IMG/VR virus record: IMGVR_UViG_3300007616_000002 | Coordinates: 1-64,000 of that record | Strand: one strand, 5' to 3' | Origin: a virus | Length of the DNA stretch: 64,000 nt | Shown here: positions 1-64,000 of the stretch, piece after piece | Layout: each line of letters opens with the position of its first letter | How positions within the stretch are numbered: the first letter of the stretch is position 1 | Made by a program: the position numbers and the translations under genes | The notes under the pieces: generated by a model | Databases searched by the model: none | What the model was told of the DNA's origin: nothing | What the model saw: only the letters and a program-made list of their open reading frames with translations

Positions 1-18
1 ACCACGGACGCCCAAGAG

Positions 19-360
19 ATGTACAACCGGCGGAAGATGGAGGAGTCCGAACGGGTCACCGAAACTGGTCAAATAATCGGTAACTGGGTCGATGAAGAGG
101 GTCTCGTCGGTGAATACCTCCGCGAAAAGGCCGAGACTACGCCGGAGATAAACAAGGATAAGGTCGAAGACACGCACCAAGCTGTGTACCCCATTGTGGG
201 TGGGTTCCACATGGAGAATATTGAGGAGGACGACTCTTCAATCATGGTGCACAAGAAGTACCGAACCTCGAAGTACGACGTGTACTTCCGGGTGAAGCAA
301 ATCGGTGAGGAGATGGCAAGTGGTCAGGTCTTCGTAGCCGAGAACGAAGGCTACAAATAA
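19..360 (+). CDS. hypothetical protein (probably 5'-truncated)
   Basis: Acidic ORF at the window edge, followed by a T-tract and the next promoter. Confidence 0.6.
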   Translation: MYNRRKMEESERVTETGQIIGNWVDEEGLVGEYLREKAETTPEINKDKVEDTHQAVYPIVGGFHMENIEEDDSSIMVHKKYRTSKYDVYFRVKQIGEEMASGQVFVAENEGYK

Positions 361-416
361 ACCCTCTTTTTACACTTCCCTAAGCTTTAATACCCACCCG
401 GAACAATAGTCGGGTA

Positions 417-1214
417 ATGAGAGACAAATACAAAGAGGTGATTGACGACCCTGAATCACCCGTTCTCGATATAAACGAGAGTGCTGGTGAAGTCATGTCA
501 ATCCTCCTTCTCACGGATGGAGGAACAGAACTTATCGACGGGAGTGCAGAAAATACCCTTCTGTACGTTCACGGACTGCGAGAAGTGCTGGAAGGCGAGC
601 AAGGTGCAAAGCTCTCCGAAGACCCGTATGTCTCTGTGGAGAAGACAGCGGCCCGCTCAGTGTATCGTATCGCTGTCGGTGACCGGCCGGTCGAGTCGAT
701 GCCTCACCAAGCAGACGACGTTCTAGAGGCCCTACAAGCCGCTGTAGAAGATTCTAACCTCGACCCCCTGCTGGACATTTACGAAGAGATAATCGACTCG
801 CAGGTGCGCCGTGGTGTCGTAAACGACCTAAAAGAACTCCTTCCGAACATCGACAGTGACCGTATCGAAGTGACTGACCGTGGGTGGCTCATCGATGGGT
901 TCTATGTCGTGGACTGGACTGCAAGCGTCTATGTCGTGACTGACGACCCGAACGAGGACGACTACGTAATACAGACCTCTGGGGTTGGTCGAACGGAGCG
1001 AGACCACGAGTTCGTTGAATTAGTTCCGTCCGAATCGCCCGAACGAAAGAAGGTGACAATGCCCGACGGAGAGTCAGTTATCGTCGGTGAACGAGAGATG
1101 ATGTTCCTGTCGAAGGTGGAGTGGCTTTTGAACCGGACCAGCTACCATCCGGACGAATCGTTCTGGCGGTACAACGAGCAACTCCGAAAAGATTACCTCC
1201 GGAATGATAGCTAA
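417..1214 (+). CDS. hypothetical acidic viral protein
   Basis: 265-aa D/E-rich ORF with a leaderless ATG after promoter TTTAATACCCACCCG. Confidence 0.8.
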   Translation: MRDKYKEVIDDPESPVLDINESAGEVMSILLLTDGGTELIDGSAENTLLYVHGLREVLEGEQGAKLSEDPYVSVEKTAARSVYRIAVGDRPVESMPHQADDVLEALQAAVEDSNLDPLLDIYEEIIDSQVRRGVVNDLKELLPNIDSDRIEVTDRGWLIDGFYVVDWTASVYVVTDDPNEDDYVIQTSGVGRTERDHEFVELVPSESPERKKVTMPDGESVIVGEREMMFLSKVEWLLNRTSYHPDESFWRYNEQLRKDYLRNDS

Positions 1215-1547
1215 TGTCGGTGAAAAATGATGGTGCTGATGCATTTGAGATATATCTCTCGTGTATTCCTGTAGCAGGTGCCGCTGGAGCCATTACCGGT
1301 GTTATCGACCTCGACTACAACCACAGTCGAAAAAAAGGTCAACAGAAAATACAGGCATTTCTCATCAGTCACACAGTATACATTCTACTCTTCATTATAT
1401 TAGGAGTGATGCTATGAGCAAGGATAGTAAACACAGTGAGTGTCTCTGTAACCCCGCATGTCCCCATTGCGGTGAGAAGCTGAATGACCTTATCTCGTTC
1501 CATATGGGTCACAAGACTTGGGGTTGGGATGAATGGGAGGACGAGTC

Positions 1548-1913
1548 ATGACTACTTACAATCACGAAGGTATCCGTGAAGAGATGGTGTTCCATCTCTC
1601 GATGAAAGAAGGTTTGTCGGAACTGGAGCAGACTGAGCGGTGGTCGAAGGCCGCAGGAGCGGCTCGCGCTCTCCGGATGGTCAATAGCTTCTTTAACGAG
1701 GATGCCGGCTCAGCTAAGGAGAAAGTGCGTCTTCACTGGGAAAACTCAGTCGAGGCTATTGAGGAAGATGAGAGCCCGCCCGTCTCGTGTAATGATGTGA
1801 CGATGCGGAGATACTTGAACGAGGGGTATCTGTTTGGGATAGCCCGAGCGTGGGCTATCATAGAGCACGAAAAGAGCCACTTCGGTGAACATTACGGGAG
1901 CAGAAGAGGATAG
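1548..1913 (+). CDS. hypothetical protein
   Basis: ATGA-coupled to the upstream small CxxC ORF; acidic. Confidence 0.6.
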   Translation: MTTYNHEGIREEMVFHLSMKEGLSELEQTERWSKAAGAARALRMVNSFFNEDAGSAKEKVRLHWENSVEAIEEDESPPVSCNDVTMRRYLNEGYLFGIARAWAIIEHEKSHFGEHYGSRRG

Positions 1914-1976
1914 GAGAAGATAGGTCACCGAAAGTTTTAAGTCCCCCCGGACGCAATTTGTATTCAGAAGGAGCTA

Positions 1977-2392
1977 TGACAGGCCAAGAACTTGACTTAA
2001 CCCCCGACCAACACAGCAAGCAGGAAGTACTAGAAGATGAAGCGATTGTCGAACTCGACCTCAGCGGTGAAGCTGAAGGTGTGGACGAACTCGTTTCGGA
2101 ACTGAAGAACACTGCTGATAGCTTCAGTGTCCGCGACTTCAAGTGTGCGAAGTGTGGTCTTCCGCACGGTCATAAAACTTCGAAGCACAGAGTCAAAGAC
2201 TCATTCAAGGTTTCAGCAAAGGACACTTCAGAGATGCCGTTTAACCCTACGTGTCATTGTGGATACAATTGGGTGGCCCATCACGGCAAGAGTGAACTTG
2301 GAATCCGAGATGCACCGTCGCCCGAGAACGCTTCGGACACCGCCCCCATCCCGCAACACATCCAGCAAGATATTCGGAACTGGAGCGGCTAA
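1977..2392 (+). CDS. Zn-binding hypothetical protein
   Basis: CAKC...H and CHC motifs; own promoter at ~1935. Confidence 0.65.
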
Positions 2393-2459
2393 CTAAAGAA
2401 GGGATTTCTTTAACCAAAAAATTTTAGTATCGACCGTCTCAACGGTTAGTTGGGATTAA

Positions 2460-3368
2460 ATGCGCTACTCCGACGAGGACCTGAAAGAGATGGTCCAAGA
2501 AGCAGAAGACCGGTTAGACAGGTTGACTACTACTTCTTTCGACCAAATAGACGATTTCTGTACGAGCAAATGCGTTATTAATAGGTTCGGTAGTTGGGAA
2601 GCGGCTAAGTTCGAAGCTGGTGTTATTGAAGACGTTGAAAAATGTCCAAAGTGCGGTAAAGTTTTGAGACAATTTGGGAACCATTGGAGAACATCTTGTG
2701 GGTATCCTGAGATACCCGACCGAAAGTGGAATATGTTCATCGGATTACTGATGGGTGACGCGAGCGTTCAAGGGGATGGATACGAAGAAGCAAAGAACGC
2801 TAACATGAGAATTTATTCCTCTAACAAGAAGTTCTTAGAGTGGCTTGACGGAGAGATGGGTGTCTTTACAACTAACGTCAACTTGAACGACACGGGTGGT
2901 GACAGACTCTTACGGAATCAAAAGTCGGGATTCGACAACCGAAAGGAGGCCGACTACTCAGACATGTACGTGTTGAACACACGGGCAATGCCCTGCTTCA
3001 CGGAACTCAGGGTGTGGTACGATAGCGGGAAAAAGAAGTTCCCCAAAAGTCTTGAGTTGACAAAAGAGGTGGCGAGGATGTGGTTTGTCTCCGATGGAGG
3101 GTTGAATTGGCAGGGTGAAAGGTACACAAATCCCACCGCTCAAGCCGAAATAGCGTCCGTGAACGAGTCCGAGAGACCGGAAATGCTAGTCAGCTTATTC
3201 GAAGACCACGGCTTCAACCCCACCTTCGACGGGACAAGACTGCACTTTAACAGCCAGACAGAGGATTTTCTTGAGTGGCTTGGTGACCCCGTGCCCGGAT
3301 ACGAGTATAAGTGGGAAACGAAAAACCGAGACCGATACAAAGAACTCTATGAAACGGCATACAACTAA
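2460..3368 (+). CDS. free-standing LAGLIDADG homing endonuclease with N-terminal HEG-associated repeat and Zn finger
   Basis: RFGSWEAAK repeat, CPKC, two LAGLIDADG-like motifs (IGLLMGDA; WFVSDGG). Confidence 0.85.
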   Translation: MRYSDEDLKEMVQEAEDRLDRLTTTSFDQIDDFCTSKCVINRFGSWEAAKFEAGVIEDVEKCPKCGKVLRQFGNHWRTSCGYPEIPDRKWNMFIGLLMGDASVQGDGYEEAKNANMRIYSSNKKFLEWLDGEMGVFTTNVNLNDTGGDRLLRNQKSGFDNRKEADYSDMYVLNTRAMPCFTELRVWYDSGKKKFPKSLELTKEVARMWFVSDGGLNWQGERYTNPTAQAEIASVNESERPEMLVSLFEDHGFNPTFDGTRLHFNSQTEDFLEWLGDPVPGYEYKWETKNRDRYKELYETAYN

Positions 3369-3437
3369 CTCAGAAAAAAACACACGCCGTGTGTTTGTCG
3401 ATACTTTTAAAACCTACCCGATTCAAGCTTACAACAG

Positions 3438-3740
3438 ATGGCAGACTTTACTATCTCAGACAGGGACCCCGAAGAGTATGAGCCTGACGAACCTTCTGGA
3501 AACATCGAATGGCTCTTTCGTCACGCAGGGAATGATGGCTCTATGACAGTTCCCGGGAATAGCCAAGATGAAGCATGGAAAGCTGTTCGATACCATGAAG
3601 GTGAGAACTGGTTCGAGTGGATGTTAGTCGGTCGAGCAAAAAGTAACGAGCCCGAAGACAGAATAAGAGAGGTCTCAGCGCAATTCAAACACCGGAATAA
3701 GAGCCTCGTTGAGAAGTGGGAAGAGAACGACGGAAAGTAA
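3438..3740 (+). CDS. hypothetical protein
   Basis: Leaderless ATG after promoter at ~3405; acidic. Confidence 0.65.
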   Translation: MADFTISDRDPEEYEPDEPSGNIEWLFRHAGNDGSMTVPGNSQDEAWKAVRYHEGENWFEWMLVGRAKSNEPEDRIREVSAQFKHRNKSLVEKWEENDGK

Positions 3741-3979
3741 ACTTTATAACTTACCCGTCTCAAAACGACTCATGGGAACGAAATCACCGAAGAGTCAGAG
3801 TTACACCTTTGAATGCAGTTGTGGGAAGCAGTTCAGCGCCTTTGAGCACTGTAAACAGCATAAAAGTGCAAAAGGACACCGTGGTTACATTATTCTCGAT
3901 GGGGAGACTGGTGAGGAGTTAGAGCGAAAGCACTGCTGACCAAAAGCTTAAGTGCCCCCCGGCCCAACTTTTGGTTAAG

Positions 3980-4426
3980 ATGGACTGGGAAATCCCCGAC
4001 GAACCGAAAGTGTCTCTACGAGACGCAATCAAACCGATGCAGGAGAATATTCCTGTTGGACGACTTGCTGTCCCGTATAATCGAGACCCGCCGATGGTCT
4101 TCGTAAAGAAGGTCGAACGCGGAAATCCGCCTGAGAACCCCGAGCACTACTATCTTCACATCGATGGCTATGAGGATGGTGGGTATGTCATGTCAGAAGA
4201 CATTATCGACCAGCTTGAGCTACACGATGTTGGACTGGTGTTCACCTACGAGGAGGACACAGATATGGTGCTTGAGCACAAGCTTGAGGATTACTCCGAA
4301 ACGATAGATAGCGATGCTTACAGCAATAAAAAGCAGTTTGTAGCGCCTGAAAGTGAGGCTGAGTATCGGTGGGAGAGTCTCGGAACGGACCTCTTCACGA
4401 ACAATTCGTTCTGGAGCAAGCAATGA
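3980..4426 (+). CDS. hypothetical protein
   Basis: Acidic ORF after promoter CTTAAGTGCCCCCCG. Confidence 0.7.
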   Translation: MDWEIPDEPKVSLRDAIKPMQENIPVGRLAVPYNRDPPMVFVKKVERGNPPENPEHYYLHIDGYEDGGYVMSEDIIDQLELHDVGLVFTYEEDTDMVLEHKLEDYSETIDSDAYSNKKQFVAPESEAEYRWESLGTDLFTNNSFWSKQ

Positions 4427-5115
4427 GTAACCACAAATACACGATAAAGGACCGTTCCGATGACTGGAAAGTGAGGACCCGACAGGGGAAAGAGCACCCT
4501 GTCCACGTGACGGACATTAGCGCCGTTCGTGAGCACGCTGAAGACCTCTGGGATGCCGGAACCTCTCCGACCCATGACTTCGACTCACGGGCCAATGAGC
4601 GGTCTCGTGAGAAGTTTATCAGTGACCGTATTGAAGGGAAGGTCGGTGAGCACGTCTTTAAACTCTTTCTCGAACGACTCGGATACTCAGCAGAAGTCGA
4701 TTACGATATATACGAGTCGAAGCAGGTCACCGACGACGCAGACCTGAAGTCTATAGAGGGCGATGACCCTACTGTCAGCTTCGACGTGAAGACCACAAAG
4801 AAGCGAAACAAGTGGCTCGCTATCCGAGAGTCGATATACCACTCTCACGAGCCCACCGACCCGTTCATTCTCGTGTTGGTTAACCCCGACGAAGTTCACA
4901 ATCCGCCCTTCACTGCGGAAGTTGTTGGTTGGGTCGAGAAGAAAAACCTCAACATCCGCCTTGGGCGTGGTGAGCGGATGTACATGCCCGGCGATAAAAG
5001 TCATAAGATTGGTCCGCCGCTCAAGACTGATAACCGGTGTATCCCTGTAGATAGCATCCAGCGCCGGACGAAAAATGAGTGGGAACAGTTCGTTCAGAAT
5101 CGACTGGTCACATAA
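4423..5115 (+). CDS. PD-(D/E)XK-fold nuclease-like protein
   Basis: GKVGE...DDADL...FDVKTT motif pattern; ATGA-coupled. Confidence 0.6.
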   Translation: MSNHKYTIKDRSDDWKVRTRQGKEHPVHVTDISAVREHAEDLWDAGTSPTHDFDSRANERSREKFISDRIEGKVGEHVFKLFLERLGYSAEVDYDIYESKQVTDDADLKSIEGDDPTVSFDVKTTKKRNKWLAIRESIYHSHEPTDPFILVLVNPDEVHNPPFTAEVVGWVEKKNLNIRLGRGERMYMPGDKSHKIGPPLKTDNRCIPVDSIQRRTKNEWEQFVQNRLVT

Positions 5116-5134
5116 CTATCTGACGGAGACACTA

Positions 5135-5422
5135 ATGAAATTATCAGAGTCATATGTTCAAATCGAATCGAGCGAAGAACGAAAAATCCGTCAGGCTGTC
5201 GCTGAGCGGGTTTATGAGATTGAAGATGACGTAGAGGTCACTGTACGTGATGAAGACATTGAGGGCCTCGTAGAAGAGCTAATCGGGCTCATTGAACAGC
5301 GTATCGAGATAGAAGTCGAGGATTCGGATTATGCGACAGGCGAGCACTTCCGAAAGCACATTAAACACATTGAGTCCTTCACTCTCATCGCATTGGTCGA
5401 GTACTCTGACCGAAACATTTAA
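5135..5422 (+). CDS. hypothetical protein
   Basis: Acidic ORF in operon. Confidence 0.55.
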   Translation: MKLSESYVQIESSEERKIRQAVAERVYEIEDDVEVTVRDEDIEGLVEELIGLIEQRIEIEVEDSDYATGEHFRKHIKHIESFTLIALVEYSDRNI

Positions 5423-5443
5423 GTACCCCCGGTCCTAATAGTA

Positions 5444-5534
5444 GCATACACGCTGAGACAAGGCGACGGGTTACTTCGAGATTACAAATCTCATCAAGCA
5501 CTTCCCGACGCCGACTATCGCTCAGGGTGTTTGC
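5444..5534 (+). ncRNA. minimal Y-RNA-like ncRNA (bulged-helix module)
   Basis: Own TATA promoter at 5418; stems ACACGCTGAG/CTCAGGGTGT and GGCGACGGG/CCCGACGCC with internal loop ACAA/GACTATCG; TTACTTCG then hairpin GAGA-TTACAAA-TCTC. Confidence 0.7.
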
Positions 5535-5564
5535 ACGCCTCATCTCTCCCGCCCTCTTTCCGCT

Positions 5565-5746
5565 CGGGCGAGCGAGTCGGATACTTCGAATCCATTGATT
5601 GATAGCTCAGCACTGGATTAAGACCGGACAACCGGACCGCGTTGGACGGCGGAAGATACGTCCTGCGCCCAGCCTAAATACTGGGAACAGAGGCCCTGTC
5701 GGGGCGACTCGGAACAACAATCCGACCCGACACTCCTCCCGACTCC
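5565..5746 (+). ncRNA. structured ncRNA, possibly a divergent member of the same family
   Basis: GTCGGA-TACTTCG ... TCCGAC stem, D-arm-like TAGCTCAG, several hairpins, no credible ORF. Confidence 0.45.
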
Positions 5747-5899
5747 ACATTTTACCGAGCACTTTTCCGAGTGTGGGAATGGGGTTAACTTGGCACTTTT
5801 TTGAGACCGTAAAGTTTATTAGCCACCCGGCTAAAATATAACGCGTATGGGAAACAGACCCAGTATAGAGACGGTTGACACCGGGGTGAAATCACGGTG

Positions 5900-6310
5900 A
5901 TGGTCGTCTGGAGTGATGCTTCTGTGAAGAGTCGCCACGGCGCTGGCATTGGCTGGCACATACAGACATGGAGTGAATCGCAGAGTAAGCTCTTGAGCAC
6001 AGTTGATAAAGGTAATGACTACCTCTCAGACAGTTACACATCAGAAGAAGCCGAGCTTCTGGCTATTATACGAGGGGTCAAAGAATGCCTACAGAACGGA
6101 GAAGATAGTTATCTCAAAATTCGAAGTGACTGTAAACCGCTGGTAAGAAAAGTACAGGACCGAACGTATATCACCGATGACGGTCGGTACATGAAAGCTC
6201 TCACCTCTCTTCTGAGCCATGTGAAAGAGTGGGATATTAAATGGCGAAAGCGTGACAAAAACTCAGTCGCTGACAGGCAGGCTCACTACGGGTTGGAGCA
6301 ACACGCTTAA
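5900..6310 (+). CDS. rnhA: RNase HI-like protein
   Basis: WSDAS..., EAELLA, SDC, NSVADRQA catalytic pattern. Confidence 0.8.
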   Translation: MVVWSDASVKSRHGAGIGWHIQTWSESQSKLLSTVDKGNDYLSDSYTSEEAELLAIIRGVKECLQNGEDSYLKIRSDCKPLVRKVQDRTYITDDGRYMKALTSLLSHVKEWDIKWRKRDKNSVADRQAHYGLEQHA

Positions 6311-6335
6311 GTCAAAGCTTCTCTAAAGTTGGCGT

Positions 6336-6536
6336 ATGAACACAGCAGAGATTTATCGACTACATGCAGTTCCTGTCAACGGAACGGTTCGAACCGTTCA
6401 CGAAGCTGACGAACACCAGACTTTTATTTTCGGTTGCGCGTTTGATGCTGATGGGCAAATCTTAGAGCAACTATTCGAATACTACGGAGACCGTGTGGCT
6501 CTTTCTGGAGACCTTGAGACGGCTGTTTCACCGTAA
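6336..6536 (+). CDS. hypothetical protein
   Basis: Leaderless ATG after a TATA box. Confidence 0.5.
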   Translation: MNTAEIYRLHAVPVNGTVRTVHEADEHQTFIFGCAFDADGQILEQLFEYYGDRVALSGDLETAVSP

Positions 6537-6570
6537 CATTTAAGTGCCGCCCGAGGCTACGTTAGACGTA

Positions 6571-7524
6571 ATGAGTAACAAAGTGATTGTAGCCGGTAGT
6601 CGAGACATTACCGACTTTGATGCAGTCTCCAATGCTATCGAGAAGAGTGGGTTCCAGATACGCGAAATTGTCTCAGGTGCCGCGGATGGCGTAGATAGTC
6701 TTGGGGAAGAGTGGGCCGAGAATCATGCCATCGACACTGCAATTTTCGAAGCTGACTGGGATACGCACGGCAAATCCGCCGGTCCGATTCGAAACAAGCA
6801 AATGGCACAGTATGCCGACGCGGCTGTCATCGTCTGGGACGGGGAGTCCGTTGGGACGCGTTCGATGTTAGAGAAGGCACTGTACAATCGTCTCGACGTT
6901 CATGTTGAGCCGATTAAATACGACGGATTCGTTCCTAACGACCTCACTGAGAAGGAGCTTCTTCGACGCTTTCCCGAAATTAAGAAGATTGATGATGTGT
7001 GGATTCGAGCAGAGCTAATCGAAGCAATGCTCTCTGCCTATCCGGATTACAACTGGAGTACTAGCTCTTCCCGTCACCATCACCCGCCCGATGAACGTCA
7101 GGAGATGGGACAATGGCTTCACGTCAAGCGCGTGTACTCAGTATACGAAGGAATTGCTCGGGACTTCGAGCACCAGAACAAGCTATCAGCTAGAGAGATA
7201 GAACTCGGAAAGGCCGCAGTGTTCCTCCATGACATGTTCAAATATGGCATTCCGCCCAAAAAATACGACTCTGCTTACGGCAATCACGACACGTTGGCGG
7301 CAGAGTACGTCAGACAATACACTGACTTCCCTGAGCAGGTAGCACGAGCGTGTGACACGCACAATGGCGGCTGGGGCAACGATACAATCCCCTCGACACC
7401 GCTAGAACAGGCTGTTCACATGGCTGACTATATAGCGTCTCGTGACCACTCTAATCACGGGGTCTACGAGCCGGTGACGGAACTAAAGGACATGTCTGAT
7501 ATGCTCACTGAGATTGAGGAATAA
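6571..7524 (+). CDS. SLOG (YspA/DUF2493-like) domain fused to an HD hydrolase
   Basis: VIVAGSR, SGAADGVDSLGEEWA, AGPIRN; C-terminal H...FLHDMFK...H...HMADYIAS. Confidence 0.8.
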   Translation: MSNKVIVAGSRDITDFDAVSNAIEKSGFQIREIVSGAADGVDSLGEEWAENHAIDTAIFEADWDTHGKSAGPIRNKQMAQYADAAVIVWDGESVGTRSMLEKALYNRLDVHVEPIKYDGFVPNDLTEKELLRRFPEIKKIDDVWIRAELIEAMLSAYPDYNWSTSSSRHHHPPDERQEMGQWLHVKRVYSVYEGIARDFEHQNKLSAREIELGKAAVFLHDMFKYGIPPKKYDSAYGNHDTLAAEYVRQYTDFPEQVARACDTHNGGWGNDTIPSTPLEQAVHMADYIASRDHSNHGVYEPVTELKDMSDMLTEIEE

Positions 7525-7643
7525 TATGGTAGTTTATAACGCACCCAAGGTGGGACACAAAGCCACGATTAAAGAAGATGGAACAATGTCAATAGATAGC
7601 CACATCTTGTTCAAATCCGATGGTTCCAAGGAGGAGTTCGGTC

Positions 7644-8147
7644 ATGAGTAACGAAGGTGAAGTAAACACACGACGCCTTGCTTCCGAAGTCTCAGACGAG
7701 GAGTTTTCTGAGTACAGTAAACTGCCCGTGACGATTGAAGCTGTGCAGATGGACGAGCCGTTCGTCGTGGAGACGATGGAGAACAAACGCGGAGAAAAGT
7801 TATACGGGGACGAAGGAGACTACCTCATCCGAGGAGTCGAGGGAGAGCTTTACCCGTGTGACGCGAGTGTGTTTGACCAGACCTATCGAAAGGGATGCAA
7901 GTGTGACATGCGAGAGTTTCATTTCCAGCGTGTCGAAGATGAATCGGGGACCTCTGGAACCGGAATAGTTGCTGAGGGAGTCGAGTTCTCCGATGGAAGT
8001 GTGATGATTCACTGGTTCAACGAGGACAACCCCAACCTCAACACTACGTCTGATGGGTTCTCGTTCAAGCCCGGTCCTGACGGGATGGAGGATACTATAC
8101 AGGTCCACGGACACGGTGGGAAAACTGAGGTTGTATTCCATGAGTAG
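7644..8147 (+). CDS. two-domain phage protein (PGDYG-like GDYLIRGVEGELYPC domain)
   Basis: GDYLIRGVEGELYPC..VFDQTY followed by DESGTSGTGIVAEGVEF domain. Confidence 0.65.
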   Translation: MSNEGEVNTRRLASEVSDEEFSEYSKLPVTIEAVQMDEPFVVETMENKRGEKLYGDEGDYLIRGVEGELYPCDASVFDQTYRKGCKCDMREFHFQRVEDESGTSGTGIVAEGVEFSDGSVMIHWFNEDNPNLNTTSDGFSFKPGPDGMEDTIQVHGHGGKTEVVFHE

Positions 8148-8461
8148 AATTTGTGGTAACTGCGGAAAGAATCTCAAAATACCGCATGGGCGAGGAGATA
8201 TAACGAAGGTTTCTGTTTCCTTTGGTGGTTCTTTCTGCTCTCGTGAATGTGCAGTTGAATCGTGGGAAGAGCACGACTTACTTGGATGACAATGTCACTC
8301 GGACTAGCTGAGTATTATCGTGGTTTTCGTGCGGAGGGCAACGGGCGTATTCGTTCGGTTATTGACGTGCTGTTTTTCTTACTGAGTGTTTTGGCGGTGC
8401 ATGTGGTGAAGGTATTCCCTCTTCCATAATCTTTATATTCCACCCGGAGTAAGTGGTGAGT

Positions 8462-9946
8462 ATGAAAGTAAAAGGAGACTACAATACTGCTGACGTAAAG
8501 ACAGAATCTGGCGAGGATGAAGCAATCGACCAGATTCAGTCGATGGTGGATGCTGAGGCCTTTGAGGGCGACGAAGACGTAGCAATTATGCCCGACTTCC
8601 ATTTCGGTTCAGGCGCTGTTATCGGCTTCACAATGCCGTTCAAAGACCGTGTTGCCCCGGCAACAGTTGGCGTTGACATTGGGTGCGGAATGACCGCCAT
8701 TCGTCTGAACGGGAATCCCGAACTCGAAGACTGGGACCTTCGTGAAGAAGTAGACGAGGCTGTTCGTGAGCGCGTCCCCGTCGGGTTCGACGTTCACAAC
8801 CGTAGCGACTATCACATGGTGGACGACTTCCCGTGGGAAGTCTGTGCGACGAAGCTGTCGGAGTTCGAGAAGACAACCGGCTTTGACCTCGGGGGAGACA
8901 AGCCGCCTACGTTCGATGGAACTGATATTCCCCTCTACGGCAAAGAGTATTTCATCGACCTACTGAAGCGTGTCGAGTATGACTCCACACGAGCCATTAA
9001 CTCGGTCGGCACACTCGGTGGTGGGAATCACTTTATCGAGATTGGCGAAGACCCTGACGCTGTTGAAAACCCCTACTGGGCAGTCATCCACTCTGGGTCC
9101 CGAGGTCTCGGGGCGTCTATCGCCCAGTACTGGATTGACCGTGCAGGCAAGATTCGAAACGCTACCGATGTGCGTAAGCACTTCCGCTTACTCCCCAAGG
9201 AGTACCGCAAGTACCTCAAGTTCGACGTTGATGGTGTGTCAGACGAAGACTTACTTGACTGGGTGCAGGGTGGCATGGGTGAGGATTACGTGGCCTACGA
9301 ACTACTCAAAGATGAGTATAAGGAAACTGACCCCGAGCGCATCGGTGAAATCTCTACCGCACTGAAGGACGCTCTCAACGTCATCAAGACGGGTGAAGAC
9401 CCCACGGCCTACCTCGAAGAAGAAGAGGCCCACGGATACATCGTGGACATGGTGTTCGCCCAGACCTACGCACAGGAGTCGCGCAAGCAGATGGCCAAGG
9501 CTGTCGAAGATGCATGGAAAGAGCTTGGCCTCACCGCCAAAGACATGGCGTCTCGGGACTTTATCGAGTCAGTCCACAACTACATCGACTTCCGCGACGC
9601 CACCATCAGAAAGGGTGCTTGTCGGGCCCACGAAGACGAGCGTGTTATCATCCCCTTCAACATGAAATATGGCACTCTCATCTGCAAGGGCAAGGGCGAC
9701 GAAGACTGGAACAACTCAGCACCCCACGGCGCTGGTCGTGCCATGTCGCGTACCGGAGCTAAACAGAAGTTCGAGCAGGACAACTTCGAAAACGAGATGG
9801 CAGACGCAGGAGTCTATCTCTCGAAACACCCGCTTGACGAAGCTCCCGGGGCGTACAAGGACCCTGAAACAATCGAAGATGCCATCGGCCCCACTGTCGA
9901 GGTGAAACGGCGTGTAAAGCCGCTCATTTCCATCAAGGCGGAGTGA
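8462..9946 (+). CDS. rtcB: RtcB RNA ligase
   Basis: MPDFHFG, GVDIGCG, GTLGGGNHFIE, HSGSRG, HNY, SAPHGAGR, DEAPGAYK. Confidence 0.97.
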   Translation: MKVKGDYNTADVKTESGEDEAIDQIQSMVDAEAFEGDEDVAIMPDFHFGSGAVIGFTMPFKDRVAPATVGVDIGCGMTAIRLNGNPELEDWDLREEVDEAVRERVPVGFDVHNRSDYHMVDDFPWEVCATKLSEFEKTTGFDLGGDKPPTFDGTDIPLYGKEYFIDLLKRVEYDSTRAINSVGTLGGGNHFIEIGEDPDAVENPYWAVIHSGSRGLGASIAQYWIDRAGKIRNATDVRKHFRLLPKEYRKYLKFDVDGVSDEDLLDWVQGGMGEDYVAYELLKDEYKETDPERIGEISTALKDALNVIKTGEDPTAYLEEEEAHGYIVDMVFAQTYAQESRKQMAKAVEDAWKELGLTAKDMASRDFIESVHNYIDFRDATIRKGACRAHEDERVIIPFNMKYGTLICKGKGDEDWNNSAPHGAGRAMSRTGAKQKFEQDNFENEMADAGVYLSKHPLDEAPGAYKDPETIEDAIGPTVEVKRRVKPLISIKAE

Positions 9947-9947
9947 A

Positions 9948-10406
9948 ATGAGCGATTACGAATTACCCAGCGACGCCATAGAAATCCGCTCGGCCAGCAA
10001 CGACCCCGACCACGTGGACGACTTCCGGACAAAGAGCCACTACCCCGAAGAGGTGGCTGACCAGTGGGACGAGATACGAGCCGGTCAGTGTGTTTACGTT
10101 GATGAAAAAGGAAACGAGGTTGATGGATTGAGTGACGCGTATGTAGTCCTTCATCCGTCGTATGCAATGGATGGAATGCCGTCGTCTCTCTCGGGAATTG
10201 GACCTGATGACCTTCCGCCTGTCACAACTCACCATGTTGGACGGCCTGACGAGCGCATTGAAGAGCAGAAACAGACCGAGTGGAAGAACGTTTACGCCGA
10301 GTGGGTAGACCCCGACACTGGGCACGCAATGGTAACAGGGCTGGATGAAGACGGCGAAGTGGTAGACGTTGATATAAACAAGGTGTACGCTGATGACGAG
10401 GAGTGA
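9948..10406 (+). CDS. hypothetical protein coupled to rtcB
   Basis: Starts 1 nt after the rtcB stop; acidic. Confidence 0.7.
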   Translation: MSDYELPSDAIEIRSASNDPDHVDDFRTKSHYPEEVADQWDEIRAGQCVYVDEKGNEVDGLSDAYVVLHPSYAMDGMPSSLSGIGPDDLPPVTTHHVGRPDERIEEQKQTEWKNVYAEWVDPDTGHAMVTGLDEDGEVVDVDINKVYADDEE

Positions 10407-10512
10407 TGAGAAATTCGAGCAAGCTGAACGTGGTCCGTTCGGGAAGCTCCTCGAACTGATGCGACAGTGGGTTCACCAAAAGTCTTAAGACCTACCCGGT
10501 CAAAGTCAGGGT

Positions 10513-11580
10513 ATGGACGAACGTACCGCTGACAACGTTATTAGAATCGCTCAACTGTTTATTTCTGCACTCGACGGTAATGAGTACCACAACTGGGACC
10601 ATCATCGCTCTGTTGTAGAGGAAGCTGTTACTATCGCACGAAAAGAAGGCCTCTCAAACGAGGATGAGCTACTTCTACGAGTTGCCACGTGGTTCCACGA
10701 CATTGGGTACGTCAACGGCGCTGATGACCATGAGAAGCTGAGTACTGACATTGCCAACGCTGTGCTCAAGAACAACGGTGTCAAGAAAAACTCTGAGGAT
10801 AGTCGTATCATCCGGGAAGCTATTCGGGGTACTGAGATTCCGAAGCGAGAAGAGCCGGAAAACAAAGTCGCCGCTATTCTCTCTGACGCAGACCTCGCTA
10901 ATCTCGGGAAAGATTATATCACGACGACAAAGCAACGAATGTCGGTCTATGAGGAGGCAGACACGGACCTGACCGAAGCAGAGTGGAACGAGGAAATGAG
11001 CCTCCCGCTTCTTGAACATGTCGCTGAAATCGGCTACTACACCGAAACAGCACAGGAGTTGTACGGCGACCAGCTTCGACAGAATCTCGAATACCTTCGT
11101 GAAGAGGTAGAAAACGGAACCCCTGACGTTATTGTTGCAGGAACTTTTGACGTGTTCCATATCGGACATGAAAAGATGTTCGACACCGCGTTCGCTCACG
11201 GGAATCCGATTATTGGTCTCACGAGTGATGAGATGGCGTCCAAGTCACGTGAACGTGAGGTCCGTGATTACAGTAGCCGTCTATCTGGAGTCGAGATGCA
11301 GGCTTCGGAAAGAGCTAGCATGTTCCATCGTGAGTACGAGGTACAACAAATCAATTCGACGTATGCTGACGCCATGACTATTGACGCGGACAAGATTATC
11401 GTCTCTCCCGAAGAAAAGACAATCGAGCGGGCTGAAGATATTAACGATGTTCGGGAAGAGAACGGGTTAAACACACTCGATATTATCGTTGCCGAGGAAG
11501 TGCGTGCTGATGATGGCGGTCGTATCTCTTCGACGCGCATTCGGAACAACGAAATCAACTACAAAGGGAATATTCTGTAG
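10513..11580 (+). CDS. HD phosphohydrolase fused to a cytidylyltransferase-family (archaeal PPAT/CoaD-like) domain
   Basis: YHNWDH...FHDIG...DADL; AGTFDVFHIGH, GLTSD, VSPE, ISSTRIR. Confidence 0.85.
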   Translation: MDERTADNVIRIAQLFISALDGNEYHNWDHHRSVVEEAVTIARKEGLSNEDELLLRVATWFHDIGYVNGADDHEKLSTDIANAVLKNNGVKKNSEDSRIIREAIRGTEIPKREEPENKVAAILSDADLANLGKDYITTTKQRMSVYEEADTDLTEAEWNEEMSLPLLEHVAEIGYYTETAQELYGDQLRQNLEYLREEVENGTPDVIVAGTFDVFHIGHEKMFDTAFAHGNPIIGLTSDEMASKSREREVRDYSSRLSGVEMQASERASMFHREYEVQQINSTYADAMTIDADKIIVSPEEKTIERAEDINDVREENGLNTLDIIVAEEVRADDGGRISSTRIRNNEINYKGNIL

Positions 11581-11625
11581 TCACCAAAAAGTTTAAGTAC
11601 CCCCGCCCCCAAGTGAGCATGTAGT

Positions 11626-11746
11626 AACGCACGAGGGAAACGGATACTTCGACTATAGAGTCACCGCGGGTTCAAATCCCGCTCCGAGATAGCCTCTCGG
11701 GGGTGTTTGGCTAACCATATACCCCCGTTTCCCGACTCTTGGCGTT
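11626..11746 (+). ncRNA. YrlA-like Y RNA (circularly permuted tRNA mimic)
   Basis: Promoter at 11592; end stem AACGC-ACGA-GGGAAACGG / CCGTTTCCC-GACTCTTG-GCGTT; ATACTTCG; T-arm GCGGG-TTCAAAT-CCCGC precedes loop-closed acceptor-like stem TCCGAGA/TCTCGGG and a D-like hairpin. Confidence 0.75.
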
Positions 11747-11801
11747 CAGGGTGGCACCCCATAAAAAGCCCGGGAGGATGGCTCCTCTCGTCAGAAAGCT
11801 T

Positions 11802-11929
11802 GGACCCATAGCTCAGTCTGGTAGAGCGCGTATTTATACTCTGTCCTGCTATTGGCACCCCGGTGCACTATGGAGGGAGTTACTCCGATGCTAACGGCGA
11901 GGTCGATGGTTCGAGTCCATCTGGGTCCA
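11802..11929 (+). ncRNA. tRNA-like RNA (GCT anticodon) with 54-nt structured insert in the anticodon stem
   Basis: Acceptor GGACCCA/TGGGTCC, D and T arms intact; anticodon stem CG^CCG/CGGCG interrupted at 11831-11884. Confidence 0.8.
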
Positions 11930-11933
11930 CTTC

Positions 11934-12058
11934 GGGGCCGTGGTGTAGTGGCCTATCATCGACTTATCCCGCACTCGGCTATTGCCGTCTTACGGACAAC
12001 GAGCGCGGTTACTTCGTATCTGGAACGACGGACCCTCGTTCAAATCGAGGCGGCCCCA
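11934..12058 (+). ncRNA. tRNA-like RNA (CTG anticodon, Gln-like) with 52-nt structured insert in the anticodon stem
   Basis: Acceptor GGGGCCG/CGGCCCC, T arm CCTCG-TTCAAAT-CGAGG; stem CG^TCGT/ACGACG interrupted at 11962-12013. Confidence 0.8.
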
Positions 12059-12148
12059 CTAATTTTAGAGGGCATCTCCGGTAGCGATTAGTACCTTGCC
12101 AACACCACTCCCACAAACTTTAATATCCCCCCGACACTTGTGTTGGAT

Positions 12149-13042
12149 ATGAGCTTCATGGATACACTCGCTCTGCCCTCGGAGATGACAAAACGCGACC
12201 ACTGGATTGTCTGGAAGGTTGATACACGCAACGGGAAAGAAACGAAAATTCCCATCTCGCCGCACACACGACAGTTCGGTAAAACTGACGACCCCCAGAC
12301 GTGGGCAACCTACGAGAAGGCTTCGAAGCTCGTTAACAAGAAGCCCCAGAAGTACGGTCTCGGATTCGTTTTCACCGAGGACGACCCGATAGTCGGAATC
12401 GACCTCGACCACGTTCGTGAGCCCGAGACGGGTCGTGTGACGGACGAGCGAGCCAAGGACATTATCAACACTCTCGACTCTTATACTGAGATTAGCCCGT
12501 CCGGTGATGGGTATCACGTCATCGTCAAGGGTCGTATGCCCTCGGGGCGTAACCGAAAGGGTGAGATAGAGATGTACGACTCTGGTCGATTCTTCACCGT
12601 CACTGGTAACCGAGTCCCGGGGACAGAGCCCGAAGTCAAGAACCGCGACTCGCCGCTTCGCGTGATTCACAACAAGTACCTCCGAGAGAGCATGACCCAG
12701 CAGACTCAGAGTACTACCAACGTAGGTGACCCTGAGATAGAACTGGACGATAACGAGGTCCTCAAGAAGGCCAAGAACTCCAAGTCTGGAAAGAAGTTCG
12801 AGGCGCTGTGGAACGGTATCACCTCGGGTTATGATTCACACAGTGAGGCTGACCTCGCACTCTGTAGCTATCTGGCGTTCTGGACTGGTGGAGACAAGAA
12901 CCAGATGGACGACCTCTTCCGTAAGTCTGGTCTCATGCGACCGAAGTGGGACAACCAACACGCTTCGGACGGGGATACCTACGGCGACCTCACCATTCAG
13001 AAGGCGATTCGAACATCCGATAGTTTCTACGGGCAGAACTGA
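12149..13042 (+). CDS. primase-polymerase (AEP, NrS-1-like)
   Basis: GIDLDH, YTEISPSGDGYHV, EMYDSGRFFTVTG, HSEADLALC..LAFWTG. Confidence 0.9.
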   Translation: MSFMDTLALPSEMTKRDHWIVWKVDTRNGKETKIPISPHTRQFGKTDDPQTWATYEKASKLVNKKPQKYGLGFVFTEDDPIVGIDLDHVREPETGRVTDERAKDIINTLDSYTEISPSGDGYHVIVKGRMPSGRNRKGEIEMYDSGRFFTVTGNRVPGTEPEVKNRDSPLRVIHNKYLRESMTQQTQSTTNVGDPEIELDDNEVLKKAKNSKSGKKFEALWNGITSGYDSHSEADLALCSYLAFWTGGDKNQMDDLFRKSGLMRPKWDNQHASDGDTYGDLTIQKAIRTSDSFYGQN

Positions 13043-13175
13043 GAATTAGTACTGCCAAACTTTGTAAAGCTTTTTCCTGAAACCTTTTATAAGATTCAAG
13101 ATTTTCCTTGACGGAGTAGGTAAACACACTCCGAGGCCAGCCACACGCGTGTGTTTGTATTTCTTTCAGAATAGC

Positions 13176-13216
13176 TGGACAGCCAGTTGGCCAACCAGTA
13201 ATCCAGCCAGTAATAC
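13176..13216. repeat. CCAG(TAAT) iteron-like repeats, copy 1
   Basis: CCAGTAATCCAGCCAGTAATA at 13195-13215 is identical to 31319-31339. Confidence 0.7.
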
Positions 13217-13408
13217 GCGCGTGTACACGTTCGTTTTGAAGTCTGTGACACTCAAGCGAGTGTGTGACTGACTCTTGCGAAACATTTATTATCCCCCCGA
13301 CTCTATACTTGGGTAAGCACTGATGGTTGAGGGGCGAACCGGACGCCACGGAGAGATGAGGCGTCGTAAGGTTTATACCCTACCCGGTGCATAAAACTAA
13401 ACACAAAC

Positions 13409-14587
13409 ATGAGTTTCCGAGACATTGCAAGCCAAGGCGCAGTTGACAGTCGAGAAAACAACGCAGATGATTCCGAAGATGACGGGCAGTCCGTCGAAGA
13501 CTACGGCATCGACGTAGACTTCGATGAAATTGCCTTCGTCCGATGTTCGCCCACCGTCTTTGTGACGGGCGTGTTCCCGAACGAGGACGAGGGTAACCCC
13601 ATCATCCGCTTCAAGAACGCGGACTACAACGACGGTCGATACGACCAAGGGTACCTCGGGCTGGTCATCGAAGACCCCGAGCCCATCGTCTCCGAAGACG
13701 AGGGAACTGGTGGCACTGTCATCCTGAAGACGGACGACCAAGACTCCACCGACTACCGAATGTTCGACTCCAACGACGACGAGACGAAGGTCGTGGAAGG
13801 CATGGGTGTCAAGTTCGGCAACAAGCTCTACGAGGGCGAGGTCCTCGAAGAGTTCTCCGAAGACCGTATTCTGCTGACGGTCAGCGGTGCTTCGTCCAAG
13901 AACGTGGCCCGTCGCCTCGACAAGAAGGGCGCTCTCGTGGCTGGCATGGACGAGGAGAACGGTGGCGTCAACGACGGCCTCATCGAGTACAAGCCCTACG
14001 ACCAGCGAGAAGACGGTCAGAACGAGGTCACGTCGCGCTACGCCCGTGACCCCGAACTCAAGACTGACCTCCACGAGACCCGTGTGGGCCTGTTCCTCGC
14101 CCGTCGTGAGGAACTGGACGACGAGAACACTGGCTACCTCGGTGCCGAAGGGCAGGGTCAGGAAGGAGACGGTCGTATTCCCCTCCTCGGGGAAGCACCT
14201 GACGGTGTGGACACGCACGCAGACCCCGATGAGGCCTCCTATGCGGAACTGGTGGCTGACGACAACCGTGGCGAGCGACCGATGTACTGGTACGTCGTCT
14301 TCAACGTCGAGGCCGAGGAAGAAATCGAGATGGAAGAGACCGACGACGAAATCGTGGGCTACTCGTGGCTCGATGACGACTGGGACCAGTTCGACCCGAG
14401 CGTCGGCGGTATTCCCGACGACCAGTGGGAGTTCGTGGAGCACTTCGTGGAGATGGTCGATGAAGGTGAAGTGACTGACACCTCCGAGGAGAACATCATC
14501 GCAAACATCGAAGACAACGCCGATGCCTTCGAGAGCGAGCCTGAGACGGACTCGATGGTCAACGCGATTACGAACCGCGTCGAATGA
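13409..14587 (+). CDS. highly acidic, codon-optimised protein (possible ssDNA-binding/replication factor)
   Basis: 392 aa, strong GC3 bias, tandem promoters, downstream T-tract; function guessed from context only. Confidence 0.8.
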   Translation: MSFRDIASQGAVDSRENNADDSEDDGQSVEDYGIDVDFDEIAFVRCSPTVFVTGVFPNEDEGNPIIRFKNADYNDGRYDQGYLGLVIEDPEPIVSEDEGTGGTVILKTDDQDSTDYRMFDSNDDETKVVEGMGVKFGNKLYEGEVLEEFSEDRILLTVSGASSKNVARRLDKKGALVAGMDEENGGVNDGLIEYKPYDQREDGQNEVTSRYARDPELKTDLHETRVGLFLARREELDDENTGYLGAEGQGQEGDGRIPLLGEAPDGVDTHADPDEASYAELVADDNRGERPMYWYVVFNVEAEEEIEMEETDDEIVGYSWLDDDWDQFDPSVGGIPDDQWEFVEHFVEMVDEGEVTDTSEENIIANIEDNADAFESEPETDSMVNAITNRVE

Positions 14588-14943
14588 GCGACTACATCGT
14601 CGTGAGTGAGTACGGAACAGAGTACTCCACGCCGATGACACGACAACACGCCGTGGCAAAGGCCAACTCGCTCAACTGGTCAAAGATGCACGAAGCATCT
14701 GAAGCAGAGGCAGTCGAGGCCGAGTAAGGCTCCACTTGCGTTTTTTTTTTTGAGCAGATTACTTTCGATAGCGATAGCTATTCAGCCTTGACAAAGTTAC
14801 AGCAAGTAAACACACTGCGCTTCTTCTTATTGCACTCTCTTTCTTCATCTATCGCCACGAGATGTTCACACTTAACTTTAACCCTACCTGTCCTTGATTG
14901 CCGGAAGATTTAAGTCCCACCCGACACAACTCAAGGATGAAAG

Positions 14944-15843
14944 ATGGAAACGTATCCCAAGTTACGCTATCCCGGGGAAGAGGCCACACAAGGCCTGTTC
15001 GCCAGTGGTTCTATTGTTATACAGGAGAAGTTAGATGGTTCGAACTTTCGGTTTACGTGGGAACCCGATACTGGATTCACGTTCGGGTCTCGGCGGACTG
15101 AAGGAGAGGGTCTTCACCGTGACCAGTTTGCCGACGCTATCGAGTACGTCGAAGAGAACGTCAGTGAAGTCGAGCTACGGAGCCAGCACAACGAGTTCGG
15201 TAAGCTAGTCTACTTCGGTGAGTTCATGAACCCGCATACCATCTCGTATGACTGGGAGGGAACGCCCGACTTCATCGGCTTCGACGTATGGTCTGAGGAC
15301 GCGCAGAACTTCCTCACAACGGGTCTTGTCCAATCCCTGTTCGATGGCCTCGACCTTCCCACTGCGCCGATTGTGACGACTGTGAGCGCCGATGAGTGGG
15401 ACGACTACGACTTTGAGTGCCCCGAGTCCGAATACTACGACGGAAAGGCTGAGGGTGTGGTGTTCAAGAATCATACGACCGACACTTACGGAAAGTATGT
15501 TCGAGAAGACTTCAAGGAGAAGAGCAAGCAGACCTTCGGACCCAGCAAAAAGTCCTCACTCAACGATACGGAGCGAATGGTCTACGCCTACATCACCGAG
15601 GCCCGTATTAGGAAAGCAATATATAGGCTTCAAGATGAAGAAGGTAAAAAGATTAGAATGGAGATGATGGCTGAAGGACTTCCGCAAGAAGTTATTTCGG
15701 ATTTTGTAGATGAGGAAGGGTTTAACGTGTTTATGAATGAGAATTGGAAAATAGGAATTGGAGAATTCCGGTCAATAGTATCTAGTAGATGTGCTGAAGT
15801 TCTTCGTCGTGAAGTAGATAAAAAAGTGAAGGAGGAGCTATAA
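14944..15843 (+). CDS. ATP-dependent RNA ligase (Rnl2-like)
   Basis: QEKLDGSNFR, FGSRR, FGEF, FIGFDV, EGVVFK, KYVREDFKE nucleotidyltransferase motifs. Confidence 0.85.
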   Translation: METYPKLRYPGEEATQGLFASGSIVIQEKLDGSNFRFTWEPDTGFTFGSRRTEGEGLHRDQFADAIEYVEENVSEVELRSQHNEFGKLVYFGEFMNPHTISYDWEGTPDFIGFDVWSEDAQNFLTTGLVQSLFDGLDLPTAPIVTTVSADEWDDYDFECPESEYYDGKAEGVVFKNHTTDTYGKYVREDFKEKSKQTFGPSKKSSLNDTERMVYAYITEARIRKAIYRLQDEEGKKIRMEMMAEGLPQEVISDFVDEEGFNVFMNENWKIGIGEFRSIVSSRCAEVLRREVDKKVKEEL

Positions 15844-16646
15844 TGCCTATAAAAATAACTTGTGATGAGTGTGGGGATGAATTTACTGTTCCACCCTCGA
15901 ATTCCGAGCAGAAATATTGCTCTCGTGAATGTTATTTATACAAAAATAATCCTAATAAAGAAGAAAAAGTTTCAGTCAATTGTGACTGGTGTGATAGTAA
16001 TATCCAAAGAATACCGTCATTAGTAGAACGAACAGAAAATAACTTTTGTGACCAAAAGTGTTCTTCCAAATGGAGGTCTGAGAACTGGACTGGTGAACGT
16101 TCACCGACATATAAAGACGCATCTGTCGAATGCACGTGTGAATGGTGTGGTTCAGATTATGAAGAATGGAGTACTCGAAAAGAACGTACTCGATTTTGCT
16201 CTCTTGAGTGTCGGAATAAATGGCAATCTTCACGTGATGGACCCGAGCACCCACTGTACAAAGGTGGTAGAAAAGAATTTGGTGAAAATTGGAAAGAAAT
16301 GAGAAGAGAAGCATTATCACATTACGGAGAAGAATGCAGTCTATGTGGAGCAGATTCATCTAATTCACTGATTGATGTTCATCATATAATACCAAGATGG
16401 CTATGGGACAATGTTGATGATGCAGACAAACTATGGAATCTTACTCCACTTTGTAGGTCTCACCATATGAAAGTTGAACGCCAAACTGAGAAAGTTATTG
16501 AGAAAATGGCCAAAGAGGAGGCCGAGAATATCTTCATGGAGGAGAACTGGGAAATCGACACGGGTGAAACACTCTCCATCGTCTCGAACCGGTGCTCCGA
16601 GGTCCTGCGTCGGATGATTGACCAGAAAATCAAGGAGGAGCTATGA
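15843..16646 (+). CDS. HNH homing endonuclease with Zn-finger repeats, fused to a displaced ligase C-terminus
   Basis: Repeated CxxC...FCS..C, DVHHIIP...NLTPLCRSHH; AT-rich; last ~45 aa resemble the ligase C-terminus. Confidence 0.88.
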   Translation: MPIKITCDECGDEFTVPPSNSEQKYCSRECYLYKNNPNKEEKVSVNCDWCDSNIQRIPSLVERTENNFCDQKCSSKWRSENWTGERSPTYKDASVECTCEWCGSDYEEWSTRKERTRFCSLECRNKWQSSRDGPEHPLYKGGRKEFGENWKEMRREALSHYGEECSLCGADSSNSLIDVHHIIPRWLWDNVDDADKLWNLTPLCRSHHMKVERQTEKVIEKMAKEEAENIFMEENWEIDTGETLSIVSNRCSEVLRRMIDQKIKEEL

Positions 16647-16906
16647 GTAGCCCTGTAATTTGTGAAGACTGCGGAAAGCGGGTCTCTATCTGTGCTGTCT
16701 CAACTGAGTCAAAGGAAGAATACAAGAAAAGCTACGGCGGATTCGTCCAGTCAAAAGGTGAGCGTGTGTCGGTGAGACTTGGCCTCGCCTGTGTTTGTAC
16801 GGTCTACACCGGGCATAAATTGAGATATGAAGGGCTAGATTCGGGAACATTCAAAGAGAAACCCGAGAAGTTCCCGGAAAATTGGATTAAGGTGAAAGAT
16901 GACTAA
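16643..16906 (+). CDS. small Cys-containing hypothetical protein
   Basis: ATGA-coupled; CEDC, CVC. Confidence 0.55.
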   Translation: MSSPVICEDCGKRVSICAVSTESKEEYKKSYGGFVQSKGERVSVRLGLACVCTVYTGHKLRYEGLDSGTFKEKPEKFPENWIKVKDD

Positions 16907-17288
16907 AGAGTACACCATCGAGGTTGATGTGGATGGGGAGCCCACTGAGGTAACCCTCTCTCAGCCCCAAGGAATAGAGTTTATGCACATAGTGGCGACG
17001 ATGCCCGATAGCTTCTCTGAAATGGGGCCTGAAATTGACCTTGATTCAGATGATGTTGATTGGTTACAGGCCCTTCTGGAGGTTACAACAGACCTTAGCC
17101 GCCGTGAGATACAATCTGGTATCTCTGTCGAAGACCTCAATAAACTAATTGGTGCCTCAGCAGAAGTGTTCGCAGGTGAAGAACCTAGCACACCCAGCGA
17201 TAGTTTTCGAATAGAACGGTCTGAAGGACCGTTCGAGGCGTTTGAGCTTGACAGTGATGGGTCTGTTGACACGGATGAGTGGCGATGA
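16899..17288 (+). CDS. hypothetical protein
   Basis: Acidic, overlapping operon gene. Confidence 0.65.
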   Translation: MTKEYTIEVDVDGEPTEVTLSQPQGIEFMHIVATMPDSFSEMGPEIDLDSDDVDWLQALLEVTTDLSRREIQSGISVEDLNKLIGASAEVFAGEEPSTPSDSFRIERSEGPFEAFELDSDGSVDTDEWR

Positions 17289-17695
17289 GTGAGACCACCC
17301 AGTGCCCTCTTGAAGGTTTGAAAGAAGATTCAGATGGATGTGATGGGCAGGCAAATCTACTGTTTGACGGCTCGTTGTACTGTCCAACATGTGAAAACAT
17401 GTTTGAAACAGAGTACACCCTTCGGGACGAAGATGAGAATATGTATGCAGAAGAAGTTCGAGACCTTCTGGAAGAAGACGCTGAAGTAGTGTATGAAGAG
17501 TATATCCGACTACTCGACCTGTATTACAAGAAACCTTTAGGATTCCCCGATGAAGGGCTGTATCAACGCTTTCAGTGCATATTTCCTCTGCTTATTGTAA
17601 AATATATACAAACTATGAAATCGTACCAAGAGGAAGTAAATCGAGAGATTAGAAACCAACTTCGGAGACAATCAATAAATAAAAAGACAGTTTGA
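17285..17695 (+). CDS. Zn-finger hypothetical protein
   Basis: CP...C...LYCPTC. Confidence 0.6.
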   Translation: MSETTQCPLEGLKEDSDGCDGQANLLFDGSLYCPTCENMFETEYTLRDEDENMYAEEVRDLLEEDAEVVYEEYIRLLDLYYKKPLGFPDEGLYQRFQCIFPLLIVKYIQTMKSYQEEVNREIRNQLRRQSINKKTV

Positions 17696-17719
17696 CTACG
17701 AGTTTGTTAAGAAGAAAGG

Positions 17720-17735
17720 TTTAAGTACCACCCGA
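17720..17735 (+). promoter_or_regulatory. representative viral promoter TTTAAGTACCACCCG (dozens of copies)
   Basis: TATA + CC(A/C)CCCG also at ~387, 1936, 5418, 8432, 10484, 11592, 12119, 14908, 23360, 25546, 27767, 38969, 46914, 47863, 53083. Confidence 0.85.
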
Positions 17736-17752
17736 GACTATTTTCGGGCACA

Positions 17753-18211
17753 ATGAACGACGAAGAACGAATTGATGCTGTTTTGAGCGCGGTGGCAAAC
17801 GTGCTCCTCGATAAAGGTGATGGGTATAGCGTCGGCCAATTGGTGGCTGACCTCGAAGGAGATGGAAATACACATGAGTCTGACCCGTACCACGTGTGGG
17901 ACCGGCACTTCCTTCAAGACATGGAGAAGCAAGCTACTGAATGGCGAGACGAGCCCCGTGACTTCGAAGAGGTAGAGAGTCTCATGGACGCCTTCTACGA
18001 GTACTGGTCCGAAAATACGGAGAAGAAATTCTGCCAGATTGTATGCATGGCACACGCTATCGAGAATGGAATTAGTGGATATAATGATGAATCTCCGTAT
18101 CAGGAACCGATAGATAATCTTGGGGATGACCAGTTACGACGGTATCTAAACAAGCGCCTCGAAAAAGAGGACTTCGAAGTTGAAGCCGCGGAGGCTATCA
18201 TCAATGAGTGA
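17753..18211 (+). CDS. hypothetical protein
   Basis: Leaderless ATG after promoter TTTAAGTACCACCCG. Confidence 0.7.
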   Translation: MNDEERIDAVLSAVANVLLDKGDGYSVGQLVADLEGDGNTHESDPYHVWDRHFLQDMEKQATEWRDEPRDFEEVESLMDAFYEYWSENTEKKFCQIVCMAHAIENGISGYNDESPYQEPIDNLGDDQLRRYLNKRLEKEDFEVEAAEAIINE

Positions 18212-19103
18212 CGGACTATCTCTCGAAGTAACCGCTGAGTCTGTGTTTGTTGTGGACTACACGGAAGAGGAGGTTAAAGAACTTATCGAAGCAGGTCGAA
18301 TCTCAGATGAGGAAGAGCTTATCAAAGAGACGAAGGGACAGCTTCGAGAAGAGATTAATCATCAGGCTAATGGTCGTGAGCTAAAGTCTGTTGACGTAAC
18401 TGCTGAGGTGGTCGATGATGAGTGAACGATATGAGTGTCCCGAGTGTGGTTCTGTCGTAACACTCGACCTTGCTGGAGGGGGAACAGCCAACTTCGGAAC
18501 GGCGTATTGCTCCGGTCGAGAAGAAGACCCGCACACAGCTACACTAATGGAGAGTGAATAAGATGGGTGATATTACTATTACGACGACTGTTCATGCATT
18601 GACTCAGAAGTCCCATGACAAAGAAGAACTACAAGAGCAGATGGACCGGTTGGGACTCGATAATATGGATGAATTTATCGAAATGGCTGAAACATCTGTC
18701 GAGTCACATCTTCACGAAAATGCGTTTGAGGAAGACGCACTCGAACTACTTGAAGTAACCGCAGAGGTGGAAGAAAGTGACGAGTCTGCCTGACGAATTA
18801 ATCGAGTATCACTTCGTTCTGAAGGACGGTGAGTCCTTCAAGGTCGATGCGGAGTACGTCGAGGTCGAGTACGGTGAGTCTGAGAAGCCCCATATCATGG
18901 CCGAGGTGAAGAAGTGGACGCTCTCGACCAAGACGTACTCACGTGAGATAACTGAAAGAGACGTAGAATCAGTGATGGCAGTTGTAAAAGACGAAGAGCG
19001 TGACAACGCGAAGTCGCTCATCAGCGGTAAAGACACGTAAACACACGCGCTACTCTTCTCAAACAGCGAAAGGTTTATTACCCTCCCAACCCTCGTACTG
19101 TGT

Positions 19104-19592
19104 ATGAAGTTCAATCAGACCAAGAAGTCTATTGCTGAGAGAACTCGGACGACCAATCACGAGGGTGGGGAGGCGTTCGAACCCGAAGATGTTCGACTTG
19201 GGCTTTATAAAGTCGTTATCAACAATCTTCTTGAAGACTCGTTCTACGAGTCCGACGAGGAGAGCTTTGACAAGGTGAAGTCACGTTTTGAGGAGTGTGT
19301 CATCGAGCACCCCGAGTTCGTGCTGAAGCTCGCCTACTGGGCCCGTGAAGAGGCGTACCTTCGGCAGATTCCCCAGCTACTGCTCGTGTTTGCGGCTAAC
19401 AACGAGCACACGAAGGGGTACGTCCGTGAGTACTCTACTGGAGTCATGCAACGGGCTGACGAGCCGCTGGAGGTGCTTGCAATGCAGGTGGAACTCTTTG
19501 GGACGAGTATTCCGAACCCTCTCCAGAAGGGTATCGAGGACGCACTGCACACGTTCGATGAGTACGAAGTGTCAAAATGGGATACAGCATGA
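19104..19592 (+). CDS. TROVE/Ro60 N-terminal half
   Basis: TTNHEGGEAF, DSFYES, PEFVLKLAYWAR...LR, QRADE, IPNPLQKGI...FDEYEVSKW. Confidence 0.9.
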   Translation: MKFNQTKKSIAERTRTTNHEGGEAFEPEDVRLGLYKVVINNLLEDSFYESDEESFDKVKSRFEECVIEHPEFVLKLAYWAREEAYLRQIPQLLLVFAANNEHTKGYVREYSTGVMQRADEPLEVLAMQVELFGTSIPNPLQKGIEDALHTFDEYEVSKWDTA

Positions 19593-20374
19593 GCTGGAAT
19601 AAAGTTTCCAAGTCAGAGTGTACCGGTGCTCTGGTTCAGGCGAAGCAGGAGTTGGGTGAGTCGCCCAGCGTGTCCCAGTACCGTGAGTTGGACCTACAAC
19701 CAACAGTCTACACCATGCAAAATAAATTCGGTTCGTGGAACAAGGCGAAAAGGGCCGCTGGCCTGCAAGCTTGCACCAACCGTGTTGTGAGTGATGACGA
19801 GATAAGCATTGCCATCAACCTGTACGCAGGTGGACTGTCAGTCCGGGAGGTTGCTGATGAGTTAGAAGTCCAACCACAGACAATCCATTACCACCTTCAG
19901 AATGAGGGGGTTACCGAGTCCATCTCTGAGGCTCTAAAAGGACGTGACCATAGCTGGGGAGACAAGATTTCGCAATCTCTGGAAGGTCATGAGGTTAGCG
20001 AATCAACTCGTGAGAAGATTTCAGAGACCCATACCGGGAAAGAGCCTTGGAACAAGGGAAAAACGAAGAAATCCCACCCAGACGAAATCGACTACGGGCG
20101 CTCAGGTGAAGCGCACCATGCTTGGAAGGGTGGTATTAGTAGTGAGTTGAACCGACTGCGACAAACACCTGAGTACAAGGAATGGCGTAAGTCAGTGTTC
20201 GAGCGTGACAACTGGACATGCCAAGATTGCGGTCAGAGAGGCGGTGAATTGAACGCGCATCATATCAAATCATTTGCGGAGAACGAAGACCTTCGGTTTG
20301 ACGTAGATAACGGAGAGACACTATGCAAGGAACATCATATCGAGCGACACATGACGGAGGAGAGAAATGAGTAA
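19589..20374 (+). CDS. HNH homing endonuclease (HEG repeat + HTH + NUMOD3-like) splitting TROVE
   Basis: KFGSWNKAK, HTH, REKISETHTGK, WRKSVFERDNWTCQDCG..LNAHHI...NGETLCKEHH. Confidence 0.9.
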   Translation: MSWNKVSKSECTGALVQAKQELGESPSVSQYRELDLQPTVYTMQNKFGSWNKAKRAAGLQACTNRVVSDDEISIAINLYAGGLSVREVADELEVQPQTIHYHLQNEGVTESISEALKGRDHSWGDKISQSLEGHEVSESTREKISETHTGKEPWNKGKTKKSHPDEIDYGRSGEAHHAWKGGISSELNRLRQTPEYKEWRKSVFERDNWTCQDCGQRGGELNAHHIKSFAENEDLRFDVDNGETLCKEHHIERHMTEERNE

Positions 20375-21374
20375 CAAGAGCCGTGAGTTCAGCTACCGAG
20401 ACCTGATGAATCTCGTCCATCCCAAGCCCCGAGACGACCTTCGGAAAGAGCTATTCAAGCGGATTGCACTCGGTGAACTGGACGACCACCCCGAGGTCGA
20501 GCCGCTGAAACAGCACCGGACGTGGGAGGATACCATGTCGAACGACGATGACGACCGCTCGGAGGCAGAAAAGTTCCACGACCGGCTAGACGATATGGGC
20601 CTCTTCGCCAAGATTCGGAACGTCCGGAACATGCTTGAGGCTGGGCTGGAGCCCGAGGTAATCCTCACAGACGAGGACCTCGATTCTGTTCCCCACGTCA
20701 AGCTGTTCCCGTTCCGCTTCTACCAAGCGTACAAGGCTGTAAAAGACGCTGGGTACCGCTCGACGTATCTCGATGTGTGGTTCGAGAACGCCATCGACCG
20801 GTCTGTCGAAAACGTTCCCGAGGAGTTCGGAGACACCTATGTAGCGGCTGACACCTCCGGGTCGATGACGTGGACGCCCATCTCCGATAACTCGGACCTT
20901 ACCCCGATGGAGATAGGGGCGCTCTTCGGCGCTGTGTGCGGTTCGAAGGGCGCAAAGGTGTCTGCCTTCGCAAGTACCCACGAAGACGTTCAGTTCCACG
21001 CTGGCGAGCCTGTGCTCTCGATTCAGGACCGCATCAAGGAGGCCCCCGCAGGCGGCGGGACACACGGGTACAAAGTTCTCAAGACACTCCGTCAACGAGG
21101 AGAGAGTTGGGAGAACGTCGCACTCTTCACGGACACCCAACTTTGGGGCGGCTCGCTGAAGGAGGAGTGGGACAAGTACATGCAGGAGGTCAATCCCAAC
21201 GCGAGCCTCTACATCGTAGACCTCGCAAGTTACGGCGACCTCGTGGTTCCCGAGGGGTACGATTCGGTCTATCGAGTGTCGGGTTGGAATGAGAACATCG
21301 TAAAGCACATCCGGTACGCATCGGAAACGGATGCCGCGATTCAGGAAGTCGAATCTGTCGGCTCTCCTGAGTAG
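20367..21374 (+). CDS. TROVE/Ro60 C-terminal half with vWA domain
   Basis: RDLMNLVHPKP, TWE, IRNVRNM, FPFRFYQAY, MIDAS DTSGSM, GGGT, FTDTQ, VSGWNE. Confidence 0.9.
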   Translation: MSNKSREFSYRDLMNLVHPKPRDDLRKELFKRIALGELDDHPEVEPLKQHRTWEDTMSNDDDDRSEAEKFHDRLDDMGLFAKIRNVRNMLEAGLEPEVILTDEDLDSVPHVKLFPFRFYQAYKAVKDAGYRSTYLDVWFENAIDRSVENVPEEFGDTYVAADTSGSMTWTPISDNSDLTPMEIGALFGAVCGSKGAKVSAFASTHEDVQFHAGEPVLSIQDRIKEAPAGGGTHGYKVLKTLRQRGESWENVALFTDTQLWGGSLKEEWDKYMQEVNPNASLYIVDLASYGDLVVPEGYDSVYRVSGWNENIVKHIRYASETDAAIQEVESVGSPE

Positions 21375-21412
21375 TCGGAACACTTTTAACCCATCCGTTG
21401 CAATAAACGGAT

Positions 21413-22120
21413 ATGAGTTCAATCGAGAGCGTAGAAAACGTTGAAGAGCGAAAGGTAATTGCGGTTGATTTTGACAAAACCCTCACGACTGGAGAGGGTG
21501 CCGACTTTTGGGAAGACGACGAGAAAGAGTATCCCAACGAAGAAGTTATTGACTGGGTGAAAGAGATGTATCACAACGGACACGTCATCATTATCCATAC
21601 CGCCCGACAGTGGGAACAGGCTTCTACTGTCGAATCGTACTTAGTCAAGTGGAACGTTGAGTACCATGGACTACGCTGTAACAAGACCGGTGCTGACCTC
21701 TATGTTGACGATAAGGCTGAAAACGTCGAGAAGGTATCAAATTCGAATGAGGAAACTTCTGTAGTCGGAAAAGAGTCAGTCTCTGAGAAAAAGTGTGATA
21801 TATGCTCAGAGAAGTTCTCGACGGACGATAATCGGACAGTGTGTAGTAAACACGGTGCTTTCTCAACTACCGAAAAGGAAGATGAAGACGGAGAAGACAA
21901 ATACATTGGAGAGGTGACATTCTTCAATGATACTGGTGGTTATGGGTTTGTCGAAGCAAAGGGTCTCGATAAAGAGGTGTTCTTCCATATGGAAGACCAC
22001 GATTTTCCGGAACCGGAAGAAGGATACAAAGCCGTGTTCGAGGTCGAACAGCACGAAAAGGGTCCGCGGGTTGAGAAGTTCCACGAGTTAAACACCAACG
22101 TTTACTTCACGAAAGAGTAG
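21413..22120 (+). CDS. HAD-family phosphatase fused to a C-terminal cold-shock domain
   Basis: AVDFDKTL, HTAR, LYVDDK; GEVTFFNDTGGYGFVE...EVFFH...GPR. Confidence 0.85.
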   Translation: MSSIESVENVEERKVIAVDFDKTLTTGEGADFWEDDEKEYPNEEVIDWVKEMYHNGHVIIIHTARQWEQASTVESYLVKWNVEYHGLRCNKTGADLYVDDKAENVEKVSNSNEETSVVGKESVSEKKCDICSEKFSTDDNRTVCSKHGAFSTTEKEDEDGEDKYIGEVTFFNDTGGYGFVEAKGLDKEVFFHMEDHDFPEPEEGYKAVFEVEQHEKGPRVEKFHELNTNVYFTKE

Positions 22121-22158
22121 TCGAAATACTTTTAACCCGCCCGGTCATCTTATCGGGT

Positions 22159-23094
22159 ATGAGTGAACCCCACCATTGGCCGCTTCATGCTGTCAAAGAA
22201 TTTGAAAACCAGCATGATATAGACGTTATCGAGATTCGAGACTTTGGCTCCCGTTCGAACAATATGGATGGTCCCGACTCCGACAGGGATGCAATGTTCA
22301 TATTCGACCAGCCCGCACTGGCGCACAAAACACTCGGTAACGAGGTCGACACGATTCATACCGAAAAGTATGACGTTGACTTCCACGGATGGAATCTTCG
22401 GAAATTCGCCAGCCTGCTCTCCGATTCGAACCCGCAGGCGCTCGATTTCCTTAACTCAGAGATTCAGTACCATACCGCAGAGCCGAAACACGCCATCAGT
22501 GAGCAACTTGAAGACCTTCGACTGTACGCAAATCGGAACTTCAATCCGATTCGACTCTACATGCACAACCGGTCGAAGGCCAAATCGAACTACGAGAAGT
22601 ACGTTCTCCGAAAACTCATCGGACAGAACGGAGAGAGTGGCCAGTATATCATCGAAGGAGAAACGGATGAAAAATACGAGGTCACACCCAAAGGGGAAGA
22701 CGCAAACCCGTACAACAGCATAGGAAAGAATAACGTCGGTGACGGAGAGAAGTTCCGACTAGCAACCACTGACCGGACAATTCGGCGTAACCTGAAGGTC
22801 ATTCAAGTGGTTCTCTATGCCCGTCACATCCGCAGAAGTAAGTCGCTTCCGCAGATGGACTTTGAGGAGTTCCTTGAGCACAGTGTCGATTCTACCATTC
22901 AAGAGCGCGTCATGGACCTGCTGGAGATGAAACGAAAGGGTGAGGGAGATATGGAAGCAGGAAACCCCTTCGAAGACCTCATTGAGAGTGAAATCAACTA
23001 CGACGTTGACCATCAGAACCTCAACCAAGCAGGTATAGACCGTGAGATAGTCAATCAGTTCATCCTCGACATAGACGGTCTGCTCTACCGGTAA
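22159..23094 (+). CDS. RlaP-like Pol-beta nucleotidyltransferase
   Basis: FGSRSNNMDGPDSDRD, GWNLRKF..LL..SNPQALDFLNS. Confidence 0.8.
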   Translation: MSEPHHWPLHAVKEFENQHDIDVIEIRDFGSRSNNMDGPDSDRDAMFIFDQPALAHKTLGNEVDTIHTEKYDVDFHGWNLRKFASLLSDSNPQALDFLNSEIQYHTAEPKHAISEQLEDLRLYANRNFNPIRLYMHNRSKAKSNYEKYVLRKLIGQNGESGQYIIEGETDEKYEVTPKGEDANPYNSIGKNNVGDGEKFRLATTDRTIRRNLKVIQVVLYARHIRRSKSLPQMDFEEFLEHSVDSTIQERVMDLLEMKRKGEGDMEAGNPFEDLIESEINYDVDHQNLNQAGIDREIVNQFILDIDGLLYR

Positions 23095-23122
23095 GAGAAG
23101 TAAACACACTGATTCATTACCC

Positions 23123-23308
23123 GTGATTGAACCCACAAACGTAGACATTGGCGATTGGCTTACAGTATCTGACAAAGACTCCCGGTACAACGGTGAGCAA
23201 GGGCGAGTGCTTGCAATCTACGAAGACCACCTGATACTGGAGATTCCCGAGGAGAACGGGTGGTCGATTACCCTTGACTTCGACCTCGGCCAGCTTTCAC
23301 GAGCGTAG
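23123..23308 (+). CDS. small SH3/KOW-like protein
   Basis: IGDWLTV...RYNGEQGRV pattern. Confidence 0.45.
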   Translation: MIEPTNVDIGDWLTVSDKDSRYNGEQGRVLAIYEDHLILEIPEENGWSITLDFDLGQLSRA

Positions 23309-23393
23309 CACACGGCGTGTGTTTGTCTTCTTTTGGTAGTCAAAGGGGTCACCCGGAAAGTTTATAATCCCCCCGAACCAAAAGTCTAACAGA

Positions 23394-25328
23394 ATGAGCA
23401 CAGGAGAGTTTAGCTTTGGCGACAAAGCAACCGAAACTGCCACAGAATCTTCTAACCCTAACTCTGAGGCAGAGACGGAGCTTGGTGATTTTGAGGACGC
23501 TGAGACCACCTCTGATGAGGTCGAAGAAAACGTAGGTTCTGAGGAGCCCGACGAAGCGGCCAGTTCTGAGCCTGAGTACAACTATACCCTCCATAGTAAC
23601 GTTATAGAGGACCTTGTAATGTACTCTCGGTCCGCGCAGGCAAAGAACGAGCCGCAGTTTGTTTTGACGACGCTGGGTTATCTTACCGGTCTGATGGAAA
23701 ACCCGCACCATTACGTTTCTGGTGTCATTATTGGAACATCTTCTTCAGGGAAAACGCATATGCAGGACAAAGTGGAGAAGTTGTTCCCCGAAGATTGGAT
23801 GTATAACTTTACCACGGGGTCGGACCAGACACTCGCCTACGACAGTGAGTGGGATGAGAGTCGTATCGCATCACTGGACGAGCTTAATAAGGTCTCTGAG
23901 GAACTGACGGAGATTCTGAAGTCCGTTCACGGCGGTGACGAGAAGTTCAAGCGGAAGGTCGTTCAGGACTGGCGAAATGAGGAGATGAAGACACTCGAAC
24001 GTGAGGCTCTCCCGTACTGGTTCCTGTTCGCACAATTCGACAGTGACTTCGAACTCTGGAATCGACTTTTGAAAGTGCCTGTTCACGAGGGTCAGGCAAA
24101 GAATGAGGCCGTGCTGAAGCTCCAGTTCGACCACCACAATATCGAGTTCTCAGACTCACCGTACACGTATGACTTCGAGTTCACCGACGGGAAGATGGCG
24201 CTTCAGGACCACATCGCCAGCCTGCCCAATAACTCGTGGGTCAAACTCCCGGCGGGTGAGGAGAAATTCAACGGGTTTGACGTGGCGTCAACTGTCCAGT
24301 CTATCTTCGACACTCAGCGAAGTGAGACTAACCGTGTTGCGGGTATGGTTGCAAATCTCGTCCGAGCGTCGGCCCTACTAAACCACAAAAACCGAGAGAA
24401 GACGACGATTCACATCCCTAACGAAGGGGAAAAAGACGTTATCGTCGCAGAACCCGAAGACGTTGCGAACATCCTCGCGTGTCGTGACGTTCTTTTGGCA
24501 AGCACACACGAACTCGACCGCAAGAAACAGGCTATCTGTTCTGCTATCGATTCGAAGGGTGGGACCCAGAACATGGCAACCATCCCTGATATTGTAGAGT
24601 ACCTTCGACAGGGTAATGCTCCCATCGTCAGCCGAACGCAGGTCGAGAAAAACCTCAACCAGATGATAGACCACTATCTAATCGAGAGGTATGAGGGGGC
24701 GAGCGAAGACGGTCTCAACATGTACAAGTTCATGGGGTGGCACAACATCGGTGCTATCCGAACTGACGAACAGTTCCAAGAGCGTTTCGAGGGGATTCAG
24801 AACCCGATTACGGGAGAAAACTTCCTCGAAGCCGTCGAGCGCCTCAACGATGACATTCTCCCGGGTGCAAGTGATTTCACACAGGAGGCGACAGTGCAGT
24901 CGGATACGGGAAGTTCTGGTGGACAGGCAACGCTTGGTACATCGGACAGTTCAATCGACCTCGAAGCGCATGAGGAGGCTGTCAGAGCCGCTATGAAGTC
25001 CGCCATCGACGGGGTGAAGTTGGAGAACCTAGACGAGTTCGAGCCGTCCCTGTACGCTATGACTGGCGTTGCCGACCTCGAACACGAGCCGTCTGACCCC
25101 GACCCCGACGTTGAGGATACCATCTTCGACCCGGAAAAGGGTATCTGGAACCGTCCTGACGTGAACGACAACTGGGTCACCTCGGAGAAGGAAGCCTACG
25201 ACGCCGTGAACGAGACCATCACCGACCTCCAGAAGAAGGGTGTCTTCAAGATGGACATTCACGAGACGAACGAGGCAACTGAAGCTGTCGAAGCGACTGT
25301 CTCTGTGATGAGCAAGGACCAGCTATGA
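23394..25328 (+). CDS. P-loop ATPase with wHTH, probable replicative helicase-like protein
   Basis: Walker A GTSSSGKT, Walker B SLDE, Arg-finger-like ELWNR. Confidence 0.65.
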   Translation: MSTGEFSFGDKATETATESSNPNSEAETELGDFEDAETTSDEVEENVGSEEPDEAASSEPEYNYTLHSNVIEDLVMYSRSAQAKNEPQFVLTTLGYLTGLMENPHHYVSGVIIGTSSSGKTHMQDKVEKLFPEDWMYNFTTGSDQTLAYDSEWDESRIASLDELNKVSEELTEILKSVHGGDEKFKRKVVQDWRNEEMKTLEREALPYWFLFAQFDSDFELWNRLLKVPVHEGQAKNEAVLKLQFDHHNIEFSDSPYTYDFEFTDGKMALQDHIASLPNNSWVKLPAGEEKFNGFDVASTVQSIFDTQRSETNRVAGMVANLVRASALLNHKNREKTTIHIPNEGEKDVIVAEPEDVANILACRDVLLASTHELDRKKQAICSAIDSKGGTQNMATIPDIVEYLRQGNAPIVSRTQVEKNLNQMIDHYLIERYEGASEDGLNMYKFMGWHNIGAIRTDEQFQERFEGIQNPITGENFLEAVERLNDDILPGASDFTQEATVQSDTGSSGGQATLGTSDSSIDLEAHEEAVRAAMKSAIDGVKLENLDEFEPSLYAMTGVADLEHEPSDPDPDVEDTIFDPEKGIWNRPDVNDNWVTSEKEAYDAVNETITDLQKKGVFKMDIHETNEATEAVEATVSVMSKDQL

Positions 25329-25752
25329 AGGAAGAAAAAGTTAACGTTAATATTAACGTGACTGATACAGACGAAAATGGAAATCAACTCGTGGTTATAA
25401 GTGTCAACGGTGACGTTACAAAGAGCGAGGTAGAGGAAGGTAAGAGCTATGCAATTTCTATCAAAAAGACTGTTGAAGTAGAACAAACAGATGGAGTGAT
25501 TGCGGCCGTCAAAGAACTGCTGGGTTTGTACTAGAGCCCACAACATTTATAACCCACCCGTCCCAAATACGGGTGAATGAATACTAACGAAGGTTCTGGT
25601 CTACGTGGTGCTCTCTCGGAAGCCGAACGAGAGCGTGAGGCAGTAAAACAAATGTTTCGAGAGGATACCGGTGCTGATTCTGTTCGATTAGAACACAGTA
25701 ACATGGGTACTACTGTCCATCTCGTCTTCCGGAAGGATGGTGATGGTGAACT

Positions 25753-26370
25753 ATGAGTGATAAGATTATCTATGCACTGACAGGTCTTCCCGGAGTTGGG
25801 AAATCGTCCGTGGCCGAGCGGCTCGCAAACTCCGGAAAGCTCCCCATTGTGAATATGGGTGAGGAGATGAAAAAGCAGTATCAGTCTATGCCCATCTCAG
25901 GCCATCATGATGATGTTCCGCAAGGAACGTGGGAGATGGCCCAAGCACTTCGTGACAAGTTCGGTCCTGAGGGCCCGGCAGTAGCGTCTGTATCTCGTGT
26001 TGGTGCCGCTCTTGTTGAGCATGACCGTGTTGTCGTTGACGGTATCCGAAGCATCGATGAAGTGTGGCTATTCTCTGACATGTTTATCGATGCAGACGTA
26101 CATCTCATCAAAGTCACAGCCGACTATGACACCCGTCTCGACCGGTTCTATGACCGAGGAGACTACGCTCGGTATGATGTGATGAGTGGCTCCACACAGC
26201 GTGTGTTGGCTGAAAAAGACATGAACGACCGGACGGAAAGAGAAGCCGAAGAGGGACTCCGTAACGCAATTGAGGAAGCTGAGTATGAAATAGATAACAG
26301 CGGGTCTCTGAAAGACGCAGAAGAACAGTGTCTTGACCTTCTGGATGAGCTAGACCCTATTCACGGGTGA
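25753..26370 (+). CDS. NMP/dephospho-CoA kinase-like P-loop kinase
   Basis: ALTGLPGVGKS, VVDGIRSIDE, IDNSGSL. Confidence 0.8.
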   Translation: MSDKIIYALTGLPGVGKSSVAERLANSGKLPIVNMGEEMKKQYQSMPISGHHDDVPQGTWEMAQALRDKFGPEGPAVASVSRVGAALVEHDRVVVDGIRSIDEVWLFSDMFIDADVHLIKVTADYDTRLDRFYDRGDYARYDVMSGSTQRVLAEKDMNDRTEREAEEGLRNAIEEAEYEIDNSGSLKDAEEQCLDLLDELDPIHG

Positions 26371-26374
26371 TACA

Positions 26375-26818
26375 ATGAATACGATGAAAGACCTCAAGCA
26401 AGAGGTTCTCAGCCGTCTTCAGCATCTTGACGGGCGGTACTTCGAATCCATCAGTACCATCTCAATCGAAGAAATGCTGGGAATTGTGGAGATAGAGGAG
26501 AAATATCATCCAGATATTATCAACGGCTCGTTACTCGATTTGGAGCACGAGTTCTGGGACGACTACATCCGAGAAATGCACTCAGAGAGAGCAATTATTG
26601 AAGAGTGTGACGTAGCAATCCGTCTCCTGAAAGACGAGGGGAAATTCAGAATGGTCGAGCCTGTTGACGAAGAATTGACAGGAACAACTGTCTACGTAGA
26701 GCAGTCTCACAAGAGTACTCAGGATTTTGACATTGAGGTTGAGGAAGAAGCAAACAGCGCCGTTCTCCGTATCACCACCGAAAAAGGAGTATACGGCGTT
26801 GTCATGAAACCGTTGTAG
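26375..26818 (+). CDS. hypothetical protein
   Basis: Acidic operon ORF. Confidence 0.65.
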   Translation: MNTMKDLKQEVLSRLQHLDGRYFESISTISIEEMLGIVEIEEKYHPDIINGSLLDLEHEFWDDYIREMHSERAIIEECDVAIRLLKDEGKFRMVEPVDEELTGTTVYVEQSHKSTQDFDIEVEEEANSAVLRITTEKGVYGVVMKPL

Positions 26819-26862
26819 CTATCACAACCCTTAATACGTACCCGACTAAAGAAGAAGGTACG

Positions 26863-27486
26863 ATGAGCAAAACACACGACCCGCGAGAAGGATTGACTCA
26901 TGATATAGTTGAAGGTCAAGTGTACGGTGACAAGCGTCAAGCGAACTATGACGGTGACGTAATCGAAGGATATGACGAGCGCCTTCGACTCGTTTACGTG
27001 GACGATGAACGAGTTCTGCTCCGGTCTAACGATACCATTGACCGAGGGAATCACATTGGACGCCATCACTACCGCTGTGAGCACCGTGAGACGTTCGAGA
27101 AGAACGCAGGCGCTGGACGATACCAACTGCTTGAAGAGCCCACAGACCCGCCGAGAATGCCGACTGACGGTGTATCATCGACTCTCACTGTGTTGAAGCG
27201 TCTCCAAAGCATGGAGCAAAACGAAGCACAGTCTGGCGGTGGTCGGAAATCGAAACATCGACTTGAGGCGTTTACAGATGCAATCGAAGCCATCTCCGAG
27301 ATGGACCCCACCTCAATCGACTGGTCATCAATCAATGGTGTCGGTAACAAGACAGCCGAGAACCTCAATGAAGCGGGGTTCGAGACCGACGTTGATGTAC
27401 AATCTGCCTCGGATGAGCAGTTGCTTGATGTGGGTGGTGTTGGGTCAAAGAATCTGAAGAACATCAAGGAGGTTGCAGGACTCTAA
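26863..27486 (+). CDS. protein with C-terminal helix-hairpin-helix domain
   Basis: INGVGNKTAENL...LLDVGGVGSK. Confidence 0.75.
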   Translation: MSKTHDPREGLTHDIVEGQVYGDKRQANYDGDVIEGYDERLRLVYVDDERVLLRSNDTIDRGNHIGRHHYRCEHRETFEKNAGAGRYQLLEEPTDPPRMPTDGVSSTLTVLKRLQSMEQNEAQSGGGRKSKHRLEAFTDAIEAISEMDPTSIDWSSINGVGNKTAENLNEAGFETDVDVQSASDEQLLDVGGVGSKNLKNIKEVAGL

Positions 27487-27758
27487 TGGACAAAACTGAA
27501 CGACTTCGCAACGCAGACTTCCTCCAAATTGCTGTTCACTTGCTTGAGAGCGGCGAGCTTCAGAGTGCAGAGGAAGCAATCTTCGATGTTGCGATGGAAC
27601 TCCACTATACGGAGTATGACCGCCAAGCAAACACACTGCTCGGTGCGGCTTATCATGTTCACTTCGGCCGGGTCGAACGAGCACAGCGTTTCGTGGGTGA
27701 GGTCTTTGAGTGTCTGACTCAAGGACTTCTGACTTCGGTTGAGCGACCTGCGCTTTAG
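27486..27758 (+). CDS. hypothetical protein
   Basis: TAATG-coupled. Confidence 0.55.
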   Translation: MDKTERLRNADFLQIAVHLLESGELQSAEEAIFDVAMELHYTEYDRQANTLLGAAYHVHFGRVERAQRFVGEVFECLTQGLLTSVERPAL

Positions 27759-28010
27759 CCGTAAGGTTTAAGACCCACCCGACTCTATTTTGTGGTAAGT
27801 AATGAGCGAAGAAACTTGTCTTGACTGCGGTAAGCCTCTAGGTAGTACGATTGTGAAGTGCCACGACTGCGGTGGGAAGAGTCGTCGCGGTGGGAAGGCT
27901 ATTGCTCCCCATCAATGGCAAATGCTTCTGGGCGTCGAGCCTCAGAATCTCAAGAATCTTGACTACGACTCTCGGAAGTACGGAACCGACGCGTGGGAGG
28001 AGTCTCATTA

Positions 28011-28730
28011 ATGGAGGTGGAAGTAATCGAAGAGGCCACTTCACCTGAGCCTGAGAAGGCTGTTGCACTCGGAGCACGAAACGACTACTACTCGGGTAAC
28101 ATTACGGACGACGACTTTGAGGAGGTTATGAGCGCCATTGAAGGCGACGAAATCGATGAGAAGCTGTACAACCTCCTCGTAGAAGAACTACTTCAGAAAG
28201 AGCACTACGGTCCGTTCGAGCACCCGCAAATCATGTTTCACGTCGAGGGCATGAGCCGTGTCACGATGGCTCAGATTACCCGCCATCGACACATGTCTTT
28301 CGACATTCAGTCGATGCGATACGTTGACTTCGAGGACGCGGATATTGCGGTTCCGAAGTCGTTGACTGACGAAGACCACTTCTCTCGGGAGACTGGACTG
28401 GTGTGGGAAGACAACGAGTACGACCCGAGCGATGCCCTTCAAATATTCGAGCGAGCCGTCGACAACTCTGTGACGGCCTATAACGAGATGGTGAAGATGG
28501 GGGTCCCTCGTGAGGATGCTCGATACGTTCTTCCACTTGGTGCGAAGGTCAACGTCACGTTCAGTGGTAACCTCCGGACGATGCTCCACGTTGCGAACAT
28601 GAGAGGGAAGGCAGATGCTCAATGGGAGGTTCGAGAACTGACTGACTGCGTGTGTGAGCACCTCGATGACTGGGCCCCGAGAACGATGAACTACTTCGAT
28701 GAGAAGGGACCGTTTAAGCTGGGGATGTGA
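28011..28730 (+). CDS. thyX: FAD-dependent thymidylate synthase
   Basis: HYGPFEH, QITRHRHMSFDIQSMRY, EDARYVLP, AQWEVR. Confidence 0.95.
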   Translation: MEVEVIEEATSPEPEKAVALGARNDYYSGNITDDDFEEVMSAIEGDEIDEKLYNLLVEELLQKEHYGPFEHPQIMFHVEGMSRVTMAQITRHRHMSFDIQSMRYVDFEDADIAVPKSLTDEDHFSRETGLVWEDNEYDPSDALQIFERAVDNSVTAYNEMVKMGVPREDARYVLPLGAKVNVTFSGNLRTMLHVANMRGKADAQWEVRELTDCVCEHLDDWAPRTMNYFDEKGPFKLGM

Positions 28731-29016
28731 TAGGTTTAAAGCTGTTCGAAAAGTTTAAGTCCCTCCCGAGCATTTTCTCTGATAAGAGAATGCTACTGGA
28801 AATAAAGTACACTGACGGAACGATAAAGCGATTCGGACCGAAAGAAGACGCTGACAACGAACTTTCTTACAAAGTCTTCACGGAGAGTCGATTCTTGGCT
28901 ATCCGAGAGATTACCGACGACGACCCGGATGAAATCGGAGTGGTGGAACGGTACGACACCATTCGGAAAGTCAACCTCGACCTCGTTCGAGAGTACGGCT
29001 TCGTTGATGAGGATAA

Positions 29017-29625
29017 GTGATGATTGGTTGGGCTCTCTTTCTCCTCGATAAGATAACTCGTGGGCCGTCGAGTGGTGTACTTTCGGACAGTGAAATCTGG
29101 GACGAATTTGCTTACTCCGACTTTGATATTCACCCGCTCACCACGGAGCAGGTTCAGCCTGCATCAATCGACCTTCGTCTCGGAAACGACTTCAAGCGTC
29201 TGAAAGCCAATCCGGGGATGGAGACCATTGATACGAGTGAAGATTCAGAACAGAGTTTTGAATCATTTACAGACGACTCCGTGGTCCTCCAGCCCGGGGA
29301 TTGTATCCTCGGGACTACCAAAGAAGTGGTGAACATGCCTGCTCACCTACTGGGTGAGATTGAAGGTCGGTCAAGTCTCGGTCGACTCTTTGTCGAGGTT
29401 CACAAGACCGCAGGAATAATCGACCCCGGATTCAAAGGAGAGATAACCCTTGAGTTAGAAAATTGTGGCCCGAATCCTATTAAACTTCATGAAGGTCAAC
29501 GAGTTTGCCAAATGATTATAACTCGTCTGAATAAACCTTGCGAAGAACCTTACGGTCAAAAGAAAGATACTAAGTACCAAGGACAGACCGGAGCAACTGG
29601 AAGTAGACTCCATCAGGACGCATAA
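29017..29625 (+). CDS. dcd: dCTP deaminase
   Basis: QPASIDLRLG, GRSSLGR, AGIIDPGFKGEITLE, KYQGQ. Confidence 0.93.
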   Translation: MMIGWALFLLDKITRGPSSGVLSDSEIWDEFAYSDFDIHPLTTEQVQPASIDLRLGNDFKRLKANPGMETIDTSEDSEQSFESFTDDSVVLQPGDCILGTTKEVVNMPAHLLGEIEGRSSLGRLFVEVHKTAGIIDPGFKGEITLELENCGPNPIKLHEGQRVCQMIITRLNKPCEEPYGQKKDTKYQGQTGATGSRLHQDA

Positions 29626-29982
29626 CAATGCTCAGATGTGCACGGTGTAGAGATATTATTCGAGGTACGAAATCTGATGGAGTAACGGGGTTTTCTATCT
29701 CATCTAGATTCGCCAGCCGCTCCGGAGACCTGTGTGGGAGTTGCACAGACGACTTCGTTGAGTTCATCGAAGACGACTGATGTACGAGGGAAAAGAGTGC
29801 ATCCGGTGTGGGTCTGAGGAGTTCGAAATAAACGTCATGGCGATGGGTGAGCTAACCCTCGGAGACGTGAACATGGAACGAATAAACGCCGGACTCGACC
29901 CGCTCTGTTGTCTTGAGTGCGTCGAAAAGTGGCCGTCTCCACTCCCGAATTAGCAGAGATTTTTGCTATAGCGTCATACGGT

Positions 29983-30384
29983 TTATTCACCGAGCCCGTA
30001 TCCGAACTCTTCTAAAACATCTGACACCCCATCGGTGTCGAGGTCATCGTTCTGTCGCAAGCCGTTCATCACAACCGCCTCATACACATCGAGTTTCTGC
30101 ACCTCGTCTGAAGTAAAGTGGTCCTCCATCTCACGGACCATCGCCGTGAGGTCCTCGGCTGTCTGGTCGAGCATGTACATCGTCTTGGCAGTCTCTCTGA
30201 GATACTTCACACCATTGCCCTGTCTCCTGAAGATGAGCGGTATATCACCGCCGTCGAAGGGGGTTTGTCGGGCCTCGGGGGTGGGGGTAGCCACCTGTGT
30301 TTGTGTCTCCTCGGGCCCATCAGACGACTTCGCTGATGAGAGACCGTCGTCGCCGTCGAAACTGTAGTGGTCTTCTTTTGCCAT
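29983..30384 (-). CDS. small ParA-partner protein
   Basis: Coupled downstream of parA; layout as in haloarchaeal plasmids. Confidence 0.65.
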   Translation of the reverse strand: MAKEDHYSFDGDDGLSSAKSSDGPEETQTQVATPTPEARQTPFDGGDIPLIFRRQGNGVKYLRETAKTMYMLDQTAEDLTAMVREMEDHFTSDEVQKLDVYEAVVMNGLRQNDDLDTDGVSDVLEEFGYGLGE

Positions 30385-31262
30385 CAGGCCACCTCGGTTT
30401 TCTCAACGATACTCCCGTCATCCAGAGAGAACTCACCGTCGATGAGACCAGCTAGCTTGTCGAACTGGTCGAGCACGTCCGACTCGTAGTCACGAAGGTC
30501 GTGACCGTCGGAGTACTCGTAGATGGACTGGTTCTCACGCCATGCACTCTTCAGTACGTCACGCTGTCGAACGTCTATCGGAAGCACGAGCCTGCCACTG
30601 TCGTGCAGGTCAGAGCGAACGTTCTCGTAGATGTTACTGTCACGCACTCGATTGGGGACGAGACCTAGGATTGACAACGAGATAGAGTCATCAATTCGTT
30701 GCAGACCCTTCTCCATCGCGCTGATGGTATCCTCCAGCCCGCCGACCGAGACACGCCCTTTCTCTGTCAATTCAACGGGCATCAGCACGTTTCTCGTAGC
30801 GATGAGCGCATTGTTCACCACAGTCCCCAGACTCGCCGGACAGTCGATGAGGAAGTAATCGTAGTCCTCTGACAGTCTCTCTATCTCCGGTCGCAGTAAG
30901 AACTCTGCGCCACTGATATTCTCCAGAGCGATTTGCTTGTCGATGAACGCGAGGTCTTCGTGTGCGGGAACCACATCGAAGTCCTTCTGTTCGACAATCA
31001 CCTCGTCCAAGTGTACATCCTCGTTCATGAGCACATCGACAATCGTAGTGCCCTCTGACTGCTTGTACTCCGCGAGGCCCACATGGTTGGTCAGCGAGGC
31101 TGGCTGGGCATCTACGTCAACCAGCAGTACATCATGGCCTCTCCGACCGAGGGCCGCTCCGACGTTCAGCGTCATGGTCGTCTTGCCGTCTCCACCACTC
31201 TCGGACCACACCGATATAGCTCGTGGCATACCAGTGACCACCATTCCATCTGTATTAAACAC
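30384..31262 (-). CDS. parA: ParA/Soj ATPase
   Basis: SESGGDGKTT, LLVDVDAQPAS, DYFLIDCPASLG, NALIA. Confidence 0.9.
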   Translation of the reverse strand: MFNTDGMVVTGMPRAISVWSESGGDGKTTMTLNVGAALGRRGHDVLLVDVDAQPASLTNHVGLAEYKQSEGTTIVDVLMNEDVHLDEVIVEQKDFDVVPAHEDLAFIDKQIALENISGAEFLLRPEIERLSEDYDYFLIDCPASLGTVVNNALIATRNVLMPVELTEKGRVSVGGLEDTISAMEKGLQRIDDSISLSILGLVPNRVRDSNIYENVRSDLHDSGRLVLPIDVRQRDVLKSAWRENQSIYEYSDGHDLRDYESDVLDQFDKLAGLIDGEFSLDDGSIVEKTEVA

Positions 31263-31294
31263 CCGTCAGACACGCGGCATACAGCGCCACCTGA

Positions 31295-31340
31295 ACAGCC
31301 AGTAATACAGTTGGCTGGCCAGTAATCCAGCCAGTAATAT
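31295..31340. repeat. CCAG(TAAT) iteron-like repeats, copy 2 (upstream of parA)
   Basis: Three CCAGTAAT units; 21-bp identity with 13195-13215. Confidence 0.7.
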
Positions 31341-31520
31341 AGACAACTGGAAGTCCAGAGCGGGGACTCTCCGGACAATCAACCAAGCAATCTGTTTGTC
31401 CGTCTACCACCTCCCCGCATTGTATTGTATGACGAACGGGTCAACCGGCTGTAGAGCAGTCGATAAACCATATTCCGCTATACCAAAACTATTTGACCCT
31501 GCTCGACTTATTTGCACATA

Positions 31521-31994
31521 ATGGTAGGAAAACTTGACGAGGCGTATCTCACGGAATTACAGCAACGGCAACGTCCTGAAGGGCAACAATCGCTTTTTGA
31601 AGACTACAAACACAGTGCGACTGCTATCGCTGTCGTGACCGCCCCGACCGGTGGGATAGTTGAAATCTGCGATGAGTTCATGCCGGAGCTAGGGATGCCG
31701 CGAAGTGTGTTGGATGACTTCCAAAAGCTCAGAAGCCAGATGAACGAAGTGAGCGGGGTCAAAGAACACAACAAGGCATACGAGCGGTGTGACCTCGATT
31801 CGGAGTATAGAACGTACCTCAAGCTCAACAGTGATGCTCAGGAGGCCGTAGAATCGGTTGTGAACCGGTTGGAGTCAGGTGAGTCTATCACCCTCGTCTG
31901 CTTTGAGAAATCCCCCAAGCGGTGTCACAGGCACGTTCTGAAGGAAGAAATAGAAAAGCGTCTTGGAGAGAGGTCTCAGGCTACGAAGTCGTAA
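31521..31994 (+). CDS. DUF488-family protein
   Basis: ITLVCFEKSPKRCHRHVL. Confidence 0.75.
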   Translation: MVGKLDEAYLTELQQRQRPEGQQSLFEDYKHSATAIAVVTAPTGGIVEICDEFMPELGMPRSVLDDFQKLRSQMNEVSGVKEHNKAYERCDLDSEYRTYLKLNSDAQEAVESVVNRLESGESITLVCFEKSPKRCHRHVLKEEIEKRLGERSQATKS

Positions 31995-32339
31995 TCGTCC
32001 GACTCATCGAGCCGGAACTCTTCCATCTCTTCGCCCTCACCTGCTGAGCACTCTCCACAAAACAGTTCGCCGTTTACTTGAACGAGGTCTGAACCGCAGT
32101 TTGAACAATCCATAGGTAAACCTATTAGCCGGGCAGTACTTAAAACTTACGATTAAGGTGAAACTGAAGCCTACTCCTCTTCGAAGTAGTGGTCGTACTC
32201 ACCATCCACCCACTTCAACCGCCACTCTATGTCCCGATACTCAAGCTCTTCCGTCTGAATCTCCGCGACTTCATTGAGGCGCTCCCAGTATTCGTAAAGC
32301 ACATCGGGTTTGGAGGGTGGATTAAAAAGTTTTGGCTCC

Positions 32340-34919
32340 TTACGCGCAGGGTGAGTGGAAGCAGTTCGGGCAGATAGTACAGCCTTCACCGTCGTCTTCC
32401 ATTTCAGTGCCACACTCCTCACAGAGTTCTTCGCCAGTCTCCACGTCGAGGCCCAGTTCTTCGGCGGCCTCCGCGGTCATCTCACCAGACTTATAGAGGT
32501 CTTCGAGGGTCTGGTGAATATCATCGTCCGTCTCGTCAAGCTTGTTGTCACGTCGGACGGTCTTAACCTGCTCGTTCCGAGAGCCGTCACGATAGAACGT
32601 GAGCCCCTTCGCAGGTGCGCCGATGTTCTGGTCCTCGTCACTGATAGCTCGCATGAACGAGGTGTACACGTCGGCTCGTGTGGCGTCGTTGGGGGCGTTG
32701 ATGGTCTTCGAAATACCAGAGTCGGTGAACTCTTGGAACGACCTCTGCATGTCCGTGTGCTGGAACGATGTAAGCTCGTTCGTCGTAACGAACACGTCAG
32801 CGATTTTATCGGGAATCGAAAGGTCCTGCGGGCCCTCGAAGTCGTTCGTGGCCATAAGTTCCTGCGCCTCGGCCTTCACTTCTTCGGGGTCGTAGCCGTT
32901 CTCTTCGAGGACCTCACCGAAGTAGTCGTCAAACTCGACCAGCATGTCGTCACCCTGTACGTCATCACCGACGTTCTTGTAGTTCACGACGTTGAACAGG
33001 GGCTCACACCCACCAGTCGTGTTGCCGAGCATCGACGTGGTACCCGTCGGTGCGATAGTCGTCGTGTTGTGGTTACGGATTTTGAAGCCACCTTCCCAGT
33101 CGTCAGCGTCCTCGTAGGTGTGCTTCTCGAACCACTCGGGGTACTCAGTCGGGCTCGCATACTTGGACTCGTCCCAGTACTTGAACGTGCCACGCTCCTT
33201 GGCCAGTTCGTGCGAGACCATCTTGGACTCACGGTCGATTTCGTGCATGATGGCACGAGCGACCTCGTAGCTCTCGTCGGAGCCGTACTGGAGCCCCATT
33301 TGGAAGAGCATCTGAGCGAAGCCCATGATACCCAGACCAATCTTTCGCTGACCTTTCACACGGTCGGAAATCTGGTCTAGCGGGAACTCGGACTGTGTGA
33401 CAACGTTGTCGAGGAATCGAGTACCTGACTCGATGACGCGCTGGAACTGCTCGTTGTCGAGCGCCTTATCGACGTATTCGTGGACAAGCTCTTCAGTGTC
33501 AGCCTCAGAGATACGGCTGTCAGGCTGGTTCTGAAGCCACTGGCCGTAGGTGACGGCATCTTGGTTGAGCATCAACGAGAGATTGATGTGACCAAGGTTA
33601 CAGGCCTCGTGCTCACTGAGCGGCTGTTCGGCGCAGGGGTTGGTGGCCTCGATGGCGTGCTCGGGGTACTCTTCCACGTCGAAGCTGTGGTCACGGTTTG
33701 TCTCGTCGTAGTAGAAGAGACCGGGCTCACCGTTACGCCACGCACCGTCGATGATGAGGTCGAAAACAAACCGGGCGGGAAGCTCCATCTCTTCGACTTC
33801 TCGAAGCTTGTACTCGGACTCCTCAATCACAACTTCCTCAGTGAAAGCGGGGTTGGAATCTTCGGGGGCATCTTCAAGCGGGAACTCTTTGTTTCCGTCA
33901 GCATCAACGACCCACGTTTCAGTTTCATCGGTGAACGAGTCTTTCCACTTCTCAGCGACGGAGACCTTCTCACCAGCTTCGGGGTCCCACGCCATAATCT
34001 CGTCGGCGTAGTCTCGCCAGAAGTTCTCCTTGACGAGCTTGCCGGACACACCGTCTTCCTGTGCGTCTTCCCAGTCCTGCGGATTGTTCTCGAACTCGGG
34101 GTTGTAGAAGTTTGCCGTCTCTTCGACTACCTCGAACGCCTCTTCGTAGTCGCTCTCGGGGTCGAAGAACGTGTACGTGCCACCGTGCTCGACAGCCTTC
34201 TTGAAGTCGTCGGTGACACCGACTGAGATGTTGAAGTTGTCCAGTTCTCCTTCCTTTCGCTTGGCGCAGATGAATCGACCAATGTCGGCATGGTCGATGC
34301 GAAGGATTCCCATCTGTGCCCCCCGTCGTTTTCCGCCTTGTTCCACAGTCCCACATGTTGTATTAAACACCTCCATGAAGGAAATGGGACCCGAGGAAAC
34401 GCCACCAGTCGATTCAACGATAGCGCCCTGCGGGCGTAGGTGCGAGAAGGAGTAACCGACACCGCCGCCGGACTTGAAAATAAGCGCCGCGTGGCGTGCG
34501 GAGTCAAAGATGTGGTCCATGTCGTCCTTCGGTTCGAGGACGAAACATGCAGAAAGTTGCTGAAGGTCGGTATCAGCGTTCATCAGCGTGGGCGAGTTCG
34601 GCATGAACTGCTGGGTCTCCATCAGGTGCTGGAACTCGTCGGCCCACTCCTGATACTGTTCTTGCGCTTCGAGTGTGTTCGGGTCGTCTACATGGTCGAA
34701 CTCGGCCTCTGCGACGTTACTGGCGACTCGCTCGAATAGCTCTTCAGGCTCTTCAATCACCTCACCATCACCATCTCGCTTCAGATAGCGAGCCGGGAGA
34801 ATGTTATAGAGGGCGTTATCAGTAAAACCCTCCATCGGCTCGGGGATGGACTGAATCGGCGTTTCGATTGTCTGAACTTGCTCTTCGGCTTCAACTTGAG
34901 TGTCTGCGTTCGTGCTCAT
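32340..34919 (-). CDS. nrdJ: class II (B12-dependent) ribonucleotide reductase
   Basis: FMPNSPTLMN, SACFV, GGKRRGAQMG, NPCAEQPL..ACNLG, TIAPTGTTS, C-terminal Zn finger. Confidence 0.93.
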   Translation of the reverse strand: MSTNADTQVEAEEQVQTIETPIQSIPEPMEGFTDNALYNILPARYLKRDGDGEVIEEPEELFERVASNVAEAEFDHVDDPNTLEAQEQYQEWADEFQHLMETQQFMPNSPTLMNADTDLQQLSACFVLEPKDDMDHIFDSARHAALIFKSGGGVGYSFSHLRPQGAIVESTGGVSSGPISFMEVFNTTCGTVEQGGKRRGAQMGILRIDHADIGRFICAKRKEGELDNFNISVGVTDDFKKAVEHGGTYTFFDPESDYEEAFEVVEETANFYNPEFENNPQDWEDAQEDGVSGKLVKENFWRDYADEIMAWDPEAGEKVSVAEKWKDSFTDETETWVVDADGNKEFPLEDAPEDSNPAFTEEVVIEESEYKLREVEEMELPARFVFDLIIDGAWRNGEPGLFYYDETNRDHSFDVEEYPEHAIEATNPCAEQPLSEHEACNLGHINLSLMLNQDAVTYGQWLQNQPDSRISEADTEELVHEYVDKALDNEQFQRVIESGTRFLDNVVTQSEFPLDQISDRVKGQRKIGLGIMGFAQMLFQMGLQYGSDESYEVARAIMHEIDRESKMVSHELAKERGTFKYWDESKYASPTEYPEWFEKHTYEDADDWEGGFKIRNHNTTTIAPTGTTSMLGNTTGGCEPLFNVVNYKNVGDDVQGDDMLVEFDDYFGEVLEENGYDPEEVKAEAQELMATNDFEGPQDLSIPDKIADVFVTTNELTSFQHTDMQRSFQEFTDSGISKTINAPNDATRADVYTSFMRAISDEDQNIGAPAKGLTFYRDGSRNEQVKTVRRDNKLDETDDDIHQTLEDLYKSGEMTAEAAEELGLDVETGEELCEECGTEMEDDGEGCTICPNCFHSPCA

Positions 34920-35339
34920 GTTTAAGATATTTACGGATTTGTCCCTTGTCTCGGGTGGTACTTAAACCCTTCGTTACGAAAACGCGAGAGGGGTCCCCAA
35001 TCGTATATAAATTCAGTGACTGGAACCCGTCTATGCGTTTAGAAAGGAGTGTGAGATACTGGTGTAGACCAGTAGTTCAACGGGTGGAGGGACACGCCCG
35101 TAATGGGCACGTAACATGGTAAGCAGAGATAGTTTTTAAGTGGCCCCCCAAACTGTGTTGGTCGAAGGATTTATATACCCTCCAGAGTGTAGCGGTAAGT
35201 GCGGCAAAAAAGAGAGCGGGGGTCTTAAACAAAGGTAAACACACTTGCGACAGCATTGTCTGGACGGTGCTATCCCTCTTCCCCGTTGCTGTCCTCTGGG
35301 GAAAGGCTTAAGTCCCGGCCGTTCAAATAGTCTGATAAC

Positions 35340-35672
35340 ATGACTGAAGAAGACGAGACTGTTCCGGAGCGTTTACTTGACCCGGAGTGGCGGATGCAAA
35401 ACATCTTGAAGTACGCAACAGAAAAACGAGAAGACACAGACGTAATCGTGCAACATCCTGTTCGAGAAGAGTCTCCCGAAAGTGTTGATGCTGAGTTCGT
35501 TGAGGTGATGGGACTTTCTGTCGGTTCCAATGGGAACGGTGTTGTGACTATTCAGAACACCACTTCTGACACTTCCATGACCGAGCGATTCGTCGCTTTT
35601 GATGCGGAACTAATTGATGGCCTCGTTCAAGCACTCGAAGATGTTAAGCGCAGGGAGAACACCGATGAGTAG
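35340..35672 (+). CDS. hypothetical protein
   Basis: Leaderless ATG after promoter. Confidence 0.65.
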   Translation: MTEEDETVPERLLDPEWRMQNILKYATEKREDTDVIVQHPVREESPESVDAEFVEVMGLSVGSNGNGVVTIQNTTSDTSMTERFVAFDAELIDGLVQALEDVKRRENTDE

Positions 35673-36282
35673 ACCGTTGGTTATCTCTATCGAGGGGATA
35701 GACGGCTCGGGGACAACCAGTGTTACTGATGCCGCACAGAAGCGGTTCAAAAACGTCAAGACGACAGCAGAGCCCGCTGAGCAGTTCTACACTGGTGAAG
35801 CTACCCGAAAGGCCATCAACGACAACAAGACGCACCCGATGACTGATTTTCACTTCTTCATCGGGGACCGGGCCTACCACATCGAGAACACCATCAAGCC
35901 CGCGCTTAAGGCCGGGCGAACTGTCATTACGGACCGGTATCTCCACTCGACGTTCGCGTATCAGCAAGTAAATCTAGATGGTGTTGTCGATGAGCCTGAA
36001 GAGTACATCCATGAGTCCATGAAAGAGTGGGTTCTCTATCCCAACCTCACTATCCTTCTTGATGTTCCGGCTGATGTGGCCGCTGAACGAACATCTGACG
36101 ATGACAAGTACGAAGTGTCATCTTTCCAGAAGAAGGTTCGGCAGAACTATCTTGACCTCGCTGAAGACGACCCGTCCGTCATTACCGTCGATGCGTCTCA
36201 GCCCAAGGAGAAGGTCATGATGGAGTCGTTGACCATTATCGAAGAAGCGATGACGCAGATGCACGAAGAGGATGGGTGGTAA
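35665..36282 (+). CDS. tmk: thymidylate kinase
   Basis: SIEGIDGSGTTS, DRAYH, VITDRYLHSTFAYQ. Confidence 0.93.
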   Translation: MSRPLVISIEGIDGSGTTSVTDAAQKRFKNVKTTAEPAEQFYTGEATRKAINDNKTHPMTDFHFFIGDRAYHIENTIKPALKAGRTVITDRYLHSTFAYQQVNLDGVVDEPEEYIHESMKEWVLYPNLTILLDVPADVAAERTSDDDKYEVSSFQKKVRQNYLDLAEDDPSVITVDASQPKEKVMMESLTIIEEAMTQMHEEDGW

Positions 36283-36541
36283 CATGGCCAAGCTCACGCA
36301 CATCAACAACGGGAACGACTGGGAGGCTATTTATATCGAGGGTGAGAAGGTCACGGACCAGCATCTCGGACGACTCTGGCCGAAGAGCGTTCTCGACCTC
36401 ATGGTAGCGCATGACATTACAGAGACAGAGACAAAAACTGAACCCGAGTTCGAGTTTCCGGAAGTTCTGGAAGACGAGTAAACACAGTGCGTTTTTCACC
36501 GGGTCGAAAGTATTAAGTACCACCCATTCAAATAGAAGGTT

Positions 36542-36690
36542 GCCGCAAACGCGTGGTAACTCCGTCGTAAAACTAAGTCCCGTAAACCTCGGCGGTTAAT
36601 AACGTCGGGCTATGGACGAGCGTGCGGGTGACGGCCCACTGGTGTTGGAAGACTTCGTTGCGCGGAGTGGCGAGCCTAACTCGCCAACGG
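36542..36690 (+). ncRNA. unassigned structured RNA upstream of tRNA-Leu
   Basis: Promoter at ~36512; stems CTCCG/CGGAG, GTCC/GGAC, TGGCGAG/CTCGCCA; no credible ORF. Confidence 0.45.
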
Positions 36691-36698
36691 TTTCAGTT

Positions 36699-36781
36699 GG
36701 AGGTGTACCCAAGTGGTCAAAGGGGCACCGTTGAGGGCGGTGTGGCGTAGGCCTTCGCAGGTTCGAGTCCTGTCACCTCCA
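36699..36781 (+). tRNA. tRNA-Leu(GAG)
   Basis: Cloverleaf, CACCG-TTGAGGG-CGGTG, long variable arm. Confidence 0.92.
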
Positions 36782-36782
36782 T

Positions 36783-36992
36783 ATGAAAGAAGACCAGACG
36801 GCTGAACTGAGGCACATACTGAGTTTCGTCCAGTCACATCTCGACAAGCACGACGTTCGAATGAGTAACTGTAGCTACGACATTGTGTCCCACACGGATA
36901 CAGAGCCCGGACGTGTTCCAGAACCTGATTTCGAAGTCACAGGACAGGAAGTAGAAGTCTCGTTCAAGTACACGGTTCCGTTCGAGGAATGA
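36783..36992 (+). CDS. hypothetical protein
   Basis: ATG 1 nt after the tRNA 3' end. Confidence 0.55.
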   Translation: MKEDQTAELRHILSFVQSHLDKHDVRMSNCSYDIVSHTDTEPGRVPEPDFEVTGQEVEVSFKYTVPFEE

Positions 36993-37786
36993 AATCCCAT
37001 CTACTGGCGGGACAACGGAGGTTTTACGAGTGTGACAGCGAGCATAAGCTCTTTCTCGGCGGCCGTCGTTCGGGAAAGACTCATGCGCTTGCTTTTGAAG
37101 GAATTGAAGCCTCGATAGAGCACGGCCTCGATGTGTTGTTACTTACTCAGCGGGAGATGATGGCACAAAACGCGGTCGACACCGCGAGAGAAATATCCTT
37201 CGACCAGTTTAACCAGATGAGTTTGAAAACTAATGGGAAATTAAAGCTGAAGTACAAAAATGGCGGGACGTTTCACGCCAATACGTTTACTCGTGTCACT
37301 GGGGGGCTGAGAGTCAACCATTATGATTTACTTCTAATTGATGAAGTTCAGGAGATTGACCCGGACAACCTGAGAAGCCTCTACAGATACACGTATGAAA
37401 TGTCTCCGAAACTGTTTGAGGGATTCTATGCGGCTGGAACCCCGTTAGACGGGCTAAATGAGCCTCTTGAATTTTTGAGAGATGAAGAATTTGTGTTTAT
37501 GCCTGTTTCAACCATCGAAAATTCAATGATTAACCATGAGGTGGTGCAAGAGCAACGACAAAGGCTTTCTGAAGTAGAGTTTCGAAAGCGGTTCATGGTT
37601 GGTCTCAATGTAGGTGGTCATATGCTCTTTAATATTGAGCAAGACGGAGAACGTCTTCATCAGTGCATGTTGTGTGACTTTGAAGAAGCAATTCCGCTGA
37701 ATTTCCCCGATGAGAAGGTGTCTGCGGTTGAGGGGTATATCTTCGGAAAGGCACAGAAGTCATCCTGCAATAAGCAAAAGGTTTAA
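36989..37786 (+). CDS. terminase-large-subunit-like ATPase domain (no nuclease domain)
   Basis: Q motif, GGRRSGKT, LLLIDE, AGTP, STIENS. Confidence 0.7.
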   Translation: MKSHLLAGQRRFYECDSEHKLFLGGRRSGKTHALAFEGIEASIEHGLDVLLLTQREMMAQNAVDTAREISFDQFNQMSLKTNGKLKLKYKNGGTFHANTFTRVTGGLRVNHYDLLLIDEVQEIDPDNLRSLYRYTYEMSPKLFEGFYAAGTPLDGLNEPLEFLRDEEFVFMPVSTIENSMINHEVVQEQRQRLSEVEFRKRFMVGLNVGGHMLFNIEQDGERLHQCMLCDFEEAIPLNFPDEKVSAVEGYIFGKAQKSSCNKQKV

Positions 37787-37811
37787 TACGCACCCGACTA
37801 AATACATGTAT

Positions 37812-38228
37812 ATGAACACCGAAGAAGAGTATCCGAATATCAAAGAAGTACTCAACAATAGCAGTAAGGTGGCCAACGCTTACTGTGCGGCAAAGTACGC
37901 CATCTGGCAAGTTGGATATGTGCTATTCCTGCTTATCGGCGGAGTAGCAACAATCCTTGTCGGCATCGCTTTACTTATTTTAGCCGTCCTTGAAAAGATA
38001 TTAAAGCTTGTTGGAGAGGGTGTAGATATAGCGTCCGACAAGCTTAGTGTCAGTGACGCTGGGTCCCAAGTGTCTGAAGCTATCGAAAGTGGTCACGAGA
38101 AGTCCAAGGAAACACCCGTTGTTCGACGCATCTGGGGTGAGTGTCCTGTCAGTATCAAGCAGGAGCCGAAGTGGTTCGAGACAATCGCTGACACTATTGA
38201 ACGAAAGCTAGACGACCTGTTCCATTAG
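37812..38228 (+). CDS. membrane protein
   Basis: Long hydrophobic segment; promoter at ~37782. Confidence 0.6.
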   Translation: MNTEEEYPNIKEVLNNSSKVANAYCAAKYAIWQVGYVLFLLIGGVATILVGIALLILAVLEKILKLVGEGVDIASDKLSVSDAGSQVSEAIESGHEKSKETPVVRRIWGECPVSIKQEPKWFETIADTIERKLDDLFH

Positions 38229-38249
38229 GCAATAGAACAACCACATTGT

Positions 38250-38367
38250 GCCGTCGTTGAGCAATGGTAGCTCGCCGGTCTTGAAAAAACGATGGAATTA
38301 ATTCCATCGTAGCAAGATAACCGGCGTCTGAAATATTGGCATAGGGGTTCGAATCCCCTCGACGGCG
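38250..38367 (+). tRNA. tRNA-Ser(TGA) with canonical 33-nt intron (38286-38318)
   Basis: Central helix CTTG/CAAG with AAA and ATA bulges at 37/38; long variable arm; G73. Confidence 0.9.
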
Positions 38368-38370
38368 TTC

Positions 38371-38973
38371 ATGAACGATATAGACCTCTTAGAACTCGCT
38401 GAAAAGGTTGGCGAGGACTTTCCGATGGATTTTAAATATCAGGTATACGATGAAACGGCCCGATTCAGAGAGGTGCTTCGTATTGGTCTGAACGCACAGT
38501 ATGTCGATGGGAGTGAACAGCCAGTCACAGGGGAGGTAACCGTCACACCTGAGATAGTCACAGACTCGAATATTAACCCACTGGAACTTCTCGAAGGGCA
38601 GATACAGAAAACACATAGAAGTGTTATAGAGAACTCTTCCGACAAGATAGAGGTCAACGGTCACGAGATTCAAATACAGATGACACACGGCTTCAGGGCG
38701 ACGTGTCTCGATACTGGTGTGGAACTGTCCGTCCAGCCGGAAGAATACAAACACACGCCGCCAGCTACTCTCCACGTAGACGGGGTAGATGAAGCTCTGA
38801 CGGTAACAGACGCCACTGTGTTTGATGACTCCCGAGACCTCCCATACCACATCAAGGAAAAGTTGTTGATGTACGTCGTCGGCTGGGCGATGGAGTACTC
38901 CCCGGATGAATGGTTTAACCAACACTCGGGCGAGTTGTTGGTTAAGTCTACCGAAGGGCGTCGAAAGATTTAA
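38371..38973 (+). CDS. hypothetical protein
   Basis: 200-aa acidic ORF 3 nt after the tRNA. Confidence 0.7.
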   Translation: MNDIDLLELAEKVGEDFPMDFKYQVYDETARFREVLRIGLNAQYVDGSEQPVTGEVTVTPEIVTDSNINPLELLEGQIQKTHRSVIENSSDKIEVNGHEIQIQMTHGFRATCLDTGVELSVQPEEYKHTPPATLHVDGVDEALTVTDATVFDDSRDLPYHIKEKLLMYVVGWAMEYSPDEWFNQHSGELLVKSTEGRRKI

Positions 38974-39146
38974 GTACCCCCGGGTTATACATGAGTACAC
39001 AAGGACGTGTCAGACCGAGGTGACGCTTGGAAGACACGGGCAAGGGAAAAAGGTCACCATCCTGATTCCCAATAGTCATACGGTGATGGAATTGAGATGG
39101 AACCCCGTCATTAGTCGTAGACACTGGGGAATTAATATTCCCCGTT

Positions 39147-39219
39147 GCCGGGTTAGTTTAGTGGCCTAAAATGAGGCACTGTCACTGCCTCGCCGCGGGT
39201 TCGACTCCCGCACCCGGCG
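39147..39219 (+). tRNA. tRNA-Asp(GTC)
   Basis: Cloverleaf, loop CTGTCAC, G73. Confidence 0.92.
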
Positions 39220-39431
39220 TTTCCCCGAGCCGATAGCGGACCCTACGCACACATCGCTACACTTCAACTCCACGGCTCATGCAAGCTTTGCTTCGGGTCA
39301 TCCGGTCCGTGGTGTAGGTGCAGGGGAAATTGGGTTTGGGCGGTGCAACTCCGTCCTGCCTGCGATAGACGCCTCACGGTACATCGCAAATTTCCACAGT
39401 TAGGGGGCTAACATCCCCATATCACTGTCTC

Positions 39432-39505
39432 GGACGGGTAGCATAACTGGGAATGCACTCCCATGAATCGGGAGACTGATGTAGGTTCGAATCCTACCCT
39501 CTCCA
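39432..39505 (+). tRNA. atypical tRNA-Phe(GAA)-like gene
   Basis: Cloverleaf, but loop ATGAATC (A32, T37) and a C-C mismatch in the acceptor stem. Confidence 0.65.
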
Positions 39506-39508
39506 TTC

Positions 39509-39582
39509 GCTCCCATAGGGTAGCTGGCCAATCCTGTCGGCCTTTCGAGCCGACGACGTGGGTTCGAGTCCCACTGGGAGCA
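39509..39582 (+). tRNA. tRNA-Glu(TTC)
   Basis: Cloverleaf, loop CTTTCGA. Confidence 0.93.
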
Positions 39583-39770
39583 TGAGCCGAGACCTCACTC
39601 GGTGGAGGCCGTATGACCATGCTCCGAGAAGGTGCGCTGACTACCCTGCGTAAGCAGGTTACGCGTGTCCACGATGGGCGTGGGTGCGGCAAGTAAAGGG
39701 GAGTGAAGCCAAGGTTTGCGGACAACTGGCCATTGTCGCGGCGAGCGGCCCCAATTACCGCTATACAAAC

Positions 39771-39839
39771 ACGAGCGTGGGGTAGTTCGGTTATCCCTCT
39801 CGGGAACGAGAGACGCTGGTTCAAATCCAGCCGTTCGTA
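39771..39839 (+). ncRNA. anticodon-less tRNA mimic
   Basis: Acceptor, D and T arms intact; anticodon arm is CTCTCG-GGAA-CGAGAG. Confidence 0.75.
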
Positions 39840-39850
39840 TGAGACAGTGT

Positions 39851-39924
39851 GGCCGCGTTGGGGTAGTGGCCTATCCTTCCGCCCTGTGGCGGCGGAGACC
39901 CTCGTTCAAATCGGGGGCGCGGCC
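39851..39924 (+). tRNA. tRNA-His(GTG)
   Basis: Loop CTGTGGC; encoded G-1 and C73. Confidence 0.93.
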
Positions 39925-39929
39925 CTTCT

Positions 39930-40002
39930 GCGGGGTTGGTGTAGTCTGGTATCACAGCGGCCTTCCAAGCCGCTGACCCGTGTTCAAATCACGGACCCCG
40001 CA
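39930..40002 (+). tRNA. tRNA-Gly(TCC)
   Basis: Cloverleaf, loop CTTCCAA. Confidence 0.93.
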
Positions 40003-40441
40003 CTAAAAATTTACAACGTTCCGAGTCACAGAAGATTTAAGTGGCCCCCGAATAATTGAATAGATGAATGCAGACCTCCGACTTGTATGTTTGGCCACAT
40101 GGAACCCGCTATCACACAGAAGAATATTGTCGATTCGCACGCGGCACACTCGTCAGAACAGAGTTTTGTTCAATCTCCGACGAGTATAGACCGTGCCTTT
40201 GTTCCGCGTGACCAAAAGATTTAAGTACTACCCGTTCAAATCCTTTATAAGATGGCAAAGTGTCTGGAATGCGTGCCCGAGACGGTGCGTATGTATTCTT
40301 CGAAACAGCGGACCCCGATGAGTTGTTCTGAGTGTGGGAAACGGCCGGCTTACTGGTGGCAACCAGCAAATAAGAAAATTCACTTCAAGTAGCTTACCAA
40401 AAGATTTAAATACCACCCGTTCATTTGTTGGAACACGAAGT

Positions 40442-40515
40442 GCCGGGGAGGCCCCCGTGGTGGGGGTGACTCGCTGTTAACGAGACTGTGACAGGTTCGA
40501 CTCCTGTTCCCGGCG
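40442..40515 (+). tRNA. tRNA-Asn(GTT)
   Basis: Loop CTGTTAA, G73; unusual extended D stem. Confidence 0.85.
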
Positions 40516-40516
40516 T

Positions 40517-40590
40517 ACAACGTTGACAACTACTGGCAATGGGGCCAAGGCGAAAGATATGGTCTGGTGGTTCGATTCCACCCGCGTTGT
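40517..40590 (+). ncRNA. degenerate tRNA-like element
   Basis: ACAACGT/GCGTTGT acceptor and T arm GGTGG-TTCGATT-CCACC; no canonical D or anticodon arm. Confidence 0.55.
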
Positions 40591-40600
40591 CTCGCACATA

Positions 40601-40895
40601 GAACCGTCATACCCTGCCGCTACCCCATGATGGGATGTTGGGTTGGTCATACCCCCTGCGTGTGACGTAAAAAACCACATTACCCGATGACAAATCATGG
40701 AACTGAGTCGCCTTTCGGCCAGTATAAACATATACTCGTCTGTAGCCCCCGAGAGGGAGTGTCCGAACGTGAGGTGGAGTAAGCCCACGTCCCTGCCGAC
40801 ACAGGGACTTCTCCACGGTAGGATGGTTTCACGGGCGAGTGGGCGAGAGGGCGCTAAGGTTTGCGACACTCGTCGGTTATTGTGGCACCTGTTCT
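40601..40895 (+). ncRNA. large unassigned structured RNA
   Basis: Long-range pairing GAACCGTC..CCTGCCG / CGGTAGGATGGTTTC; GTGGAG/CTCCAC; GTCCCTG/CAGGGAC. Confidence 0.5.
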
Positions 40896-40898
40896 GGT

Positions 40899-40972
40899 GC
40901 CAGTGGAGCTTGGGTGGTTCAAGCAGTCCCCTTGTAAGGGACAGTTCGCCGGTTCAAATCCGGCCACTGGCT
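40899..40972 (+). tRNA. tRNA-Thr(TGT)
   Basis: Loop CTTGTAA, T73. Confidence 0.92.
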
Positions 40973-40978
40973 TCTTTG

Positions 40979-41353
40979 ATGAGTGAGTCCGTTACATTCT
41001 ATACGTATCGAGCACGAGCACGACGAGTTATCGATGGAGACACGCTAGAGGTTCTCATTGACCAAGGTTTCAACGACTACACAGTAAAGAAGCTCCGTCT
41101 TGGCGGTGTGGACACGGCAGAGATATTTGGCGTCTCGAAAGACACCGAGGAGTATCAACTCGGGATGGAGCAAAAAGAGTTCACTGCCGACTTCGTTGAG
41201 GTTGATGAGCACGGAGAAGAGGAGTTCCCGCTCTCTGTCCGGACCTCTGGAAAGGGGAAGTACGGCCGATGGGTAGCACGTGTGTGGAAGGATTCGGAGT
41301 GCCTGAACGAGTCGTTGGTTGAGGAGTGGCCCGATTCAAAGTCCGAGTACTGA
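40979..41353 (+). CDS. thermonuclease (SNase-like)
   Basis: RVIDGDTL, LRLGGVDTAE, GKYGRWVA. Confidence 0.88.
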   Translation: MSESVTFYTYRARARRVIDGDTLEVLIDQGFNDYTVKKLRLGGVDTAEIFGVSKDTEEYQLGMEQKEFTADFVEVDEHGEEEFPLSVRTSGKGKYGRWVARVWKDSECLNESLVEEWPDSKSEY

Positions 41354-41661
41354 TATACAGCTTGGTGAAACTGAAGCTAATCGCCAGACGGCGGCTTTCC
41401 GTGCAAAGCCCCTTGTCGTTATGATGGGGCTAGTGACACCACATGTGGATAGGCCATCCATCCGCCGTCACTTGGGAGAATCTGGCCCTTCCTGCTGTAC
41501 TGCAACCGCTGAACCGCTACTGCACACCCACTACCGCACCAGCCCCGCCGTTAACTTTATTACTAATACCTTCAAAACAGTCCATTAAGTGAGGTTCCTA
41601 GAGCGAACGAACGAGTCGTAGACGAGTGAGTGAGCGTGGAACCGAACGACGAAAAGAACAG

Positions 41662-42108
41662 CTAGCCTAGAGACGCGGCTTCCCGGGCGAGCAACTCCAT
41701 CTCTTCGGAAGTAAACTCCACACGAGAGGGACGCCCGGGAGTCTCCACAACACCTCTATCTCTGAGGCTCTTCATATGATGCTGTACGGTTCGCTGTGAA
41801 ACGTCACACTGCTCGGCAAGGAGTTTGTACGTCCCGTGGGGCGAACGCTCCACAATCGCTCTCAGGAGCCTCAGACGAGTTCCGTTCTCTTTCCTGTCCT
41901 GTACGCTGTGTGACCACTGCATCAGCCACGTCCACTCCCACATCCATTCCTCGTCGCGTTTCAGTTCCCGTAGCTCTTCGATGGGGTTCTGTGGTTCATC
42001 GACCTCCAGCATCTCCGGACGGACGCGGCCTAACCCCGACGGGTGGCTTACCGACAAGGGGCTTTGCACTGTATCTTCGCTGACATGTTCGGTGTCTTCG
42101 TCTTGCAT
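41662..42108 (-). CDS. winged-HTH DNA-binding protein
   Basis: TYKLLAEQCDVSQRTVQHHMKSLRDRGVVE. Confidence 0.7.
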   Translation of the reverse strand: MQDEDTEHVSEDTVQSPLSVSHPSGLGRVRPEMLEVDEPQNPIEELRELKRDEEWMWEWTWLMQWSHSVQDRKENGTRLRLLRAIVERSPHGTYKLLAEQCDVSQRTVQHHMKSLRDRGVVETPGRPSRVEFTSEEMELLAREAASLG

Positions 42109-42332
42109 GATTCTGACGAAGCCGTTACCTCGTTACAGCGTCGCCACTCTCCGACAAGTTTAAGGGACCCAGCCTCGAAGAAGCAGGTACGGTTCGATAC
42201 CCCCGAACCTCTTCCAGCGTCGTCCCGTTGGGCGAGCAGTTGTCGTCCGGGTGATGGCACACCCGGACACGCTTTCACGAGTTCACATAGCTTCTGCTAA
42301 CGGGTTCTACTCGGTGGGTAATCAAGCTTTCG

Positions 42333-42647
42333 CTAAATACAACCGCTTTCGAAGAACGAGCCGTACATGTATCCTCTCAGTCTCGATATTGTCTCATCGT
42401 CCTCTGTGTAGAGCCGGTCGTGCTCGACGTACTCCGAGTGGTCACACTTCTCGCAGTAATATCCGAGGCCGACGAGTTTTTGTTGACCATGCAGTTTCTC
42501 AAAAACGTACTTGACGCGGACTGAGTGGCGACCTACATCTACTGGATATATCTTTCTCTTGTCGTTCGAGAGCCACCGACTGGTCGACATAACTTCCGAG
42601 TGTCGGTACTCCGGGGTGACTTCTGTCCGGTACGAGTCTATTGCCAC
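42333..42647 (-). CDS. small CxxC protein
   Basis: YYCEKCDH...GYMYGSF..SGC. Confidence 0.6.
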   Translation of the reverse strand: MAIDSYRTEVTPEYRHSEVMSTSRWLSNDKRKIYPVDVGRHSVRVKYVFEKLHGQQKLVGLGYYCEKCDHSEYVEHDRLYTEDDETISRLRGYMYGSFFESGCI

Positions 42648-42657
42648 GAGTTACTAA

Positions 42658-42960
42658 CTAAACCTTCCGCTGTCGAAAGAAATCACTTAGCCGTTCGAGT
42701 GGTTTATTTCGTGCCGCAGACACCATCTCGTTCGCTCGGTCTAGCTCGTGTTGGTCAAATCCATCAAGTCCAAGAACTAGTTGCTTCCGCCAACGTCGAA
42801 GACAAGAAACTTTACCATCACCTTCTGCGTACTCTAGAGAACCGTCTCTAAGCATTACAACGTTTTCTTGCTCGAAAACTTCACGTGTTTTCGGTAACGT
42901 TCCATCGGCACAGACTTCTTGAAGAACAGACCAGTGTCCTTCAACCTTCTGAATTGACAT
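42658..42960 (-). CDS. hypothetical protein
   Basis: ATG just downstream of tRNA-Gln. Confidence 0.55.
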   Translation of the reverse strand: MSIQKVEGHWSVLQEVCADGTLPKTREVFEQENVVMLRDGSLEYAEGDGKVSCLRRWRKQLVLGLDGFDQHELDRANEMVSAARNKPLERLSDFFRQRKV

Positions 42961-42973
42961 AGTGCAAATTAAA

Positions 42974-43048
42974 TCCTCCCGTCCGGACTCGAACCGGAGT
43001 CTTGGCGTCCAAAGCGCCAAAGGATTGGCCAAACTACCCCACGGGAGT
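42974..43048 (-). tRNA. tRNA-Gln(TTG)
   Basis: Reverse-strand cloverleaf, loop CTTTGGA; 1:72 A-G mismatch. Confidence 0.88.
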
Positions 43049-43240
43049 TCATTCTTCCACCTCGACTGAAAGTGTCTTTGTCGTCTCCCACTTGCACTCC
43101 CAGCAAAATGCTGTTACGGATATATTTTCACCGTGCTCAGAAAAGAGAACGAAATTTCTGATAGGACGACCAAGTATCGAACCCTCTTCTGGTGTTAGTG
43201 TAACCGCTCCATCACCGCATTCAGGGCATTTCTCTGGCAT
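43049..43240 (-). CDS. small Zn-finger protein between two tRNAs
   Basis: CPEC...CWEC. Confidence 0.6.
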   Translation of the reverse strand: MPEKCPECGDGAVTLTPEEGSILGRPIRNFVLFSEHGENISVTAFCWECKWETTKTLSVEVEE

Positions 43241-43252
43241 CGTGGGACTGAA

Positions 43253-43324
43253 TGGAGTCGGTAAGATTCGAACTTACGGCATCTCGCTAGCGAAGCGAAC
43301 GCTCTTCCGCTGAACTACGACCCC
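43253..43324 (-). tRNA. tRNA-Ala(CGC)
   Basis: G3:U70 pair, loop TTCGCTA. Confidence 0.9.
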
Positions 43325-43907
43325 GTTCATAAACCCTTTGAATCCGGAGGTACTTAAACCTTTCGGTTGCTTTCACCCACTCAGAAAAGGGTGAACAAAC
43401 ACACGCCGTGCATCGCTCACTGTGTTTACTTTCTCCGTAAAGTTTAAGACCCTCCCGGCTATACGTTAGGGTAGAAACAATGAATCCGGAAGAGTACATT
43501 GTCAAGATGGAAGAAGGCGAAGAACGAACTGTTACCGCAAAGAGTCACGACGTTGCGGGTGGGCACGATTTTGTGTCCTTTTACAACAAGCCCGAGGGCG
43601 GCGAGGTAGTCTACTTGGTCGAGCGGTACCGAGTTCAGGAAATTATCCCTGTCGAGGGAGGCTCTTCTAACGTCGAAGAAGCCCGAGTGTAATGTCTGAG
43701 GACGCTAACATCCTGCCTAACGGGGGTGAAATACACTTCAACGACGGTAGAGATATGCGAGTTGCTGACCGTGTGGTGCTCCTCGACGGCTTCGTGAAGA
43801 CCATCAACAAGAAGACGTACCAGCTAAACGTCTACCCCTCGGAGGTTGTTGAGGGTGTTTACACTCATACGAATCACCTTGAAGACGAGGAGTGGTGGTG
43901 ATTTGAC

Positions 43908-45197
43908 GTGAGTGAAAACTCAGTCTATCTGGCTGGCCCCATCCAACACGCCGACAATCATGGGACGAACTGGCGCGAGGAGATTCAAGAAGTTTATCCT
44001 GACCGATTCGATTGGCTTGACCCGCTGTCGAAGTATGACCCCACCGACCCGAAGGTGGACTTTTACTTCGATGAGGATGACCGAGACGACCTCTATGAAC
44101 TGAAGACCCAGACGGCCGATGATGGCTCAAACAAGTATGTCACACCCACGGACATTGTGGAAGGTGACAAGCTCGTCATCGATGAGGCTGATGCCATTCT
44201 TGTTGGTTGGTCGGTAGAGCAAGATTCAAGAGTAACTGATTCAAAGACTTCTGACATGAAAGTATGTCCTGAATGTGGCGAAGAAAAGAAGCTCTTAGCC
44301 AAACATATTCAAATGAGTGGGTGTTCATGGCCCAAAATTCCTGAACCCGATGTTGAGGCTATTGCGGGGATGGTTCTTGGCGATGGCTCAATTAATAACC
44401 GGGATGGTCTCCCCCGACTTGACATTAGTATGATTTCGGGGAAGTTTTTGGAGCATCTGTATGACCGTTTTGGGGTTTTATCTGCTGGATTGAAGGTTAA
44501 GAAAACGGCCTCGGCTCAAGCAGTATCGCATCGTGAAAGTGGTTTCAATCCGGGCGCAGAGGCGTCGGAATATTCTGACGTGTATCGCTATTGGACAATT
44601 GGGCATCCAGTTTTTGAAGAATTTGCGTCTTGGTATGGACCCAATGGAAAGGAGATTCCAGACGTTTTCAAATTGACACCTGAATCGGCCCGATATTGGT
44701 ATGTATCGGATGGTGGATTAAATTGGAACAAGAAGGCATCTCGGGCGTATGTTCAGATTAGTAGTGTTGTCGGTGCTTCAGACGAACGACTTGAAGAGTT
44801 ATTTGATGAGGTGGGATTCTCTCCCAATGTTGGGAATGGGGCTGTTCAGTTCTCCGTCGAGGAGTCAGAGAAGTTCCTTGATTGGATTGGTGACCCGTTA
44901 CCCAACTTCGAGTATAAATGGGAGTATAAATCGTTCAAGCAGTATGAGCGTGCAAAACCTTTGACCAAAGTTAGCTCAGCGGGGACCCCGATGGAGGTCA
45001 TGTATCAGTACATGTTGAACGAACTTCACCCGCATCGAGAGCACGTCCCCATCGTGGTGTGGTGGATTGATGGTGAATACTCCAACAGCCACCTCTCACC
45101 GTGGATGGAGTATCACGCTGACCGCATAGAGTTCGACCGAGAGGATGCACTCAACACGCTAGAGTTCACACTCGAATCTGACGTGATTGTCGAGTAG
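43908..45197 (+). CDS. nucleoside 2-deoxyribosyltransferase-like protein with an in-frame LAGLIDADG insertion
   Basis: VYLAGPI..WR..DPL..IVEGDKLVIDEADAILV [CPEC, GMVLGDG, WYVSDGG] SSAGTPMEV. Confidence 0.8.
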   Translation: MSENSVYLAGPIQHADNHGTNWREEIQEVYPDRFDWLDPLSKYDPTDPKVDFYFDEDDRDDLYELKTQTADDGSNKYVTPTDIVEGDKLVIDEADAILVGWSVEQDSRVTDSKTSDMKVCPECGEEKKLLAKHIQMSGCSWPKIPEPDVEAIAGMVLGDGSINNRDGLPRLDISMISGKFLEHLYDRFGVLSAGLKVKKTASAQAVSHRESGFNPGAEASEYSDVYRYWTIGHPVFEEFASWYGPNGKEIPDVFKLTPESARYWYVSDGGLNWNKKASRAYVQISSVVGASDERLEELFDEVGFSPNVGNGAVQFSVEESEKFLDWIGDPLPNFEYKWEYKSFKQYERAKPLTKVSSAGTPMEVMYQYMLNELHPHREHVPIVVWWIDGEYSNSHLSPWMEYHADRIEFDREDALNTLEFTLESDVIVE

Positions 45198-45236
45198 TCC
45201 ACTCTTGGTCGATTCGGTGTGAACTATTCTGTTTTC

Positions 45237-45307
45237 GGGCGATTAGTGTAACGGTAAAATTCGAGCCTTGGGTGCTCGGTCTGAAGGTTCGATTCCTTCA
45301 TCGCCCA
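45237..45307 (+). tRNA. tRNA-Pro(TGG)
   Basis: Cloverleaf, loop CTTGGGT. Confidence 0.9.
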
Positions 45308-45354
45308 TTTTCTTATCCGGTACCTTTAATAGATACCCGACGAAAGTATAGGGT

Positions 45355-45726
45355 ATGAGTACGAGCAATAACGAAGACCTTGGACATAAGCTCACTGAGT
45401 TACAGCGAAAGTCTGAACATAGTGACTTTGAACACGTTGGATACATCGTCTGGGTTAAGGACCAAGTAGAAGAAAGTGGGAAGGTAGCTATTAAAGTCCA
45501 GTTCCCTGACGATAGGAGCTACTTTATTAATCATTTCGACTGGCCCGAAGATTGGAATACGGATTCAAAGCTGAAGCGGTTGGTAGAGCATGATAAACTT
45601 CCGTTCGCACCGGGGTCGTTCACGAACGAAGAACTACAGGACGAACCTGTCCCCATCGACCCGAAGCGTAGATGTATAAAGATTCCCAGAAAATCACATG
45701 AGAGGGTTTGTGAGCCGGCCAAGTAA
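45355..45726 (+). CDS. hypothetical protein
   Basis: Leaderless ATG after promoter. Confidence 0.6.
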   Translation: MSTSNNEDLGHKLTELQRKSEHSDFEHVGYIVWVKDQVEESGKVAIKVQFPDDRSYFINHFDWPEDWNTDSKLKRLVEHDKLPFAPGSFTNEELQDEPVPIDPKRRCIKIPRKSHERVCEPAK

Positions 45727-45872
45727 AAGCTGATGAGTGTCCCGTTCGTGGAAGATACTTTCGATAACATCGAAGAGAATGGCATTCTGGACACATTGGT
45801 GGTTCTTGGGGTGAAAGTATACTATCTCATCGTGCTCATGGTGGTATCCATCACTCTTCTCTTGGTGGTTCT

Positions 45873-46250
45873 ATGAGTTCGCTACTCATAGCGACGCTGT
45901 GTTGGGCAATTCCTTCAGTTTTAGCTATTTTATTGATGAATGAAAATTGCAAGGAATGTGAGAATGAACTAAAGACAACCACTTTCTTCGTCTTGTTAGG
46001 GTTCTCTATCTTTGGTGCGGGTATTGTGGGTCCTGTGGAGTCTACTGAAGCGATGGTTGAGCATGAAATTGTTGAAGAGGATTTCTTCGACAAATACCCC
46101 AATGATGAAACTATTTACATTACTAAACAGGGAGCTGTATTCACTGGGTTCTACTGGGCGTTCGGATTATCATTCGTAGTTCTGTCTGCAATTGCAGGTG
46201 ATGCTCTTCATGAGTTCAACATGAGAGTTGAACATCACCGAAAAACTTAA
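45873..46250 (+). CDS. membrane protein
   Basis: Three hydrophobic segments. Confidence 0.6.
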   Translation: MSSLLIATLCWAIPSVLAILLMNENCKECENELKTTTFFVLLGFSIFGAGIVGPVESTEAMVEHEIVEEDFFDKYPNDETIYITKQGAVFTGFYWAFGLSFVVLSAIAGDALHEFNMRVEHHRKT

Positions 46251-46280
46251 ATACCACCCGTCCATAAAGCTTAAGTACTA

Positions 46281-46535
46281 ATGGACGAACAGAAGTCTGA
46301 ATGTAATTCGATTGAGAGCGGAGAGCCACCTGCGGTTACTATCAACTACGGAGTTTTTGAGGTTGCCGTGTACGGGGGTTCAGGTGACTCACTCGAAAAA
46401 GTCGAAGAGGCAACTGAGAGGCGCGTAGAAGAAGCTATGAAGAATATCGAAGAACTCAAGCGAATGGATTACGACCTTAGCGAAGAGTACACAGAAGAGG
46501 ATGACCGAGGACCGACCGGTCGGATGAGTCAGTAG
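46281..46535 (+). CDS. hypothetical protein
   Basis: Promoter plus acidic ORF. Confidence 0.6.
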   Translation: MDEQKSECNSIESGEPPAVTINYGVFEVAVYGGSGDSLEKVEEATERRVEEAMKNIEELKRMDYDLSEEYTEEDDRGPTGRMSQ

Positions 46536-46754
46536 TCAGTCTGCCACCGCGACAGGTAAATTTTCGTTAAGTACTTCTGTCTCTGTATCCCGAACATCGA
46601 CGGGAGGATGGACGAAGAGTGCGTGTCCGACGAGCGCAATTGCGAACAAGGAAAACACACTCACCACCATCGGTGTTGTGAGGATTGCTGTCACCGCTCC
46701 AGCGAGGAGCAGGAAACCTATACCAGCCAATACTTTGTCGTAGTAGTTTGCCAT
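46536..46754 (-). CDS. small two-TM membrane protein of haloarchaeal type
   Basis: YYDKVLAGI...VGHALFVHPP. Confidence 0.65.
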   Translation of the reverse strand: MANYYDKVLAGIGFLLLAGAVTAILTTPMVVSVFSLFAIALVGHALFVHPPVDVRDTETEVLNENLPVAVAD

Positions 46755-47007
46755 TTTTCATCACCTACATTAATAGTTGCACTTACCCCTATTCGTTGGG
46801 GCAAGTAGGTGGCTCGGGTGAAAAAGGACCTCCGAGCCTGACTGTGTGTAAATATGAGTGGGTGGTATATAAGTCTTTCGGTTAAAGTGAGTAATTTTCG
46901 GGTCGGGGAAAAGTTTAAGTACCCCCGGAACATAGCTGTGGGTGCAGGAAGAGAAAAAGGCGGGACCTTTAACAAAGGTAAACACACTTGAGGAAGTGGT
47001 GCTGTGC

Positions 47008-47082
47008 GCGGGTGTGGTCTAGTCCGGTTACGACACTCCCCTTACATGGGAGAGGCCGAAGGTTCAACTCCTTCCACCCGCA
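47008..47082 (+). tRNA. tRNA-Val(TAC)
   Basis: Cloverleaf, loop CTTACAT. Confidence 0.92.
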
Positions 47083-47086
47083 TGAT

Positions 47087-47170
47087 GCCACCGTTGGACA
47101 GTTTGGCCGTCCGTCCGCTTGCTGAGCGGGTATCCTCACGGGTTCCCCGGTTCAAATCCGGGCGGTGGCG
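47087..47170 (+). tRNA. tRNA-Ser(GCT)
   Basis: Loop TTGCTGA, long variable arm, G73. Confidence 0.9.
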
Positions 47171-47462
47171 TAATCAAAAGACTTAAGTGCTACCCGACTC
47201 TCCGTTCACGTATGCAAAAGTTTGTTGTAAAAGTTCGAGAACGTGAGACTGAGATGGTGCGTGCCATGCGAGCTAGTTCGGTTGATGAAGCAAAGCGAGC
47301 CTTCACTGAGGGTGGTATATTCAGCCATCTCGAACTGCTTAGTATCTATGACTTCGGTGATTATGTTGAGAACTTCGAGCAGAAAGTGGAGTACGCCAAT
47401 GGAATGGTCCGATTTGGCGAGCGAGCGTTTCAGGATAAGCGTAACGTTGGTGAGTTCAATTA

Positions 47463-47849
47463 ATGGGCGTCGAGGTATACGTTGCCAGCGACGATGATGA
47501 ACTTCTAGGAAAGCTAAAAGAAAAGTATCCCGAGCAGTCGTTCCTCACCAACGACTCAGACGCGGAAGCTGAGCCGAGTAAGGTTGTTTCAGCCTCTCAC
47601 GAGGTGGTCGAAGAGTCGGATGGTGTTCTTGTTGTCTACGATGGAAGTGAGGATTACATTGCAGATGTGCTGGTTCGGACAGCCTACGAGCACGGAACAC
47701 CGGTAGTCGTCTATAACGACACTGATGAAACCGTTGAACCGTGGTTGGCCTATCACACTCGGTACGTTGATGACCGTATCTCACAGGCAGTTCCGTGTCT
47801 GTTGATGTATGCTGGTGTGTCTGCGGAGCAGGTCGTCAGTAAGGGTTGA
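47463..47849 (+). CDS. degenerate NDT-like protein
   Basis: VVEESDGVLVV...AYEHGTPVVVY...PWLAYH parallels the 43908 protein. Confidence 0.55.
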   Translation: MGVEVYVASDDDELLGKLKEKYPEQSFLTNDSDAEAEPSKVVSASHEVVEESDGVLVVYDGSEDYIADVLVRTAYEHGTPVVVYNDTDETVEPWLAYHTRYVDDRISQAVPCLLMYAGVSAEQVVSKG

Positions 47850-47895
47850 GTGAGGCGTAACATTTAAGACCCATCCGACCATCTTTTTGGTCACG

Positions 47896-50800
47896 ATGGG
47901 TATTCGAAACTTCGCCAACTTAGCTACTGAAAAAGAGCCGTTAAAGCTCACTACTGCGGAATATACTGTCGAAGACAGTGGGAGCGTTCGTGATGAGCCG
48001 ATTGTTCACCTCATCTGCCGACGCCCGAACGGGAAGCGTCGTCATATCGAGGTAGAGGGGTTTTACCCTTCGTTCTACATCACCGGAGAAGAGTTCCTTG
48101 AGAACAAGACTGAACTCATCAACGAAGGACGTATTCGGTGGATGGAAGTTCCTGAGTCGATGGTCAACAAAGAGGACGACAGGGAACTCTTTTTCCAAGA
48201 TTCCGTTCGGATGATGGACGACGGGAATGAAGTGCAAACGCTTCACGACGAGAAGCTGGTAAAGATTGTCTGCGGCATCCCCAAGCATACCTCTAACCGA
48301 AAGAACGGTGGACTGTCGGACTACTTCGACCAGACGTGGGAATCTGACGTGTTCTTCACCCAGCGTTTTCTTATCGACACCGGAGTCAAGACGGGATTCC
48401 GCGCCCCCGTTGGTGAGGACCGAGTTCACTTCTCCGAGCTTGAGCCGCTCAGCCCGGAAGAGACACCCAACGTCGAGTCACGAACAATATATCTTGACAT
48501 TGAGGTGTATAGCGATGGGGAGTTTCCGGACCCGACGGAAGCTGAACAACCCGTCACGTCTATCTCTGCTTACGACAGCTACGATGACGAGTACAAGGCG
48601 TGGATTCTGCATACTGAAGAGTGGGCAAACACAGTGCCGGGCGGCTACGGAGGCAGTGAAGAAGACTTCGAAAAGATGGAGGACCACTTCGAAGAGCAGT
48701 ACGACGAGCGGTGGCCGGGGACGGAGGTGCGTGTGTTTGCCGATGAATCATACCTGTTAGACGACTTTCACGAGTATGTCATAGACCGCCGTCCCGACAT
48801 TATGACGGGCTGGAACGCGCACAAGAACGATATTGGGAACGGGTTCGATTTCCCCTACCTCATCAACCGTAGCAAGGCTGTGAACGCGTGGAACGTGAAC
48901 GACTGGTCTCCCCTTCACAACGGCAATGTCTTCGTCACACGGGCTGGGAGCGCCGTCGTAGAGGGGATAGAACTCTTCGACATGCTCCGGGCCTACGAGA
49001 AGACACAAATCCACGAGCTTGACCAGAAATCACTCGACTACGTTGCCAACAAAGAACTCGGGATGGGGAAAGAGGATATAGACGACCTCAACGACGCATG
49101 GGCGTGGGAGCCCACCAAATTCCTGATGTACAACATTAGGGACACCGAGGCAGTCGTTGAGATTGAAGAATCGCAGTCGGTCATCTCGATGTACGACCAC
49201 CTTCGTGACGTGACCGGGCAGTTGTACTCCGAGTGTCACCACAACATCTCGATGATTGACATGTTGTTCCTGCGTGACGCCTTCGAGAAGAACATCGCTC
49301 TGCCGACCTCAGAGAAGCCCAACGTGCGTCATTATCACGGAGCAAAAGTGTTCACGCCCAGCCCCGGTCGCTCCGAGAACGTCTTCTACCCCGACTTGGC
49401 GAGCCTGTACCCCAACCTCTTCTGGGCGACAAACATGTCCCCCGAGACTGTCATCGGCAACTACGAGGACTTACAGGCGTCCGACTACGCCGAGGAGGAC
49501 TGTTTCGTCGTCTACTGGGACCCCAGAGACGAGGAAATGAAGAAGGACGACGACACGCCTGACTATGTTGCTGACCAGCACGACGAGGCGCTCTACGTCA
49601 TCAAGCCCGACATTAAGAAAGGGTTCGTGCGCGACAGCATCGGCAGTCTTATTGATATGAAGTATTTATATAAAGGCACTGACAAATATGGTGCTGTTAA
49701 GCGCGTGACTAACTCTTGCTTCACCCCCGATACTGAAGTCATGACCCCTGACGGTGTTCGGAATATTCGTGACCTTGACGTTGGTGATAAGGTGTACTCA
49801 CTAAATCCCGACACCCATCAGATGGAGGTCAAACAAGTTACTGAACTCATCGAAAAGCCCGATTACGACGACGAGTTAGTCACCATTCAGAATAACACTA
49901 TCGACCTGAAGGTAACTCCTGACCACCGCCTCTATACCAAGCGACAGCGCCACAGCGACGAGTTTGAGGCAGTCGATGCTGGAGGCCTCAACAGTTGGAC
50001 GAGCTATGAGATGGCTACTGACTGGTCTGTGCGGGAGAGTGGTGGTGTTGGTCGGATTGACCTTGCTGAGTACGTTAACTCGGACTTCGAAGTGACCGAG
50101 ACGGATGGTGTTGAGTACATTCGCAACGCAGAGACGATTAATGGTCGCCCCGGATGGGTCAAGCGGTATTACTCCGAGGAAGAGATGGCCAAGTTGGTTG
50201 GCTGGTTCGCAACTGAAGGACATTCGGTCGTTAGCTCAAGTTCGAGAGTCGCTATCAGCCAAAAAACCCCTGAACATTTCGAAGAGGTGGAGGAGTGCCT
50301 CTCGTCTACGGGACGATACGTCTCTAAAGACGCGAATGGGTTCAATGTGCACAATCGCCTTCTCGCTGAAGCCACAAGGAACATGTGCGGCGAATCCTCG
50401 TCAGAGAAGAAGCTCCCCGAGTGGGTGTTTGAGACAAAAGCATCGACGCGGAAAGAGCTTCGTAGCGTCCTCATGAAAGGAGACGGAGACTCGGACGCTA
50501 ACCGATTCAGCACCCAGTCCAAGAAGCTCCGTGACCAGTTCCTCCAACTCTGTTGGGAACTGGGTGACCCCGCGCAGTACAATCGTGATAGCGACGTATG
50601 GTGCGTTTACTTTGGCGAAAAGAGCCAGTCGTTCCGCATGAATCGGTCGGGTAACCGTGAGGGAGACGGTAACACCGAACAGGCCGAAAACGGCGTCTAT
50701 TGTGTGCAAGTCGAGGATAACCATATGCTCGTGGCAGGTCGGAACGGGAAATTTGTCAACATTTTTAATTGTTACGGCGTAATGGGCGACTCAGACACAT

Positions 50801-51912
50801 ACGGGAAAGGTTTCCGACTCTTCGACGTTCGTATTGCAGAAGCTATCACGCTCGCTGGCAGAAAGGTGCTGGAGTTCACCGCGAAGCAGATTCGCAACTG
50901 GCTCCAGAATAACGGCTTCCCCGAGGCCGAGATTGTCGGCGGCGACACGGACTCTGCGATGTGTTCTGTCCCCGGCTACGACATAGACCCCGAAGATATT
51001 TGGGCCGACTTCGTGCGTCACCAGAACGGAGAGCCTGTGCAGACACCCATCTTCAAGTCCGCAAAGTATGCCAACGACTCCTACGACGAGTTCATGGCAG
51101 AGACGTTTAACATCGAGAAGTCTGAGGGCTACGAGCACAAGATGGAAGTCGAAGTCGAGTGTGTGGCCGACGCGCTCTTCTTCAAGAGCGATTACGACGC
51201 CGACAACCCTGAAGAAGTCGGCAAGAAGAAAAGATACTCGCAAACTGTTGTCGTAGATGAGGATGATGGAATTATCGAGAACCCCGAGGCAGAGCACACT
51301 GGGTGGGACCTCGTTCGTTCTGATGCCTCTGGTGTCACCAAATGGGCCCAAGGACAGGTTCTCACTCTCATCCTGAAATCGGATACACCGAAGGATGACA
51401 CGCTAGACTTCCTTGAAGAATCTGTCAATTATCTTAAGAACGGTGACCTCGACGGACTTTCCGAAATGGCAGGCAGAGAGTTCACGATGGAGGATGTGGG
51501 CATACCGAAGTCTATCTCGTCGGCCCCGCCCGAAGAGTATGGTGTCGATGATGAGACGGGAGAAAACACACGTACTCCGCACCCCCACATCCGTGGAGCG
51601 AAGTACGCAACCCAGAACATCCCTGACGAGAGCATCGAGCAGGGGGCGAAGCCGTACCTCTACCATGTCGAACGGATGGGTGGTGACTATCCCCAGACCT
51701 ACACTGCCGACACACTCGAAGACGGGAACATCGTGGACGCCATCGCGGTCGAGAACCCGAGCAACATACCGAACGAGGCTCGTATGGACTGGGACGTGAT
51801 GGTCGAGAAACTGCTCAAAAATCCGATAAACGAGATTATCATGACGATGGGGTGGACTTGGGAAGACGTAACAAACGAAGGACGGCAAGCAGGACTGGAC
51901 GCATGGGCATAG
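47896..51912 (+). CDS. polB: family B DNA polymerase with intein
   Basis: Exo DIE, GWN..FDFPYL, YNIRD; DLASLYPN, KRVTNS/CYG, GDTDS, KKRY. Confidence 0.96.
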   Translation: MGIRNFANLATEKEPLKLTTAEYTVEDSGSVRDEPIVHLICRRPNGKRRHIEVEGFYPSFYITGEEFLENKTELINEGRIRWMEVPESMVNKEDDRELFFQDSVRMMDDGNEVQTLHDEKLVKIVCGIPKHTSNRKNGGLSDYFDQTWESDVFFTQRFLIDTGVKTGFRAPVGEDRVHFSELEPLSPEETPNVESRTIYLDIEVYSDGEFPDPTEAEQPVTSISAYDSYDDEYKAWILHTEEWANTVPGGYGGSEEDFEKMEDHFEEQYDERWPGTEVRVFADESYLLDDFHEYVIDRRPDIMTGWNAHKNDIGNGFDFPYLINRSKAVNAWNVNDWSPLHNGNVFVTRAGSAVVEGIELFDMLRAYEKTQIHELDQKSLDYVANKELGMGKEDIDDLNDAWAWEPTKFLMYNIRDTEAVVEIEESQSVISMYDHLRDVTGQLYSECHHNISMIDMLFLRDAFEKNIALPTSEKPNVRHYHGAKVFTPSPGRSENVFYPDLASLYPNLFWATNMSPETVIGNYEDLQASDYAEEDCFVVYWDPRDEEMKKDDDTPDYVADQHDEALYVIKPDIKKGFVRDSIGSLIDMKYLYKGTDKYGAVKRVTNSCFTPDTEVMTPDGVRNIRDLDVGDKVYSLNPDTHQMEVKQVTELIEKPDYDDELVTIQNNTIDLKVTPDHRLYTKRQRHSDEFEAVDAGGLNSWTSYEMATDWSVRESGGVGRIDLAEYVNSDFEVTETDGVEYIRNAETINGRPGWVKRYYSEEEMAKLVGWFATEGHSVVSSSSRVAISQKTPEHFEEVEECLSSTGRYVSKDANGFNVHNRLLAEATRNMCGESSSEKKLPEWVFETKASTRKELRSVLMKGDGDSDANRFSTQSKKLRDQFLQLCWELGDPAQYNRDSDVWCVYFGEKSQSFRMNRSGNREGDGNTEQAENGVYCVQVEDNHMLVAGRNGKFVNIFNCYGVMGDSDTYGKGFRLFDVRIAEAITLAGRKVLEFTAKQIRNWLQNNGFPEAEIVGGDTDSAMCSVPGYDIDPEDIWADFVRHQNGEPVQTPIFKSAKYANDSYDEFMAETFNIEKSEGYEHKMEVEVECVADALFFKSDYDADNPEEVGKKKRYSQTVVVDEDDGIIENPEAEHTGWDLVRSDASGVTKWAQGQVLTLILKSDTPKDDTLDFLEESVNYLKNGDLDGLSEMAGREFTMEDVGIPKSISSAPPEEYGVDDETGENTRTPHPHIRGAKYATQNIPDESIEQGAKPYLYHVERMGGDYPQTYTADTLEDGNIVDAIAVENPSNIPNEARMDWDVMVEKLLKNPINEIIMTMGWTWEDVTNEGRQAGLDAWA
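49717..50769 (+). mobile_element. intein (351 aa) with LAGLIDADG endonuclease in PolB motif KxxxNSxYG
   Basis: CFTPDT start, VTPDH block B, GWFATEG and MKGDG, VYCVQVEDNH, ends IFN|C. Confidence 0.93.
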
Positions 51913-51963
51913 CGTAGCACACTGTGTTTACCTACTTTGTTAACCGAAACACTTAAGTGCTAC

Positions 51964-52206
51964 CCGAGCAAACTTTTGGGTGTAATGGAATACGACCGTA
52001 CCCAAGTTCAACTTTTGTTTCAAGATTATGGGGAACTCATGTTCGTTCTCGAATCCGACCGCGAATACGAACTTCACACTGGCAATGTAGAGTTCGAGGA
52101 CGAGCAGATGGTTGCAAAGGGGTTCAACGAATCCACTGGAGAATACGAGAAAGTCTGGATTCCCTACGACACTATCGAGCATGTAAAGACTCACGAGGCA
52201 CTGTAA
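51964..52206 (+). CDS. hypothetical protein (Sm-like fold possible)
   Basis: Leaderless ATG after promoter; YELH...WIPYDTIEH. Confidence 0.55.
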   Translation, partial: PSKLLGVMEYDRTQVQLLFQDYGELMFVLESDREYELHTGNVEFEDEQMVAKGFNESTGEYEKVWIPYDTIEHVKTHEAL

Positions 52207-53152
52207 CGCGCAAAAAATTTTATCATGGCCTGTGGTACTGCCTCTCATGAGTCGCCCTCCCGGTTCAACTCCGAAGAGCGACGCCTAACTACAGATATTC
52301 TACACATGTTACACAAAGACCCGGTGGCGCTGAACGACTCGCTTATCGAAGTAGACGGTGAAAAACTCGAATACGAGAGTCTGTCCTTCTGGAGCGATAC
52401 GTTTCGGAATGCAGACCTTCTACAGTATCAAGAGAGTGATGTACGTCTTATGCCTACTAACACTCCTGAAACGACAACGTTCGAGATTACAGTAACCGTA
52501 GCTGACGTACCGGAGTATCTTGAAACGTTCTGGGAGACAGGAGAAAGGTTTTCAATATACGTTGAAAACGAGTACTTTGACCTCTCCGTGGATAACGCCC
52601 GGATAGAGGGGCTCGATGACGGAACTGTAACAATCGTCGCAAACGTTCGCTGGAGGGCTATGAGTAGTGTCTGTTAGAGCATCTTCTGCTTCGCGGATGG
52701 ATTTGTACCAAGTCGAGGTTGATGGGTTTCCGTTCTTCGCTGAGCAGTTCGAATGTTCGAGAGAGGTTGAAACCACACATGCTGGAGTCGGTAATGGCGG
52801 AATGGCACAAGGAGCTATGGTGAACCAGACCTCTGTAACCGGAAAAGTTGTTTTTGAAGGCCAATTTATACACGAAGAACTCAATAATATATTTTTCTCC
52901 AACAAGACGCCGGAACCAGTCGAAGTTGAAGTAAAGTCATTGTTCGCGGATGAAAATCATGCCACATTTATGGAGGCGATGGCAACTTCAATACACCAGA
53001 CTGCTGAGTCGGGAAGTAACAAAGTAGAAGTAGATATAGTCTCTAAAGATGTTACGCAATTGACGTAACTTTTAGCGAAAGATTTAAGTCCCCCCGGACT
53101 CAATTCTTGAGTACGTTATGGTACTTACGTCTTTTGGTTTAGGGTGGTCTCC

Positions 53153-53737
53153 ATGAGCCGTCAGAAACGTGGGTTAGATTACGAACATAAGTTGGCGGCT
53201 GGTATTTTCGAACTGAGCGAAGGAAAAATAATTCCGATACGCTCGGGGTATTCTGGAAACCAATCAGTTCCCTCACCAGACCTTCTTATCCCGTTTGGTG
53301 GAGCACTGGCCGCAGTAGAGGCCAAGACAACTTCTTCTGACACGTCTCTGATAATCGAGCCTGAGGACATTGAGGATATTGCGTTCTGGGCCCTGCGTAT
53401 GTCGGAGGTTCCGACGTATCCGTATCTTGCAATCAAGTTCAACCGACGTGTTGTGTATGTCACACGTCTCACTCGTGTGAGTAACACGAAAAAGTGCTTC
53501 GAGAAAGAGGTTGAGAAGTGCCCGTTTGACGCGACTGTGACGAAGACTGGAAACTTGAGCTTCAGAAAACCGGACACAGATGAGTGGTCCTCGGTGAAGG
53601 GTGCTGACGGACCTAACGGGAAGAAAGACGCCCATATGGTCCTTGAGTCACTCCGTGACGACCAGTTCGAACACCCGTCTGTGATAGAGGTACTGAATCA
53701 GAAAGAAGAGTACTTCGAACAGTTCGGTGACGATTAA
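53153..53737 (+). CDS. hjc: archaeal-type Holliday junction resolvase
   Basis: GLDYEHKL, RSGYSG, PDLL, AVEAKT, AIKF. Confidence 0.85.
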   Translation: MSRQKRGLDYEHKLAAGIFELSEGKIIPIRSGYSGNQSVPSPDLLIPFGGALAAVEAKTTSSDTSLIIEPEDIEDIAFWALRMSEVPTYPYLAIKFNRRVVYVTRLTRVSNTKKCFEKEVEKCPFDATVTKTGNLSFRKPDTDEWSSVKGADGPNGKKDAHMVLESLRDDQFEHPSVIEVLNQKEEYFEQFGDD

Positions 53738-53742
53738 TTTCG

Positions 53743-54132
53743 ATGACAACGGCTATCGATTTCGAGATGCTCCTCGATGCGCTTGACCAGAACGCAGAGG
53801 GGTATGTTTACGTCATCAAGCTCCGTCGCTCTGACGACAAACTATACTACTATATTGGAAGTGTCACATCTGGTCTCGATGGACTAAAAAAGCGAATCCA
53901 GTCCCACTGCCGACTCAACGGTGAGTGCTCTGCCCCAGTCCGAGTAAACGGAACTGAAGTACTTCTGGGAAAGCGAGACGATGTTCGCAAGGGAGAATAC
54001 GAGTTTGTCTCCGTCGAAGAAATAGAACCCGTCTACACATCTAGAGACCGTCACATCCGGGAACTGGAGCGTCAGAAGTCGATGGACGTGGCGTTTGAAC
54101 ACGGAACGAAGAACGTCCTCGGCGGTAAGTGA
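53743..54132 (+). CDS. GIY-YIG nuclease-like protein
   Basis: GYVYVI...YYIGS...KRIQSH...ELE...NVLGG. Confidence 0.75.
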   Translation: MTTAIDFEMLLDALDQNAEGYVYVIKLRRSDDKLYYYIGSVTSGLDGLKKRIQSHCRLNGECSAPVRVNGTEVLLGKRDDVRKGEYEFVSVEEIEPVYTSRDRHIRELERQKSMDVAFEHGTKNVLGGK

Positions 54133-54357
54133 CGAGAGCGAAACTCTTTTATATAACACCCTTCTACCTCAAATCGCCGTGGCAACCCCGCGGTGAAATG
54201 GGTAGGTTCTTGCACTGCCACTCCATTTCGTTACAAACGGCCTGAGCCGCCGCTGAGCGGTTTTCTCTTCACCGAGATGGATACCCCTCGTTAACTGAAA
54301 ATGCTCGTCAGGAGCCGCTCCTCGGCCTGAGATAGCGCCACAACAGAAATACACCTT

Positions 54358-54672
54358 TCATCCGTCGAGTAACTCGTCCTCTGTGTACTCGTAAGCTTGC
54401 TCAAACCCACCGGGTAAAATCGGCTTGTTCGAGTGGGCGTATCTGTGCTTTTCCGAGCCACAGAACCTGTTTTCGTAGAAGTCAGTAGAAATTTCATCAG
54501 TTGGGTCACGGTCGGCGCTAAGCGCGTGTTTATCCTCTCCCCGAAAAACGCGATAACATACGTCGCAGACTAACTCGTGTGTGTTGACCCATAAATCACC
54601 TTCTTCACAGTTTGGACATTCGCCCTCAGTTACGTCGTAGTTGTCGTCCTTGAGACTCATGGTCACTGCCAT
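54358..54672 (-). CDS. TFIIB-type Zn-ribbon small protein
   Basis: CPNC...ELVCDVC. Confidence 0.6.
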   Translation of the reverse strand: MAVTMSLKDDNYDVTEGECPNCEEGDLWVNTHELVCDVCYRVFRGEDKHALSADRDPTDEISTDFYENRFCGSEKHRYAHSNKPILPGGFEQAYEYTEDELLDG

Positions 54673-55415
54673 TATGCATCGTCCACACCAGCTTCAACGA
54701 TTGATTCGAGGTCCTCGTTCATCCCTTCACGCAGGTCTGCGAACTCTTCGAACATTTCTTCGGGAGTCTCGAACCACTCGGGTGAGCTACTGACTTCCCA
54801 CGTCTCTGAGTCTGGGTGCATCTTGATGACTTGACACTGGTCAATCTCGATATTGACAGCGTTCTTGTACGCAGTCAACTGCATTTTATGCTTGTCGTAG
54901 ACCCGCTTGCTAGTCTTTAAATCTGCCAGTGTCACCTTTCCGTCCTTGTCGATGTAGAGCATGTCAAATTGACCTGCATATCCAAGGCTCGTATTCTGGA
55001 CGAAGCATTCAACGTCGAGAACAGAGTCATGGTTGATGCCATGTTTTGCCTTAATCTCTTCCCACGCTTCTTGTGCCCAGAATAGATTCGCTCGGTATTC
55101 TTGCCATGAACCGTAGTCTGTTCCTTTTTTGAGTTCCTGTTCAGCTTCCTCCTCGTTGTGGCCCCCAATATCTTCCTCGGCAAATGGGTCCAGAAGATGA
55201 TAGTGAATAAGGGTACCACGGTAACTTTTAAAATTCAAAATATTCCTCCAATGTGGTCGTCCGCCAGTTCCGTCGTTCCACTGCTTCCATTTCTTTAGCC
55301 CTTCAGGTGTCGGCTTAGTATCAAGTACTGTCGTAACAGATGGGAGGTACATTTCGTGTTCATCAGAAAAATAAACACGACCAACTCCCTCTAGTGTTCT
55401 TCGTTCTAGTCCCAT
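54672..55415 (-). CDS. PD-(D/E)XK exonuclease (phage/Cas4-like)
   Basis: PSVTTVL, RGTLIH, YAGQFD, LADLKTS, QLTAY. Confidence 0.88.
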   Translation of the reverse strand: MGLERRTLEGVGRVYFSDEHEMYLPSVTTVLDTKPTPEGLKKWKQWNDGTGGRPHWRNILNFKSYRGTLIHYHLLDPFAEEDIGGHNEEEAEQELKKGTDYGSWQEYRANLFWAQEAWEEIKAKHGINHDSVLDVECFVQNTSLGYAGQFDMLYIDKDGKVTLADLKTSKRVYDKHKMQLTAYKNAVNIEIDQCQVIKMHPDSETWEVSSSPEWFETPEEMFEEFADLREGMNEDLESIVEAGVDDA

Positions 55416-55469
55416 TTATGAGCGAAAGTTGAGTCGGGTGATACTTAAGTCTTTCGGTAAAGTAATATT

Positions 55470-56129
55470 TTACTCAGCCGGATGTGCGGGACACTCCATT
55501 CTCTCATTTGATTCGGCTTTAATATGACAAGATTGGCATAGTACTACTATATTTAGTTGGAAGTTAGAATCTTCAACGGTGAAATATTCACTCTGTATAA
55601 ATGCTCTTCTGGGCAAGATGTGATGAGCGGAGAGCCTTCTACCGTTTTCCTCTTCTGTTTTCCCGAAGATTTCACACTCTCCTCCGGCACGCTCCCATGC
55701 TTCTTTTCGAACATTTATCCAATTTGACCCAAATTGACGATATTTACCATTTCGGTAATTAGGGTTGTCCTCACCGGACCACTTCCTTGCCCTCCAATCT
55801 GATGTACATTTTGTACTGCAAAATTGGCGCTCTTGGTCCTTTGTCCGAGACTTCATTTGTTCAAACTCTGTTTCACATTTTTCACAAGTTACCATGACTC
55901 GGTTATCGGACTCTCTGTATTTTGCTGAACAAGACCTATCACAAAATTTTTTCTTTTCTGAAGGTCTATACGATATTTCATTTCCACAGTATTTACAATT
56001 ATCTTTTATTAAATTCTTTTGAAATTCATCATGGCATTCTTTACTGCAAAAAAGGTTATTTGAGCGATTTAACTCATTTGGCTCACGATGTATTCCTTTA
56101 GAGCAGTGAGAACAATTAGCTTTGACCAT
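55470..56129 (-). CDS. free-standing HNH endonuclease with Zn-finger repeats
   Basis: Repeated CxxC..FCS..C; SAHHILP...NIVVLCQSCH; AT-rich. Confidence 0.85.
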   Translation of the reverse strand: MVKANCSHCSKGIHREPNELNRSNNLFCSKECHDEFQKNLIKDNCKYCGNEISYRPSEKKKFCDRSCSAKYRESDNRVMVTCEKCETEFEQMKSRTKDQERQFCSTKCTSDWRARKWSGEDNPNYRNGKYRQFGSNWINVRKEAWERAGGECEIFGKTEEENGRRLSAHHILPRRAFIQSEYFTVEDSNFQLNIVVLCQSCHIKAESNERMECPAHPAE

Positions 56130-56231
56130 ATTAAGCAATTCTTTTTATAACATATAAATCTTTCGCCTGAGTACGCTCCTTGGTAAAAAGTTACCGAAAC
56201 GTTTAAGTACTGCCCGGTACAAAAGGGGTAT

Positions 56232-56966
56232 ATGACGAACCTAACTGACATTACTGGCGTGAGCGAGTCTCGCGCTGATGACCTTCGTGAAGAAGACTTT
56301 GTGACCGTAGACGACGTTGCTAACGCAACTGAGAGTGAGCTTACTGAAGTCTCCGGAATCGGTGGCGCGACTGCCCCTGACCTCATTCAAAGTGCCCGAG
56401 ATGTTATTCGTGGTACTGTTGATGATGAAGTTGAGGAAGAAGAAACAAACACAGATGGCGATGCTGAGCCTGAAGAAGAGACTGAGGAAGAGTTCCCCGA
56501 CATAGATTCGACTACTGAGGAAGAAGAAGTGACTGTCGAAGACCTCGAAGAAGTTAATGGAGAAGAGCCGGAAAACGAGCCGGACGACGAACTGTCTGTT
56601 GAAAGTGACGACGGTGAACCTGAGAACGTGGATGTGACTCCCGAAAAGTACGATGTATCAATCGAACTGAAGAACGAAGAACAGTTCGACTATGTACTGT
56701 ATGCGCTCATTGACATGCGACTTGGCCGACTCAACGTCACCTACGAGCAGGAATCTATTTCAGTCGAACTACTAAACGAGTTCCGACCGCTGGGTGGCGC
56801 TGGGAGTGTCACTATCAGTCTAACAAGTGCAGAACTAAACGCACTTCACGCACTCCTAACACAGACTGCAACAGCGTATCAGGGTGAGAGTGCTGTCGAG
56901 GCGTTCAATGCAGTCCGAGAAGTAAAAAATCAGGTTCAGGATGCCCGTGAAGAGTACCTTCTCTAA
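56232..56966 (+). CDS. helix-hairpin-helix protein with acidic linker
   Basis: LTDITGVSESRA...LTEVSGIGGATA. Confidence 0.75.
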   Translation: MTNLTDITGVSESRADDLREEDFVTVDDVANATESELTEVSGIGGATAPDLIQSARDVIRGTVDDEVEEEETNTDGDAEPEEETEEEFPDIDSTTEEEEVTVEDLEEVNGEEPENEPDDELSVESDDGEPENVDVTPEKYDVSIELKNEEQFDYVLYALIDMRLGRLNVTYEQESISVELLNEFRPLGGAGSVTISLTSAELNALHALLTQTATAYQGESAVEAFNAVREVKNQVQDAREEYLL

Positions 56967-56969
56967 AGG

Positions 56970-57317
56970 TTAATCTTCACCAAACCGTTCGAGAATATCT
57001 TCTATTTTCCGCTCGACCTCTAAAATACGCTCTTTAAGGTCCTCTCGTTCTACAGAAGAGTCATCCATGTCGTCTTGTAACTCTTCTACTTCTTTTTTCA
57101 GTTCCGATACTTCTTTAACGAGTCCAACGTGGAGGGGATTGTTTTCCTTTCCGAAGATGGCGGCCTCTTTTTGCCCTTGTCCTTCTTCAAGCTCTTTGAG
57201 GCGGCTGTGGGTATTATAAAGTACCCAGAAGAGAGCACCACCGATTGTGCTAACCACAAGGGAAATTGCCGCCAACGCCGCATGAACAGCACTCCACGAA
57301 AAGAGTGGTACCAACAT
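56970..57317 (-). CDS. membrane-anchored coiled-coil protein
   Basis: N-terminal TM plus heptad repeats. Confidence 0.7.
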   Translation of the reverse strand: MLVPLFSWSAVHAALAAISLVVSTIGGALFWVLYNTHSRLKELEEGQGQKEAAIFGKENNPLHVGLVKEVSELKKEVEELQDDMDDSSVEREDLKERILEVERKIEDILERFGED

Positions 57318-57375
57318 ATCAGTAAATTAGTTTTTCGACCAGAAACCGCAACTGTGTTTGATTTTTCTTGCGATA

Positions 57376-57651
57376 CTATTTACCTGAGTTTCTGTACGCT
57401 TCGAGTGTGTCTGTTCCCCAGAGCCATGTAGCGGCCATGCCAACGACGAGGGCAACGAGAGCGAACCACTGTTGTGTAATCAGCGATAGGCTAAGAACAC
57501 CTGCGGCTCCCAGACCGACGATGAGCATAAATCCAATGAGAACTGCTGTCGTGATAGCTGATGAAAGATATGTCCATCGTGTATCTGTATTTGTTGTTGT
57601 TGCGTCAAGGTCTATGCTTTCTTGGTCTTGCTTTTCACTTTCTGTGTCCAT
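57376..57651 (-). CDS. two-TM membrane protein (holin-like candidate)
   Basis: Two TM segments; located at the end of the tail operon. Confidence 0.55.
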   Translation of the reverse strand: MDTESEKQDQESIDLDATTTNTDTRWTYLSSAITTAVLIGFMLIVGLGAAGVLSLSLITQQWFALVALVVGMAATWLWGTDTLEAYRNSGK

Positions 57652-57744
57652 ATTTCTAACTACTGTATCCCTCCTTGATTGAGATACTCATCGCTCACGT
57701 AAGGTGGTAAGCAGAGTCCGCCTTTAAAAAGTCTCAGCGGTTAT

Positions 57745-58224
57745 TTACTTCGTCACGTTCGACATATTCTTGCTTTCATCTATGTCAAACGTATTCTTTG
57801 CCCACTCTTTACCTTTCTGTGGGTTCCAGTCAACGCCGTTGTAATGGTCTCTGGGACGAACCCACGGATTCAACTCGTAGTGGGCCCAGACAGCTACACC
57901 ATCTTCATGCGGCCAGAGACGGACGTGATACTGGTACTCTCCAAAGAACCCGTTCGGGACATACGCATAGCTTGCACGCTCATAGACGCGCTCACCGTCC
58001 TGTGTCTCTCTCCACTTGAGTGCGGCGAGGTTCCGAGAGTAGACGTTCTCCATCGACTGAAGCTCTTCAACTACGTCTGCAACGGTTCGGTCAACAATTA
58101 CCCCTGTATAGGTTCGGTTTTGTCCCTTTTTGGAGAACATAATATCTTTTCCGAACCAAGATTCTTCATTTTGTTCAAATATTGGTACTACAATCCGACG
58201 GAAGGTATTAAGGTCAGGGTACAT
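57745..58224 (-). CDS. hypothetical viral protein
   Basis: QYHVRLW...WAHYELNPW..P..HY. Confidence 0.65.
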   Translation of the reverse strand: MYPDLNTFRRIVVPIFEQNEESWFGKDIMFSKKGQNRTYTGVIVDRTVADVVEELQSMENVYSRNLAALKWRETQDGERVYERASYAYVPNGFFGEYQYHVRLWPHEDGVAVWAHYELNPWVRPRDHYNGVDWNPQKGKEWAKNTFDIDESKNMSNVTK

Positions 58225-58228
58225 GCTT

Positions 58229-58921
58229 CTAAATTTGTACCCAACTACTTCCGTCCCAATATTGGACGTTAGATGGAATGTTCCCACTGCCGTATTTTAC
58301 GACTTTTTCGTTCCAAGAAGAACCATCGTAGATTTTGGCAACAAATGCTACCTGTATAGACTGTTCTGATGAAGATGCTGAACCTGCGGAATTATATACA
58401 TTTACTCGGTAATAGTTCGCCTTTCCGAGAGTTGGGCTAGAATCAGTGTACGAGGTCGAATCAGCCGAAATATCTGCTATTTGTGATAGTGAGCCACTGC
58501 TTGTACCACGGTATATTTTAAATCCACTTTCATTATCAGAATTATCACTCCACGTAAGCTCAACAGAGGTTGCGTCAGGCGATGAGAGTGATAAGTTAGA
58601 TGGAGCAGATGGTGGTGCTTTATCAGTACTAACTGTTATTACACTTGAATCAGCCGATTTATGCTCAGTTTTGGCAGTGACGTAGAAATCATACGTAGTG
58701 TCCGATGAAAGACTAGATACAGTATAAGATGTACTAGTTACATTTCCATCTTTAGTCCATGAAGAAGTTGATGATTCTCTATAATATATATCATATGAAT
58801 CAGCATCAGAAGAACCCCAATCTAAAACTACAGACGAAGAATCTTTTCCATCTTCGTGTAATGGGCCGGGAAAACTTAGGTCAGTAGTAACACTGACTTC
58901 GGTGGATAGGCTTTCAGTCAT
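58229..58921 (-). CDS. fibronectin type III repeat protein (C-terminal part)
   Basis: W...Y.IYY...TSYT...YDFYV and ELTWSDNSDNESGFKIYR FN3 repeats. Confidence 0.8.
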   Translation of the reverse strand: MTESLSTEVSVTTDLSFPGPLHEDGKDSSSVVLDWGSSDADSYDIYYRESSTSSWTKDGNVTSTSYTVSSLSSDTTYDFYVTAKTEHKSADSSVITVSTDKAPPSAPSNLSLSSPDATSVELTWSDNSDNESGFKIYRGTSSGSLSQIADISADSTSYTDSSPTLGKANYYRVNVYNSAGSASSSEQSIQVAFVAKIYDGSSWNEKVVKYGSGNIPSNVQYWDGSSWVQI

Positions 58922-59733
58922 TGGTCAGATGATGCTATTCTATAATAATATTTTTCTCCATTTGAAACTGTACTATCCGTGTAAGAGGTTGTATTTCCTT
59001 CAATAGAATCTATTTGAGTATAGTCACTTTGAGTTGAGCCAGAACTTTCTGAACGATATATATTGAATGAAGTAGCATATTCTGCATCCCAAGACAAATA
59101 TGAGTCATTGTTGCTAAGAGAAGCACTAACATTTGTAGGTTCAGATGGTGGTACAGTTTGAGTTATATCGTCAATATAATAGACCATATCACCATTATAG
59201 CTGGAAGATTCTATATAAATACTGTCTAATGTAAGTTCTTTATTAATACTTCCCATTGAATCACTATTCCAAATCTCACCCGTATCTTTTTCAATAACTC
59301 TTGCATCTAAAGAGTATCCGTCATCTGGATAAAACTCAAATTCTATTCTATATTCTACGTTTTCAGTGAGGTTACTAAATCCGAGAGAATCATACATACT
59401 ATCATACCAATAATGTACATCATCATCATCAATGGAAAATTCTAATTGATTATAATCCCCAAATACAAGTCGAAATTCGCCACCATTTATCTTTGTAAAA
59501 AGTATATCAAAACTAACTATTCCGCCTGCACTGGTATCAGGATAATGGAACGAAGCTGAAGATTCACTGTAAAGGTTGGCATCAGTAGATGATGTACAAG
59601 ATACTTTTAGCTGTTGGCTTCCATCAAAATAACCCCAATTACCTGTTTCTATGTTAGCCCCTACATAGTAGTCATTAACATCCCACCTATCAAGGCCGTT
59701 TTCAAAGTCTTCTATTATTTCTGTAATAGCCAT
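58918..59733 (-). CDS. putative adhesin: beta-sandwich plus FN3 (N-terminal part)
   Basis: AT-rich; PPSEPTNVSA...LSW...FNIYRS...TSYTD...YYYRI. Confidence 0.75.
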   Translation of the reverse strand: MAITEIIEDFENGLDRWDVNDYYVGANIETGNWGYFDGSQQLKVSCTSSTDANLYSESSASFHYPDTSAGGIVSFDILFTKINGGEFRLVFGDYNQLEFSIDDDDVHYWYDSMYDSLGFSNLTENVEYRIEFEFYPDDGYSLDARVIEKDTGEIWNSDSMGSINKELTLDSIYIESSSYNGDMVYYIDDITQTVPPSEPTNVSASLSNNDSYLSWDAEYATSFNIYRSESSGSTQSDYTQIDSIEGNTTSYTDSTVSNGEKYYYRIASSDQ

Positions 59734-59736
59734 AAT

Positions 59737-60417
59737 TTACGAAGTATCAATCCACACGTCGTTTGTACTTGGACTGCTCGGTGATGAAGACTGAACGAAT
59801 ATATTTGAGCCGTCTACACTATCAGCGTCAATTCCACCACCACTTCCTTCATCATTCTGTGTTAAAATGGGGCTTCCACCAGCAGTGGTACCGCTGTTCA
59901 GAGATGCTCCTGTAACAACATCGACCGATTCAGGAGCAACATCATGTGAAGATTTGTAGTGCTCATGTACAGCCTGTACTAGCTCCTCGTAGTTAGGACT
60001 CTCTCCAGTAAAGGAACCCTCATCTTCTCTTGCATACACTACATTAGAGTCTTCATTTTTCTCATGGACACACTGAGCACAGACTACTGTCTTTTGCTTA
60101 CCATTGATTTTGTTGTACTCTACGTACCCGTAACATCCATCATATTCTCCATACTCAACTACTCCGATGTACAGCCCGTCTTTAGTTTTAATACTAACAA
60201 CCGGGTCTACCAAGTCCCCAGAAACTTCACGGAGGACTGATTGAGCTTCCCATTCGTTAAGAGAGCATGTTTCTTTGATTAGCTCGACCGACTCCTGCTG
60301 TGTGAAAAGCTCTCCTTCATTTTCATGAAAGGCGTTTGCGGCATCCCGAACGTTCTGATACGTGAGTTTTCTCTCACTTTCAGATTGTTCAAGAATTTCT
60401 TTTGCGTTTTCTGACAT
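59737..60417 (-). CDS. tail-associated protein
   Basis: C-terminal DADSVDG...SPSTNDVWIDT fibre motif. Confidence 0.6.
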   Translation of the reverse strand: MSENAKEILEQSESERKLTYQNVRDAANAFHENEGELFTQQESVELIKETCSLNEWEAQSVLREVSGDLVDPVVSIKTKDGLYIGVVEYGEYDGCYGYVEYNKINGKQKTVVCAQCVHEKNEDSNVVYAREDEGSFTGESPNYEELVQAVHEHYKSSHDVAPESVDVVTGASLNSGTTAGGSPILTQNDEGSGGGIDADSVDGSNIFVQSSSPSSPSTNDVWIDTS

Positions 60418-60425
60418 ACTAACTT

Positions 60426-60623
60426 TTACTCTTCAGTTTCTTCTGCAAGCTCTTTGGCTTCTTCCTGCTGTTCTCGCTGGCGCTCTACTTGACGGTATGT
60501 ATCGTGTATAATCTCTTCAACCTCGTTGCGTAGCTGATTCTCGTACTGTTCTCCGAGCATTTCTGAAAGCTGTTCGTGTAGACCCTCGTGAAGACTCGAA
60601 ACGTTGACTTCAATTTTAGACAT
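60426..60623 (-). CDS. small coiled-coil protein
   Basis: Own promoter; acidic. Confidence 0.55.
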   Translation of the reverse strand: MSKIEVNVSSLHEGLHEQLSEMLGEQYENQLRNEVEEIIHDTYRQVERQREQQEEAKELAEETEE

Positions 60624-60693
60624 GGTTACGTAGTACTCTTGTTCTCTTTTTGAATCCGGTTACTTATAAATCTTTCGGTAGTGATTCTAACTA

Positions 60694-62265
60694 TTACAGT
60701 GCAGAACCCTCTACATATTCTCCTTCGATAGAGAGGTTTCCGTTTGTTCTGTCGAGGCTCATCCTATCTTCACCGTTCGACTCGTCAGACCAAACCATCG
60801 AATCTGTATCTCCGTGATACCTCATTCCGAAGTAACTTCCTTCTCCGAGCTTAAGCAGAGCATCTTCCAAGTCGAGATTCATCGACGGAGTTCCAGTGTC
60901 CGCTGTATCTGAACCCGGAGATATTTTCACAGTCCCGGAGCCGTCGTCAGGCCCTTCGAATGTGAAGTTGTTAGCCTTCCAAGTATCTGCTTTATCAGCA
61001 CGAAGGAACTGTGTTACTTCAAGGCCTTCGAACAAATCAGCGTTTAGTCCTATCCACTCACTGCCGTTGTCGTACTTCACCCTGCCCGTATCCGAGGCGA
61101 TAAACACACGGTTTTTCGTTCCTTGGCTCGGGAGATTACTCTCTGTGTTTGCTATTATTTCACTGGCATCTGAATCCGCTATTTCCTCAAGGCTAGTCGT
61201 CTTGGTGTGATGGTCGTCAGTGTTTACGCCTGACAGTTGGCTGTGGGAAGTAACTCCGATGTTCTTCCATGAGCTACCGCTGTCATACTGTATTATTCCA
61301 GTGTTTGATGAAATGAATACAGTTCCGGATGAACCCGCTGATGGCCGATTGGACTCATTGTCAATGATAATATCTGACGCATCTGAATCGTCAAGTTCAT
61401 CCAGAGAGACGGTCTTTGAGTGGTGGGCGTCTGCTGTCCCTTCGTGTTGATTGAGTTCGGTCTGTGTAGCCGGGTCGAATCCGAGGTCGGAAGGTGAGAT
61501 TTTAGACGCGTCGAGGGAGAGACGAATCCAAGAGTTTCCATCATCGTAGTAGACAGACTGTGTGTCTGTCTCGAAGAATATCCTACCCTCTTTACTTGCT
61601 GTCGGTCGATTACTCGAACTGTCCTCTATAAGACCAGTTACACCATCAACGTCATCATCTCTGAGACTCTGTATTCCTGAGTACTTCCAGCCAGATTTAG
61701 TGTAGTACCAAAGACCCTGAGTGTCAGAGCTATCTCCGGTAATGTATATTATATTACCTTCACCACTTTCAGCCTTTCTAACTTCACCGTATATTGGGAT
61801 TCCAAGGTCGAGAAACGAGCGGAATCGACCGACTTCAATATCTGGATTCCTGTTCTTGAGCGATTGGCTGTTGCTAGAAGTATCTATTTCACCAAGTAGA
61901 AGCTCATCAGAACTGGCATTAGCATCGTTGGTATAGACATTAATCAGCGGACTATCATTACTCCCAACATTCCCATCCAGATATACATAATTTACTGTGC
62001 TTGAAGAAAGTGGAATTGTTTCACTTGGAACGTGAAGTGCATACAGCGCGTGTAGAACGCTCTCACCGTTTCCTTTACTGGATTCATCTTTCAGGACAAA
62101 CGCTTTTCCAGTCGTCACATCTGCTGTGAGATTGCTATAATCTACGTTCTGGAACTCCAATCCAGTTTCTACATAATCAGACAGGTTTGAATGTCCGACG
62201 TGTGCCGCGAAGTCCTCTGCAAATCCTTTATCACCACTTTGTGGAAACGAATTTTGTGTAACCAT
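60694..62265 (-). CDS. tail fibre protein with internal repeats
   Basis: Three SNRP.A...GRIF..TDT..V.YD.G.SW repeats; C-terminal GNLSIEG. Confidence 0.8.
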   Translation of the reverse strand: MVTQNSFPQSGDKGFAEDFAAHVGHSNLSDYVETGLEFQNVDYSNLTADVTTGKAFVLKDESSKGNGESVLHALYALHVPSETIPLSSSTVNYVYLDGNVGSNDSPLINVYTNDANASSDELLLGEIDTSSNSQSLKNRNPDIEVGRFRSFLDLGIPIYGEVRKAESGEGNIIYITGDSSDTQGLWYYTKSGWKYSGIQSLRDDDVDGVTGLIEDSSSNRPTASKEGRIFFETDTQSVYYDDGNSWIRLSLDASKISPSDLGFDPATQTELNQHEGTADAHHSKTVSLDELDDSDASDIIIDNESNRPSAGSSGTVFISSNTGIIQYDSGSSWKNIGVTSHSQLSGVNTDDHHTKTTSLEEIADSDASEIIANTESNLPSQGTKNRVFIASDTGRVKYDNGSEWIGLNADLFEGLEVTQFLRADKADTWKANNFTFEGPDDGSGTVKISPGSDTADTGTPSMNLDLEDALLKLGEGSYFGMRYHGDTDSMVWSDESNGEDRMSLDRTNGNLSIEGEYVEGSAL

Positions 62266-62266
62266 T

Positions 62267-62653
62267 TTACTCTGTCACCGTAACCTTAAATTCAAACACT
62301 TTGTTGTCACCGCTGTCTATTGTAACTGCATTACCACGGACTTCTCTGTAGATTAGAGTTCCGTCCGAAGAAAACAGACCAAACTCTACAACATCAGAGC
62401 CTGCTGTCACTTCTGTTCCGCCAGTAATGGAAATGGTGCATCGTATTTCTCCGGTATTTGAGGTCGCCTCGATTGTGACATTTCCACTTGATTTTGACTG
62501 CCGATACTGCTCGTTTGCAAGTTGTGTGTCAGACTTTTTCACCGAATCGTTTCCGGTTCCAACTGCAATAATATCTATATTTTCGTTATAACTCCCATCT
62601 ACGGAGCGTGTAGTGAACCAGTCCTTTCCAACGTCTGTAATTGCGTGTGCCAT
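62267..62653 (-). CDS. tail-collar/fibre attachment protein
   Basis: ITDVGK, IAVGTG, DTQLANE, EFGLF. Confidence 0.7.
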   Translation of the reverse strand: MAHAITDVGKDWFTTRSVDGSYNENIDIIAVGTGNDSVKKSDTQLANEQYRQSKSSGNVTIEATSNTGEIRCTISITGGTEVTAGSDVVEFGLFSSDGTLIYREVRGNAVTIDSGDNKVFEFKVTVTE

Positions 62654-62656
62654 AAA

Positions 62657-63322
62657 TTACTGCAATTTCCAGCTACCGTCGAGGGTAATCTCGTCTGTCC
62701 CGAGGCCAGATGCAGATGAGATGACCTTTGTCTCGGTTGCATCAATCTTTACATTTGCACCTTCAAGAGTTACCACCGGAGTACTCGATAGTTCTACACC
62801 TGATGGGTCCGCCAATTCTGCAACATCGTCTACAACACTGGATAGAAACCCAACATCTGTATCATCAATACGCACTCCGTATTCGTTATTTTGAAAGTCT
62901 TCATCGATTATTACGTTTTCAGGGTCCGTCCCAACAGCAGAGCCGATTGCAAACTTGAGACCCGGTTTCGTGCCTCGGCCACGGAATGATTGAACAATAC
63001 CTTTGAGGTATGCTCTGTACTCCTCATCCGAGCGACCACGACGCTTTCCGAGTTCTCCGAACTTTGAGCCTATCTTTTCGAGGTCCGACGAATGTGCTTC
63101 ATCAACGTGCCGGGATTGAAGTACGTAATCGAGGTCCGCATCGAACTTTTTTATTTCCGACTCATGTGCATTTATGAAATTGGCAAACACAGATGGATTG
63201 CCTTCTTCATCCTCCACTTTGAATATCTGGGGGAAGTAGTCGATAATCCGCTCATCGACAATTGGCTCATAGTCCCCGCTGTAAGAACTCCAGCCGTAAT
63301 CGTCAGTTCCGTATTCAGGCAT
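62657..63322 (-). CDS. baseplate wedge-like protein
   Basis: LEKIG..FG...RR GRSDEEYR....GTKPGL; PSGV. Confidence 0.7.
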   Translation of the reverse strand: MPEYGTDDYGWSSYSGDYEPIVDERIIDYFPQIFKVEDEEGNPSVFANFINAHESEIKKFDADLDYVLQSRHVDEAHSSDLEKIGSKFGELGKRRGRSDEEYRAYLKGIVQSFRGRGTKPGLKFAIGSAVGTDPENVIIDEDFQNNEYGVRIDDTDVGFLSSVVDDVAELADPSGVELSSTPVVTLEGANVKIDATETKVISSASGLGTDEITLDGSWKLQ

Positions 63323-63332
63323 TCTCTACTGT

Positions 63333-63677
63333 TTATTCCTGCTTTACCCACTCTGGCTCTGTGGTGTACTCTCCGACTTCCGGTGCCGGAAGGTCGGTTT
63401 CTGCTTGTCTCGGAATAGGAATTGAACCGTTAAGGCCGAGGTCGTACTCTCCATCGTCAGTTTCGATGTGCCCAGAGTCTGTGTGAAGCTGAATGAGATT
63501 TGAAATAAGTTGCCTCAACTCTTCCTGAACTTCTTCTTGCTCGTCAATAAGTGAGTTGGCAGTCGATGTGTTTACGTCTGCGTCCGAGAAGGCTTCTGCT
63601 TGGTCTGAGAGTTTGCTAATTTGATTCGACAACCTGTGCATATCGGAGGCTATCTGAGAAGCGTCTTGTTCTTGCAT
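63333..63677 (-). CDS. coiled-coil hypothetical protein
   Basis: Own promoter at ~63720. Confidence 0.6.
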   Translation of the reverse strand: MQEQDASQIASDMHRLSNQISKLSDQAEAFSDADVNTSTANSLIDEQEEVQEELRQLISNLIQLHTDSGHIETDDGEYDLGLNGSIPIPRQAETDLPAPEVGEYTTEPEWVKQE

Positions 63678-63730
63678 GAAAAGATTAAGGTTACTTGTGT
63701 TTTTAATCCGGTGGTACTTAAATCTTTTGG

Positions 63731-64000
63731 TCAGAGTGCCGCACCTTCCGAAAAGCTACCCTCGATTGAGAAGTCTCCGGAGTTGTGAGTTTTTGCCTGA
63801 ACAGAACCATCTGTCACAAATGCTATTTCATCATTTCCAACAGATGAATGATAGCCACCACCTGAGTTCTATGTATGTGGAGTTTCCACCCTTTTCGTTC
63901 TGTGCTTCCACTATATTTGTGTACACTGCTGGAGCACCTATCCCCGTCCCAGCGTCAGTTGACGCTGAACCCGAAATTCCATTAACATCAACTTGTGATG
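63731..64000 (-). CDS. 3' end of a tail-fibre gene (apparent frameshift near 63863)
   Basis: Ends GDFSIEGSFSEGAAL*, paralogous to the 60694 C-terminus GNLSIEGEYVEGSAL. Confidence 0.6.

What the first reader, a model, noticed from the sequence alone, without database searches (positions are those of the whole stretch)
11802..12058. Two tandem tRNAs with a Y-RNA-like module grafted into the anticodon stem
Seen: both genes have normal acceptor, D and T arms. Both are interrupted right after the first CG of the anticodon stem, by 54 nt (11831-11884) and 52 nt (11962-12013). The inserts share a grammar: TTAT-[ACTCTGTCC | CCGCACTCG]-GCTATTG-[hairpin]-AC(T/A)A-[GGAGGGAGT | CGAGCGCGG]-(T)TACT. Removing them restores perfect stems (CGCCG/CGGCG, loop ATGCTAA; CGTCGT/ACGACG, loop ATCTGGA). 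I found no bulge-helix-bulge at the junctions of the first gene, so these do not look like standard archaeal introns. Inference: they are 'un-permuted' Y RNAs with free, potentially chargeable acceptor ends and an internal Ro-binding arm. They could be a tRNA-to-YrlA evolutionary intermediate, a nuclease decoy, or substrates of a new Ro/RtcB-guided splicing route.
Basis: partly seen in the sequence, partly recalled or inferred. Interest (0 to 1): 0.93.

Follow-up and report, generated by a model that had tools for sequence, protein, structure and literature searches.

The report
tRNA-shaped Y RNAs of a halovirus
Two neighbouring tRNA-like genes of a salt-loving archaeal virus each carry, inside the anticodon stem, the folded "handle" found on the partner RNAs (Y RNAs) of the RNA-surveillance protein Ro60. 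They are probably a new, tRNA-ordered form of Y RNA rather than tRNAs with ordinary introns.

Summary
Window 11802-11929 and 11934-12058 are two tandem tRNA-shaped genes with 54-nt and 52-nt inserts after nt 28 and nt 27. Neither insert junction has a bulge-helix-bulge, whereas a third tRNA in the window has a textbook one.

The contig is a relative of halovirus HGTV-1 and carries RtcB, Ro60/TROVE and other RNA-repair genes. The same insert architecture occurs at the syntenic spot in HGTV-1 (annotated there as "tRNA Asp + intron"). It also occurs in two Ro60-bearing metagenome contigs and in at least seven tRNA-like genes directly upstream of Ro60 in phages that appear to infect bacteria, where archaeal splicing does not exist.

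The insert's stem co-varies: 80% of cells pair, against 36-51% when partners are slid. Its internal loop and the UACUYCG that follows are also found in circularly permuted YrlA-type Y RNAs beside Ro60, in this window and elsewhere. The anticodon-like loops are atypical (A32), are not conserved between orthologues, and do not match the tRNA bodies.

Best reading (about 0.6): stable, acceptor-open (non-permuted) YrlA-like Y RNAs. Main rival (about 0.2): unusual introns that are spliced out. No RNA data were available, and Ro60 binding is inferred, not shown. This scan has already noted similar handle-tagged tRNA look-alikes in bacterial phages.

The parts
11802..11929 (+). tRNA-shaped gene 1 (t1): 7-bp acceptor stem, D arm, T arm, discriminator A; no encoded CCA
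   Evidence: Rfam tRNA 46.1 bits; structural filter
11831..11884 (+). t1 insert (54 nt) after nt 28. Layout: linker 11831-11837; P2 5' strand 11838-11846; internal loop 11847-11854; P1 hairpin 11855-11866; ACUAU 11867-11871; P2 3' strand 11872-11880; UACU 11881-11884
   Evidence: Sequence; fold; duplex and covariation
11885..11899 (+). t1 distal hairpin (3 bp, loop AUGCUAA), followed by the CG that pairs with C27 G28. It is anticodon-arm-like, with A32 and a GCU triplet, on a body that lacks a long variable arm
   Evidence: Sequence; loop statistics
11934..12058 (+). tRNA-shaped gene 2 (t2), 4 nt downstream of t1
   Evidence: Structural filter; not found by ARAGORN or Rfam
11962..12013 (+). 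t2 insert (52 nt) after nt 27. Layout: linker 11962-11968; P2 5' strand 11969-11977; GCUAUUG 11978-11984; P1 hairpin 11985-11995; ACAA 11996-11999; P2 3' strand 12000-12008; UUACU 12009-12013
   Evidence: Sequence; fold z = -3.1; covariation. A natural variant changes only unpaired 11967 and 11989
12014..12030 (+). t2 distal hairpin (4 bp, loop AUCUGGA) plus closing C-G. The loop is identical in the HGTV-1 homologue
11592..11599 (+). TTTAAGTA box, a likely viral promoter element that may drive the YrlA-like RNA and t1-t2 as one unit
   Evidence: 11 copies against 1.09 expected, lying upstream of RNA and gene clusters; the same box sits before the HGTV-1 RNAs
11626..11746 (+). Circularly permuted YrlA-like RNA with the same module. 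Order: stem strand, AUACUUCG, hairpin, T arm, loop-closed acceptor stem, D-like arm, complementary strand
   Evidence: Sequence; motif search
12063..12066 (+). T run after t2, a possible archaeal terminator
   Evidence: Sequence; inference only
19104..21374 (+). Ro60/TROVE gene, split by an HNH endonuclease ORF (19577-20374); the presumed protein partner
   Evidence: Pfam TROVE and vWA_Ro60 on 20367-21374; the N-terminal half matches Ro60 of relatives
8453..9946 (+). RtcB RNA ligase, part of the same RNA-repair neighbourhood
   Evidence: Pfam RtcB 1.5e-62; 57% identical to HGTV-1 RtcB

Best explanation
t1 and t2 are non-permuted (acceptor-open) members of the YrlA kind of Y RNA. Each is a full tRNA-like body whose anticodon stem is opened into a three-way junction. 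One branch of the junction is the Ro60-binding type of arm: a 9-bp stem with a central mismatch, an asymmetric ACNA / G(A)CUAUYG loop, and a closing hairpin.

Proposed mechanism, all steps inferred:
1. The pair is transcribed from the viral TTTAAGTA promoter.
2. RNase P and tRNase Z cut it at the tRNA-like ends, and CCA is added.
3. The insert stays in place and binds the viral Ro60.
4. The 2-bp and 3-bp helices stack, so that an anticodon-arm look-alike is displayed.
5. The tRNA-shaped body then brings Ro60 together with tRNA-handling enzymes or nucleases, for example the neighbouring RtcB repair set or host anticodon nucleases.

What is shown: the anatomy, its conservation and covariation, the linkage to Ro60, and the lack of a splicing motif. 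What is inferred: processing, Ro60 binding and the effector.
For: 1. The window is an HGTV-1-like halovirus contig with RtcB, an Rnl-type ligase, Ro60, a HAD-CSD protein and RlaP.

2. HGTV-1 has the same insert-bearing tRNA at the syntenic place between RtcB and Ro60, preceded by a Y-type hairpin RNA.

3. Five haloviral homologues keep the insert after nt 27/28: t1, t2, HGTV-1, L126 and L132. Their P2 sequences are all different but all paired. 80% of cells pair, against 36-51% for slid partners. 5 of 9 pairs show compensatory changes. The central pair is mismatched in 3 of 5.

4. The module ([helix]-ACNA-[9-nt strand]-(U/A)UACUUCG-[hairpin]) is also present in permuted RNAs at 5440-5530 and 11626-11746 of the window, in HGTV-1, and in L123, L128, L132 and L140, all beside Ro60.

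5. UACU matches the conserved YUAY of YrlA. The loop matches GNCGAAN0-1G/CGAA, exactly in L132 and HGTV-1.

6. The signature TACTYCG-N16-28-GTTCRAATC pulled out 119 viral loci, of which 31 carry Ro60. A control pattern gave 0 of 117.

7. Insert-type tRNA look-alikes sit directly upstream of Ro60 in contigs L023, L027 and L037. These encode an Amidase_2 peptidoglycan hydrolase, so their hosts are probably bacteria. No splicing endonuclease gene is found in these records, in HGTV-1 or in the window's contig.

8. There is no BHB at the junctions, while the positive control in the same window has one.

9. The putative 3' junction lies at UACU| in t1 and t2 but at UACUUC| in HGTV-1 and L132. The conserved motif therefore straddles the junction in a variable register.

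10. The loops have A32 in 4 of 5 homologues, against 1 of 41 normal viral tRNAs. The t1 orthologues carry GCU, GUA or an 8-nt loop. The exon bodies do not match the isotype of the triplet.
Against: - Removing the insert restores a perfect 5-bp stem in all five haloviral copies. In four of them it also restores a 7-nt loop with U33 and a purine at 37. This is what an intron would leave.
- The hosts are archaea with EndA and RtcB, and the virus adds its own RtcB.
- t1 lacks a recognisable CGA Ro60 motif.
- The genes lie 7.2 kb from Ro60 in this window.
- Rfam's YrlA model does not match.
- No RNA data exist, so retention of the insert and Ro60 binding are unproven.
- That the L023 group infects bacteria rests on an endolysin domain and Ro60 similarity, not on an isolate.
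Confidence: 0.6

Rival explanations
1. They are genuine tRNA genes (GCU and CUG anticodons) with non-canonical introns at 28/29 and 27/28. Host or viral enzymes remove the introns and RtcB joins the exons. The excised, possibly circularised, intron could itself be a mini Y RNA for Ro60. This would be analogous to the box C/D RNA inside the haloarchaeal tRNA-Trp intron (that analogy is from my own knowledge).
For: - Perfect anticodon stems after removal in all five haloviral copies, with 7-nt loops carrying U33 and R37 in four of them.
- The host domain has the splicing machinery: EndA is found only in the archaeal control genomes.
- RtcB is encoded nearby.
- GenBank annotates the HGTV-1 copy as a tRNA with an intron.
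Against: - There is no BHB or relaxed BHB at the junctions. From established knowledge, haloarchaeal EndA is the dimeric type that needs the full motif.
- The same design occurs in phages that appear to infect bacteria and have no EndA.
- The junction register varies relative to the conserved UACUYCG.
- A GCU triplet sits on a body without the long variable arm, although a normal tRNA-Ser(GCU) exists at 47086-47171.
- One orthologue has an 8-nt loop.
- A32 is atypical.
Confidence: 0.2
2. Dual use. The full-length RNA is the Ro60-bound form, and a fraction is processed by an as yet unknown Ro60/RtcB-linked route into a working tRNA or tRNA halves.
For: - The anticodon-like arm and the Y module coexist in one RNA.
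- The RNA-repair genes are clustered.
- M. smegmatis YrlA is known to be cut by RNase P and CCA-tailed while bound to Ro60 (PMC4201824).
Against: No enzyme or motif for such cleavage has been identified. No data bear on it.
Confidence: 0.12
3. They are decaying tRNA pseudogenes disrupted by insertion of a repeated Y-like element, and have no function of their own.
For: The module is repeated at least four times in the window. The anticodon identity is odd.
Against: - The architecture is kept between viruses whose Ro60 and RtcB are only 45-57% identical.
- There are compensatory changes.
- The acceptor, D and T arms are intact.
- The only variants seen in a related population fall in unpaired positions.
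Confidence: 0.05

Closest known systems
YrlA-type bacterial and phage Y RNAs bound by Ro60/Rsr (Chen et al. 2014, PMC4201824; structure preprint 10.1101/312249; Rfam RF02553)
   Same: - A tRNA-like T arm, D arm and 7-bp acceptor-type stem.
- A stem followed by the conserved YUAY (here UUACU), then a hairpin, then the T arm.
- A CGA(A)-type loop 5' of that stem.
- A gene next to Ro60 and RtcB.
- The M. smegmatis YrlA is even opened by RNase P and CCA-tailed.
   Different: - Known YrlAs are circularly permuted. Their RNA ends lie in the Ro60-binding stem and the acceptor stem is closed by a loop.
- Here the acceptor stem is open, as in a tRNA, and the Ro60-type arm is closed by a hairpin.
- A 2-bp plus 3-bp split anticodon stem with a 7-nt loop is kept.
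- The host is an archaeal virus.
- The Rfam model does not match. It also scores accepted phage YrlAs at only 29-33 bits against a cut-off of 69.
Archaeal intron-containing tRNAs, including non-canonical intron positions and the functional box C/D RNA in the Haloferax tRNA-Trp intron (own knowledge)
   Same: A structured RNA is embedded in a tRNA gene of an archaeal system, and removing it would restore a cloverleaf.
   Different: - There is no bulge-helix-bulge.
- The position is 27/28-29, in a lineage where introns sit at 37/38.
- Homologues appear to exist in phages of bacteria.
HGTV-1 gene 136, annotated 'tRNA Asp (gtc) + Intron' (NC_021328, 70440-70571)
   Same: It is the direct homologue. 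It lies at the same place between RtcB and TROVE, has an insert after nt 28, has the same loop AUCUGGA as t2, and has the same ...GUUACUUCG 3' motif.
   Different: There is a single copy. The insert is 58 nt and has an extra small hairpin. The published anticodon call (GUC) comes from forcing a canonical intron. The loop restored by the insert boundaries reads CUG.
Circularly permuted and split tRNA genes (red algae, some archaea), and the dimeric-tRNA origin model for YrlA (cited in 10.1101/312249)
   Same: The same parts appear in a permuted order. A tandem pair separated by 4 nt is the kind of precursor that the model invokes. The 5-nt loop closing the acceptor stem of the neighbouring YrlA-like RNA equals discriminator plus a 4-nt spacer in length.
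   Different: Those pre-tRNAs use BHB motifs and mature into working tRNAs. No such motif is present here.

Membership tests
BHB-spliced archaeal intron-containing tRNA | Exons form a cloverleaf with acceptor, D and T arms | tested here: met
   Rfam tRNA 46.1 bits for t1; the structural filter passes both genes
BHB-spliced archaeal intron-containing tRNA | Bulge-helix-bulge (3-4-3) or a relaxed form placing both splice sites in the bulges | tested here: not met
   Exhaustive search of t1, t2 and HGTV-1 found no motif giving a tRNA-length product. The control tRNA at 38250-38367 gives central helix 4/4 and outer helix 7 bp
BHB-spliced archaeal intron-containing tRNA | After removal: a canonical anticodon loop and a triplet consistent with the tRNA body | tested here: inconclusive
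   7-nt loops with U33 and R37 are present. However, A32 occurs in 4 of 5 copies against 1 of 41 normal tRNAs; GCU sits on a class I body; orthologues carry GCU, GUA or an 8-nt loop; body identity is ambiguous
BHB-spliced archaeal intron-containing tRNA | Spliced product present in cells | not testable with these tools
   No RNA run is listed for this DNA
YrlA-type Y RNA | Gene linked to a Ro60/TROVE gene | tested here: met
   Ro60 lies at 19104-21374, 7.2 kb downstream in the same RNA-repair cluster. Homologues lie 5 nt to 3.7 kb from Ro60 in L132, L126, HGTV-1, L023, L027 and L037. Chen et al. used a 4-kb limit, which the window copy exceeds
YrlA-type Y RNA | tRNA-like T and D arms joined by an acceptor-type stem | tested here: met
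YrlA-type Y RNA | Stem followed by conserved YUAY, then a hairpin and the T arm | tested here: met
   UUACU follows P2 in t1 and t2. The same order is seen in phage YrlAs of CcrPW, BRock, Mvi-JY20 and L078. The signature is enriched beside Ro60: 31 of 119 loci against 0 of 117
YrlA-type Y RNA | GNCGAAN0-1G / CGAA motif 5' of the stem (putative Ro60 contact) | tested here: inconclusive
   Exact in the L132 insert and in an HGTV-1 Y-type RNA. Partial in t2 (ACAA-CGAG) and in the HGTV-1 insert. Absent in t1
YrlA-type Y RNA | Permuted topology: RNA ends in the Ro60-binding stem, acceptor stem closed by a loop | tested here: not met
   The order is acceptor 5' strand, D arm, insert, hairpin, T arm, acceptor 3' strand. 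This is the feature that makes it a variant
YrlA-type Y RNA | Match to Rfam RF02553 at the gathering score | tested here: not met
   Only a 14.6-bit partial hit. The test is weak: accepted phage YrlAs reach 29-33 bits against a cut-off of 69, and the model assumes the permuted order
YrlA-type Y RNA | Binds Ro60 | not testable with these tools
   No RNA-protein docking tool or binding data were available

The most novel reading that the evidence does not exclude
These may be single-chain tRNA/Y-RNA chimeras that are CCA-tailed, and perhaps charged, while held by Ro60. If so, they would be living representatives of the form from which permuted YrlA RNAs arose. A tandem pair of insert-bearing tRNAs, cut at the insert hairpins, would yield exactly the YrlA order: T arm of the first, spacer-closed acceptor stem, D arm of the second. 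That would root Y RNAs in tRNAs carrying an anticodon-stem arm, and it would extend Ro60/Y-RNA particles to archaeal viruses.
Probability: 0.25. Interest if true: 0.9.

Novelty: new variant of a known kind. Interest (0 to 1): 0.72.

Why it matters
Y RNAs are the obligatory partners of Ro60, a conserved RNA-surveillance protein and human autoantigen. Their origin from tRNA, and the role of their tRNA-like domain, are open questions.

All described YrlA RNAs are circularly permuted and lack a free acceptor end. The one partial exception is the mycobacterial YrlA, which gains such an end only after RNase P cleavage. A natural form in tRNA order, with open acceptor ends and the Ro60-type arm grafted into the anticodon stem, is present in archaeal viruses and in phages that appear to infect bacteria. 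This would do three things:
- give the origin models a concrete intermediate;
- allow direct tests of whether a Y RNA can be CCA-tailed, charged, or used as bait for tRNA nucleases;
- correct the tRNA counts of HGTV-1-like viruses.

HGTV-1 and its host are in culture, so the key experiments are feasible. The published YrlA survey discarded hits overlapping annotated tandem tRNA genes. That may be why this form was missed.

Tried and rejected
- **blastn against named phages:** the region gave no match.
- **Related-locus searches:** the search with the neighbouring primase-polymerase found nothing, and the one with RtcB found only HGTV-1.
- **Public sequencing runs:** no RNA holder is listed, so expression, splicing and RNA ends could not be examined. 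Four DNA runs were laid on the region. They gave only one slightly divergent variant and no insert-less allele.
- **Rfam YrlA model:** no useful hit on the window. This is uninformative, because the model scores accepted phage YrlAs far below its cut-off.
- **Motif scans of viral contigs:** The second scan pattern was too loose and returned 117 chance loci. I used those as a negative control.
- **MAFFT alignment of eleven full-length RNAs:** not structural within the insert. I aligned the inserts alone instead. One row (HGTV-1) is off by one column, which lowers the pairing counts.
- **Isotype assignment by exon identity:** ambiguous.
- **Viral splicing endonuclease:** a search with PF01974 found none.
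- **Literature:** two Y RNA reviews (PMC10870794, PMC6047535) are not held. I cannot exclude that an acceptor-open form is mentioned there.
- **Considered and rejected:** a box C/D RNA in the insert (no C/D boxes); a self-splicing intron (far too small); protein coding (no ORF of 90 aa or more on either strand across 11581-12064).
- **Complex prediction:** not used, because it does not take RNA.

Full report
**What is there**

Window 11802-12058 holds two head-to-tail tRNA-shaped genes separated by 4 nt.
- Gene t1 (11802-11929) matches Rfam tRNA at 46.1 bits, with a 67-nt local insertion in the anticodon arm.
- Gene t2 (11934-12058) is missed by ARAGORN and Rfam. It still has a 7/7 acceptor stem, U8, a D stem, a 5-bp T stem and a UUCAAAU T loop.

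Both inserts have the same layout. A 7-nt linker is followed by a 9-nt strand, a G-C-U-A-U-U-G loop and a small hairpin. Then come AC(U/A)A, the complementary 9-nt strand and (U)UACU. The 9-bp stem has one central mismatch.

No ORF of 90 aa or more crosses the region on either strand. A TTTAAGTA box at 11592 is one of 11 copies in the window, against 1.09 expected, and is probably a viral promoter. A T run follows t2.

**Whether it is an ordinary archaeal intron**

I searched every pair of positions for the 3-4-3 bulge-helix-bulge geometry, allowing G-U pairs, one mismatch and weak outer helices.
- A third tRNA in the window (38250-38367, a tRNA-Ser(UGA) with a 33-nt intron at 37/38) gives a clean motif: central helix 4/4 and outer helix 7 bp.
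- t1, t2 and the HGTV-1 homologue give nothing that would leave a tRNA-length product.
- No splicing-endonuclease domain is encoded by the contig, by the complete HGTV-1 genome or by the other viruses discussed below. The control genomes show this domain only in archaea.

**Genomic setting**

The window is part of a 76.7-kb viral contig, estimated about half complete. Its Ro60 and RtcB are 45-57% identical to those of halovirus HGTV-1.

Around the RNAs lie the following genes:
- RtcB (8453-9946)
- an HD plus nucleotidyltransferase protein (10513-11580)
- an Rnl-type ligase (14944-15843)
- Ro60/TROVE, split by an HNH endonuclease (19104-21374)
- a HAD-cold-shock protein
- RlaP

HGTV-1 has the same order. 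Between its RtcB and TROVE genes it carries a 132-nt gene annotated "tRNA Asp (gtc) + Intron". Read directly, that gene has an insert after nt 28 that ends in ...GUUACUUC. Its distal loop is AUCUGGA, identical to the loop of t2. The published anticodon call looks like an artefact of forcing a canonical intron.

**More homologues**

A search with Ro60 in metagenome contigs, followed by an explicit structural filter, found two further haloviral copies:
- L132:1532-1658 ends 5 nt before the Ro60 start.
- L126:596-733 lies 3.7 kb before Ro60.

A loose DNA signature (TACTYCG, 16-28 nt, GTTCRAATC) was run over viral contigs and returned 119 loci. Of these, 31 carry a Ro60 homologue within the fetched flank. 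A control pattern of similar strength gave 0 of 117. The 3' half of t1 and t2 therefore carries a signature that marks Ro60-linked RNAs.

Three of those loci (L023, L027, L037) hold at least seven tRNA-ordered, insert-bearing genes directly upstream of Ro60, inside tRNA arrays. Two lines of evidence point to bacterial hosts. The contigs encode an Amidase_2 peptidoglycan hydrolase, a family found only in the bacterial control genomes. Their Ro60 is also closest to Ro60 of Caulobacter, Brevundimonas and Xanthomonas phages.

One L023 copy has the same 2-bp plus 3-bp split stem as the haloviral copies, with a 7-nt loop. Others have a closed 5-bp stem with the module in the loop.

**The insert is a conserved structure**

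The five haloviral inserts have entirely different P2 sequences that all pair. On an alignment of the inserts:
- 80% of cells form standard pairs, against 36-51% when the 3' partners are slid by 1-3 columns.
- 5 of 9 pairs show changes on both sides.
- The covariation score is 0.54, against at most 0.27 for slid partners. 8 of 500 shuffles reach it.
- One row is misaligned by a column, which works against the result.
- The central pair is unpaired in 3 of 5 sequences, so this is a kept irregularity.

The only differences seen in a related natural population, at 11967 and 11989, fall in a linker and a hairpin loop.

**The module is the Y-RNA module**

The same elements occur in RNAs whose ends lie in the outer helix, that is, in circularly permuted order. 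These elements are a helix, an ACNA loop, a 9-nt strand, (U/A)UACUUCG and a hairpin. Further on come the complementary strand, G(A)CUAUYG and the other side of the helix.

Such permuted RNAs are found at:
- window 5440-5530
- window 11626-11746, which has a T arm, a loop-closed 7-bp acceptor stem and a D-like arm
- HGTV-1
- L123/L124, L128/L129, L132 and L140

All lie beside Ro60. Phage isolates with accepted YrlAs show the same strand-UUACUUC-hairpin-T arm order (CcrPW, BRock, Mvi-JY20).

This agrees with the published description of YrlA:
- a GNCGAAN0-1G motif near the 5' end;
- a conserved YUAY after the stem, followed by a variable hairpin;
- then the T arm, a closed acceptor stem and the D arm (PMC4201824);
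- the stem itself takes the place of the anticodon stem (10.1101/312249);
- a CGAA-bearing internal bulge is used to identify the Y RNAs of a Thermus phage (PMC12135203).

The CGAA-type motif is exact in the L132 insert and in one HGTV-1 RNA. It is partial in t2 and absent in t1.

**The anticodon-like arm**

After removal of the insert, all five haloviral copies have a 5-bp stem, and four have a 7-nt loop with U33 and a purine at 37. That is the best argument for an intron. Several points count against a decoding role.
- A32 occurs in 4 of 5 copies, against 1 of 41 ordinary tRNAs of this virus and HGTV-1.
- t1 has a GCU triplet on a body without the long variable arm, although a normal tRNA-Ser(GCU) exists at 47086-47171.
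- The t1 orthologues carry GCU, GUA and an 8-nt loop.
- The exon bodies do not resemble the matching isotype.
- The conserved UACUYCG lies across the would-be 3' junction in two registers: UACU| in t1 and t2, and UACUUC| in HGTV-1 and L132.
- Permuted YrlAs often have a similar AU-initial 7-nt loop on the hairpin after UUACU.

I therefore read the 2-bp and 3-bp helices as two arms of a three-way junction that stack to imitate an anticodon arm.

**Conclusion and limits**

The most likely reading (0.6) is a stable, tRNA-ordered Y RNA that binds the viral Ro60 through the inserted arm and offers a complete tRNA look-alike with open ends.

A spliced-intron reading (0.2) and a dual-use reading (0.12) are not excluded. 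No RNA data exist for this virus, and nothing here measures Ro60 binding.

In the papers I could search, I found no description of an acceptor-open YrlA or of Y RNAs in archaeal viruses. The original survey discarded hits overlapping annotated tandem tRNA genes. Two reviews were not available.

Earlier notes of this scan describe handle-tagged tRNA look-alikes beside Ro60-like genes in bacterial phages. They agree with this reading but are not independent evidence.

Noticed in passing
window 11626-11746: A circularly permuted YrlA-like RNA just upstream of t1. Order: 9-bp end stem, AUACUUCG, small hairpin, T arm, 7-bp acceptor stem closed by a 5-nt loop, D-like arm. The 5-nt loop equals discriminator plus a 4-nt spacer, the length found between t1 and t2.
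   Followed up: partly
window 5440-5530 and about 5565-5755: Two further RNAs with the same module: ACAA, a 9-nt strand and UUACUUCG or AUACUUCG. The second contains a D-arm-like UAGCUCAG...GG segment. They follow a TTTAAGTA box at 5418.
   Followed up: partly
window, 11 sites (e.g. 5418, 11592, 17720, 38969, 40220, 46914): TTTAAGTA occurs 11 times against 1.09 expected. It sits upstream of RNA clusters and genes, and also before the HGTV-1 RNAs. It is probably the TATA-type promoter element of this virus group.
   Followed up: partly
window 38250-38367: A tRNA-Ser(UGA)-like gene with a 33-nt canonical intron and a clean bulge-helix-bulge. ARAGORN misses it and Rfam finds it. I used it as the positive control.
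   Followed up: yes
window 19104-21374: The Ro60/TROVE gene is split into two ORFs by an HNH homing-endonuclease ORF (19577-20374). Relatives (L126, L132, HGTV-1) have it in one piece.
   Followed up: partly
L002:16536-16667 (HGTV-1, NC_021328 70440-70571): The gene annotated 'tRNA Asp (gtc) + Intron' is an insert-type Y/tRNA chimera with loop AUCUGGA. The annotated isotype is probably wrong. A Y-type hairpin RNA precedes it (L002:16460-16525), and another Y-type RNA with an exact GACGAAGG motif lies at L122:1224-1342.
   Followed up: partly
L023 (-) 10507-10379, 10266-10136, 8087-7954, 7785-7647; L027 (-) 1868-1735; L037 (-) 10893-10760, 10499-10362: Large phage contigs (up to 175 kb, estimated 42% complete), probably infecting bacteria, carry several insert-bearing tRNA look-alikes within tRNA arrays immediately upstream of Ro60.
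   Followed up: partly
L123:8896-9250 (and identical L124): A normal tRNA-Met(CAU) is followed by a Y-type hairpin RNA, an acceptor-plus-T-arm minihelix, and a YrlA-like RNA whose post-UUACU hairpin has the loop AUCUAGC. All lie just upstream of Ro60.
   Followed up: no
L145 (-) about 3880-3800 and L078 (-) 3350-2870: YrlA arrays beside Ro60, probably bacterial-phage. One D arm plus its following bases is identical over 25 nt to the t1/L132 D arm and insert start.
   Followed up: no
window 47887-51912 and 43908-45197: The family B DNA polymerase contains a Hint/intein insertion. A nucleoside deoxyribosyltransferase-like ORF carries a LAGLIDADG endonuclease. Homing elements are frequent in this contig.
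   Followed up: no

Follow-up and report, generated by a model that had tools for sequence, protein, structure and literature searches.

In the stretch of 64,000 nucleotides analysed here (the window), which is part of a 76.7-kb IMG/VR virus record, the gene for a predicted Rnl2-like RNA ligase combines resident codons 1-220 with codons 221-299 from a donor and is thus chimeric. Part of its displaced end, resident codons 254-299, survives downstream within the ORF of a putative HNH endonuclease, while resident codons 221-253 are gone. We consider it probable that this organization was brought about by a homing-type element, made up of a replacement 3' end for the ligase and a free-standing HNH gene, which would have come from a foreign AT-rich donor allele. 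The HNH gene lies directly 3' of the full-length ligase gene, with which it overlaps at TAATG (15841-15845), and its own stop codon overlaps the start of the next gene as ATGA (16643-16646; Table 1). The C-terminal tails that a preliminary description of this DNA had quoted for the ligase and the HNH ORF are both present in the sequence exactly as written, and its observation of two tails is thus confirmed. The nearest annotated relatives of both the RNA ligase and the zinc-finger HNH genes are found in haloarchaeal tailed viruses. Among the annotated phage records, the RNA ligase of HGTV-1 is 46% identical to the window ligase, and the annotated HNH relatives are genes of HRTV-28, HCTV-1/5 and HVTV-1, which belong to a family common in haloarchaeal tailed viruses.

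Table 1. Features of the ligase-HNH locus, with coordinates in the window.
Feature	Coordinates	Strand	Remarks
RNA ligase ORF, predicted Rnl2-like	14944..15843	+	299 aa; PF09414, E 2e-21
HNH ORF	15843..16646	+	267 aa; N-terminal zinc-finger modules, then HNH motif
Ligase 5' part, resident	14944..15603	+	Codons 1-220; nucleotidyltransferase domain and start of C-terminal helical domain (predicted); GC3 0.68
Tail A, foreign replacement ligase 3' end	15604..15843	+	Codons 221-299 and TAA stop 15841-15843; GC3 0.28
Coupling signal of tail A	15829..15845	+	13-base string with GGAGG (15831-15835), then TAATG
HNH endonuclease proper (putative)	15843..16505	+	Codons 1-221; three CxxC...FCSxxC zinc-finger modules, then HNH motif; GC3 0.25
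Tail B, relic of resident ligase 3' end	16506..16646	+	Ligase positions 254-299 as HNH codons 222-267, in frame, and TGA stop; GC3 0.78
Native coupling signal	16632..16646	+	Identical 13-base string, GGAGG 16634-16638, then ATGA
Downstream gene	16643..16906	+	87 aa, no Pfam match; from the ORF list; predicted to be coupled to the relic stop

The foreign segment stands out, first, by its composition. A two-change-point likelihood fit on third-position GC (GC3) across 779 codons delimits an AT-rich island at 15604..16499, the 2-lnL ranges of its edges being 15598-15628 on the left and 16455-16515 on the right. GC3 is 0.26 inside the island as against 0.60 outside it, and the LLR of 44 compares with a maximum of 10 in 200 shuffles. 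The island comprises ligase codons 221-299 and HNH codons 1-221, so that tail A shares the GC3 of the HNH gene and not that of the genome. Since the fit places the start of the island at 15604, the earlier statement that the ligase turns AT-rich at about 15607 was right. The genome has further AT-rich islands, one of which contains a paralogous HNH gene at 55470-56138. Besides the HNH gene of the ligase locus the virus carries two more, one of them splitting a TROVE gene.

Second, the relatives of the ligase protein change at the same place. In an alignment with 42 homologues, residues 1-220 have P0002 as their nearest relative (74% identity), while residues 221-252 are nearest to P0010 (72%), all other homologues being at most 58% identical there; over residues 1-220, P0010 reaches only 51% identity to the window ligase. 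Moreover, two indels in the tail-A region are common to the window ligase and P0010 alone. A breakpoint scan that takes no account of composition, and uses the sites matching only one of P0002 and P0010, puts the best break between residues 220 and 226: the sites agreeing with P0002 and with P0010 stand at 62:12 before the break and 5:18 after it (Fisher p 8e-8). The protein breakpoint coincides with the GC3 change point, even though the scan ignores composition. That the ligase has a foreign 3' end, as had been proposed, is hence borne out from codon 221 onward by its HNH-like composition and by the protein breakpoint alike. The same proposal had spoken of a 'recoded' C-terminus; the replacement of the end stands, but tail A is a homologue that diverged in a different ligase lineage and not a synonymous respelling.

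P0010 has a mosaic structure of its own: as far as about residue 180 its identity to P0014 is 85-95%, and at residues 197-200 it changes over to the tail-A type (p 3e-14). A search with the tail-A region alone matched only P0010 (72%) and P0029 (56%). As P0010 shares the tail-A module but has another backbone, a single C-terminal module is seen on two ligase backbones, with different left breakpoints. The closest relatives of the ligase, at 69-57% identity, are known as proteins from Logan assemblies. The C-terminal third of the ligase family is mosaic in general.

The domain organization of the ligase can be predicted from profile matches and a structure model. PF09414 spans residues 23-185, and K29 of the EKLDG motif, the KxDG lysine, is invariant in the ligase alignment. 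The AF2 model (pLDDT 86) has a nucleotidyltransferase domain at residues 1-194, a disordered linker at 197-203 and a five-helix C-terminal domain at 208-298, and its best fold matches in the PDB are to full-length T4 Rnl2; a PDB search with the ligase sequence gave no match. With this predicted combination of a nucleotidyltransferase domain and a C-terminal helical domain, the protein has the hallmarks of an Rnl2-like ATP-dependent RNA ligase. The imported piece accounts for four of the five C-terminal helices of the model, and tail A retains 14 of the 16 well-conserved positions of the family. The junctions do not track the domain borders, because the relic begins in the middle of the helix at 246-265.

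The C-termini of the ligase and the HNH protein align ungapped and end to end with 32 of 59 residues identical (BLASTP, E 2e-17). Likewise, when 23 homologues, the window's own ligase not among them, were made into an HMM of the ligase tail, this HMM matched HNH residues 215-267 (E 3e-24). Agreement with the ligase family begins only at position 254 (HNH M222, nt 16506), and the HNH tail before this position is without the near-invariant M242, L246, P247 and D253; the relic therefore consists of 46 codons and not 59. A start of the ligase homology at HNH residue 215, where the two proteins have a common 'VI', was rejected on account of these four absent positions. Over the 46 codons, tail A and the relic agree at 28 of 46 residues and at 59% of bases. 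The relic has the family-majority residue at 35 of the 46 positions, and tail A at 31. P0002, the nearest relative of the N-terminal part, shows 60% protein identity to each of the tails, and protein identities hence do not discriminate between the two copies. In a tblastn search of the tail against annotated phage records the only match was the HGTV-1 RNA ligase.

It had been claimed that the HNH ORF ends in the displaced tail of the ligase in GC-richer codons, and that the fusion is in frame and preserves the ATGA coupling to the next gene. The former is upheld by the GC3 of 0.78 together with the HMM match, and the latter is read directly in the sequence. In the relic the near-invariant R276 has given way to L and F275 to T (EFRS to ETLS); the missing R276 suggests that the relic no longer serves a ligase.

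Two homologous tails lying 803 bp apart on one strand also fit a tandem duplication of the ligase end in situ, followed by divergence and by insertion of the HNH gene between the copies, or else a chimera made in assembly. We give this account next to no credence, and it is already contradicted by the data at hand. Against duplication, tail A resembles the HNH gene in composition and not the genome, and its closest relative is a distant ligase; further, the two tails have 26 codons that encode identical amino acids and allow synonymous spellings, and 17 of these differ. An assembly artefact can be dismissed too: both junctions are spanned, with no differences, in three independent assemblies, which come from three soil-metagenome runs belonging to three studies. 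The bridging contigs cover 15062-16030, 15257-16249, 15732-17300 and 16244-16917, again with no differences in the cassette. Neither a joint that skips the cassette nor an HNH-free variant was seen in the three runs, which were covered as contigs, a form that drops rare variants.

At all eight other ligase loci that were accessible (from IMG/VR, HGTV-1, Actinarchaeum, Nanosalina, Halosimplex and others), the ligase gene has a single tail and no adjacent HNH gene. Alignment-based scans of IMG/VR and GTDB genomes recovered only ligases at most 48% identical, and neither an adjacent HNH gene nor a second tail was present among them. A megablast of 14000-18000 against phage records and a single-protein scan of IMG/VR gave no match. 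A homologue of the 87-aa downstream gene was looked for behind other ligases and not found.

Turning to the nuclease, Pfam matches HNH_2/HNH at residues 165-210, with HNH_2 above its cut-off (22.0 versus 21) and HNH below (17.8 versus 21.4), and apart from these finds only a treble-clef zinc finger. The HNH motif occupies residues 165-212 (nt 16335-16478), and the alignment shows the invariant C165, C168, H180, H181, N199, C204 and H208 to be kept, that is, the catalytic and zinc-binding residues are intact. As the residues of the beta-beta-alpha-metal motif are present, the protein is predicted to be an HNH endonuclease (PF01844 / PF13391). It is not an intron- or intein-borne homing endonuclease: no Rfam family was found in 14800-17000 at E up to 1, Pfam recorded no intein domain, and a stop codon separates the ligase from the HNH ORF. 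A public protein collection holds a 115-aa product, P0061, which corresponds to no more than the final part of the HNH ORF.

The representative library contains 7557 relatives of the HNH protein, and in the best 150 of these 7557 the match ends at query residue 207-225, the sole exception being a fragment of the window's own protein. The ligase tail is thus foreign to the HNH family. When 167 non-ligase proteins were searched with the tail HMM, only the window HNH and P0044 (E 1.6e-6, residues 216-239) were matched. P0044 is the closest HNH homologue, with about 45-50% identity depending on the method; following the segment common to both (...VER.T.K...), it has a decayed remnant of 24 residues matching the last ligase helix. 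The relic of P0044 is shorter, either because the same junction was followed by a deletion or because it goes back to an independent second event with other junctions. The next HNH homologue, P0045, ends right after the HNH motif and has no ligase remnant. An IMG/VR scan with the HNH alignment found only relatives that are at most 39% identical, and a metagenome scan with the three closest HNH proteins returned only two irrelevant loci.

Instead of being a relic, the ligase-like tail might be a selected functional part of the HNH protein, such as a helix contacting the ligase or DNA. The frame has remained open across 46 codons, the 59 aligned columns contain 16 conserved positions, of which the tail keeps 10 (of the six that differ, all but R276 precede the relic), and P0044 has retained just that part which matches the last ligase helix. 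Yet no other HNH protein among the best 150 of 7557 has such a tail, the near-invariant R276 has been lost, and the segment in P0044 is down to 24 residues. The open frame, moreover, can equally be put down to the young age of the relic, or to selection that keeps the next gene coupled through the ATGA. We accordingly regard a function of this kind as very unlikely, and continue to treat the tail as a relic.

The ends of the two tails also carry the expression signals. Bases 15829-15841 and 16632-16644 are identical at all 13 positions, as against 59% identity in the rest of the tail alignment. With these common 13-base ends and their GGAGG, the ligase, HNH and 87-aa genes form a chain in which each stop codon overlaps the next start. 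The HNH-free ligases L001-L003 (those of HGTV-1 and of two IMG/VR contigs) close in a like manner (...GAGGAACTATGA), with ...GAGGA(A/C)CT(A/C)TGA overlapping the next start. Native ATGA coupling is present in three of the six HNH-free ligase loci whose ends were read, and a fourth ends in TAATG. Given these GAGGA ends, the last ligase codons appear also to act as the ribosome-binding site for the gene that follows. The GGAGG would thus natively serve the downstream gene; tail A would reuse it for the start of the HNH gene, while the relic would retain it for the 87-aa gene. The 13-base identity was also considered as a recombination junction, and this was rejected in favor of constraint on the ribosome-binding site, HNH-free ligases having kept the same GGAGGA. 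A scan for bacterial promoters and terminators is uninformative here, the virus being archaeal.

The island and the chimera demonstrate a transfer but not what catalysed it. A one-off recombination with an AT-rich relative carrying a ligase-HNH pair could have had the same outcome, if it was homologous at codon ~221 and joined the 3' end of the HNH gene illegitimately to resident codon 254. In that case the HNH gene would be a passenger with another target or none. The rarity of the arrangement, seen at none of the eight accessible ligase loci, and the general mosaicism of the C-terminal third of the ligase family are consistent with such an accident. However, P0044 too has a ligase-tail remnant behind the same conserved HNH segment, and a second ligase backbone, that of P0010, carries the tail module too, joined to it at another left breakpoint. 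Together, the P0044 remnant and the P0010 module fit repeated, site-directed events better than a single accident, and we hold the accident to be unlikely by comparison with a homing-type element.

Several known classes of element resemble the one in the window to different degrees. Integrative elements that enter the 3' ends of tRNA or protein genes bring a copy of the displaced end, so that the interrupted gene stays whole; they use integrases and short attachment sites, and the duplicated ends are near-identical. In the window, by contrast, the copies share 59% identity, an integrase is missing and nothing but the nuclease gene is carried along. Free-standing endonucleases of the T4 type lie between genes and are not known to leave a duplicated target end, whereas the window element lies inside the last quarter of a gene and comes with a substitute end. 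What T4 SegF/SegG/SegB and MobE (reviewed in PMC2988022, PMC2790892) share with the window is a free-standing endonuclease gene that adjoins its presumed target gene. Such intron-less homing, of which MobE is an HNH representative, spreads by double-strand-break repair with co-conversion of flanking markers.

Closer parallels are offered by the mORF gene hybrids of fungal mitochondria, described for atp6, atp9, cox2 and nad3 of Glomus sp. (Beaudet et al. 2013, PMC3630166), where atp6 of Allomyces macrogynus is cited as another such hybrid. As in the window, a foreign C-terminus has been inserted, followed by an endonuclease ORF and then by the native C-terminus (PMC3630166). The mORF copies are about 60-80% identical in DNA, with the parts in phase in some cases (PMC3630166), as compared with 59% for the tails of the window. 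The mORF enzymes, however, are of the LAGLIDADG or GIY-YIG type and reside in organelle genomes, as opposed to an HNH enzyme in a virus. Further, the atp6 and nad3 mORFs are in phase with the upstream gene, whereas in the window the HNH ORF is set off from the ligase by a stop codon and is fused to the relic that follows it.

The WHO elements of Torulaspora and Lachancea yeasts (Coughlan et al. 2020, eLife, PMC7282813; Osborne et al. 2026, bioRxiv 10.64898/2026.08.13.744650) likewise combine an endonuclease gene with an alternative 3' part of the host gene. Here too the host gene is chimeric, with its own 5' and a donor 3' part, the former 3' end is located downstream of the endonuclease gene, the relatives of the 5' and 3' parts are discordant, and there is no intron or intein. 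In the model for these elements, the endonuclease cuts the naive allele, and the full-length gene of the donor serves as template for repair of the left end (PMC7282813; bioRxiv 10.64898/2026.08.13.744650). The right end pairs with the fragment behind the donor endonuclease, which results in a chimeric resistant gene, the endonuclease gene and a fragment derived from the recipient's former 3' end (PMC7282813; bioRxiv 10.64898/2026.08.13.744650). The differences lie in the endonuclease (a zinc-finger HNH in the window; an HO-related, intein-like LAGLIDADG enzyme with a zinc finger in WHO) and in host and target (RNA ligase in an archaeal virus; FBA1 on a yeast chromosome). WHO elements also form a cluster where the window has one element. 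Unlike in WHO, the displaced end in the window forms the in-frame C-terminal part of the endonuclease ORF, and the coupling of the next gene is kept. The window element would accordingly resemble a WHO element in mechanism, and it is not a member by enzyme family. A layout in which the 3' end is replaced is thus already known from the yeast WHO elements and the fungal mitochondrial mORFs, and the window is a case from an archaeal virus with an HNH enzyme; a literature search found no description of this layout in archaeal viruses.

By analogy with these systems we infer cleavage, homing, immunity and a direction of transfer, as follows. The element would have entered the RNA-ligase gene by double-strand-break repair or gene conversion. 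The HNH enzyme would cut element-free ligase alleles within the stretch of resident codons that has since been lost, about 221-254, as this is where a model of the WHO type, and likewise the analogy with mORFs, would place the cut site. For the left end of the break, the full-length ligase gene of the donor would be the repair template, and the conversion tract would vary in length (break at ~221 here and at ~198 in P0010). The right end would pair with the ligase fragment behind the donor HNH gene, whereby the recipient's own tail would become the new fragment. Imported tail and relic differ at 41% of bases, and the new allele should hence be resistant to cutting. The ligase would keep a full C-terminal helical domain after the replacement, and as reading through the relic to the ATGA keeps the downstream gene coupled, little polar effect is to be expected. 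On the whole, the interpretation given in the preliminary description, namely an element that inserted in the ligase gene and would home without an intron, is supported, all of its testable parts having come out in its favor.

Homing without an intron or intein of this type has been worked out experimentally only in the yeast WHO elements, and has been described for the fungal mitochondrial mORFs. The window presents an unusually clean case, with two sharp and independently placed junctions, an intact nuclease motif, an open relic and a reused internal ribosome-binding site, and therefore provides a concrete, testable substrate for mapping the homing site of an HNH enzyme in a haloarchaeal virus. 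It also holds a warning for annotation, in that the last 46 residues of the 'HNH protein' are ligase sequence. For the viral RNA-ligase family, homing of such elements may offer an explanation for the mosaic C-terminal third. More tentatively, and with the balance of probability against it, one might envisage a whole lineage of zinc-finger HNH elements of haloarchaeal viruses, specialized on codon ~253/254 of Rnl2-like ligases. These would typically be without a stop codon of their own, reading out through the remainder of the target and using its ribosome-binding site twice, and their homing would drive the C-terminal mosaicism. If there is such a lineage, the replacement of gene tails would be a general third route of homing in archaeal viruses too.

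At least one public gene call seems to be restricted to the last part of the zinc-finger HNH ORF that follows the Rnl2-like RNA ligase gene, since P0061, a 115-aa product in a public protein collection (source JGI/IMG; longest contig 76681 bases), corresponds to residues 153-267 of the HNH protein (window 16299-16646). The ligase gene is preceded, at a distance of 2 kb, by the gene for an NrS-1-type primase-polymerase. In the viral Rnl2-like ligase family, protein comparison reveals strong mosaicism in the C-terminal third. Here, P0010, the homologue closest to the foreign 3' end of the window's ligase, and P0014, another homologue, share 85-95% identity up to approximately residue 180 but only 15-50% beyond it, and residues ~197-235 exist in two alternative versions, which are scattered through the family.

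The window codes for a second zinc-finger HNH protein, a paralogue of the one adjoining the ligase gene (27-36% identity), within an AT-rich island (55001-56500; GC 0.37). This paralogue lacks the ligase-like tail, and no end of a neighboring gene is present in duplicate at its locus. No other island in the window is as AT-rich as the one at 58001-60700 (GC minimum 0.325), which contains two adjacent paralogous ORFs with 41% identity over 79 aa.

Features of the window outside the ligase locus
Feature	Coordinates	Strand	Details
Distant paralogous ORFs	2460-3365 and 43902-45194	+	35% identity over 241 residues
NrS-1-type primase-polymerase	12140-13042		PF22763 helix-bundle domain, E 3e-30
TROVE/Ro60 part 1	19104..19592		TROVE profile positions 51-156
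HNH gene between TROVE parts	19589..20371		HNH_repeat, NUMOD3, HTH, HNH
TROVE/Ro60 part 2	20367..21374		TROVE profile positions 273-360
PD-(D/E)XK nuclease gene	54672..55415		adjoins second HNH
Second zinc-finger HNH	55470-56138	-	222 aa
Paralogous ORF pair in the most AT-rich island	58232-58924 and 58921-59736	-	

Finally, two ORFs at 19104-21374 together make up one TROVE/Ro60 gene, in which the Ro60 vWA domain is also found. The HNH gene that separates them, which differs from the one at 15843..16646, overlaps both through its start and stop codons. At the TROVE locus, the nuclease gene interrupts its host gene rather than substituting a host-gene end.
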